From assembly GCA_964501915.1 (NCBI GenBank), contig CAZCVP010000034.1, positions 1 to 32,000 of the forward strand: a stretch of DNA of 32,000 nt. The letters run 5' to 3'. Position numbers and translations under genes: made by a program. Shown here piece by piece: positions 1 to 32,000 of this stretch. The notes below the pieces were generated by a model that saw only the letters and a program-made list of their open reading frames with translations, ran no database searches and was not told the origin of the DNA. Origin of the DNA: an uncultured Enterobacterales bacterium. GTDB taxonomy: Bacteria > Myxococcota_A > UBA796 > CAJQPC01. Every line of letters begins with the position of its first letter. Position 1 is the stretch's first letter.

Positions 1-384
1 CAGGACCACGATGTCCTCCGCGGTCGAAGCAACGAGCTGATCGCCGACCCGCGCCTCCACCCGCAGGTGGCCCCGCTCCCGCTCGGTCTGGCTGCGGAGG
101 CGGTCCGCGGACAGGAGCGGCCTGGCATCGTCGGTCGACCAGGTGGTCCCGGCATGGACCTCCGAGATGTGCAGCGCCCAGGGCGAGACCACGTCGGGAT
201 CGCTGGTGATGCGCAGCGTGATGTCCCGGATGTCCTCCTGGCCCGGACTGGCGAGTGTGACACGGCGCACGAAGGGCACGGCGTTCTGGTGGGCGGCGAG
301 GCAGAGGTGGGGTCGAGCTCGATCCCAATCCGAAGGCAGGGCGCCTGGACATCTGTTTCGTTCGTCATCAACCCACTCCGTCAC
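1..384 (-). CDS. 5' end of a larger gene that continues beyond the left edge. Its N-terminus resembles the N-terminal region of DUF4011/AAA_11-AAA_12-type superfamily-1 helicases (family assignment tentative).
   Basis: This gene is absent from the ORF track because it has no stop codon in the window. The reverse-strand translation of 1..~300 reads HLCLAAHQNAVPFVRRVTLASPGQEDIRDITLRITSDPDVVSPWALHISEVHAGTTWSTDDARPLLSADRLRSQTERERGHLRVEARVGDQLVASTAEDIVVL, with strong G/C third-position bias. The only in-frame start is GTG at 384. A better-looking ATG at 368 (MTNETDVQAPCLRIGIELDPTS) lies in another frame, so the start is uncertain. Confidence 0.5.
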   Translation of the reverse strand, partial: MTEWVDDERNRCPGALPSDWDRARPHLCLAAHQNAVPFVRRVTLASPGQEDIRDITLRITSDPDVVSPWALHISEVHAGTTWSTDDARPLLSADRLRSQTERERGHLRVEARVGDQLVASTAEDIVVL

Positions 385-446
385 GCTCGCTCTGACGAAC
401 AGAGTCGACGCGCCACCTCATCGGAGCCCGCCTTCGAGGCCCACCG

Positions 447-1301
447 ATGGTAGCGGACAATATCCTCTCGCCGGCTCTTGGAACCTCTCTGGCAGCGCTA
501 CACTCCCCCACCCTCAATGGAACAGCGATGCAGGATCTCGTCGGCACCCGCCTGGCGCCCATCCCCGGCCACTTCACCGAGCCCGTCCTGGTCGAGGACG
601 CCGAGGAGCTCTCCGCCGAGCTCTGGCAGGTCAAGGTACGCACGATCTCGGGTGTGCTGATCGAGGACATGCTCTCCACAGAGGACCTGCGGAGGGCGAT
701 CGACGAAGGCGGGGCCGAGTCCGGTTTTGTGAGCGACGCCGAAGGCCAGCTCCTGCTCACCGAGGCCCGCCGCATTCGCCTGGCCTACGCCCACGACCCG
801 TACTTCGCCGTGTCGATGTCGGGCATCGCGCCCTACCCCCACCAGCTCGAAGCGGTCTACGAGGCCATGCTCCCCCAGGCGCGCCTGCGCTTCCTGCTCG
901 CCGACGACCCCGGCGCGGGCAAGACGATCATGGCGGGGCTCTTGCTCAAGGAGCTGGAGCTGCGCGGCGTGTTGGCACAGGTGGAGGCCCCCAGCGAGCC
1001 ACCCACGCACGTCGACCCACCCCCGGTGATCGGGGTCCCGCCGATCCCAGGAGGCGGAGGCGCACCTCCTCCTCCCCCACCGCCCTCGAAGAACGACTAC
1101 CGCTTCACCGTGGGCGCCAACGGGAGCGAGCAGATCATGGACCTGCTCCAAGCGCTCTTCCTGCTCCAGGACTGGGCCAGCGAGGCCTTCCGGGCCCATC
1201 TCACCGTGTACGCAAAGGGCGAGTCACCGCTGCCCGAGACCGACCGCGCAGCACTCGTCGAGGCGCTGGAACAGGCGGGCGTCGACATCCAGGCGAGCTG
1301 A
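447..1301 (+). CDS. Truncated or internally deleted SNF2/SF2-family helicase fragment. It keeps the N-terminal region plus motif I only, followed by a Pro/Gly-rich tract and an unrelated tail.
   Basis: Residues ~110-174, RLAYAHDPYFAVSMSGIAPYPHQLEAVYEAMLPQARLRFLLADDPGAGKTIMAGLLLKELELRG, match the Q-motif and Walker A (GxGKT) region of SNF2/RapA-like helicases. No DExH box or later helicase motif follows. Instead the sequence continues with PPPVIGVPPIPGGGGAPPPPPPPSK and a ~70-aa tail. An alternative start is ATG 528 (MQDLVG...). The stop lies 9 nt before the next gene. Confidence 0.55.
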   Translation: MVADNILSPALGTSLAALHSPTLNGTAMQDLVGTRLAPIPGHFTEPVLVEDAEELSAELWQVKVRTISGVLIEDMLSTEDLRRAIDEGGAESGFVSDAEGQLLLTEARRIRLAYAHDPYFAVSMSGIAPYPHQLEAVYEAMLPQARLRFLLADDPGAGKTIMAGLLLKELELRGVLAQVEAPSEPPTHVDPPPVIGVPPIPGGGGAPPPPPPPSKNDYRFTVGANGSEQIMDLLQALFLLQDWASEAFRAHLTVYAKGESPLPETDRAALVEALEQAGVDIQAS

Positions 1302-1310
1302 GACCCGTCG

Positions 1311-2801
1311 ATGACCACGCCACGCTCGACCGCCTACCTCGCCGGTGTTGTCCGCGAGCTCTGCAGGCTGCCCGGCGAGACGGTCTGGACCGAGTTCAAG
1401 GTCGACAACGCCGACCCACAGCTCATCGGCGAGTCCAGCTCCGCGCTGGCCAACGGCGCAGCCCTCCACGGCAAGACCCGCGGCTGGATGGTCTGGGGCG
1501 TTCGCGACGAAGACCACGAGATCGTCGGCACGGAGTTCCGGCCGGAAGCAGTGCGACGTGGCAACGAGGAGCTGGAGAACTGGCTCCTGCGCTTGCTCCG
1601 TCCGCGGATCGACTTCGGCTTCCATGAGGTCGACATGGACGGGGTGCGCGTGGTGCTCCTCGAGATCGACCGGGCAGCCGGGGCGCCGGTCGCCTTCAGT
1701 GGCATCGAGTACGTCCGGATCGGGAGCTACACCAAGAAGCTCAAGGACCACCCCGAGAAGGAACGGGAACTCTGGAGGACCTTCGACCGGGTGGCCTTCG
1801 AAGAGGGCGTGGCCCAGGAGCGCGCGAGCGCCGACGAGGTCCTGCACAAGCTGGACTACCCCGCCTACTTCCACCTGCTGGAGGTACCGCTTCCCGAGGG
1901 TCGCGCCGCCCTCCTGGAGGGCCTCCAGCGGGAGCGGGTGATCGTCCCCTGCCAGGCTGGCGGCTACGACATCACGAACCTGGGCGCCGTCCTGCTGGCA
2001 CGCCGGCTCGAGGACTTCCCGCGGCTGCGTCGCAAGGCCGTCCGGGTCATCCAGTACCGGGGCACGGGGCGCACCGACCCCCTCCGGGAACAGGTCGGCG
2101 GCAAGGGCTACGGCAACGGCTTCGAGGGTCTGGTCCGGTTCCTCGCCGGACTCCTGCCGAGCAACGAAGTCGTGGGCCAGGCGCTGCGCCGGGAGGTGCC
2201 GATGTTCCCACCGCTCGCCGTCCGCGAGCTGGTCGCCAATGCGTTGATCCACCAGGACTTCTCTGTCACGGGTGCCGGACCGATGGTCGAGCTGTTCCAG
2301 GACCGACTGGAGATCACGAATCCGGGCGAGCCGCTGGTGGACAAGGAGCGCTTCCTGGACTGCCCACCCACGTCTCGCAACGAGACCCTGGCCTCCCTGA
2401 TGAGGCGCTTCGGCATCTGCGAGGAACGAGGCAGTGGATTCGACAAGGTGGTCGCACAGGTCGAGATGTTCCAGCTCCCACCACCGCTCATCGAGGTGCC
2501 TCCAGGCTTCACGCGCGTGGTGCTCTTCGCGCCCCGCACGCTCGCCGAGATGGACAAGGACGAGCGGGTGCGCGCCTGCTACCTCCACGCCTGCCTGAAG
2601 TACGTCCAGCGCGACTTCCTGACCAACTCCTCCCTTCGGCAGCGCTTCGGGATTGAGCCCAAGAACCGCGCCATGGCCTCTCGGCTCATCCGGGACGCCA
2701 TCGATGTGGGTCAGCTCGCACCCTACGACCCTGGCGCGTCCCCGAGGTTCATGAAGTACGTGCCATGGTGGGCGACCTCGACGCGACGGGACACGCGGTG
2801 A
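1311..2801 (+). CDS. Schlafen/AlbA_2-domain + HATPase_c_4 ATP-binding protein (COG2865 type; often annotated as 'RecG-like putative transcriptional regulator').
   Basis: The N-terminus, GETVWTEFKV...SSALANGAALHGKTRGWMVWGVRDEDHEIVG, fits the AlbA_2/Schlafen-like fold signature. The central segment, LAVRELVANALIHQDFSVTGAGPMVELFQDRLEITNPGEPL, fits the HATPase_c_4 signature. The C-terminal region looks like a winged-helix domain. Third-position GC bias is good throughout. Confidence 0.85.
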   Translation: MTTPRSTAYLAGVVRELCRLPGETVWTEFKVDNADPQLIGESSSALANGAALHGKTRGWMVWGVRDEDHEIVGTEFRPEAVRRGNEELENWLLRLLRPRIDFGFHEVDMDGVRVVLLEIDRAAGAPVAFSGIEYVRIGSYTKKLKDHPEKERELWRTFDRVAFEEGVAQERASADEVLHKLDYPAYFHLLEVPLPEGRAALLEGLQRERVIVPCQAGGYDITNLGAVLLARRLEDFPRLRRKAVRVIQYRGTGRTDPLREQVGGKGYGNGFEGLVRFLAGLLPSNEVVGQALRREVPMFPPLAVRELVANALIHQDFSVTGAGPMVELFQDRLEITNPGEPLVDKERFLDCPPTSRNETLASLMRRFGICEERGSGFDKVVAQVEMFQLPPPLIEVPPGFTRVVLFAPRTLAEMDKDERVRACYLHACLKYVQRDFLTNSSLRQRFGIEPKNRAMASRLIRDAIDVGQLAPYDPGASPRFMKYVPWWATSTRRDTR

Positions 2802-2927
2802 GCGAGCATGTTGACGGCCACTTGACCGGGCCCCCACCCGGCCAGGCTCCGCGCATCCGCGATCGTATTGATTTCAAGTGCTTGCATCAGGCCACTCCAC
2901 TTGATGGGCACTTGACTGGAGGCCCTC

Positions 2928-4223
2928 GTGGCCTCCCCTGTTGACCCCACCCACCTCTTCGCCACCCTGGAGCGCTCCGGCGCCGGCCTGGCCCTGGACC
3001 ACAAGGACCTCTGCTTCCTCGTGGCGCTCTCGGTCCACGTCGAGGGTCAGGGCCTGGCCTCGGTCTCCGAAGAGGCCCTGCGGGACGTCTTCGAACGCAC
3101 CTGGCAGCACGTGGAGCCCGGCGCCCTCAGTGTGCGCAAGGCCGCGACGGAGAGGATCGAGAAGCTGCGCACCCAGCGCCTGCTGAACCGACTCGCCGCG
3201 AGCCGCTACGCCGCGGAGAGCGACTACGCGCTGTCCACCCTGGCGATGGCCATTGTGCGCTTCTTCCACGAGGACGAGCGGCTCACCCGCGAGTCCCTCG
3301 ACGTGCTGACCCGCACCCTGGAGGCCGAGCTGGTCAAGGCGCTGCAGGCGCTCCGAGAGGTGTCGCCCGAGGAGGTGGGCGCCAGAGTGCTCCAGCCGAT
3401 GCGCGTCAGCGTGAGCACGCTGCTCGGTGGCATCGCGAACCGACAGCAGGGCCTCGACCGGCAGCAGGAGGAGCTGCGGGACGAGGTCACCGAGCGGCTC
3501 GGCGGCACGAGCGAGTCCGCCATGGAGGCCTGCGCCACCCTGCTGGAGAGCATGACGAGCACTCTGAAGGAGCTGACCCAGGTGTTGATGCGCGACTGCG
3601 CTCGGCTGCAGGAGGTCGTGGAACAGATCGCCCAGACCGCGCGGGCGCTGGACCGGGACGACGTGACCACCGCAGCGGCCGACGTGGCCGACAAGCTCCA
3701 CCGGGTGGAGGGCTGGGGCCAGAGCCGACTGGACACCTGGACCGAGTACCACGAGCACGTCCACCGCCACATCCGCATGGTCGTGAGCCTGGACCCCAAC
3801 CGCGCCCTGAGCCACGGGCTGCGGGACCTGATGCGCGACGGCCCCCGGTGGTCGCTCGTGGTGTGCGCCCCCGAGCGCTGGCGAGGGCTCCGTGAGGTGG
3901 ACCAACGGCGCCCCCCGGTGCGGGTCCGCCGAGAGCTGCGGGAGCGCGAGGAGCTGCCCGAGGAGGAGGCACCGCCCGTGGAAGGTCGCGTCGAGCAGGC
4001 CGTCAGGGCGGCACTGGCCGTGGGGCCGACCACCTACGTTCAGCTCGCGCGAGCGCTGCTGCCGGAGACCCCGGAGGGGGGCAGGCAGCGCATGCTCGGC
4101 GAGCTGGCCCGCCAGCTCTCCACCCAGGGCGTGGTGGCGCGACCCCGGACCCGGGACTGGCACCCGATCGGAGCCCTGGAGGTGAACGACTGGCTCGTGC
4201 ACCCGCCCGGGGAGAGCCCATGA
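2928..4223 (+). CDS. jetA: MukF-like kleisin subunit (JetA/MksF) of a Wadjet/MksBEFG-type SMC complex.
   Basis: The gene has a GTG start with GGAGG 5 nt upstream (2918-2922). At 431 aa it is close to MukF in size. The segments TQRLLNRL and LHRVEGWGQSRLDTWTEYHEHVHRHIRMVVSLDPNR parallel the E. coli MukF segments RQRLLNRF and [36 protein letters not shown], as I recall them. An acidic/basic linker (RELREREELPEEEAPP) precedes a C-terminal winged-helix-like end. Confidence 0.9.
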   Translation: MASPVDPTHLFATLERSGAGLALDHKDLCFLVALSVHVEGQGLASVSEEALRDVFERTWQHVEPGALSVRKAATERIEKLRTQRLLNRLAASRYAAESDYALSTLAMAIVRFFHEDERLTRESLDVLTRTLEAELVKALQALREVSPEEVGARVLQPMRVSVSTLLGGIANRQQGLDRQQEELRDEVTERLGGTSESAMEACATLLESMTSTLKELTQVLMRDCARLQEVVEQIAQTARALDRDDVTTAAADVADKLHRVEGWGQSRLDTWTEYHEHVHRHIRMVVSLDPNRALSHGLRDLMRDGPRWSLVVCAPERWRGLREVDQRRPPVRVRRELREREELPEEEAPPVEGRVEQAVRAALAVGPTTYVQLARALLPETPEGGRQRMLGELARQLSTQGVVARPRTRDWHPIGALEVNDWLVHPPGESP

Positions 4224-4888
4224 GCGAGCGCTACCGGAGCCTGGGTGACGTCATCGCGGACGAGCGCTTCCCCGCCGTCGACCTGGCGCTGCGCCGCGGA
4301 CGCCACATCGGCCTCGACGACCTGGAGGACTTCGCCTTCCTCCAAGAGACACGCCACCTGCTGCGGGAGTTCTACGACGGCTACGGCTGGCAGCTCGAGT
4401 TCGCGGACGAGGGCCTGTTCTTCCTGATCCCGCTGAACGACAGCCTCGGCCGGGCACAGCTCAGCGACAACGCCATGCTCGTGGGACAGGCCTGCCTGCT
4501 GCTGCACCTCGATCGGGCGAGCACGCGGGACGCCGGCTGGGTGACGCGGGCGCAGGTCCTGGAGCACCTCGGCGCCGTGCTCGGCGAAGAGGAGCTGGGC
4601 GTGCGCCTGACCGGCTCCAAGCGGCGCCGCGAGACGCGACGCATCGACCTGGTCCACCAGCGCCTCGGCGGGGCGCTGAGGGAGCTGCACCGCCTCGGCT
4701 TCGTGGTGGTCAAGGGCGAGCGGGTGCAGCTACGGCAGGCGCTGGTGCGCTTCGCGGATCCGGTGCGCGGCGACGGCGACTGGCGGCGACGTCTCGAAGA
4801 CCTGGTGTTCCGCGGCTACGTCGTCGTGCCGGGGGAGACCGCGCTCGACGAGGAGCAGGACGACGCCTGGACGAAGGGCGAGGAGTGA
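4220..4888 (+). CDS. jetB: MukE-like subunit (JetB/MksE).
   Basis: An ATGA start/stop overlap couples it to the upstream gene. FPAVDLALRRGRHIGLDDLEDFAFLQETRHLLREFYDGYGWQLEFADEGLFFLIP parallels E. coli MukE [55 protein letters not shown], as I recall it. The C-terminus is acidic. Confidence 0.9.
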   Translation: MSERYRSLGDVIADERFPAVDLALRRGRHIGLDDLEDFAFLQETRHLLREFYDGYGWQLEFADEGLFFLIPLNDSLGRAQLSDNAMLVGQACLLLHLDRASTRDAGWVTRAQVLEHLGAVLGEEELGVRLTGSKRRRETRRIDLVHQRLGGALRELHRLGFVVVKGERVQLRQALVRFADPVRGDGDWRRRLEDLVFRGYVVVPGETALDEEQDDAWTKGEE

Positions 4889-7800
4889 AGCGAGCCCGCG
4901 CGACCCGCCTGGCCCTCGTGAACTGGAAGGGGCTGGTCTACGAGGAGGTAGAGCTTGACCCCGGCGTCACCGCGCTGGAGGGAGAGAACGGCGCCGGGAA
5001 GACCACGGTGATGATCGCCGCCTACACCGTGCTGCTGCCCGATCTCAGCCACCTGCGCTTCACCAACGTCGGCGAGACCGGGAGCACGGGAGGCGACGCC
5101 GGCATCTACGGTCGGCTGGGCCACGCCGGACCGGCGTACGCGTGGCTCGACCTGCAGCTCGACCGCAAGCGGGTGGTGGCGGGTGTGCTCCTGGATCGCA
5201 AGGCGCGGCCTCGCCTGGAGGTCTCACCGTACCTGTTGGACGACGTTCCCTTCGAGGTACCCCTGGAGACCCTGGTGATGCGACGCCACGGAGGCCAGGT
5301 CGAGGTTCCCGAGGCCCCGGACATCCCGAACCTGGCCCTGGCGGCCGGGGCGCGGCCAAGGTCCTTCGGCAAGGACAAGAAGGCCTACTTCAGCGCCCTG
5401 TTCGAGCTGGGCATCACCCCGCTGAGGATGGCCTCCTCGGAGGAGCGCAAGAAGCTGGACGACATGCTGCGAACCTGCATGATGGGCGGGATCTCCAACG
5501 TCCTGCGCACGGGACTGCGGGACTTCCTGTTCGCGGAGAACACCCGGCTTGCGGACACCGTGAAGCGCATGGAGCACAACCTGGCCCTGTGCCGGGACAC
5601 GCGAGCCAGGGTGAGGCGCAGCGAGGAGCTCCGGCGGGAGATCGGGGAGCTCTACGAGAAGGGCGAGTCGACCTTCCTCTACGCCGCCCACGGTGTCGCG
5701 GTCTGGGAGCGGGAGGCGCGGGAGAGGCTACGGGAGCTGGAGTCGGCGCAGACCGCGCTCCAGGACCAGGTGGACCGGGTCGGCGGCGAGCTGGCGCAGA
5801 CCGAGCGGCGCCTCGCCGAGGGGGCGAGCGAGCAGGAGGCCCTCGGGGAACGCCTTGACGTGGCGAACCTGCGGGTCCAGCAGGTGGAGCGGGCGCTGGA
5901 GCTGCTGGACCGGGCGCGGGCGAAGGGGCGGGAGGTAGAGCGCCTGGGGGAGACCTGGCGGGCTGCCCAGGGGGAGCTGGACACAGCCACGGCGGGGCTG
6001 CGGATCTCGGAGGGGGCCGAACAGCGGGCTCGCGAGGAGGCGACGACCGCCGCGGAGAACCTCTCCAGCCACCAGGACGCCTACCAGGAGCTCTCCCGCC
6101 GCGTGGGTCTGCATCGGGCGGCTGTGGAGCGGCTGGAGCGCGCACGGACAGTTCTGGGCCTCCCTGCCCTCCCCGAGGGAGAGCTCCAGATCCGCCTCGA
6201 GTCCACTCGCCGAGAGGAAGCCCGGCTGCGAGACCGGTTCCGGGAGATCGAGCTGCGCGTGGAAGACGCCGAGGAACACGCCGGGCGCCACGCCAACGGC
6301 CTGGCCACCCTGTCCCGGCTTCTGCGTCGCGAAGCCGAAGTGACGGACCTGCCCACCGCCTGGGAGCTGCGGGACAAGCTCCGCCAGGCCAGCACTCAGC
6401 TTCCTCGCCTGGAAGAAGAGGCGACGAGCGCCGCCCGGACCGCAGGCGAACAACGGCGGGCACGGGAGCGAGCGGCAGCGCTCGGTGTCCCCGACGGTCC
6501 GCATCTGAGCGCAACGCTCCAGGGTCTGGAGGCCACTGAGCAGGAGCTCGACGCTCGGCTCGGCCTCGACCTCGTGAAGCAGGCCGAGACCCGAGTCGAG
6601 CAGGCGCGACTGGACCAGGAACTGGCCCGAACCCGGGCAGCGCTGCCCGCGTGGCTGAGAGCGCGGGATCTCCTGGATCGGTTGGCCGAGCGCTGGGGTC
6701 CGTTCGACAGCAGCGAAGGCCTCGCAAGCGGCCACTCCGAGCTCAAGCGAACCCTCGCCGCCCACCAGGAGACTCTGGCCGAGCGACGTGCGGATGTGGC
6801 CGCTCTCACCGAGCGCATCCGAGGCCTGGAGCTCCAGGCCGACCACCCGGAGCACGTGCTGCGTGCCAGAGACGCGGTCGACGCCGAGATCGTGGCCGAG
6901 CACTTCGACGAGGTCGCGCTCGAGCGGGCCGCCACGGTCCAGGCGTGGCTCGGCCAGCGGGCCCACGCGCTGCTGGTCGACAACCCCCGCCAGGCCGCCT
7001 TGAGACTGTCGACGGCCGGCATCCTGGGCCAGGGAGACGAGGTGCTGCTGGTCCGGGGCCTACCGAGTCTCCCCGAGGCACTGTCGACCACAGATACCGG
7101 TGGCGTGGTGGTCACGGACGGACAGGTGACTCGACTCGCCCAGCCGCCGGAGATCCCGGTCCTGGGGCGGGCGGCGCGGGCTCGCGCCCTGGCCGCTCTT
7201 CAGCGGGACCTCGCGAGGGCCGAGGCGGCCGAAGAGACCCAGGCGGCGGAGGTCGATCGGCTCACGGCCGATCTCTCCATGATCGAACAGGCCCTGCCGC
7301 TGGCTCCGTCACTCGACGAGCCCGATCCCCGTCCCCAGATCGACCGACTGGCGCTGGAGCTCTCGGAGCTGGGCCTCCGATCGGCGGACATCAGCGCCGC
7401 GCTCGAAGGCCACAGCAGCAACCTCGACGAGGTGCGCCTCAGGCTGCGGAGGCTACGGGAGCTGTTGCCGACCCTGTCGCTGCTCGATCCTCCCGACTAC
7501 ACCGCCCTGGCCCGCGCGGTGCAGGCGCGACACGGCATTGCCCTCACCGACGCCAAGCGCTGGGAGTCCAGCCAGGCGGACTGGCGGCTCCTGGCCGACC
7601 ACCGGGATGACCTGCGCAGACCCCCCATCGACGAGGAACAGGCGCGGTCCCTTCGAGATGAGCTGGACGCCGTCTCTACCCAGCGGAAGCGCCTGAGGGA
7701 CGCCACCGAGGCCCTCGGTGAGCTGTGCCGAGATCCTGCACCGCTGGGCTGGGGCGACTCTGAGGCGATCCTGGTGGAGCGTGCTGCCCTCACCCCGAAG

Positions 7801-9219
7801 CTGAAGGCCTCCAGCGACCGAGCGAGGGAGGCCCTGGCCGAAGCGGTCACAGCGATGGCGGACGCTCGCCAGGAGCGGGACAACGCCCAGGAGCGGAGAG
7901 ACCAGGCGAAGGTGAGGCACGATCTTGCCGCTGGCGAGTCCGCCCAGCTCCAAGAGCAGCTCGAAGAGACTGGACTGCCTCTGCCCAGACCATCCCTGCT
8001 GACAGAGGCCCGCGCCACCCGGGAAGACCTCCGAGCGCAGCGGGAGACGCTGGCCAGGACCCTGGCGATACTCCAGGAGGCGAAGGGCGGCCTCAAGCGA
8101 GATCTGGACCGAGCCCAGAACGACCTGCGCCAGACCACAGAGAGAGTCGCAGGTGCCCAGCTCGAGCACCGCAACCGCAGGACCACCTGGGAGACCTTCG
8201 CGGAGTCCGCGGCGTCGGCCGGGCTTCAGCTCGACCCACTGCTGCGCCGCCCCGTCCAGGTCGAGGGCAGCCCCAACCTGTTCAGCGAGGCCAAGGCCCG
8301 CTGTGCCGCGATCACCGCGCTGCTGCGGCACACGGAGTCCAACGAGCTGCTCGGGCTGTATGAGGGCATCGGCGACGGCACCCGCGTCGAGCACGTCCGC
8401 GCCTGGTCGGCCCTGCGAGCCGAGCTGCACCGGCGGATCCCGCCGGACATCAGCGAGGCCCCCGACGTGGTCGGCCGCCTGGACGACCTGGGACGCCGTC
8501 TGCACCGCTTGCGACGCACCCTCAAGGAGCGCGAGCGGGACCTTCGCACCGACGCTCGCCACATCGGAACCACCATCCAGAGCCAGCGACGACGCGCCTA
8601 CAGCCTCGTGCGAAGCCTGGCGAAGTCCCTCGAAGCCGTCCGCTTCGGGACGATCACGCGCATCACCCTGAGCCACGAGCCCATCCGCAAGATGGACGAG
8701 CTCCTGGACGCGCTGTCGGGACAGGTGGACCTGTTCAGCCAGCCGCGGCCGGTCGAGGAGGTCATGGTGGAGCTGTTCGAGAGCATCGGTGGCGGCCGGG
8801 TCAGGGCAGCTCGCCTGCTGGACTACCGCCAGTACTTCCGCGTGCGAGTCGATGCGGTGCGGGACGACGGCAGCCACGTCGGCGCCCGCGGGGACCAGAT
8901 GTCCACCGGCGAGGCCATCGGCATCGGGGCGTCCGTGATGATGGTGGTGCTCCAGGCCTGGGAGCAGCACAGCGCCAAGCTGCGGAAGAAGCGGCAGCAC
9001 GGCACGATGCGCCTGCTCTTCCTGGACGAGGCGACACGGCTGAGTCCCAAGTCGCTGCTGGTGCTCTTCGACCTCTGCAGCAAGCTGGACCTCCAGCTCC
9101 TGATCGCCGCGCCCGAGGTCGCCCGGGTCGCTGGCGGGACCACGTACACGCTCGTTCGTCACAAGGACCGGGTGGACTTCCACGGCCGGAGGGTGGTGAG
9201 GCATGGCCTGGGAGAGTGA
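4885..9219 (+). CDS. jetC: MukB-like SMC ATPase (JetC/MksB), 1444 aa.
   Basis: A GTGA overlap couples it to jetB. The N-terminal head reads LVNWKGLVYEEVELDPGVTALEGENGAGKTTVMIAAYTVLLPDLSHLRFTN (Walker A at aa 33-41, MukB_N-like). Long Arg/Glu/Leu/Ala coiled-coil arms follow. A hinge-like block sits at ~6850-7200 and ends in PVLGRAARARALAAL (compare MukB PLFGRAARESRIESL). The C-terminal head carries MSTGEAIGIG (signature motif), RLLFLDEATRL (Walker B), LLIAAPE and GTTYTLVR. Confidence 0.95.
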   Translation: MKRARATRLALVNWKGLVYEEVELDPGVTALEGENGAGKTTVMIAAYTVLLPDLSHLRFTNVGETGSTGGDAGIYGRLGHAGPAYAWLDLQLDRKRVVAGVLLDRKARPRLEVSPYLLDDVPFEVPLETLVMRRHGGQVEVPEAPDIPNLALAAGARPRSFGKDKKAYFSALFELGITPLRMASSEERKKLDDMLRTCMMGGISNVLRTGLRDFLFAENTRLADTVKRMEHNLALCRDTRARVRRSEELRREIGELYEKGESTFLYAAHGVAVWEREARERLRELESAQTALQDQVDRVGGELAQTERRLAEGASEQEALGERLDVANLRVQQVERALELLDRARAKGREVERLGETWRAAQGELDTATAGLRISEGAEQRAREEATTAAENLSSHQDAYQELSRRVGLHRAAVERLERARTVLGLPALPEGELQIRLESTRREEARLRDRFREIELRVEDAEEHAGRHANGLATLSRLLRREAEVTDLPTAWELRDKLRQASTQLPRLEEEATSAARTAGEQRRARERAAALGVPDGPHLSATLQGLEATEQELDARLGLDLVKQAETRVEQARLDQELARTRAALPAWLRARDLLDRLAERWGPFDSSEGLASGHSELKRTLAAHQETLAERRADVAALTERIRGLELQADHPEHVLRARDAVDAEIVAEHFDEVALERAATVQAWLGQRAHALLVDNPRQAALRLSTAGILGQGDEVLLVRGLPSLPEALSTTDTGGVVVTDGQVTRLAQPPEIPVLGRAARARALAALQRDLARAEAAEETQAAEVDRLTADLSMIEQALPLAPSLDEPDPRPQIDRLALELSELGLRSADISAALEGHSSNLDEVRLRLRRLRELLPTLSLLDPPDYTALARAVQARHGIALTDAKRWESSQADWRLLADHRDDLRRPPIDEEQARSLRDELDAVSTQRKRLRDATEALGELCRDPAPLGWGDSEAILVERAALTPKLKASSDRAREALAEAVTAMADARQERDNAQERRDQAKVRHDLAAGESAQLQEQLEETGLPLPRPSLLTEARATREDLRAQRETLARTLAILQEAKGGLKRDLDRAQNDLRQTTERVAGAQLEHRNRRTTWETFAESAASAGLQLDPLLRRPVQVEGSPNLFSEAKARCAAITALLRHTESNELLGLYEGIGDGTRVEHVRAWSALRAELHRRIPPDISEAPDVVGRLDDLGRRLHRLRRTLKERERDLRTDARHIGTTIQSQRRRAYSLVRSLAKSLEAVRFGTITRITLSHEPIRKMDELLDALSGQVDLFSQPRPVEEVMVELFESIGGGRVRAARLLDYRQYFRVRVDAVRDDGSHVGARGDQMSTGEAIGIGASVMMVVLQAWEQHSAKLRKKRQHGTMRLLFLDEATRLSPKSLLVLFDLCSKLDLQLLIAAPEVARVAGGTTYTLVRHKDRVDFHGRRVVRHGLGE

Positions 9220-10189
9220 GTCCGACCGGGCGCTGCTCCTGGAGCTCCGCCTGACCGGCGCCGCACGACGGCGGACAGCCCAGCAGAGCCTGCTGGAGAT
9301 GCTGGAGAGGCAGGGCTGGGTGGTGTCCACCCCGCGGGCCGACGAGGTCGAGCTGGTCGCCGAGCGCGTCGTGGAGCTGGATCGCATGCTCGATGGCCGG
9401 TGGAAGGGTTGGCGGGCGGTCGCTCACGCGCTGCTGGCACGCGAGCTCCCTCCGACCGTGCGCGGTCTCAAGGAGCTGAGGCGTCTGGAGCGGGAGCCAC
9501 CGCCGATCCCCGCTCGGGTGAGCCTGAAGACCGCGACCTCACAGGTCGCTGAGCACAGCAAGGCCAGCTTGCATCGAGGCCACCTGGAGATGCTCGGAGG
9601 AGCTGAGGTGGTCCGGGACGGCACGGTGCTGATGAGGCCGCACGCCGGGACGAAGCTCCGGAGGGGCAGTGACCTGGTGGATGCCTCTCAGCTCGTGGCC
9701 CTCCAGGGCATCGTCGCCTTGACCCAGAGGGCGCTGCTGGACGGGACTCGCGTGGTGGGCCCCAGGCCGGGGGCGGTCATGACCGTCGAGAACGAGTCCG
9801 CCTTCGTCGACCTGCCGAAGCCCGACGGCCTGCTGTTGGTGTGGATTCCGGGCTGGAACACGCACCTCGCGGTGGAGCTGCTCCGCTCGCTGCCCGAGGG
9901 ACGCCGACTCCACTTCGGGGACCTGGACGTCAACGGGGTCAGGATCTATCGGCACCTGCGCGAGAGGCTGCCGGACCTGGAGCACTTCGTGCCCGAGTGG
10001 TGGGCCGAGGTGGCGGCAGAGGCGCCTCCGTGGCCGGTGGAGTGGCCGGAGGGGCTGGTCAGGGCGAACGATCCTCAGCTCCTTCGCGACCTGGCGGCCA
10101 AGGGCCTGGGGTCCGAGCAGGAGGTCGTGGTGCTGGACGGGCGGATGGTGGGGGAGCTCGAGCAGGCCGTCGGACCCGGTCCTCTCTGA
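9203..10189 (+). CDS. jetD: JetD/MksG-like Toprim (DUF2220-type) nuclease subunit, 328 aa.
   Basis: The ATG at 9203 overlaps the jetC stop (9217-9219) by 17 nt. Toprim-type acidic motifs are present: AVMTVENESAFVDL (E196) and RLHFGDLDVNGVRIYRHL (D240, D242). A late EQEVVVLD segment is also present. Confidence 0.8.
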   Translation: MAWESESDRALLLELRLTGAARRRTAQQSLLEMLERQGWVVSTPRADEVELVAERVVELDRMLDGRWKGWRAVAHALLARELPPTVRGLKELRRLEREPPPIPARVSLKTATSQVAEHSKASLHRGHLEMLGGAEVVRDGTVLMRPHAGTKLRRGSDLVDASQLVALQGIVALTQRALLDGTRVVGPRPGAVMTVENESAFVDLPKPDGLLLVWIPGWNTHLAVELLRSLPEGRRLHFGDLDVNGVRIYRHLRERLPDLEHFVPEWWAEVAAEAPPWPVEWPEGLVRANDPQLLRDLAAKGLGSEQEVVVLDGRMVGELEQAVGPGPL

Positions 10190-10494
10190 GCACGCGGCGT
10201 CAGAGCTTCAGCAGCCGAGCCGCGCACCGAGCCAGAGCCGATCGAAGCGCCGAGCGATCACGCCTGCCCCGGCGGTTGACTGCACGCGCTGCGGATGCAA
10301 GCTGACCGGCCACACCAGACCCAGCGGCTCCGCGACGACTGACAGCGGCGCTGGTGGTGCCGGAGGCCCTGGTGTGACCTTCGGCGACGACCGGGTCCCG
10401 GTCCATCGAGGGCTGAGCCCGATCCGGTTAGTCCCCCCGGCCACAGGTTCTCGGGTCGTGTGCTTGGAACACCGGCCAAGAGGAGGGGGACACC

Positions 10495-13400
10495 ATGACC
10501 CATGCTGGCGCCTCGAAGCGTCTGGGCGGCTGTGATCTGGGCAAGTCCACGGCGTGCTTCGCCGTGGGCCGGCTCGAGCGGGACGGCACCCTCGTCGTCG
10601 AGCAGACACGGACCGTGGCCCACGATGGACGTCCCTTCGAGGCCTTCGCGAGCTGGTACCGGGAGGTCGGTGCGGCCGACTTCGCCGCCATCGGCGCCAC
10701 GGGACTCCACGGCCGCGAGCTGATCACGCCGGTGGTGTCGGGCCTGCCCGAGGACGCCTGCGTCGAGGCGGCGCTCCCAGCCAGCGGGCCGCTCAATGTC
10801 GTGCGCGTCGGCGCTCGGGGCTACTCCGTCTGGACCCGCGACGCCGCCGGCAACGTCTCCTTCGCCGAGAACGAGCGCTGCTCTTCGGGCACCGGCGAGA
10901 CGATGGTCAAGATCGCCTCTCGCTTCGGCCTGGCCATCGAGGAGGCCGATGCCCTGGCCGCCTCGGCCACCCGGAGCACCCCGATCACCGCCCGCTGCTC
11001 CGTGTTCGCCAAGAGCGAGATGACCCACTTCGGCAACCAGGGCAAGCCGGCGGACGAGCTGTTCCGGGGGTACTTCGAGAGCGTGGCGCGGCACGCGGCC
11101 TCGCTGCTGGTGCGGGCGCGGGTCCCCGGGCCCGTCTGGCTGGTCGGCGGCTGCAGCCGGATCTCCACCTTCGTGTCCTCCTTCCGGGAACAGGTCGGCG
11201 GCGACGTCGTGGTGCCGCCGAGCGCGCTGGTCCTGGAGGCCCTCGGCGCCCTGCACCTGGCGGCCGAGCACGCCGAGCACGCCCTGGCTGCACCCCTCCC
11301 CGCCGAGCCCCAGGAGCTGGTCTCGGCCGGCGAGCGCGGCTTCGGTACCCTCGCGGTGACAGCCGAGCAGCACGACCGGGTCACGCGGCTGCAGCCGGAT
11401 CCGGTGCCGCCCGGTGCGATGACCGCACCCAGCGTGCTCGGGCTCGACCTGGGGAGCACCGGCAGCAAGGCCGTCCTGACGTCGTTGGCGGACGGTCGCT
11501 GCGTGCTCGACCTCTACGACCGCACCCGGGGCAACCCGGTGGACGCGATGAAGCGCCTCGTGGCCAGCCTGCTGGACCGCTGCACGCCGGACGTCCGGGC
11601 CATCGGCCTGACCGGGTCGGGACGGGAGGCCGCGGCGACAGTGCTCCGCGCGACCTGGCCAGAGCTGTCCGACCGCATCGTGGTCATCAACGAGATCGTC
11701 GCCCACGCCACCGCGGCCATCCGCTGCGACCCCGAGGCCGGGGAGAGCCTCAGCATCGTCGAGATCGGCGGCCAGGACGCCAAGTTCATCCAGGTCCGAG
11801 GCGGCCGGATCGTCGAGAGCGACATGAACAAGGCCTGCAGTGCAGGCACCGGGTCCTTCCTGGAGGAGCAGGCGGTCTTCTTCGGAGTGGACCGCATCGA
11901 GGACTTCAGCAGCATCGCCGGCCAGGCCACGCGTCCGCCGGACCTTGGGCAGATGTGTACGGTCTTCGTCGCCGATGCCGCTGGCGAGGCCCTCGGTGAG
12001 GGCTTCACCACCGGCGACATCTTCGCCGGGTTCGAGTACTCGGTGATCCACAACTACATCCACCGCGTGCGTGGACAGCGGGCCTTCGGGGACCGGATCT
12101 TCTTCCAGGGCAAGCCGGCCACGAGCCCAACCCTGGCCAGGACCCTGGCGGCCGTGGCCGGCCGGGAGGTCGTGGTGCCACCGAACCCGGGGGCCATGGG
12201 CGCCTGGGGCATCGGCCTGTGCGCCCGGACGGGGCTCGCCGATGGCGAGGGAGCGTCCTTCGCCTTGGAGCGGGTGCAGCAGGCCCGGGTGGTGGGCCGG
12301 TCGGAGCTGCGCTGCAAGGACCCCCGGTGTGCGACCTACTGCGTCATCGACCGCACCACGGTCCAGGTGGGCGAGGTGCGCAAGAAGGTCCTCAGCGGTG
12401 GCGCCTGTCCCAAGTTCGAGGTCTCGACCGCCACCCGGGTCAAGCTCCCGCGAGAGGCCCCGAGCGCCTTCGCCGAGCGCGCGGCGCTGATCGCCGGCCT
12501 GGGCGCGGGGGGCGATCGCGTCGTCGGCATCCCCAACGTCGGTGCCCTCCAAGGGGTCCTGCCCTGGCTCGCGGCCTTCCTCGAGGGCCTGGGCCTGGGC
12601 GTTCGCATCCTGGGGTCGGACAAGGACTCCCTCTCCGAGGGCGAGACGAGCTGCTACGCCCCGGACTCCTGTTCCCCCTGCAAGCTGGCCCACGGGGTCG
12701 TGGACCCGTCCGTCGACACCGTCGTGTTTCCCAAGATCCTGGACCTGCCCGAGCAGGGACGCGACGGGGGCCGGACCTGCCCGGTGGAGCAGGGCATGCC
12801 GGACATGATCCAGCAGTCGCTGTCGGGTCGGGGGCATCCCACCCGAGTCGTGCGCCCAGCGCTCTCGCCCGCCCGGGGGCTGAGGGACGGCGTGCTGTTC
12901 GGGCAGCTCTTCCGGCTGGCGAAGGAGCTGGGGGCCCCGGCCACGCGGGTGCCCGCGGCGGCCTACAAGGCGGGGGCGGTGCAGCGGGAGTGGGAGCTGC
13001 GCCTGGCCGAGATCGGTCGCCGCACCCTGGACTATTCCCGGGAGCACCACATCCCCGTGGTCGTGGTCTGTGGCTCGCTGCACGTGATCCACGATGCGGG
13101 TCTCAACGCGGGCATCCCGGGCATCCTCCGGGACAACGGCGTGCTGGCGCTCCCGATGGACTGCTTCGAGCTGCAGCCCGACACCCCCGAGATGAAGCGC
13201 ATCGTCTGGGCGGACTCCCGGCGCAGCGTGCGGGTGGCGGCGGCCGCCAGGCAGCTCGGGGGGGTCTACCCGCTGCTGCTGTCGGCCTTCGGCTGTGGCC
13301 CGGCGAGCTTCACGGAGCCGCTCTTCGCCGCCGTGATGGACGGCTACCCCCACACGGCCCTGGAGACCGACGGCCACGGGGGACGAGCGGGGTTCGTGAC

Positions 13401-14706
13401 ACGCATCCAGGCCTTCCTCCACTCGGTCCGGTCCCACGACCAGCGCCCCTCTGAGGCGCCTCCGGACTGCCTTGCGCTGCTGGAGAAGGAGCCGAGGATC
13501 CCGCTGTCGGCCGAACGAGACTCCAGGCTGATCGTGTACGCCATGTCCGACGGCTTCGCGCCGCTCTTGGCCGCCTTCTACCGGTCGGCCGGGTACGACG
13601 CCGTCGCGGCCGGGCCCAACACCAAGGCCAGCCTGGCTGCCGGCCGGCGGGACTGCTCGGGCAAGGAGTGCCTGCCGTACCAGCTCGTCTGGGGGGCCTT
13701 CCGCACGGCGCTGGAGGACCGGGACCCCGGGCAGCGGACCGTGTTGATGGAGGTCACGCCGGCGGGGGAGTGCAAGAACTGCATGTTCGCGGTCAAGGAC
13801 CGCCTGTCGCTGCAGCGTCTCGGGCTCTCCGAGGACGTCGCGGTGCGGTACGCCAGGCCCGAGCCCGAGCTGGGGGTCCAGTACGTCACCAAGCTCTTCG
13901 CGGGTGTGGTGGTCTGGGACATCCTCTACCAGCTCACGGCCTGGCACCGGCCCAGCGCGCCGGACCGGGTGGACGCCCTCTACCGGGAGCACCTGGCCGC
14001 TCTCGTCGCCCACATGGAGGTGCCCGACACCTCCCGGCTGGCGAACATGCTCCTGCGGAGCCCGTGGTGGAAGGGCCTGACCACCCTGCTGGACCGCATG
14101 TCGTCGGCCTTCGCGGCGGTCGCGCCAGGACCGGCCGAGGCGGCCCGCACGGTCCTGCTCACCGGCGACGTCTACCTCCGTGTCGACGAGTTCGGCAGCG
14201 ACGACCTGGTGCGCAAGCTCGGACAGCGCGGTGTCCGCGTGCTGATCGAGCCCTCCCACGCCTTCGTGGAGTACCTGTCCATCCCGCGACGGCCCGGCCT
14301 GAAGGCGAGCCGGAGGGCCGCCTTGGCCCAGGCCCGCCTGGCGGAGGGGGCGATCCGGAGGCGCCTCTATGACCGGGTCCGCCGGCTCCATCCGCAGATC
14401 CCGGACTCGGACGTCGCCGCCTCGGTGCGAGCCAGCGCGGCGGTGATGGGCCGCTTCCCCGGCGGCGAGACCTTGACCACCGTGGGCAGCGCCGTGCACC
14501 ACTGGGACGATCGCACCTGCGACGGCGTGGTCGTCGTCGGCCCCTGGGGCTGCGGGCCCACCCACCTCTCCGAGAGCCTGCTGCGGCACCAGGTCGAGAT
14601 CCCGACCCTGTTCGTCTACAACGACGGGACGCCGATCGACGCTCGGAGGCTGGACGCGTTCGCCTTCCGCCTGGGACGCATGGAGCGGCGGACGGGCGAC
14701 GGGTAG
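10495..14706 (+). CDS. Fusion protein of the acyl-CoA dehydratase activase-related family: two BcrA/BadF/HgdC-type ATPase domains followed by a DUF2229/HgdB-like C-terminal region. Function unknown.
   Basis: AGGAGG at 10481-10486 lies 8 nt upstream of the ATG. The second ATPase domain starts with the canonical VLGLDLGSTGSKAVL, while the first has a degenerate GCDLGKSTACFAVG. Both domains keep the paired cluster-type cysteine motifs: ERCSSGTGE / ARCSVFAKSE in domain 1 and NKACSAGTGSFLEEQA / GQMCTVFVADA in domain 2. The C-terminal ~800 aa contain conserved-looking Cys motifs (GACPKFE, CSPCKL, FGCGPASF, GKECLPYQ, CKNCM, PWGCGPTH). Confidence 0.9.
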   Translation: MTHAGASKRLGGCDLGKSTACFAVGRLERDGTLVVEQTRTVAHDGRPFEAFASWYREVGAADFAAIGATGLHGRELITPVVSGLPEDACVEAALPASGPLNVVRVGARGYSVWTRDAAGNVSFAENERCSSGTGETMVKIASRFGLAIEEADALAASATRSTPITARCSVFAKSEMTHFGNQGKPADELFRGYFESVARHAASLLVRARVPGPVWLVGGCSRISTFVSSFREQVGGDVVVPPSALVLEALGALHLAAEHAEHALAAPLPAEPQELVSAGERGFGTLAVTAEQHDRVTRLQPDPVPPGAMTAPSVLGLDLGSTGSKAVLTSLADGRCVLDLYDRTRGNPVDAMKRLVASLLDRCTPDVRAIGLTGSGREAAATVLRATWPELSDRIVVINEIVAHATAAIRCDPEAGESLSIVEIGGQDAKFIQVRGGRIVESDMNKACSAGTGSFLEEQAVFFGVDRIEDFSSIAGQATRPPDLGQMCTVFVADAAGEALGEGFTTGDIFAGFEYSVIHNYIHRVRGQRAFGDRIFFQGKPATSPTLARTLAAVAGREVVVPPNPGAMGAWGIGLCARTGLADGEGASFALERVQQARVVGRSELRCKDPRCATYCVIDRTTVQVGEVRKKVLSGGACPKFEVSTATRVKLPREAPSAFAERAALIAGLGAGGDRVVGIPNVGALQGVLPWLAAFLEGLGLGVRILGSDKDSLSEGETSCYAPDSCSPCKLAHGVVDPSVDTVVFPKILDLPEQGRDGGRTCPVEQGMPDMIQQSLSGRGHPTRVVRPALSPARGLRDGVLFGQLFRLAKELGAPATRVPAAAYKAGAVQREWELRLAEIGRRTLDYSREHHIPVVVVCGSLHVIHDAGLNAGIPGILRDNGVLALPMDCFELQPDTPEMKRIVWADSRRSVRVAAAARQLGGVYPLLLSAFGCGPASFTEPLFAAVMDGYPHTALETDGHGGRAGFVTRIQAFLHSVRSHDQRPSEAPPDCLALLEKEPRIPLSAERDSRLIVYAMSDGFAPLLAAFYRSAGYDAVAAGPNTKASLAAGRRDCSGKECLPYQLVWGAFRTALEDRDPGQRTVLMEVTPAGECKNCMFAVKDRLSLQRLGLSEDVAVRYARPEPELGVQYVTKLFAGVVVWDILYQLTAWHRPSAPDRVDALYREHLAALVAHMEVPDTSRLANMLLRSPWWKGLTTLLDRMSSAFAAVAPGPAEAARTVLLTGDVYLRVDEFGSDDLVRKLGQRGVRVLIEPSHAFVEYLSIPRRPGLKASRRAALAQARLAEGAIRRRLYDRVRRLHPQIPDSDVAASVRASAAVMGRFPGGETLTTVGSAVHHWDDRTCDGVVVVGPWGCGPTHLSESLLRHQVEIPTLFVYNDGTPIDARRLDAFAFRLGRMERRTGDG

Positions 14707-14813
14707 CCACGAGCAGGGGCCGGCGCCTGGATCGCCGTCGACACCCACGCCGAGGGGTGGCGATGCGGCGGTGGGGGATCGGAGCCGACGGGGAGCCGGA
14801 TTAGAGAGAGACG

Positions 14814-16172
14814 ATGGTGTGGACCACGTCCTGTCTATGGATGCTCGCCTGTCGTCCCGGCGGGCTCGACTCGGGCCCCGACGAGACCGCCGACAGCTCC
14901 TCCACCGAGGCCCCGCGCTGGGTCTGGGGCGACCTGCACGCCCACAGCCGCTGGTCCTACGACGGCTGCGAGCTGCCCGACGACGGCTGCCGGCCCGTCG
15001 GGGAGCTGCCCGCGGAGCAGTTCCACGCGGAGGCCGAGGCCGCTGGACTCGACTTCGTGGCGCTGACCGACCACGCCGAGGTCTCGAGCTGGTACCCGGA
15101 CGGCCTGGACGGTCCGGTCCACGACATCTGGGAGGGCCAGCAGGCCGCGCTGGCGAAGAGCAGCGGCGTGCTGGCCCTGCTCGGCTACGAGTGGACCTGG
15201 CAGACCGGGGAGCTTCGCGACGGACGCTCCGTCGGCGGTCACCGCACCGTCCTGCTCTCCGAGCCCGCTGCCTGCGCGGCGGCCCGCGTCCGCTCGCCCC
15301 ACCCCGTCACCGGCACCATCGAGGTCCTGAGCGACGGCACCTTCTACGAGCAGGGCGACGTGGTCCAGGTGGACACACCCGGCGCCCTCTGGGCGGCCCT
15401 CGACGAAGCCGCCGAGAGCTGTGGACTCCGCTGGCTGACCTTCGCCCACCACACCGCCCTGAGCAGCCCGCAGCCCACGGACTGGGAGGTGGCCGAGAAC
15501 GCGCCGGTGCGGGAGAGGCTGGTGGAGATCGTCAGCGAGCACGGTGTGGGCGAGTGTGCCCTGCTCTCGGAGGAGGGCTGCTCCTGGCGCGTGAACACCG
15601 CGCTGGACCACGTGCCGGGAGGGGCGGTGCGCACCGCGCTGGGCGCGGGCTTCCGGCTCGGCTTCACCGGGGGCACCGACAGCCACGACGCGAAGCCGGG
15701 CAGCCTGGACGATGGTGGGGGGCCGGTGGGCTACTGGACCCAGGTCACCGGCAACCTGGAGCCCCTGGTCCTGCCGACCCAGGGGGGGCTCACCGGCGTC
15801 CAGGTGACCGGGGAGCTGACCCGGGAGGGCCTCTTCGACGCGCTGGAGGCCCGGGCCACGGTCGCCACCTCCGGGCCGCGGCCGGAGCTTGAGGTCTGGA
15901 TCGAGGACAGCGCCGGCGAGGTCCGACCGCCGGGGGCCGAGCTCACCCTCCAGGAGGGCCCCTTCGTCGTGCGCGTCGGTGGCCTGGAGGCGTCGGTGGA
16001 GGTCGTCGACGCCGACGGCTCGGACGAGGTGGGCCTGGTGACCGAGGCCGAGCCGCTGAGCTGGACCTGGGAGCCCGAAGCCGGGGGGTGGGCCTACCTG
16101 CGGCTGAGGATCGGCGAGGGCACGGAGGAGGAGCGGATCTGGGTCTCGCCGTGGTGGGTCGACGAAGGGTGA
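14814..16172 (+). CDS. PHP-domain (CehA/McbA-like, possibly DUF3604-related) metal-dependent phosphoesterase, probably exported or a lipoprotein.
   Basis: PHP-type His/Asp metal-binding motifs are present: WVWGDLHAHSRWSYDG, FVALTDHAE and FTGGTDSHDAKPG. The short hydrophobic N-terminus MVWTTSCLWMLAC is a weak lipobox candidate. An in-frame TAG at 14802 prevents any longer N-terminus. Confidence 0.65.
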   Translation: MVWTTSCLWMLACRPGGLDSGPDETADSSSTEAPRWVWGDLHAHSRWSYDGCELPDDGCRPVGELPAEQFHAEAEAAGLDFVALTDHAEVSSWYPDGLDGPVHDIWEGQQAALAKSSGVLALLGYEWTWQTGELRDGRSVGGHRTVLLSEPAACAAARVRSPHPVTGTIEVLSDGTFYEQGDVVQVDTPGALWAALDEAAESCGLRWLTFAHHTALSSPQPTDWEVAENAPVRERLVEIVSEHGVGECALLSEEGCSWRVNTALDHVPGGAVRTALGAGFRLGFTGGTDSHDAKPGSLDDGGGPVGYWTQVTGNLEPLVLPTQGGLTGVQVTGELTREGLFDALEARATVATSGPRPELEVWIEDSAGEVRPPGAELTLQEGPFVVRVGGLEASVEVVDADGSDEVGLVTEAEPLSWTWEPEAGGWAYLRLRIGEGTEEERIWVSPWWVDEG

Positions 16173-16181
16173 TCGCTGGGC

Positions 16182-19100
16182 TCAGCCCGACTCGGGCCCC
16201 CGATCCGTCAGCGCGTCCGCCTCCTCGTCCCGCCCCAACCCCCGGAGCTGCTGCTCGGCGAGGGCGAAGGCCGCGGTGGCCCGCTCCTCGTGGAGACCCT
16301 GCCGCGCCACCTCGCCGGCCCGACGGGCGAGCCTCGCCATGTCCGGTCCGACGAAGCCCGAGCGCGCCAGGGCCCGCCTCGCCGCCAGGAAGTGCCGGTC
16401 CCAGGACCGCCAGTCGGCCTCCATGCCGTGACAGATCGCCAGCCCCAGATCGACCCCGGACATCAGCGCGTGCCCCGGGTCGACGCCCTGCTGCCTCCAG
16501 CCCAGCTCGAGCTGCTCCCGCATCGCCACGAAGTCGCCTCGCTCCAGGTCGATCATCACCAGGTTCAGGCGGCTCACCAGCACGTCGAGGGGACGATCCA
16601 GCGAAGCGAAGAGGTCGAGGGCCGCGCGGTAGCGCCGGATGGCCTCGTCGAGCTCCCCCCGCAGGCGGGCCACCTCGCCGAGCTGGGTGAGGCACTTGGC
16701 CGCCAGGGCCCGGTAGCCCAGGCGACGCGCGACCCCGAGGCCTTCCAGGGCGTGGTGCAGCGTCGTGTCGAGCTCCCGCCGGCGCCAGGCCACGGTCGCG
16801 CACTCGTGGTGGGCACCGACCTGTCGGGCCGGCAGGTTCGCCTCCGTCGCCAGCCGCAGCGCCTCCTGCCCGTGGGACCAGGCCTCGTCGAAGCGACCGA
16901 GGAACTTGTAGCTCTGGCTGAGGTTGATGTGGTTCTGTGCCTCGGCGTCCCGGTCCCCCACCGACGTGAAGAGGGCACCCGCCTCCTGGTAGAGGCACAG
17001 GGCCGAGCTCAGCTCCCCCTGGCGGTAGGCCATGCGGGCCCGCAGCGCTCGGACCTGGGCCCGGGTGTGGGCCCAGTCGTAGCGCTCGACGTCCTCCTCG
17101 ATCCGGTCCAGCATCTCCTCGACCGAGCTCTCCTCGTGGGACCAGGTGGCGAGCTGGGCACGGGTCACGGCCAGCTCGCCCCAGAGGGGCTCCGACGGGG
17201 GCCAGCCCAGCGCGTCGAGGACCTCTTCGGCCTCCTCGACCAGGCACAGGGCCCGTCGGGACTCGCCTCGCTCGACCCGCCAGTGGAGCGCCTCGAGCAG
17301 GGGCGTCAACGCCTCGGCGGACAGGCCCGCGCTGCGGAGGTGGCGAGATCGGCGCTCGGCGACGGCGGCCCCCCCCCGACCCTCGAGCAGCTCCGCGCAC
17401 CCCTGGTGCAGGGTCGTCGCGCGACCGTCCAGGGCCGCGAGGACCTCGATGGTCTCTCGCAGCATGCCGTGCGAGAAGGCGAAGCCCTCCTTGGGGCGCA
17501 CGCGCACCAGGAGCTGGGCCTCCAGGGCCTGCAGCAGACCCCGACTGGCGGTCACGCCGAGCCGCCGGCAGAGGGCGACCCACTCCTCCCGGACCACCTC
17601 CTGCCCGAGCACGGCCGCGGCCTGCAGGGCGATCCGGTCTTCGCCCGGTCGCGTCGACAGCAGGTGCTCGACGCGCTCCGCCCAGACCTCGCCCAGGGCC
17701 TGGGGGAGGACCGGCGAAGCCTCCGGCCCCAGGTCGAAGCCCTCGGGGGTCCCCACGAGCAGGCCGCGCCAGGCCCAGTCCCGCACGAGCTGGACGGCGA
17801 ACAGGGGGTTGCCTGCGGTGCGCTCCTCGACGCGGGTGGCGAGCTCCGGGCGCAGACAGAGGAGCTGTCGCACCAGGGCCCGGGAGGCCTCGCGCCCCAG
17901 GGGGCCCAGCGCCACGCGACGGGCTTCGGGACGGCGACCGAGCGCCGAGATCAGCTCCAGCACCGCGGGCCGCTGGGCCAGCGCCTCGTCCCGCACCGTC
18001 AGGACCACCAGGGTCGGACAGGGGGGAGCGCCCTCACGGAGCAGGAAGTCGACGCAGGCCAGGGCATCGAGGCCCCACTGGGCGTCGTCCACCCAGAGCA
18101 CGACCGGGCGCGTACAGCCGCGCCGACCGAGGTGGCGCTCCAGGACCCCGTAGCGCTCGCGGGCGCTGCCGAAGGCCACACCCACCCGGTCCTCGGGCGC
18201 CCCCATGAACGCAGCCAGGGCCGCTGCTTCATCGACCGGCCAGGCCCGCCACCGGCGCGCAGTCGGTCCTCGAGGTGCTCGATCAGCGCCTCGCCGTCCA
18301 GCCCCAGGCAGCGCAGGGACCGGGCCAGCATCGGGCCGAGGCCGTCGGCACCTCCGCCGCCGGGACCGTGGACGGCCTGGAGGACCTCGGCTGCGCCGGT
18401 CTCGTGGGCCCGCTCCGTGAGCCAGCGCGCCAGCCGGCTCTTGCCGACCCCGCTGGGGCCGTGGAGCACGCACAGCCGGGCCTGTCCGCTGTGGCCCGCG
18501 TCGACGAGGGACTCCCAGAGGACCTCGCGCTGCGCCTCGCGGGCCACCAGGGGCACCACCCGGTAGCGACACAGCTCCAGGCCGGTCCCCGCCAGCCAGG
18601 TACCGTCCACCGGTGCCCCTCCACGCCAGGAGGGCGGCATCGGGGCTGGCGCCGGAGGCACGGGCGGCGCCGCCTCCCAGTCCACCCTCAGGGCGCCAGG
18701 GAGGGTGCGCAGGGCCGCCGCCGCATCGGCCGCCCGCTGGTAGCGGGTGCCCGGGTCCTTCCTCAGCAGCAGTCCGAGCCAGTCGCCCAGCCCGCCGGGC
18801 ACCTCGAGGTCCGGGGGCAGGGCCGGTAGCGGTGCCTGGAGATGAGCGTCGAGGATCCCGCCCGGGTCGGCGCGCCGGTAGGGGGCCGCGCCGGTGACCA
18901 TCGCCCAGGCCACGCACCCCACCGCGTAGAGATCCGTCCACGGCCCGAAGGCCCGCCACTCCCCCCGGATCTGCTCCGGGGCCATGTAGCTGGGCGTCCC
19001 GGCGGTGCGCATCGCGCCCGGGCCACGCTCCTCGCGGTTCCCCAGGTGGGCGAGCCCGAAGTCGGCCAGCACCAGGTCCCCGTCCAGTCGAGCCAGCAGC

Positions 19101-19543
19101 AGGTTCGACGGCTTCACGTCCCGGTGAACGATGTTCCGGGCGTGAGCATGGGCCAGGGCCTCCAGGAGCTGCAGCAACAGGGTCCGACAGCGAGGCCAGT
19201 CGAGCCTCCCGAGCAGCTTGCGGAGGTTGGTCGCGAGGCGATCCATCACCAGGTAGGGCGCACCGGCGGGAAGGAGGCCGTCGCTCTGGTCGCACACCGC
19301 CTGGGGCACCTCTCCGTGGTCCCGGATGCGCACGATGTGCGGATGGGAGAGCGCGGCGATCGCTCGGACCTCCGTGTCGAAGGCCGCGCGGTAGACCTCG
19401 TCGCGGGCCGCAGCGACCGTGAGCACCTTGATCGCCACTGGCAATTGGTGGTCCCGGTGGCGACCGCCCCAGACGTGGGCCATGCCTCCGCGGCCAAAGG
19501 GACGGTCCAGCTCGAATGGGCCCAGTGTGGGCATGCGGAGCAC
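16182..19543 (-). pseudogene. Ser/Thr protein kinase fused to an AAA/STAND ATPase and TPR repeats. The reading frame is broken by a single frameshift near 18240-18260, which is either a genuine pseudogene or an assembly indel.
   Basis: Frame A (ORF 17999..19543) carries the kinase motifs GRGGMAHVW, AIKVL, HRDVKPSNLLL, ADFGLA and SYMAPEQ. The Walker A GPSGVGKSRLA follows, and the frame stays credible through GLDGEALIEHLEDRLRA. Frame B (ORF 16182..19700) becomes credible only from WPVDEAAALAAFMGAPEDRV. It then carries Walker B VVLWVDDAQWG, NPLFAVQLV and TPR-like repeats up to the stop at 16182. The part of frame B upstream of ~18260 is Arg/Pro/Gly junk. Confidence 0.75.
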
Positions 19544-19756
19544 CCAGGTGGTCTCGGGGGAGAGCGGACTCTATCGGGCCCCGGCCGAACCCGGAGATCG
19601 TCCCGGCCGGGAGCGAGGAGGGCGGAGCCGCATGGCTTCCGGGCGGCGGAATCGTCAAGGAACGGCGGTCACAGGCGCTGTGCCGGGAGTTTCTTGACAC
19701 GCCTGGCGGGTCGCTCGGCCCTCGACACGACTCGTCTGGGGGGAGGCTGTCTCACT

Positions 19757-19971
19757 CACGTTGGGCGGTGCCAGCGGCGTCTGTGGCACCCCAGGCGCGC
19801 ACAGAACGGGTTGGCGCCGTGCCAACGGCGTCTGTGGCACCCCAGGCGCGCGCAGATCGGGTTGGCGCCGTGCCAACGGCGTCTGTGGCACCCCAGGCGC
19901 GCACAGAACGGGTTGGCGCCGTGCCAGCGGCGTCTGTGGCACCCCAGGCGCGCACAGAACGGGTTGGCGCA
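19757..19971. repeat. Tandem array of four 51-bp units, with unit starts at 19768, 19819, 19870 and 19921, plus a degenerate partial copy at 19757-19767.
   Basis: The unit is gtgccaGcggcgtctgtggcaccccaggcgcgcacagaacgggttggcgcc. Units 1 and 4 are identical apart from the final base (unit 4 diverges from the consensus at 19971). Unit 3 differs at 1 position and unit 2 at 3 positions. Each unit contains the dyad GTGCCA-N10-TGGCAC. The array lies in the 464-bp gap between the stop of the 20008..21399(-) gene and the start of the kinase gene (19543, -). Confidence 0.9.
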
Positions 19972-20007
19972 GGGGGTGCGGGCGCTGCAGGCGTTCCCTC
20001 GGACGCC

Positions 20008-21399
20008 CTACCGGGCGCCCTCGGGCCCGCCGTAGACCCCCATGTCGCTCCGAGAGCCGTCGGGATCGCTCCACTCCGGGACTCCGGCGTCGATGGCCGG
20101 GCTGCCGGCCACCAGGTGGAGGTCCGAAGCGGAGGGATCGTCGTGGTTCAGGTCCTCGAAGCCGGGCTCGGCCTCCAGGCTACCCTCGGCCTCGAGCACC
20201 ACGAGGTCCTCGGGCGGCCGATCGGGGCCGCAGCCGTCGTGCACGAGCCGCCGGCAGTCCTCGCAGGTCGCCCCCCAGGAGAGGTTGTGGCTGACCTCAA
20301 GGTCCTGGACCAGCGCCAGCGCGATGTCGAGGTCGTAGAAGACGTTGTTGCGCAGGCTCAGCAGGCCGGTGGTCTTCTGACCGCAGACTGGCTCCTGCTC
20401 GATGCGGATGGAGCCCCCGAGCAGCACGTTGTTGTGCAGCGACACCTCCACGTCCTCGGGCAGCGAGCCGCTGTCGCTGACCAGGAGCGAACCGGCGCTC
20501 CACAGCAGGCTGTTGCGGATGGCCAGCTCGGCACCGTCGGAGTCCCGGAGATCCACCAGGGCGTCGGGACCGCTGAGGATGGCTCGCACGATCTCCACCT
20601 CGACCCCCGCGTCCAGCAGGCTCGAAGCGATCACCACGCCGCCCAGCTCGATGTCCTCCACACTGACGTAGGTGGTGCCCCCGGTGCCGCCCCTCACGGT
20701 CAGCACCCCGTCGAGCACCGTCTGGCTCAGGTACACGTCCACCCGATCCCGACCCTCGGTCTCGGGGCGCACGTCGACGGAGGACAGGACGCTGCCCGAG
20801 ATGTCGGTCGCCGCGGTCAGCACGAGCGAGCCGCTCCCGGCCACCACGTCCACGAGCACGCCGTGGCCCTCCATCTCCAGCTTGTCCGCGGCCGTCACCG
20901 CCACCAGCTCGACCTCTTCGAAGGCCCGCACGGTCCCGGCCTCGACCGACTCCGCTCGACTGTCCCGCACCGTGAAGCGCTCGGAGACGACCGCCACGAC
21001 CTCGGACTGGCGGGCGCTCACCTTGCCCTCCACCACCACGTCGCGCAGCACCGAGTTCCTCAGCGACATCTCGCCGTCCAGGACCAGGATCGGCGGGTCG
21101 GCGGGGTCCTCCCCCCGCATCAGGGTGTCGTTCTTGAGGTGCAGATCCCCCACGACCTCGTAGGTGCCGGGGGCCAGGATGATCTCGATGCCCGTCTCCC
21201 GCGCGGCCTGCTTGACGAGGTAGCCGAGGTTGGCGCACTCGCCGGGCACCTCGACCCGAAGGTCGAAGAAGGCCCCCGCACAGGCATCGGGCGTGATCCC
21301 GGTGGTGTCCTCCCCCGTGCAGCCGACCAGCAGCCCCACCAGCAGGCCGGGCATCACGAGCTCCCCGAAGTCTCGACCGCGCCCAATCATCCTGTTCAT
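20008..21399 (-). CDS. Right-handed parallel beta-helix repeat lipoprotein.
   Basis: The signal/lipobox is MNRMIGRGRDFGELVMPGLLVGLLVGC. The body has repetitive beta-helix-style segments (N/S/V/L-rich 20-25-aa rungs such as LRNSVLRDVVVEG and IRNSLLWSAGSLLVS). The C-terminal DPDGSRSDMGVYGGPEGA is typical of this class. Confidence 0.75.
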   Translation of the reverse strand: MNRMIGRGRDFGELVMPGLLVGLLVGCTGEDTTGITPDACAGAFFDLRVEVPGECANLGYLVKQAARETGIEIILAPGTYEVVGDLHLKNDTLMRGEDPADPPILVLDGEMSLRNSVLRDVVVEGKVSARQSEVVAVVSERFTVRDSRAESVEAGTVRAFEEVELVAVTAADKLEMEGHGVLVDVVAGSGSLVLTAATDISGSVLSSVDVRPETEGRDRVDVYLSQTVLDGVLTVRGGTGGTTYVSVEDIELGGVVIASSLLDAGVEVEIVRAILSGPDALVDLRDSDGAELAIRNSLLWSAGSLLVSDSGSLPEDVEVSLHNNVLLGGSIRIEQEPVCGQKTTGLLSLRNNVFYDLDIALALVQDLEVSHNLSWGATCEDCRRLVHDGCGPDRPPEDLVVLEAEGSLEAEPGFEDLNHDDPSASDLHLVAGSPAIDAGVPEWSDPDGSRSDMGVYGGPEGAR

Positions 21400-21455
21400 C
21401 CCGTGGACCGGCGCGGAGTATCGCCCGCCGGAGGACCGCGCTAAGGAGTAAGACC

Positions 21456-23222
21456 ATGTCGGCCTGGATCCTCCTCTACGCAGCCTGCTCGGGCGATGTG
21501 ACCCCCTGCGAAGGCGGCGGCGAGCCCGTCGACAGCGCCTGCCCGGAGACCACGAGCTCCACCGAGGACTCGGACAGCGGTGACACCAGCACCATCGACA
21601 GCCGCGATCCGGCCCTGCCCCCCCTGGCGCCCGAGCCCGAACCCCTCACCTTCCCGGAGACCGTCGGCAACCTGACCATCGCCGTGCGCACGGCCGACAC
21701 GACCTACGCCGGCACCGACGACAACACCCTCTCCCTCTGCCTGAACGAGACCGCCTGCTGGTCCCTCGATGTCGAGGACGTCGACGACTTCCGGGTCGGG
21801 GAGCTCGACGTCCACCACTTCGAGGAGCTCGCCCTGCCCCGGGCCAGCGTGGACCGGGTCGAGCTCCGATCGATCGACGGCCAGGACCAGTGGCGACCCG
21901 AGTGCCTCTCGGTCCAATTCGATGGCCAGCCGGTCTACTGCGCCGACGGCCTGAGCGAGCTGAAGTTCGGCATCGAGGACGACGAGCTCTCTTCCTGGAC
22001 GGACCCCGAGGGACTGCACCTCGGCTGCTCGAGCTGCTACGAGCGAGCCGTGACCCACGGCCCGATGCTCGGGGCCCTGGAGCCGCACCTGGCCCGGATC
22101 TGGATCCGCTCCGAGGCCACGCGTCGCCTGGGGCTACGCCTGGCTCTCACCTCCGACGCGCTGGAGACCGAGGGGGTGGTCGCCTGGCAGGACCCCTCGC
22201 CGGAGCGCGACTACACCGCCGTCTTCGAGGTGCCCGGCCTCACGCCCGACACCCTCTACCACGCCGCTGTCGAGGTGAACGGGCTGCTGGACGGGACCTC
22301 CACCACCTCTTTTGTGACCCCGCCGCTGGAGGGCACCCGCGGCGACACCACCTTCTCCTTCGGCTCCTGCACGCGCGACGACGACCAGCCGATCTTCGAC
22401 GAGATCGCCGCGGACGACCCGGACCTCTTCCTCTTCGTCGGCGACAACCACTACGCCAACACCGAAGACCTCAACAGCCTGCGCTGGTTCTACCGGTGGG
22501 GACTGGAGGTCCCGGAGCGGGCGGCCCTGCTCCGCGACACCGTCACCCTCGCCACCTGGGACGACCACGACTTCGTCGGCAACAACACCGACGGCACGGA
22601 CTCCGGCGGGGAGACCGCCCTGCGGGCCTTCACCGAGTACTGGGCCCACCGCTCCTACGGCACCGAGGAGGCGCCCGGCGTCTTCCACACCTACAGCTGG
22701 CGTGACCTGGACTTCTTCCTGGTCGACGACCGCACCTACCGGGGCATCGAGGACAGCCTGCTGGGCGAGGCCCAGACCACCTGGCTGCTCGACGCCCTGG
22801 AGGCCTCCACCGCGACCTTCAAGTTCATCGTCTGCGGCAGCCAGTGGACGCCAGACGGAAGCTCCGACTCCTGGGCGGCCTTCCCCGATGCCCGCGCCGC
22901 GCTGATGCAGGGCCTCGTGGACCGCGGCATCGACGGCGTGGTGCTCATGAGCGGCGACGTGCACCGCTCCGAGTTCCTGTGGCGGGAGAACCCCGGCGGC
23001 CACGACCTGCTCGAGCTGACCAGCTCACCGCTCGCCAACACCAACGCCGGCTGCACCAGCCCCGAGGGCCAGCTCTTCTGCCACGATGACGGCAACTACT
23101 ACGTGCGGGTGGACCTCTCGACCGACGGCGACGACCCCTGGTTCGTGGCGTCCATCGTCGACGAGGCCGGCAACGACCTGGACTCGGTGATCGTGCACCG
23201 CACGGAGCTGGACCTGCCCTGA
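21456..23222 (+). CDS. PhoD-family alkaline phosphatase/phosphodiesterase lipoprotein with an N-terminal PLAT/LH2-like beta-sandwich domain.
   Basis: AAGGAG at 21443-21448 lies upstream of the ATG. The lipobox-like N-terminus is MSAWILLYAAC. The PLAT-like segment is LTIAVRTADTTYAGTDDNTLSLCL...FRVGELDVHHFE...VELRSIDGQDQWRPECLSVQFDG. PhoD/metallophosphatase motifs are FSFGSC, FVGDNHYAN, WDDHDF and SGDVHRSE. Confidence 0.85.
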   Translation: MSAWILLYAACSGDVTPCEGGGEPVDSACPETTSSTEDSDSGDTSTIDSRDPALPPLAPEPEPLTFPETVGNLTIAVRTADTTYAGTDDNTLSLCLNETACWSLDVEDVDDFRVGELDVHHFEELALPRASVDRVELRSIDGQDQWRPECLSVQFDGQPVYCADGLSELKFGIEDDELSSWTDPEGLHLGCSSCYERAVTHGPMLGALEPHLARIWIRSEATRRLGLRLALTSDALETEGVVAWQDPSPERDYTAVFEVPGLTPDTLYHAAVEVNGLLDGTSTTSFVTPPLEGTRGDTTFSFGSCTRDDDQPIFDEIAADDPDLFLFVGDNHYANTEDLNSLRWFYRWGLEVPERAALLRDTVTLATWDDHDFVGNNTDGTDSGGETALRAFTEYWAHRSYGTEEAPGVFHTYSWRDLDFFLVDDRTYRGIEDSLLGEAQTTWLLDALEASTATFKFIVCGSQWTPDGSSDSWAAFPDARAALMQGLVDRGIDGVVLMSGDVHRSEFLWRENPGGHDLLELTSSPLANTNAGCTSPEGQLFCHDDGNYYVRVDLSTDGDDPWFVASIVDEAGNDLDSVIVHRTELDLP

Positions 23223-23231
23223 TCGAGGTCC

Positions 23232-24542
23232 CTACAGCCCCTCGGCCGCCAGCCGTCGCGCCTCGTCCAGGTAGAAGGCCCGGTGGTCGAAGGCCTCGAC
23301 GATGCCGGCGATCTGGCCCACCTCGTCGAAGTGGTCCGCCGGGAACTCGCCGCGGAAGTCGCCCCAGACGGCGGACTCCACGGGCACCATGCCGTCGTTG
23401 TCCCCCGCCAGGAGCGCGTTGAGCCAGAAGCTGGTGCCGAGGAAGGGGGTGACGATCTCCCCGCCCCAGCTCGCCTGGCAGTCCCAGTCCAACAGGCTGC
23501 AGGAGTGGCCCGCCCAGGAGGTGTAGATCACGCCCGCCACGTCGGGCACGTCCTGGTTGAAGGCGGCCAGGGCCTCGGTCGTGAGGTCGGCGAGCTGGTC
23601 CTCGGCGGCGGCGTCCCCCAGGCCCAGCCAGCCCATCAGCTCCGTCAGCACCGCGTCCACCGTGGCGGTGTCGACGCCCGCGACCTCGTAGAGGCCCAGC
23701 GCCACGTCGGCGACCGGCGTGCCGTGATGGGGGGTCGAGACCGTGGTCACCGACACGACGCGGTCGCTGCCCAGGGCGCTGGCCACCAAGCGGGCGTCCA
23801 GGCCACCCTGGCTGTGGCCGATGAGGTTGAAGCGACGGCCCAGGCCCTCGGCCACCAGGGCGTCGATGTGGTCCATCCACTGGTCCGACCGTCCGGCGAT
23901 GCCCGCCACGCCGTCGACGGCCGGGTTGGCCGAGGCATAGCCCCGCTCCGCCAGTGTCTCGGGGATGTCGTAGAAGTAGGTCAGGACGTCGAGGTAGGCG
24001 TCGGTGCCGCCGGCGCCGTGCATCAGCAGGACCGGGTAGCGCGTGTACTCCAGGTCACACCCCTCGAAGCAGCCCAGGTCGAGCCCGTAGGCGTGGGCGG
24101 GGGCCTGGGGGTCGGCGGGCTCCAGCCGGACGAAGTGCTCGCCCGTCGCGCCCAGGGTCACCCTCACCGAGTCCAGCGGCTCCATGACCCGCTGCTCGAG
24201 CACCGGCCGGCCCAGCAGGTCCACCACCTCGACGGTGGGGGGCTGTGGGTGGTCCCAGTGCACCAGGGTGAGCACCAGGGTCTGGCCCCCGGCGCCGGCG
24301 AGGGCGTGGACGGGGGCGATGCAGCGGTCGCGTACCGCCTCCACCTGGCCCTCCTGGGCCAGGAAGGCCCCCTCGACCCGGGGCAGGGTGCCGGCCGCCG
24401 TGGTGACGCAGCGGAAGGCGGCGTGCTCGGCCGGGGCCGTGGTCTCCGAGTCCACCGGGTCGACCAAGGCCTGCCCGTCGAGGACCACGACGCCGCTGGT
24501 GCAGGCCGCGAGCCCCCAGATCGAGGGAAGGGCGGGGAGCAT
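23232..24542 (-). CDS. Secreted alpha/beta-hydrolase, triacylglycerol-lipase-like lipoprotein.
   Basis: The lipobox is MLPALPSIWGLAAC. The oxyanion-region motif is YPVLLMHGAGG and the nucleophile elbow is NLIGHSQGGLDAR, followed by STPHHGTPVAD. The gene is convergent with the PhoD-like gene, with a 9-bp gap. Confidence 0.8.
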   Translation of the reverse strand: MLPALPSIWGLAACTSGVVVLDGQALVDPVDSETTAPAEHAAFRCVTTAAGTLPRVEGAFLAQEGQVEAVRDRCIAPVHALAGAGGQTLVLTLVHWDHPQPPTVEVVDLLGRPVLEQRVMEPLDSVRVTLGATGEHFVRLEPADPQAPAHAYGLDLGCFEGCDLEYTRYPVLLMHGAGGTDAYLDVLTYFYDIPETLAERGYASANPAVDGVAGIAGRSDQWMDHIDALVAEGLGRRFNLIGHSQGGLDARLVASALGSDRVVSVTTVSTPHHGTPVADVALGLYEVAGVDTATVDAVLTELMGWLGLGDAAAEDQLADLTTEALAAFNQDVPDVAGVIYTSWAGHSCSLLDWDCQASWGGEIVTPFLGTSFWLNALLAGDNDGMVPVESAVWGDFRGEFPADHFDEVGQIAGIVEAFDHRAFYLDEARRLAAEGL

Positions 24543-24594
24543 GTCGCGGATACTACAGCAGGTCCCGACACTCTGGAGCGCTTCGAGCGCCGCT

Positions 24595-25482
24595 CTACAG
24601 GTCCTCGGGCACCAGGGTGATCGGATCCCCCTCCTCCTCGTCCGCGATCAGCGGCCCGAGTCCGAGGCCCACCTCGTCGACCCGACCGATGAGCACGCTG
24701 ATGTTGTCATCGGATCCGGCGGCGATGGCCCGCTCCATCAACGCCGTCGCCGCGGCCTGGGGGTTGTGCCGCTCGACGAGCACATCGTTGATGCGGTCGT
24801 CGGACACGAAGCCACAGAGACCATCGGAGCAGAGCAGGAAGCGGTCTCCGACCACGAGTCGCATCCGCCCCGTGTCGAGGCCCGGATCGATCCGGATCTT
24901 GTCGTCGTCGCCGATGCCGCGGGAGCCGTAGACGAAGTTCTGGGCGAGGTAGCCCGCGTCCGGGCCCAGCGTGCGCCCGTCCCGGCGCGCGAACTCCCCC
25001 CGGGTGTGGTCGCGGGTCAGGCAGCGAAGCTGGCCGTCCCGCCAGAAGTAGAGCCGGGAGTCCCCGACGTGGGCCCAGAGCAGCTCGCTGTCGAGCACCC
25101 AGGCGCTGGTCAGGGTGGTGCCCATGCGCACGGGACCGTGCTCAGCGGCCTTCCGCCGCAGTCGGCGGTGGCAGGTGAGCACGTGGTCTCGAAGCACGTT
25201 CTCCGGGTCCTCGGAACCCGGCTCCCTGGCGGCCAGGCGGGACATGGCCTGCACGGCCGCGGTGCTCGCGAGGTCGCCGTCCCGGTGACCCCCCATGCCG
25301 TCGGCCACCGCGATCAGCACCCCGCAGGTCTCCGCCTCCTTGACCTCTTCGGCGTCACCCTTGCGGTAGCGGACCTGGCTACCGCGGCAGACGAGGTAGT
25401 TGTCCTCGTTGCGCGAGCGACCGCCTCGCTCTGTCCCGATTCCGGTGGTGCACACGACCCCGATGGTCAGCCGATCCGGCAC
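24595..25482 (-). CDS. PP2C-family Ser/Thr protein phosphatase.
   Basis: The PP2C motifs RSRNEDNYLV, IAVADGMGGHRDGDLAS, FLLCSDGL and AGSDDNISVL are present. Confidence 0.9.
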   Translation of the reverse strand: MPDRLTIGVVCTTGIGTERGGRSRNEDNYLVCRGSQVRYRKGDAEEVKEAETCGVLIAVADGMGGHRDGDLASTAAVQAMSRLAAREPGSEDPENVLRDHVLTCHRRLRRKAAEHGPVRMGTTLTSAWVLDSELLWAHVGDSRLYFWRDGQLRCLTRDHTRGEFARRDGRTLGPDAGYLAQNFVYGSRGIGDDDKIRIDPGLDTGRMRLVVGDRFLLCSDGLCGFVSDDRINDVLVERHNPQAAATALMERAIAAGSDDNISVLIGRVDEVGLGLGPLIADEEEGDPITLVPEDL

Positions 25483-25494
25483 CTCGGGAGGCTA

Positions 25495-26532
25495 TCACTG
25501 CGCGCCGCTGTGAGTCTCCACGGTGTGGACCCCCGAGTCATGGACGACGGTGTGCTCCAGGCGCGCCTCCGCCGTCACGACGGCACTGTCCCAGACGACG
25601 CTGTCCCGCACTCTGGCTCCGCGGCGCACGACCGCTCCGGCCCCCAGGATCGCGCCTGGCCCGACCACGACGTCCGCCTCCAGCACCACGCTGGGACCGA
25701 TCCAGCAGGGCCCCTCGATGCGAGCGCTGGTCGAGGCCTCCACGGCGTCCCGGCTCCCCCAGGTGCGGTCTCCCCTGCGGGCGAAGGCTGCCCGGGGCAT
25801 CGGGTCCAGCACCAGGGGCAGCTCCCCCGCCAGCGCGGCCCGGTTGGCGGCCAGGTAGAGCTGCGGGTTGCCGAGATCGACCCAGGTGCCCGCGTGGCGC
25901 AGCGCCCGCACCCGTCGCCGGGGCACCAGGTCGCCATAGGCCGTGCGCACGACGCAGGCCTCGCCCTCCGGGACCCGCTCCAGCGCCCCCTGGTCGAGGG
26001 CGTGGATGCCCGTGAAGTGGGTCGTGCGATCGACGGCTCCGACCGGCTCCGCGACGGCGAGGCCCACCAGGTCGACCACGGTGTCCGTGGCGTCCGCGGC
26101 CACGATCCCGTACTGGGGGCCCCCTCGGCGCAGCGCCATCGCCGCCGCCCCCGGGCCGCCCGGCACCGCCTCGATCAGGGCCCGCAGGTCCACGTCGCTG
26201 AGCACGTCGCCGTTGACCACCACGAAGCGGTCCGCGAGGTGCTCCCGGGCGTGCCGCAGGCCACCGCCGGTGCCCAGGATGCGCGGGGACTCCAGGGAGA
26301 CCACCAGGTCGAAGTCCTGCCGCTCGGCCCAGGCCTCGATCGCCTCCGGCAGGTGGTGGGCGTTGACGACGGCCCGCTCAAACCCCTGGTCCTGCAGCCG
26401 GGCCACCGCCTGGTCCAGCAGCGGCAGGCCGCACAGGGGCACCAGGGGCTTGGGGCGGTCGAGGGTGAGGGGACGGAGGCGGGTGCCGAAGCCGGCGGCG
26501 AGCAGGAAGGCGTCCGCCGGGGGCCTACTCAA
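25495..26532 (-). CDS. Sugar-phosphate nucleotidyltransferase: an NTP_transferase fold followed by a C-terminal left-handed beta-helix.
   Basis: The N-terminus AFLLAAGFGTRLRPLTLDRPKPLVPL is the G-x-G-T-R-x-x-P-x-T signature. The C-terminus has hexapeptide-like repeats (GPSVVLEADVVVGPGAILGAGAVVRRGARVRDSVVWDSAVV). The only available start is TTG at 26532, which overlaps the upstream gene's TAG stop by 8 nt. Confidence 0.85.
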   Translation of the reverse strand: MSRPPADAFLLAAGFGTRLRPLTLDRPKPLVPLCGLPLLDQAVARLQDQGFERAVVNAHHLPEAIEAWAERQDFDLVVSLESPRILGTGGGLRHAREHLADRFVVVNGDVLSDVDLRALIEAVPGGPGAAAMALRRGGPQYGIVAADATDTVVDLVGLAVAEPVGAVDRTTHFTGIHALDQGALERVPEGEACVVRTAYGDLVPRRRVRALRHAGTWVDLGNPQLYLAANRAALAGELPLVLDPMPRAAFARRGDRTWGSRDAVEASTSARIEGPCWIGPSVVLEADVVVGPGAILGAGAVVRRGARVRDSVVWDSAVVTAEARLEHTVVHDSGVHTVETHSGAQ

Positions 26533-28558
26533 ATCGATCCAGCAGGTTGTAGTAGGCGAGGGCGGCGCCAGCGTAGCCGGTGCCGTAGGGCGCGGTCTGC
26601 ACCAGGTCGTCGAGGCCGTTGTCGTCGAGGTCCGACGTCAGGGTGTTCCAGCCCATCAGGTCGTCCTGGGCGATGGAGATGAACTCCACCACCGAGTCGC
26701 TCGCCGAGACCGTGCCCCCGGCGACCACGTCGGGGCCGTGGTGGATGTAGGTGCGGCTGTTGAGGCCCCCGAGCTGGATGTCGCCGACGCTGATGACGAC
26801 CAGGTCGCCGACGCCGTCACCGTCGAAGTCGCCGGCCTCCTCGGCGCTCTGGAGGTGGCCGAGGTCCTCGATGCCATAGACCAGGTACTCGGCGATGTCC
26901 GCCGCGTCGGTGTCGTTGGACAGGGCGGTGTAGACGTGGCCGTCGATGACCGCGACCGCACCAGCCTGCCAGGTGCCCAGGCTCTCGTCGCCGTGGTGGC
27001 CCCAGAGGCTGACGACGATCTCGTCGTAGCCGTCGCCGTCGACGTCGGGCAGCCAGCCGTTGAAGTTGCCGGCGCCTTCCTCGGTGGCTCCGGTCAGGCC
27101 CACCACGTCGTGGGGTGTGTACTCGCCGCCCGGCGAGGCGAAGAGGTCGGCGCCGGAGAACGGTGAGACCCGACCGTCGCCGGGCCCGGTGTAGCCCGAC
27201 TCCTCGTCGGCGGGCTTGGTGTCGCTGCCGAACAACAGGTCGGCCACGCCGTCGGCGTCGAAGTCCAGGCCCCCGACCGTCTGCCCGCCGTAGTGGGAGG
27301 CGTCGCTGACGCGGGCCGCGGAGAAGGTGGTCGTGAGGTTGCCGCCGGTCTTGATGCGGCCGCTGGCGTAGACGGTGATGTCGGCGGCGTTGATGAAGGC
27401 CGTGCCGACCGCCACCTCGGAGGCCCCGTCGCCGTTCATGTCGCCGAGGGCCGCGACGTCGGCGCCGGCGTAGTCCATGTGGGCGGACAGGGTGGCCCAG
27501 GCCGCGCTGGTGCTCGCCGTGGTCGTGAGGTCGCCGGCCGAGAAGACGTAGGCGCCGCCGTAGGTGCTGCCGAAGGCGCCCAGCGGGGCTCCGACGACAA
27601 GGTCCGGGTACCCGTCCCCGTCGAGATCGCCCGGCCCCGCGAGGTCCCAGCCCAGGTACTCACCGCTGCCATCGACCCAGCCCAGGGCCGCCGAGGTGAA
27701 GCCGCCGTCCGGGGCGTTGGGATCGAGCAGGTAGACCCGGCCGCTGTAGCCGAAGTCCTTGGTGCCGTAGCCACCCACGGCGAGCTCAGGCGTCCCGTCT
27801 CCGTTGACGTCGCCGACCATGTCGCCGCCCAGGCCGACCAGGCCGTCGCCATCGCTGAACCAGTCCCCCGACCAGGTGAGGTCGGCGTCGCGACTGTTGA
27901 GGCCGTCCACGACCTCGTCGCAGTCGTTGTCCACACCGTCCCAGGTCTCCTTGTTGCCCGGGTAGGTCAGCGGGTCCGTGTCGTCGCAGTCCTCACCCCC
28001 GTCGGGGCTCGAGGGGTCCTCGTAGCCGTCGCCGTCCTGGTCGTAGTCCGAGTCGATGTGGCCCGAGCAGTCCCCGTCGATGCCGTCGTACCAGATCTCG
28101 TCCTGGTCCGGGTGCACGTCGGGGTCCTCGTCGTCGCAGTCGTTGGCACCCTCGCCACGGCCGTCGTAGCCGTCGCCGTCGCAGTCGTTGGTGTCCTCGA
28201 CGCCGTCGCAGTTCTCGTCGATGCCGTTGTAGCAGACCTCGTCGGCCCCTGGGTAGATGGTCGGGTTGCTGTCGTTGCAGTCGTCCCCGTCCTCCATGCT
28301 GTCGCCGATGTAGCCATCGCCGTCGACGTCCACGAGGTCGCCGTCTCCAAGGCAGTCGTTGTCCTTGCCGTCGTACGGGATGTCGTTGGCCCCGGGGTAG
28401 GTCCAGGGATCGTCGGGGTCGCAGTCGTCTTCATCCGGCACGCCGTCGCCGTCGCGGTCGGGACGGTCGTCGACGTAGGCGGAGTCTTCGGTGGCCGTGT
28501 CGGTGTCGTCGGCGCCGCAGGCGAAGAGGGCGAGGCTCACCAGCAGGGTGGTCGTCAC
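26525..28558 (-). CDS. Lipoprotein with N-terminal Asp/Cys-rich MopE-like putative metal-binding repeats and C-terminal FG-GAP/VCBS (integrin-alpha-like) repeats.
   Basis: The gene has a GTG start with GAGG upstream. The lipobox is MTTTLLVSLALFAC. Repeated D-x-D-G-D-G...DCDDxDPxxxPG...DGxDNDCDG modules occur about 5 times. They are followed by repeated GDVNGDGxPELAVG / GDLDGDGYPDLVVG / GDMNGDGASEVAVG FG-GAP calcium-loop motifs. Confidence 0.85.
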   Translation of the reverse strand: MTTTLLVSLALFACGADDTDTATEDSAYVDDRPDRDGDGVPDEDDCDPDDPWTYPGANDIPYDGKDNDCLGDGDLVDVDGDGYIGDSMEDGDDCNDSNPTIYPGADEVCYNGIDENCDGVEDTNDCDGDGYDGRGEGANDCDDEDPDVHPDQDEIWYDGIDGDCSGHIDSDYDQDGDGYEDPSSPDGGEDCDDTDPLTYPGNKETWDGVDNDCDEVVDGLNSRDADLTWSGDWFSDGDGLVGLGGDMVGDVNGDGTPELAVGGYGTKDFGYSGRVYLLDPNAPDGGFTSAALGWVDGSGEYLGWDLAGPGDLDGDGYPDLVVGAPLGAFGSTYGGAYVFSAGDLTTTASTSAAWATLSAHMDYAGADVAALGDMNGDGASEVAVGTAFINAADITVYASGRIKTGGNLTTTFSAARVSDASHYGGQTVGGLDFDADGVADLLFGSDTKPADEESGYTGPGDGRVSPFSGADLFASPGGEYTPHDVVGLTGATEEGAGNFNGWLPDVDGDGYDEIVVSLWGHHGDESLGTWQAGAVAVIDGHVYTALSNDTDAADIAEYLVYGIEDLGHLQSAEEAGDFDGDGVGDLVVISVGDIQLGGLNSRTYIHHGPDVVAGGTVSASDSVVEFISIAQDDLMGWNTLTSDLDDNGLDDLVQTAPYGTGYAGAALAYYNLLDRFE

Positions 28559-28571
28559 GGGGCACCTCGAG

Positions 28572-28594
28572 TAGGGCAGGACCAGTGTGCCCTA
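28572..28594. repeat. Perfect 7-bp inverted repeat, TAGGGCA-N9-TGCCCTA, in the tlpA-like/lipoprotein intergenic gap.
   Basis: The repeat is read directly from the sequence. It lies 39 nt downstream of the TlpA-like stop and just upstream of the GAGG-GTG start region of the 26525..28558(-) gene. No U-tract follows, so its role as terminator or operator is undetermined. Confidence 0.5.
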
Positions 28595-28632
28595 ACCGAC
28601 CGTCGCTGCGCAGCTTCAGGCTGTGATGGAGG

Positions 28633-29169
28633 TCACCCGAACCACCAGGCGAGCAGGCGGAGCTGCCAGCCCATCAACAGGCCCGCGTGGGCGTAGGCCA
28701 CCCGCCCCTCCGGATCGACGAGCACCGTCGTGGGCACGATGTCGACGCCGTAGGCCGAACGGGTCGCCCGGTCGGCGTAGAGCACCGGGTAGGTGAAGCC
28801 GAGCTGCTCCACCGCGGCCGGCACGCCCTCGGGCCGGTCGTCGGTCGCCAGGCCCAGGACCACGACCTCGGGGTGGTCGTCGGCGAAGGCGCTGAAGGCC
28901 GGCACCTCCATGCGGCAGGGACCGCACCAGGTGGCCCAGAAGTTGAGCACCACCAGCGAGCCGCGGTGCTGCTCCAGGGAGACGGCGGCGCCTGCGAGGT
29001 CCGGCAGGGCGAAGGCGGGGGCCTGCTCGGGCAGCGACGGCGCCCGCAAGGTGCCCAGGCCGGTGAAGATCACCAGGGCGAGGAAGAGACTGAGCAGGAC
29101 CGACCGCAGGGTGCGCCAGCGCTCGCCGGACTTCGGCTCGCCGAGCAGGGTGTCGAGGTCGTCGGGCAT
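28633..29169 (-). CDS. Membrane-anchored TlpA/ResA-like thioredoxin-fold thiol:disulfide oxidoreductase.
   Basis: The N-terminal transmembrane anchor is LRSVLLSLFLALVIFTGLGTL. The active site is VVLNFWATWCGPCRMEVP (a CxxC motif). Confidence 0.85.
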   Translation of the reverse strand: MPDDLDTLLGEPKSGERWRTLRSVLLSLFLALVIFTGLGTLRAPSLPEQAPAFALPDLAGAAVSLEQHRGSLVVLNFWATWCGPCRMEVPAFSAFADDHPEVVVLGLATDDRPEGVPAAVEQLGFTYPVLYADRATRSAYGVDIVPTTVLVDPEGRVAYAHAGLLMGWQLRLLAWWFG

Positions 29170-29214
29170 CGGGGGGTCATAGCCTGCGCGGCTCCAGGTC
29201 CCCGCTCCACCCTC

Positions 29215-29649
29215 TCAAGCCAGGAGAGGATTCCGGCAACGGAGTCCACCGAAGCGGGAGAAGTCCCGGTCCGCGGTCAACAGCTCGGTGACACCGTGCT
29301 GGAGGCAGAGGGCGGCGATCCGGGCGTCGTGGACCCGCGGCCCCACGATGGAGCCGCTGACCACCAGCTCAGCCAGCCTGTCGAGGTGCCTGGGGCCCTC
29401 ACCGACGAGGACGAGCAGCGGAGACGCCGTCCACGAGCGACAACAGGCCAGGGCCGTCTCCACCTCCGTGGGCGGTCGCCAGATCCTGGGGTGGGTCACC
29501 ACCGCGAGGAACTCGTGCACGCAGGGCCAGGGAATGCACCAACGCCTGTCCCCTTCGACCAGGGCCGAGAGACAGTCGAGCGCAGCACCGTGGAAGGGGC
29601 TGTCGGAGCGGTGGGCGTGGACGAGGAGGTTGGTGTCGACCCCGATCAC
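29215..29649 (-). CDS. vapC: PIN-domain ribonuclease toxin, VapC-type.
   Basis: The N-terminus is MIGVDTNLLVHAH. The later PIN acidic residues are HDARIAALCLQHGVTELLTADRDFSRF. The GTG start overlaps the antitoxin stop (GTGA at 29646-29649). Confidence 0.9.
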   Translation of the reverse strand: MIGVDTNLLVHAHRSDSPFHGAALDCLSALVEGDRRWCIPWPCVHEFLAVVTHPRIWRPPTEVETALACCRSWTASPLLVLVGEGPRHLDRLAELVVSGSIVGPRVHDARIAALCLQHGVTELLTADRDFSRFGGLRCRNPLLA

Positions 29650-29888
29650 GACCCCCGACCCTCGTAGATGGTCTCGCTGAGCCGGGACCAGTCCCCGGCT
29701 GCGAATTCGGGGGAGAGCCCCTCTCCGTCGACGATGACAGGCTCGAAGCGCACGGCGGGAGGGGACTCGGCCTGCAGTGCGAGACGCAGCCCCCGCTCGA
29801 CGAGCTCCTTCAGAGTGATGGAGCGGGCGCGGGCGACCTCCCGTGCTTCGTCCAGCAGGGCGTCGGCGATGTCGAGGGTGGTCTTCAT
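29646..29888 (-). CDS. vapB: VapB-type antitoxin, 80 aa.
   Basis: MKTTLDIADALLDEAREVARARSITLKELVERGLRLAL is the common MxTTLDIDDxLL antitoxin N-terminus. I place the start at ATG 29888. The track's longer 142-aa version adds a Gly/Pro/Arg-rich extension that I do not believe. Confidence 0.8.
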   Translation of the reverse strand: MKTTLDIADALLDEAREVARARSITLKELVERGLRLALQAESPPAVRFEPVIVDGEGLSPEFAAGDWSRLSETIYEGRGS

Positions 29889-29925
29889 GTTGCTAGCAAT
29901 ATCATAGCAACCCATAGCCCCATAG
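29889..29925 (-). promoter_or_regulatory. AT-rich dyad and direct-repeat patch abutting the vapB start codon. Candidate vapBC promoter/operator, possibly giving a short-leader or leaderless transcript.
   Basis: GTTGCTA-N9-TAGCAAC (29889-29911) is a perfect 7-bp inverted repeat. CATAGC/CATAG occurs three times (29903, 29913, 29921). The patch is the most AT-rich stretch in the neighbourhood and sits directly 5' of the ATG at 29888 on the minus strand. No Shine-Dalgarno sequence is visible. Confidence 0.35.
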
Positions 29926-30159
29926 AGAAGGGGGTTCCCGCCCCTGGACCGGCTCGGGCCGGAGGCATCGTCTGCATGGTCCCGGAGCGGCTCCTCACCA
30001 GACGCCGGCCCGCTGACGAACATGGGCTCCTCCTGGAGGCGACGCCGTCCATGCGGCGGCTCCGGAGGACCCATGCACGCCCGGTGCCCGGGGGGCGCCA
30101 GGCAGCACGAGCTGTCCTTGCAGCCATTTGTGTCGATCAGGACAGCCGCCCTGTCACCC

Positions 30160-30352
30160 CCTGGCGGCAGAGGTCGCCCGTGGACAAAGGTCGCCCAGGA
30201 TGGTCTATCTTCGCCGACCTTTGTCCGATTTCGGGCTCCAGGCGGACGAAGGTCGCCCAGGATGGTCCATCTTCACCGACCTTTGTCCGATTTCGCGTTC
30301 CAGGCGGACGAAGGTCGCCCAGGATGGTCCATCTTCGCCGACCTTCGTCCGC
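30160..30352. repeat. Tandem array of a 62-bp unit: three full hairpin-forming copies plus a partial leading copy.
   Basis: The hairpins lie at 30182-30226, 30244-30288 and 30306-30350, exactly 62 bp apart. Each has a 12-bp stem, GGAC(A/G)AAGGTCG ... CGACCTT(T/C)GTCC, around a 21-nt loop, CCCAGGATGGTC(C/T)ATCTTC(G/A)C. The loop contains the inner dyad GATGG-T-CCATC. A partial copy, ctggcggcagaggtcgccc, sits at 30161-30179. The 62-bp period is not a multiple of 3, and the three copies fall in different frames. Confidence 0.9.
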
Positions 30353-30494
30353 GGGGTCCGCGCGGCGGTCTGGGAGCCTCCCCCCGCTCCGCGCCGCGTG
30401 GACGAGCCCCTGGGCGACGACCCCCCTGCGGATCAGCCCGCCTCGGACCGCTCCATGCCCAGCCGCGCCATGAGCTCGTAGAGAGCCGAGCGGT

Positions 30495-30749
30495 TCATGC
30501 GGACAGCGCCAGCATCCGATGAAGGGCGGCCGCATCGGGCGGCGTGATCCGATCGACCACGCAGGGTACGGTCTCCAGGGCCGCCTCCCGAGCCTCGCGG
30601 ACACCGTCGGGGTCCATGGCCCCGAAGGCGGCCTCGCCCCGGTTGGCGTGATCGAGGAAGTCGACGATGGTGACCGGCTCCTCACAGGCGGCGGCGGCGG
30701 GCGAACCGAGGGCCAGCAGCCCGAGCAACGACATCAGCGCGATCCTCAC
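30495..30749 (-). CDS. Small secreted hypothetical protein (84 aa), possibly C-terminally truncated.
   Basis: The signal peptide is MRIALMSLLGLLALGSPAAAAC. Third-position GC bias is good. The start lies 3 nt after the upstream protease stop. The ORF ends abruptly (..HRMLALSA*) just before the repeat-bearing non-coding region. Confidence 0.55.
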   Translation of the reverse strand: MRIALMSLLGLLALGSPAAAACEEPVTIVDFLDHANRGEAAFGAMDPDGVREAREAALETVPCVVDRITPPDAAALHRMLALSA

Positions 30750-30752
30750 GAC

Positions 30753-32000
30753 CTACTCCACCACCACCCAGACCCCATCCACCAGCCGCAGCTCCCGCGT
30801 CGGCCAGTAGTCCAGGTCCGCCTTGAGCGTGAGCACCCGGACCACGCCGTCCAGGTCCTCGGTCATGATGCGCACGGCCTCCCCGTTTCCGACCTCCGCC
30901 ACCGCGTCGAGGAAGGCCCCGAGGTCCGGAGTCGGCCGACCGTCGACCTCGACGATGCGGCGGGTGGCCCGCAGGCCGTAGCGGGAGGCCGGGGAGCCGT
31001 ACCAGTACCAGGCCACGTAGACGCCGCCGGTGACGTCGCCCCGCTGGGCGGCGACCTCCGGGTGCGGGTCGTGAAGGAAGGCACCACCCCAGATCGCCGC
31101 CCGCTCCACACCCTGCCGGGCCACGGGCCGGGTCTCGACCTCGATGGACTGCACCTCGCCCTCGCGGAAGACCGACAGGGTCAGGCGTGGGGCCTGGCTG
31201 GCCCGCTCCAGCTCCAGGAAGCGGGTGGCCGGGACCCCGTCGATCGCCAGCAACAGGTCGCCGCCCTGGAGCACCTGGGCGGCGTGGGTGCCCCCGTAGA
31301 GCCGGGAGATGGACAGCACCTGCTTGCGCTCGGGGTCGTGGGCCTCCAGGACCTCGGCCCACTCCTGGGACAGCCCCAGCTCCCGCGCATCCGCCATCGC
31401 CACCAGGCGCAGCTCGGCGCCGAGGATGCGGGTCTCGGTGGCGGTGCTGCCCGGGTAGGGCGCCGGGAGCTGCTCGAAGACCTCCACCGGCAGACCCCGG
31501 AACCGGGACTTGGCGGTGCCCCCCTCGTCCCGGTGGAAGCTCGCCCAGATCGCCAGCACGTTGCCCTTCTTGTCGGCGAGCACGCCGCCGACACTGGAGA
31601 CGCTGTCCTCCACCCGCACGACCTCCAGGTTGACGTCGCGGTGCTGCGGGGGACTGGGCAGCGGGAGCAGGATGGGGTCGATGCGGGACACCCGCGTCTG
31701 GCGGCTGACGACGCGGTGCTGGCCGGTGAGGGCGACGAGCCACACGTCATCGCCCGGCTCCAGGGGCTCCGGGAGGAGCCGCGCCGAGGTGACCGGGGTG
31801 TCGCCGAGCAGCGCCGGATCGTAGGAGATCATCGCCACGTTGTGCTCCGGGTGGACGAACACGACCTGACCAGGGATCCGCACCGAGCCCCCGACGGTCA
31901 GGGTGAGATCCCCCATCCCGATGGGCACGGTGTCCCGGTCCGCCAGCACGAGGCCCCGCTCGGCGTCGACCACCAGCCCTGCACCTCGGAAGGTCGCACC
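30753..32000 (-). CDS. C-terminal ~415 aa of a trypsin-like serine protease with PDZ domains (HtrA/Nma111-like). The N-terminus lies outside the window.
   Basis: The reading frame stays open to the window edge (..GATFRGAGLVVDAERG..). It contains a protease-fold-like segment, VSSVGGVLADKKGNVLAIWASF, and PDZ-type segments, VLQGGDLLLAIDGVPATRF and GLRATRRIVEVDGRPTPDLGAFLDAV. Confidence 0.7.
   Translation of the reverse strand, partial: GATFRGAGLVVDAERGLVLADRDTVPIGMGDLTLTVGGSVRIPGQVVFVHPEHNVAMISYDPALLGDTPVTSARLLPEPLEPGDDVWLVALTGQHRVVSRQTRVSRIDPILLPLPSPPQHRDVNLEVVRVEDSVSSVGGVLADKKGNVLAIWASFHRDEGGTAKSRFRGLPVEVFEQLPAPYPGSTATETRILGAELRLVAMADARELGLSQEWAEVLEAHDPERKQVLSISRLYGGTHAAQVLQGGDLLLAIDGVPATRFLELERASQAPRLTLSVFREGEVQSIEVETRPVARQGVERAAIWGGAFLHDPHPEVAAQRGDVTGGVYVAWYWYGSPASRYGLRATRRIVEVDGRPTPDLGAFLDAVAEVGNGEAVRIMTEDLDGVVRVLTLKADLDYWPTRELRLVDGVWVVVE

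Follow-up and report, generated by a model that had tools for sequence, protein, structure and literature searches.

The locus at positions 2928–10189 of the window, the 32,000-nucleotide stretch of DNA that we analysed, raises the question of whether a set of genes resembling the mukFEB genes of E. coli, but followed by a gene for a Toprim protein, organises the host chromosome or destroys plasmids. Wadjet is a well-established plasmid-defence system, and the initial annotation had noted a Wadjet/MksBEFG-type four-gene set at this locus. We found all of its components, namely a kleisin (F), a KITE protein (E), an SMC ATPase (B) and a Toprim nuclease (G), encoded co-directionally as in a Wadjet-group operon.

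The genes for F (2928–4223), E (4220–4888), B (4885–9219) and G (9203–10189) all lie on the + strand, and consecutive genes overlap by 4, 4 and 17 nt (ATGA at 4220–4223, GTGA at 4885–4888 and ATGGCCTGGGAGAGTGA at 9203–9219), which makes them one translationally coupled operon. The coordinates, strand and overlaps given in the initial annotation were exact, and every peptide motif that it quoted for F, E, B and G was located in the translations. In each of the four frames, GC content was 87–93% at the third codon position vs. 41–48% at the second, as coding sequence in a genome of ~71% GC should show, and this set the four ORFs apart from most shadow ORFs on both strands. In five further assemblies of this organism, independent gene callers predicted the same genes. 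Intact reading frames, a strongly coding GC pattern across codon positions and identical genes in six independent assemblies led us to reject an artefact or pseudogene. A promoter and terminator scan of 2500–10700 revealed no promoter-like site and two terminator-like sites, both intragenic and at chance level.

F, the equivalent of MukF, MksF and JetA, is a protein of 431 aa with a GTG start. It matched the Pfam KicB winged-helix (aa 19–114) and MukF_M (aa 125–278) families, carries the motif WGQSRLDTWTEYHEHVHRHIRMVVSLDPNR at aa 263, and scored 215.6 bits against the NCBIfam MukF model (model positions 10–368 of 440; cut-off 407). E, the equivalent of MukE, MksE and JetB, is 222 aa long and begins with an ATG inside the overlap with the F stop; it carries the motif FPAVDLALRRGRHIGLDDLEDFAFL at aa 17 and matched Pfam MukE (88 bits) and MksE (76 bits), as well as the NCBIfam MukE equivalog at 87.1 bits (cut-off 250). 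When compared to PDB sequences, F retrieved only MukF chains (E = 5e-29) and E only MukE chains (E = 3e-23). Neither protein matched the corresponding PADLOC models (JetA for F, JetB for E).

B, the equivalent of MukB, MksB and JetC, is 1444 aa long, with a GTG start that overlaps the E stop. It aligned to the NCBIfam MukB equivalog almost from end to end (aa 1–1426 to model positions 2–1452 of 1486) with 682 bits against a cut-off of 699, and it also matched the Pfam MukB N-terminal family (186 bits) and, among PDB sequences, MukB over its full length (283 bits), with no JetC chain among these matches. PADLOC JetC models matched B only at the P-loop or the C-terminal head (13–28 bits). Sequence identity was 30–36% to family members, 24% to E. 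coli MukB and 12–16% to type II and BEFG SMC subunits. The Walker A motif GENGAGKTT (aa 33–41; 4981–5007, + strand), the signature MSTGEAIGIG (aa 1339–1348) and the Walker B motif LLFLDEATRL (aa 1377–1386), the latter two in the C-terminal head (8899–9042, + strand), are all intact. K39, S1340, D1381 and E1382 do not vary among the 47 family sequences and align to K40, S1366, D1406 and E1407 of E. coli MukB. Further motifs are LPDLSHLRFTN at aa 51, PVLGRAARA at 758 and GTTYTLVR at 1418. B also has a MukB-type hinge (dimerisation) domain (aa 635–788; 6787–7248, + strand; Pfam MukB_hinge, 56 bits) that matches the PDB MukB hinge chains 3ibp, 2wmm and 4mn4. The acidic hinge residues through which MukB binds topoisomerase IV are not conserved in B, in a region where the alignment is uncertain. 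The MukF, MukE and MukB homology, which the initial annotation had proposed, was thus confirmed over full length by Pfam, NCBIfam and PDB matches. Its description of the subunits as unusually Muk-like agrees with the PADLOC results, and its contrast of a MukB-sized SMC with a JetC of ~1100 aa holds as well (PADLOC JetC1 models span about 1100–1140 positions).

G (328 aa) has an N-terminal winged-helix (arm/CAP-like) domain and a C-terminal Toprim domain. It matched Pfam JetD_C at 41 bits (cut-off 22), gave only weak, partial matches to PADLOC JetD1 (≤33 bits) and had no match in NCBIfam. A profile of the G family matched MksG (PDB 8b7f) at E = 1e-6 and, weakly, 1d3y. Foldseek searches with the AF2 model (pLDDT 94.6) retrieved MksG 8b7f (1e-8), JetD 7til (9e-7) and topoisomerase VI-A (3e-5), with TM-scores of 0.4–0.5 and large rmsd, which we read as differing inter-domain angles, but the surface that docks on the motor may differ too. 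Across 29 family members, the putative active site is conserved: E196, the catalytic-type glutamate, and N197 in VENESAF (aa 195; 9785–9805, + strand; aligned to MksG 'VENLDSF'), F238, G239, D240, D242 and G245 at GDLDVNG (aa 239; 9917–9937, + strand; aligned to MksG 'GDLDLDG', with D240-x-D242), and E305-Q306-E307 near the C-terminus (10115–10123, + strand; aligned to MksG 'IEQERI') are invariant. With a JetD/MksG fold and conserved acidic Toprim residues, G is by its Pfam, profile and fold matches a JetD/MksG-type nuclease with predicted activity. The initial annotation had made its reading of this product as a JetD/MksG-like Toprim protein depend on a match to such a profile, which JetD_C provided, and the residues that it proposed for mutation (E196, D240 and D242) are among the invariant ones.

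We then placed the system among its known relatives. Like the window operon, type I JetABCD (E. coli GF4-3, P. aeruginosa PA14) and C. glutamicum MksBEFG combine a kleisin, a KITE protein, an SMC protein and a Toprim nuclease; G resembles MksG and JetD in fold (arm/CAP plus Toprim) and carries their E...DxD...EQE motifs, and extrusion followed by cleavage is presumed for the window system by analogy. In contrast to type I, F, E and B have no match to PDB JetABC sequences, and G is shorter than the type I JetD/MksG chains (about 365–375 resolved residues). In type I, JetD docks through the 'larynx' pocket of the SMC protein and the N-terminal helix of the KITE subunit; the N-terminus of E was aligned to family members and E. 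coli MukE. The four proteins did not match the PADLOC JetA–JetD models of any one of Wadjet types I, II or III. Since F, E and B went unrecognised and G was weakly recognised, the analogy to types I–III is distant at the sequence level; as modelled by PADLOC, these types do not include the system, and PADLOC-like tools would probably miss it. Of the profile searches proposed in the initial annotation, those with Pfam gave matches to JetD_C and the MukBEF families, and PADLOC assigned no Wadjet type.

MukBEF of E. coli and its relatives shares with the window operon the F-E-B order, overlapping genes, full-length subunit homology, a MukB-type head, long arms and hinge, and ATPase motifs at identical aligned positions. 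However, F, E and B missed the cut-offs of the canonical equivalogs (NF003615, NF003602 and NF003422), and the operon is not a nuclease-free three-gene mukFEB, as a coupled nuclease gene lies at 9203–10189. MukBEF lacks a nuclease gene (PMC7617805), mukB being followed by ldtD in E. coli. Genomic context and taxonomic range differ as well; the window has no counterpart of the cmoM-mukFEB arrangement of E. coli.

The closest known operons are those listed as Wadjet-group 'FEBG' operons and assigned MksG in Data S1 of Bürmann et al. 2025 (Cell; PMC7617805). Members include Sorangium cellulosum So ce56 (CAN95856-59) and So0157-2 (AGP36472-75), Bradymonas sediminis (AWV89343-46), P. aeruginosa NCMG1179 (GAA19672-75), Massilia, Sulfurifustis, Thiococcus and Plasticicumulans; So ce56 also carries a second, different FEBG operon (PMC7617805). 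We recovered the Sorangium operons as L084 (So ce56 CAN95856-59) and L063. In the published maximum-likelihood tree, MukB of E. coli and Endozoicomonas forms the sister group of the FEBG clade with a bootstrap of 100 (PMC7617805). Our distance-based neighbour-joining tree of SMC subunits (1472 columns), which had few outgroups (type II and BEFG) and for which type I placement was taken from the published tree, recovered family monophyly (100/100) and a grouping of the family with E. coli MukB against the outgroups (100/100). In this phylogeny, a comparison that the initial annotation had suggested, B groups with Sorangium and Pseudomonas FEBG, and E. coli MukB is the nearest outgroup. Other FEBG operons have the same F-E-B-G order and subunits of about 440, 225, 1470 and 325 aa, and in comparison with them the window's G shows 40–46% and its B 33–35% identity to family members. 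The window operon differs in forming a deep, divergent branch with a B of 1444 aa, and in its source, an uncultured marine bacterium of ~71% GC; relatives above 55% identity were found in metagenomes only. The B/G junction in other FEBG operons is mostly 0–4 nt, and the 17-nt overlap recurs (ORF calls not extended upstream). The initial annotation had suggested a poorly characterised Wadjet subtype. It is indeed uncharacterised, but it is not undiscovered, given its listing in Data S1. Literature searches retrieved no publication on the clade's plasmid restriction or circular-DNA cleavage, nor on the clade otherwise, and no named 'MukBEFG' or fourth Wadjet type. Sequence comparison places the window operon as a divergent new member of this catalogued, unnamed Wadjet lineage. 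That the lineage is a distinct fourth Wadjet sequence type ('MukBEFG'), uncalled by current finders and the nearest extant relative of MukBEF with a nuclease, seems to us somewhat better than an even bet.

The family is rare, a search of 1.84 billion representatives having yielded 165 clusters at E ≤ 1e-30, and sporadic, with members in Planctomycetota, Myxococcota, Alpha-, Beta- and Gammaproteobacteria, Acidobacteriota, Spirochaetes, Gemmatimonadota and other phyla, two loci (L078 and L083) in one Sorangium genome, and decayed remnants of family operons. This distribution suggests horizontal transfer. F, E, B and G follow one another in this order on one strand in 54 of the 63 GTDB genomes with enough upstream DNA, and the cassette travels as a unit. 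The flanks of related loci are unrelated to each other and often hold defence or mobile-element genes (AbiEi/AbiEii, HNH, SNF2 helicases, a NACHT ATPase, an AAA_15/21 ATPase, a PLD nuclease, transposases and VapBC). The immediate neighbours in the window are mostly ordinary chromosomal genes with no clear defence island; a Schlafen AlbA_2 gene lies upstream of the operon, and the flanks are weakly suggestive of defence. MopE/FG-GAP and kinase-AAA-TPR genes are also present and hint at a Myxococcota-like host. When the products of six neighbouring genes of the window were compared by tblastn with about 90 related loci, no conserved fifth gene emerged, a Schlafen-like gene being found upstream in only one locus (L075).

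Taken together, we judge it probable that the operon encodes a Wadjet-group (MksBEFG/JetABCD-type) system that is complete and apparently functional and has a MukBEF-type motor. The operon could instead be the housekeeping condensin of the host, a true MukBEF orthologue with the fourth gene as an accessory or passenger. B falls just 17 bits short of the MukB cut-off, the PDB sequence matches of F, E and B are all MukBEF, the genes of the window are otherwise mostly ordinary chromosomal ones, and in the literature Wadjet motors probably extrude chromosomal DNA too. We nevertheless consider this quite improbable, as F (216 vs. 407) and E (87 vs. 250) fall well short of the equivalog cut-offs, G is tightly coupled and invariant in its active site, the family clade excludes E. 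coli MukB and the cmoM context is missing. Scatter over many phyla, two family loci in one Sorangium genome and the second, different operon of So ce56 speak against it as well, and decayed remnants are not what one would expect of an essential condensin that is the only one in its host.

A system that both folds the chromosome and restricts small circles, as a living intermediate in the domestication of Wadjet to MukBEF, would fit the sister position to nuclease-free MukBEF, the MukB-sized, full-length arms with a MukB-type hinge, and the proposal made in reviews that MukBEF derived from Wadjet through loss of JetD. The patchy distribution and decayed copies argue for dispensability, however, and the acidic topoisomerase IV-binding residues are not conserved in the uncertainly aligned hinge, leaving this dual role unlikely. 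MukB works together with topoisomerase IV, which would also suit a G that acts as a strand-passage or decatenation partner of the topoisomerase VI-A/Spo11 type instead of a destructive nuclease. G shares with those proteins the winged-helix/CAP-plus-Toprim architecture, its model matches topoisomerase VI-A (E = 3e-5; TM about 0.45), and the family profile weakly matches 1d3y. But G resembles the nucleases MksG and JetD most, in structure as well as in sequence, the operon contains no gene for a B-subunit/GHKL ATPase partner, and the likeness is one of fold only. As the family has no invariant tyrosine for a covalent DNA link, we rejected this reading of G, which we regard as highly improbable.

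The window system is, then, most likely a plasmid-destroying Wadjet defence of the branch nearest MukBEF, for which plasmid restriction, loop extrusion, sensing of circles and their size, and nuclease activation would be expected by analogy. Extrusion followed by cleavage has been demonstrated for type I and type II Wadjet in the literature. On that model, the kleisin F would dimerise two B2-E2-F motor units, which would load on DNA and, driven by the B ATPase, extrude loops. If the circular DNA is small, the two motors would collide once extrusion is near-complete, and the stalled, strained DNA between them would be offered to a dimer of G, which would dock on the motor and cut both strands; plasmids would be destroyed and the large chromosome spared. 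The dimer geometry of the MukBEF type differs from that of type I Wadjet in the literature, so activation of G may not be identical.

The window operon itself is an additional divergent marine representative and introduces no new principle. Because F, E and B match MukF, MukE and MukB models below the naming cut-offs, such operons risk being labelled 'chromosome partition proteins'; genome surveys probably under-count FEBG-type defence, and MukBEF outside Gammaproteobacteria may be over-counted. An FEBG branch that stands beside MukBEF and has retained its nuclease offers a natural experimental model for the passage from defence motor to chromosome organiser. If plasmids are restricted by a motor of MukBEF geometry, the idea that MukBEF arose by domestication of a defence system would become directly testable.

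The cassette, a four-gene operon at 2928–10189 (+), encodes in order a kleisin (F; 2928–4223, +, 431 aa, GTG start), a KITE subunit (E; 4220–4888, +, 222 aa, ATG start), an SMC ATPase (B; 4885–9219, +, 1444 aa, GTG start) and a JetD/MksG-type nuclease (G; 9203–10189, +, 328 aa, ATG start) in our ORF listing, with successive genes joined by ATGA (F/E), GTGA (E/B) and a 17-nt overlap (B/G). Since the GC content of the window is about 71%, long spurious ORFs are common on both strands; GC by codon position in F, E, B and G, at 87–93% for position 3 and 41–48% for position 2, was as expected. Gene calls on five further assemblies of this organism, from JGI, ENA and Logan marine metagenomes, likewise contain F-E-B-G, and the layout and overlaps described in the initial annotation proved exact in coordinates and junctions. 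The peptide motifs that it quoted were all located at definite positions.

The fourth product, previously assigned to the JetD/MksG type, passed the Pfam JetD_C cut-off (41 bits; cut-off 22), and G homologues make up a small family, with 30 clusters in a 90% library and, at E ≤ 1e-30, 165 clusters among 1.84 billion 50% representatives. Across 29 aligned members of the family (homologues of G, together with their cassettes), neither Toprim positions E196, D240 and D242 nor an E305-Q306-E307 motif varied, and the family profile matched MksG, a nuclease of C. glutamicum (8b7f; E = 1e-6), in an alignment that brings their VEN, GDLD and EQE motifs into register. The AlphaFold2 model of G was confident (pLDDT 94.6), and its best PDB matches were MksG (1e-8), P. 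aeruginosa JetD (7til; 9e-7) and then topoisomerase VI-A (3e-5), each aligned over nearly the whole chain at TM-scores of 0.4–0.5 and with high rmsd. Differing angles between domains probably account for these TM-scores; a structural study of JET describes JetD in both closed and open form. From the JetD_C and MksG profile matches, the motifs and the model matches, G is predicted to be a short JetD/MksG-type nuclease, and the earlier assignment stands. The N-terminal domain of G (aa 1–170; 9203–9700, +) carries invariant residues of its own, W67, W70, R97, K120 (inside a near-invariant H-S-K) and D139, which may serve in DNA binding or in docking on the motor.

All three motor subunits looked Muk-like, as had been proposed. 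F contains the MukF winged-helix (KicB) and MukF middle domains of Pfam and aligned to positions 10–368 of the 440 in the NCBIfam MukF model, scoring well below its cut-off (216 bits vs. 407); E matched Pfam MukE and MksE and also fell well short of the MukE equivalog (87 bits vs. 250). B has the Pfam MukB N-terminal and hinge domains and matched the NCBIfam MukB equivalog end to end, narrowly missing the curated cut-off (682 bits vs. 699). A PDB sequence search with F, E and B returned MukB, MukF and MukE chains only and no deposited JetABC chain. Among the Wadjet models of PADLOC, which represent types I–III by JetA, JetB, JetC and JetD profiles, those for JetA and JetB matched none of the operon's proteins, and JetC matches to B were confined to the P-loop or the C-terminal head. 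Walker A K39, signature S1340 and Walker B D1381-E1382 of B are invariant across the family and align to K40, S1366 and D1406-E1407 of E. coli MukB. Within the hinge (aa ~672–736; 6898–7095, +), D697, D745 and E753 of E. coli MukB, the acidic residues that bind ParC of topoisomerase IV, correspond in window B to R681, a gap and T736; other family members retain acidic residues at these positions only in part, and the alignment of the hinge is uncertain. An N-terminal [FY]-x-x-L-E motif is common to the family's KITE subunits (Y5...L8 in window E; aa 1–14, 4220–4260, +); it lies directly before the MukE-like FPxVD block and is missing from E. coli MukE. In type I Wadjet, as a feature of that type, an N-terminal helix of JetB is predicted to bind JetD; we speculate that the motif might be its counterpart.

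Window B is 30–36% identical to other family members, 24% to E. coli MukB, and 12–16% to type II JetC (Bacillus plasmid pBb) and to a 'BEFG' SMC (Acinetobacter plasmid). In a neighbor-joining tree of SMC subunits (1472 columns, 100 bootstraps), the family was monophyletic (100/100) with E. coli MukB as its nearest outgroup (100/100), and window B was among its deepest branches. A published survey of 'Wadjet group' operons (Bürmann et al., 2025, Cell, PMC7617805) includes CAN95856-59 of Sorangium cellulosum So ce56 among its FEBG operons, i.e., those with the nuclease (Data S1), along with operons of equal subunit sizes from So0157-2, Bradymonas sediminis, P. aeruginosa NCMG1179, Massilia, Sulfurifustis, Thiococcus and Plasticicumulans; the coordinates of the So ce56 operon agree with those of our locus L084. 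The published ML tree places these FEBG operons as sister (bootstrap 100) to the MukB entries of Endozoicomonas and E. coli K-12 (AAC74010.1), both listed as FEB (without nuclease), and the next neighbors are FEBG operons of Azonexus, Salmonella Paratyphi B, Shewanella and Vibrio natriegens (PMC7617805). Since this survey lists the clade, both the Wadjet kind and the FEBG clade are already on record; our literature search found no paper naming or testing the MukB-proximal FEBG clade. The Wadjet/MksBEFG-type reading of the operon is supported, and by its sequence the window operon adds a new, divergent member to a MukB-proximal Wadjet lineage that is catalogued but unnamed.

Scanning GTDB with the family motif, at one genome per species, gave 145 loci. 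The best 80 of these lie in Planctomycetota, Myxococcota, Acidobacteriota, Spirochaetes, Gemmatimonadota and other phyla as well as in Alpha-, Beta- and Gammaproteobacteria, with Sorangium (Myxococcota) and isolates of Pseudomonas and Stutzerimonas (Gammaproteobacteria) as cultured carriers. Where at least 6.6 kb was available upstream of G (63 informative loci), F, E, B and G occurred in order on one strand in 54. The other nine, two complete Sorangium genomes among them, had a C-terminal piece of B directly upstream of G (G at about 10001; L025, L032, L046, L053, L067, L076, L078) or G alone (L088, L089), with neither F nor E inside 10 kb; their cassettes seem to have decayed or been disrupted. 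In some members of the family the SMC subunit has short arms, with about 1012 aa vs. the usual 1470 or so (L001, 6960–10001; L065, 6960–9998; L082, 6963–9998). It retains the MukB head and hinge domains, and therefore about 230 residues are gone from each coiled-coil arm; a similar subunit, Azonexus NHC06397, appears in a published table (Bürmann et al., 2025, PMC7617805). Rare predicted proteins from the G-family search combine MukB parts with the nuclease: P0127 (975 aa; N-head, hinge and G, without the C-terminal head), P0097 (1052 aa) and P0120 (461 aa; Walker B region of the C-head and G). Such proteins may be genuine fusions, may result from deletions, or may be artifacts of assembly or gene calling.

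None of the window's neighboring genes was conserved beside the cassette in other loci, where the flanks include AbiEi/AbiEii, an HNH protein, SNF2-type helicases, a NACHT ATPase, an AAA_15/21 ATPase, a PLD-type nuclease, transposases, VapBC and an RHS protein. In the window, a Schlafen AlbA_2 and HATPase_c_4 protein (1311–2801, +, 496 aa) is encoded 126 bp upstream of the operon, and a single further locus (L075) has a distant homologue (28% identity) in this place; the gene may encode a regulator or be defense-associated in its own right. Downstream lies a CoA-enzyme activase gene, and the rest of the window holds ordinary chromosomal genes. A PIN-domain protein (29215–29649, −, 144 aa) probably acts as toxin in a VapBC-type pair. 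A Ser/Thr kinase with AAA_16 ATPase and MalT-like TPR regions (16182–19534, −, 1172 aa), which is one ORF here vs. two adjacent genes in other assemblies, and a MopE/FG-GAP protein (26525–28558) hint at a Myxococcota-like host.

Judged by distribution and context, the cassette behaves like a mobile accessory module and unlike a housekeeping condensin. That F, E and B constitute a housekeeping MukBEF is unlikely because the family clade is separate from E. coli MukB, the equivalog cut-offs are missed, the distribution is patchy, decayed copies exist, and a predicted nuclease with intact catalytic motifs is coupled to the motor genes. An operon with a dual or transitional role is a possibility that we rate as more interesting. 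A topoisomerase-like role for G is disfavored, since the alignment of 29 family members contains no invariant tyrosine and the operon has no gene for an ATPase partner.

In structures of type I Wadjet, plasmid DNA is held between two stalled motor units, and a JetD dimer, anchored by the arm/CAP region at the 'larynx' of the SMC subunit, has the DNA kinked at its Toprim active sites; type II behaves similarly, with a MukBEF-like dimer geometry. The MukBEF dimer is I-shaped and that of type I V-shaped. For the window operon, the parts, their coupling, the intact catalytic motifs and the evolutionary behavior are directly evidenced, and all biochemical steps we infer by analogy: B2E2F motor units dimerized through F would extrude DNA, followed by cleavage as in types I and II, with G as the executing nuclease.

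Given the published 2025 tree, the window operon would be no surprise to a specialist. The Wadjet models of PADLOC, the tool that we examined, fail to recognize the lineage. An origin of MukBEF from Wadjet has been a speculation in reviews, and the MukB-proximal FEBG lineage offers an obvious handle on this domestication idea.

Follow-up and report, generated by a model that had tools for sequence, protein, structure and literature searches.

A young tandem triplication of a palindromic hairpin unit in a variable segment upstream of vapBC

Three long, hairpin-forming units repeated head to tail lie in the intergenic region upstream of a vapBC toxin–antitoxin operon. Such an array raises a simple question: is it a structured element maintained by selection, a local cluster of a dispersed repeat family, or the trace of a duplication? 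The DNA analysed here, called the window, makes up the first 32 kb of a scaffold assembled from a metagenome, and the same locus is carried by contigs of 58–100 kb from ENA and JGI. The initial annotation of the window proposed that base pairing, rather than primary sequence, is selected in the units. We find that the array is a young, orphan, non-coding tandem triplication with a partial edge copy, situated in a lineage-specific variable segment, and we examine below which function, if any, it could have.

Tandem Repeats Finder returned an array at 30182–30351 with a period of 62, 2.7 copies, 93% matches and a score of 298. Repeat finding placed the starts of the units at 30182, 30244 and 30306, all in direct orientation and spaced by exactly 62 bp. 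When as many as 3 mismatches were tolerated, the 45-nt consensus matched nothing in the window but the three array sites, and 100 shuffles produced no match. These three approaches confirm the 62-bp-spaced hairpin copies that had first been described. The half-unit reported ahead of the array, lacking its right arm, was also recovered, through a 92% match and by direct reading from 30160. The units are as follows.

30160–30179, no strand assigned: truncated unit, more diverged; a linker end joined to the initial ~15 nt of the left arm, containing one indel and lacking the right arm.
30182–30243, no strand assigned: unit 1; core 30182–30226, linker 30227–30243; pair 5/41 is A-T and inner pair 21/25 is G.T.
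30244–30305, no strand assigned: unit 2; core 30244–30288, linker 30289–30305; pair 5/41 is G.T on the + strand and pair 14/32 is a C-A mismatch.
30306–30350, no strand assigned: unit 3; core only, the most perfect copy; pair 5/41 is G-C.

Each unit is composed of a 45-nt near-palindromic core followed by a 17-nt linker, unit 3 being devoid of the latter. The dyad of the core is centred at T23. Its 12 outer pairs are separated by an internal loop from a 6-pair inner stem, GGATGG/CCATCT, which is closed by a 3-nt apical loop, and the ends of the unit read GGACRAAGG...CCTTYGTCC. Two C-C mismatches (13/33 and 15/31) and a G.T at inner-stem pair 17/29 are kept in all three cores, these positions being identical among the copies. 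In unit 3 the stem gains two extra pairs and extends over 30304–30352. Identity between copies is 92–98%, and the two linkers are identical to each other at 15 of 17 positions. For the truncated unit, repeat finding aligned 30168–30179, CAGAGGTCGCCC, with 30185–30196, CAAAGGTCGCCC (92%); on direct reading, CCTGGCGG-CAGAGGTCGCCC aligns with CCAGGCGGACGAAGGTCGCCC, and the similarity reaches 30160. The cores are the longest palindromes of the 32-kb window, and the G+C content of the array is 61% as compared to 71–78% in its flanks.

All genes flanking the array are on the minus strand. The array thus lies between two co-directional transcription units, 143 nt past the stop of a 79-aa gene and ~290 nt before the vapB start. 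Along the minus strand, the order is the S1C/PDZ protease gene (stop at 30753), the 79-aa lipoprotein gene (30734–30495), a hairpin (30403–30356), units 3, 2 and 1 and the truncated unit. Then come a spacer of ~250 nt, a palindrome (29913–29892), vapB, vapC, a TlpA-like thioredoxin gene and a MopE/FG-GAP gene. The features next to the array are the following.

29215–29649, minus strand: vapC (PIN-domain) toxin gene (PF01850, E 5.4e-11).
29646–29891, minus strand: vapB antitoxin gene (PF09957, E 1.9e-5, residues 2–36 of an 81-aa form).
29892–29913, no strand assigned: AT-rich palindrome GCTAGCAATATCATAGCAACCC, directly upstream of the vapB start codon and separate from the array.
30356–30403, no strand assigned: G+C-rich hairpin separate from the array; 12-nt arms that are 92% complementary, with a nested inner stem; −33.1 (+) and −31.3 (−) kcal/mol.
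30495–30734, minus strand: gene for a predicted secreted protein or lipoprotein of 79 aa, from gene calls; GC3 0.85; the array is in its 3′ flank.

The Pfam matches to vapB and to the PIN domain of vapC agree with the vapBC module first recognized beside the array. An AT-richer patch had also been pointed out. It exists (GC 0.47 versus 0.71 in the flanks) and corresponds to the palindrome at 29892–29913, which lies apart from the array and probably serves as the vapBC promoter/operator; homologues of vapB carry a different palindrome, TATGGGTACCCATA, at the equivalent position. Some gene callers lengthen vapB to 125 aa (29646–30074), over this palindrome. This longer start is probably wrong, because in the 81-aa form the Pfam VapB domain already starts at residue 2. 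The small gene that had been described as ending abruptly is instead an intact gene for a 79-aa predicted lipoprotein, identical on 16 contigs. Its product has no Pfam family; a signal peptide and a lipobox (LALGSPAAAAC) can be read directly from the sequence. The G+C-rich hairpin at 30356–30403 is placed between the stop of this gene and the array.

The predicted RNA folding energies of units 1, 2 and 3 are −23.8, −24.1 and −27.2 kcal/mol on the + strand and −24.8, −21.1 and −28.7 kcal/mol on the − strand, and favour neither strand. For the 271-nt region as a whole, folding compared with shuffles gave z = −8.4 (+) and −7.7 (−). The array was first read as non-coding, and this is borne out. 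Its codon-position GC is flat (0.56–0.66) in each of the six frames, as against a GC3 of 0.85–0.97 and a GC2 of ~0.5 in neighbouring genes. None of the public assemblies of the locus has a gene called across it, and translations of both strands of the repeat found no match, in any frame, in 5.8 billion protein clusters. A coding repeat was considered and rejected. No promoter-like site was detected on either strand in 29600–30800. A terminator scan of both strands gave no site coinciding with the units or with the 30356–30403 hairpin; the bases after the unit stems are GATTTCG (+) and GCCTGGA (−), and no T-run is present behind any hairpin.

We then considered the variation between copies, from which selection on pairing had been proposed. 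Sixteen of the 19 pairs are invariant across the three copies. Pair 5/41 reads A-T, G.T and G-C in units 1, 2 and 3, exactly the series that had been claimed. Pair 21/25 is either G.T or G-C, a one-sided change, and pair 14/32 is broken in copy 2. In a column-shuffle control, the observed covariation was reached in 344 of 500 shuffles, meaning that the pattern is the usual outcome once both columns vary. Under a null model of four random transitions on 45 nt in three copies, two of the four variable sites are partners with P ~0.12, and two Watson-Crick types are obtained at one pair with P ~0.04. The latter value, for a feature chosen post hoc and for one event in three young paralogous copies, is suggestive at best, and the covariation test on three copies is not significant. 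Substitutions between copies 1 and 2 amount to 3/45 in the hairpin and 2/17 in the linker, a density in the hairpin that is not lower than in the linker.

Quasi-palindromes are hotspots of template-switch mutation, in which one arm is copied onto the other and the palindrome is perfected (PMC7202029). Template switching can therefore produce ‘compensatory’ changes without selection. The 5/41 series is most simply explained by two transitions within a quasi-palindrome, which template switching inside the hairpin may have coupled, and is not good evidence for a selected RNA structure. The proposal that pairing rather than sequence is selected is thus not supported: it concerns a single pair in near-identical copies, the shuffles reproduce it, another pair is broken, and no strand is preferred.

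Further copies of the unit were searched for at several levels. Over ~45 kb of the same genome, nhmmer found no second copy. We also derived a covariance model, R1, from the three cores and applied it, without filters, to the window and to related loci. In the ~45 kb of the same genome and the loci of relatives it detected the array alone, with scores at the array sites of 76–79 bits on the + strand versus 41–49 bits on the − strand; a 22-bit match in another contig (L038) was rejected as a chance Asp-rich coding stretch. The exact 19-mer AAGGTCGCCCAGGATGGTC gave 9 matches in GTDB genomes and 14 in JGI metagenome contigs, all of them single chance matches without hairpin context. The JGI scan is incomplete: contig Ga0115649_1000661 (L040) carries the array and contains the query 19-mer three times, yet it is absent from the scan output, and these negatives accordingly carry little weight. 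A 17-mer gave five single matches in IMG/VR, and blastn in distant mode against plasmids and phages gave none. Over the whole window, Rfam gave no match at the gathering threshold; in E-value mode, only generic miRNA-precursor hairpin look-alikes were returned (13–28 bits versus thresholds of 55–85). From ~45 kb of the same genome and incomplete public scans, the unit appears to be locus-specific.

The surroundings of the array had been suspected to be a rearranged spot, and comparison with relatives supports this. The best named relatives of the S1C/PDZ protease are found in Myxococcota MAGs (55–59% identity), and the closest others are 70–74% identical. A frame composed of the protease ... 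MopE – NTP-transferase – PP2C is conserved in relatives, with a variable interval between protease and MopE. In the source genome, this interval (28559–30752) contains the lipoprotein gene, the array, vapBC and the thioredoxin gene, without dksA. In two relatives (L028 and L053), it contains a dksA/traR-type gene alone; in others, ccdAB and dksA (L029) or three other genes and dksA (L030). A 107-aa reverse-strand ORF of unassigned family, cut by the contig end, occupies it in L054, and other genes are present in L031, whose contig stops inside the interval. Gene content between protease and MopE thus differs in every relative examined. The interval is a gene-turnover hotspot in the clade, and different toxin–antitoxin modules share this slot among lineages.

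Neither the unit nor a long-period tandem array was found in the six orthologous loci of relatives (protease 70–74% identical). Conservation at the orthologous locus was therefore rejected, the six relatives having a different gene content and no unit. The two closest vapC homologues (73% and 71% identical) are in unrelated contexts, with vapB starting 2–50 nt past the preceding gene; no array was found next to them. Since this leaves no room for an array upstream, we also rejected the possibility that the array is part of the vapBC module.

All seven assemblies that span the array have three copies of identical sequence, apparently from one near-clonal population. This fixed copy number fits either a constrained element or merely a clonal population. 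Three short-read contigs (L004, L043 and L047) break inside the array, as expected for a repeat. Five SNPs among assemblies were found in the 620-nt intergenic region, all at 29939–30066, between the array and the vapB promoter; there is none in the array and none in the 30356–30403 hairpin, counts too small for testing. The assemblies also differ in the protease, which is divided into two ORFs (607 + 330 aa) in the scaffold of the window, scaffold_1200, with a break at ~31746 (L002 7903–7905), and forms one 925-aa gene in scaffold_545 and in the JGI contig. The split corresponds either to a frameshift/stop variant in the population or to an assembly error.

Elsewhere in the window, a second and unrelated tandem array occupies 19760–19970 (51-bp unit × 4.2, 95% matches, TRF score 380). 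This array separates a minus-strand 448-aa gene, ending at 20008, from a Ser/Thr kinase gene starting at ~19534. Each of its units contains two short hairpins, with folding z of −2.3/−2.9, modestly better than shuffles. Two assemblies carry it with identical sequence, and the loci of relatives lack it. The window also carries a complete Wadjet/Mks-type anti-plasmid operon, on the + strand at 1311–10189, composed of the following genes.

1311–2801, plus strand: gene for a SLFN_AlbA_2/HATPase_c_4 protein, ahead of the Jet genes.
2928–4223, plus strand: JetA (MukF-like).
4220–4888, plus strand: JetB (MukE/MksE).
4885–9219, plus strand: JetC (MukB-like).
9203–10189, plus strand: JetD.

Which known family of elements does the array resemble? 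With REP/BIME clusters such as E. coli REP325, it has in common imperfect palindromes that form stable hairpins in an intergenic location, downstream of an ORF and between co-directional genes; the placement described for REPs, downstream of an ORF and between unidirectional genes, is therefore found here. REPs proper are palindromes of 20–40 bp with a stem of ~8–9 bp, a loop of 4–5 nt and a GTAG/CGTC tag (PMC3733652), whereas the core here measures 45 nt, with 12+6-bp stems and a 3-nt apical loop. No tag abuts the cores, whose boundaries (marked by a slash) read ...AGGC/GGAC and GTCC/GATT on the + strand and AATC/GGAC and GTCC/GCCT on the − strand. CGTC occurs only within the paired stem of copy 3, overlapping the variable position. 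REPs are dispersed in tens to hundreds of copies, are linked to a RAYT and usually alternate in orientation in BIMEs; the array, in contrast, is known at a single locus, and no RAYT (TnpA_REP) gene was found among the called genes and Pfam matches of ~45 kb. The three units have the same orientation and a single type of linker, which is not the organization of a BIME.

Other families were considered in the same way, mostly by reading the sequence itself. A MITE does not describe the array, the whole 45-nt core being the inverted repeat and no direct duplication flanking the units or the array. Neither does a CRISPR: the linkers are nearly identical and no cas genes are present in the window. 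Integron attC sites have the consensus ends RYYYAAC ... GTTRRRY, different from the GGAC- and GTCC-bounded ends of the unit, and no integrase is encoded in the region. A retron ncRNA was rejected, as the Pfam matches of the scanned genes include no reverse transcriptase. Intrinsic (Rho-independent) terminators share with the array a stable, G+C-containing hairpin downstream of a gene. They differ from it in that the stem-loop of the array is far longer, triplicated and without a U-tract; no U-run follows the units or the 30356–30403 hairpin, and an intrinsic terminator was thus not retained.

A head-to-tail 62-bp unit at one locus has the form of a VNTR/minisatellite. The copy-number variation of VNTRs is not observed, although the seven assemblies, from a near-clonal population, constitute a weak test. 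Formally, minisatellite is the only family definition that applies to the array, and a REP-cluster-like action would be ascribed to it at most by analogy. Intergenic minisatellites such as the mycobacterial MIRU also have head-to-tail units of 40–100 bp, between co-directional genes, a period not divisible by 3 and a partial edge copy; here, two unrelated arrays (62 bp and 51 bp) are found within 11 kb. MIRUs form one sequence family at ~40 loci, and their copy number varies between strains. In contrast, the present unit is known at one locus, is found in three copies wherever the array was spanned (7/7) and is dominated by a long palindrome. The intergenic tandem repeats of Borgs (PMC9879509) share with it array-specific units, recent formation, flanking partial repeats regarded as seeds, unit lengths mostly not divisible by three and, for some, predicted hairpins. 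Borg repeats are however perfect, A-rich, very dense and variable in copy number, whereas the array is imperfect (93%), has 61% G+C and is chromosomal, bacterial and stable in copy number.

Taken together, we tentatively read the array, with less than even confidence, as a locus-specific tandem triplication of a hairpin unit which, if functional, would act as a REP/BIME-like insulator/stabiliser. That the copies are young follows from their 92–98% identity. They would have arisen by recent replication slippage or unequal exchange inside a variable segment of the chromosome of an uncultured marine Myxococcota-like bacterium. The seed of slippage may have been the short direct repeat AGGTCGCCC, surviving as the truncated edge copy. 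Flanking partial repeats are indeed regarded as seeds of tandem-repeat formation by slippage (PMC9879509). REPs together with flanking DNA are often tandemly reiterated, and most REPs lie downstream of ORFs, where the neighbouring genes are unidirectional or convergent (PMC3733652). Read-through RNA from the protease–lipoprotein genes would fold first into the hairpin at 30403–30356 and then into three hairpins of −21 to −29 kcal/mol. Such a four-hairpin stack could attenuate transcription into the autoregulated vapBC operon; it could also block 3′-to-5′ exonucleases and in this way stabilise the upstream mRNA. A precedent is the multi-REP element REP325 of E. coli, which lies between tandem genes and both terminates transcription and stabilises mRNA (bioRxiv 10.64898/2026.03.23.713779). 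As no T-run is found behind the hairpins, any termination would be U-tract-independent or factor-dependent. We infer this terminator/stabiliser function by analogy, and the array may have no function at all.

A neutral minisatellite is nearly as likely as the REP/BIME-like role. A hairpin-bearing intergenic stretch would have been triplicated by slippage and would persist, functionless, as it is young and harmless, which we hold to be possible but on the unlikely side. The unit is an orphan, with no homologue in any search; its copies are near-identical and the hairpin is conserved no more than the linker. The unrelated 51-bp × 4.2 array in another gap 10 kb away suggests that this genome generates arrays, and both arrays are absent from relatives. 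Long stable palindromes in bacterial DNA are usually unstable or counter-selected; three of them nevertheless persist here unchanged in all samples. Any read-through RNA must moreover fold into the hairpins, so that an effect on transcript fate is hard to avoid. An unlikely alternative is that the array is a local cluster of a dispersed family of REP/REPIN- or MITE-like type, which a transposase may have mobilised and whose other copies would lie elsewhere in the genome. The shape and location of the units agree with such a family: the palindrome is imperfect and occupies an intergenic gap behind an ORF, with the genes on both sides in one direction. REP clusters that grew by reiterating the palindrome and its flanking DNA in tandem are also on record (PMC3733652). 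The three contigs that break in the array and the public DNA scans, based on an exact 19-mer and demonstrably incomplete, also leave room for it. However, in ~45 kb of the same genome the covariance model run without filters found neither a solo nor a diverged copy, and the ORFs scanned there include no RAYT or transposase. The units lack an unpaired GTAG/CGTC tag, their stem and loop sizes are unlike those of tagged REPs (PMC3733652), all are in direct orientation, target-site duplications are lacking, and the 5.8 billion protein clusters gave no match in any frame.

Two other readings give the dyad a direct molecular role. The three 45-bp dyads could form an array of DNA sites for a dimeric or tetrameric regulator or for a nucleoid, partition or recombination protein. 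Their regular 62-bp spacing, close to six helical turns, would put them on the same face of the helix. The dyad symmetry, the asymmetric positions conserved within it (13/33, 15/31 and 17/29), the absence of strand bias in folding and the location in a variable, TA-bearing segment are consistent with such sites. We nonetheless consider them very improbable: asymmetry that is conserved among such young copies is uninformative, and vapB is the only linked DNA-binding gene, its operator being expected at its own promoter (29892–29913). In addition, vapBC homologues are found without the array, no replication, partition or recombinase gene is nearby, and direct reading shows no attC consensus ends. 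Slightly less probable still is an independent structured small RNA, or multimeric hairpin RNA, with pairing under selection. The folds are very stable, pair 5/41 would be A-U, G.U and G-C and pair 21/25 G.U or G-C, and on the + strand G.U accounts for three of the four imperfect-pair states. Against this, the covariation is not significant (344/500 shuffles; P ~0.04) and pair 14/32 is broken by one change. No promoter-like site lies on either strand in 29600–30800, no U-tract terminator is present and no Rfam family matches; per-unit energies show no strand preference, and no homologue was found in which conservation of the structure could be followed. Finally, it would be a long shot to see in the array the first member of a lineage-specific class of tandem hairpins in marine Myxococcota, its dyad being constrained as an RNA 3′-UTR module or as a protein site marking junctions of acquired cassettes and its 5/41 series reflecting selected pairing.

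What is new at this locus is an intergenic palindromic tandem repeat without a family match, of a kind that is itself already known. It carries a caution: a lone compensatory-looking pair in three young tandem copies of a quasi-palindrome cannot be taken as evidence that an RNA structure is under selection. If the stack does insulate vapBC, it would represent a REP/BIME-like terminator-stabiliser that arose de novo by local duplication, without a transposase. To our knowledge, no such elements have been described in the phylum, and the finding would then bear on the way in which bacteria acquire 3′-UTR regulatory structure.
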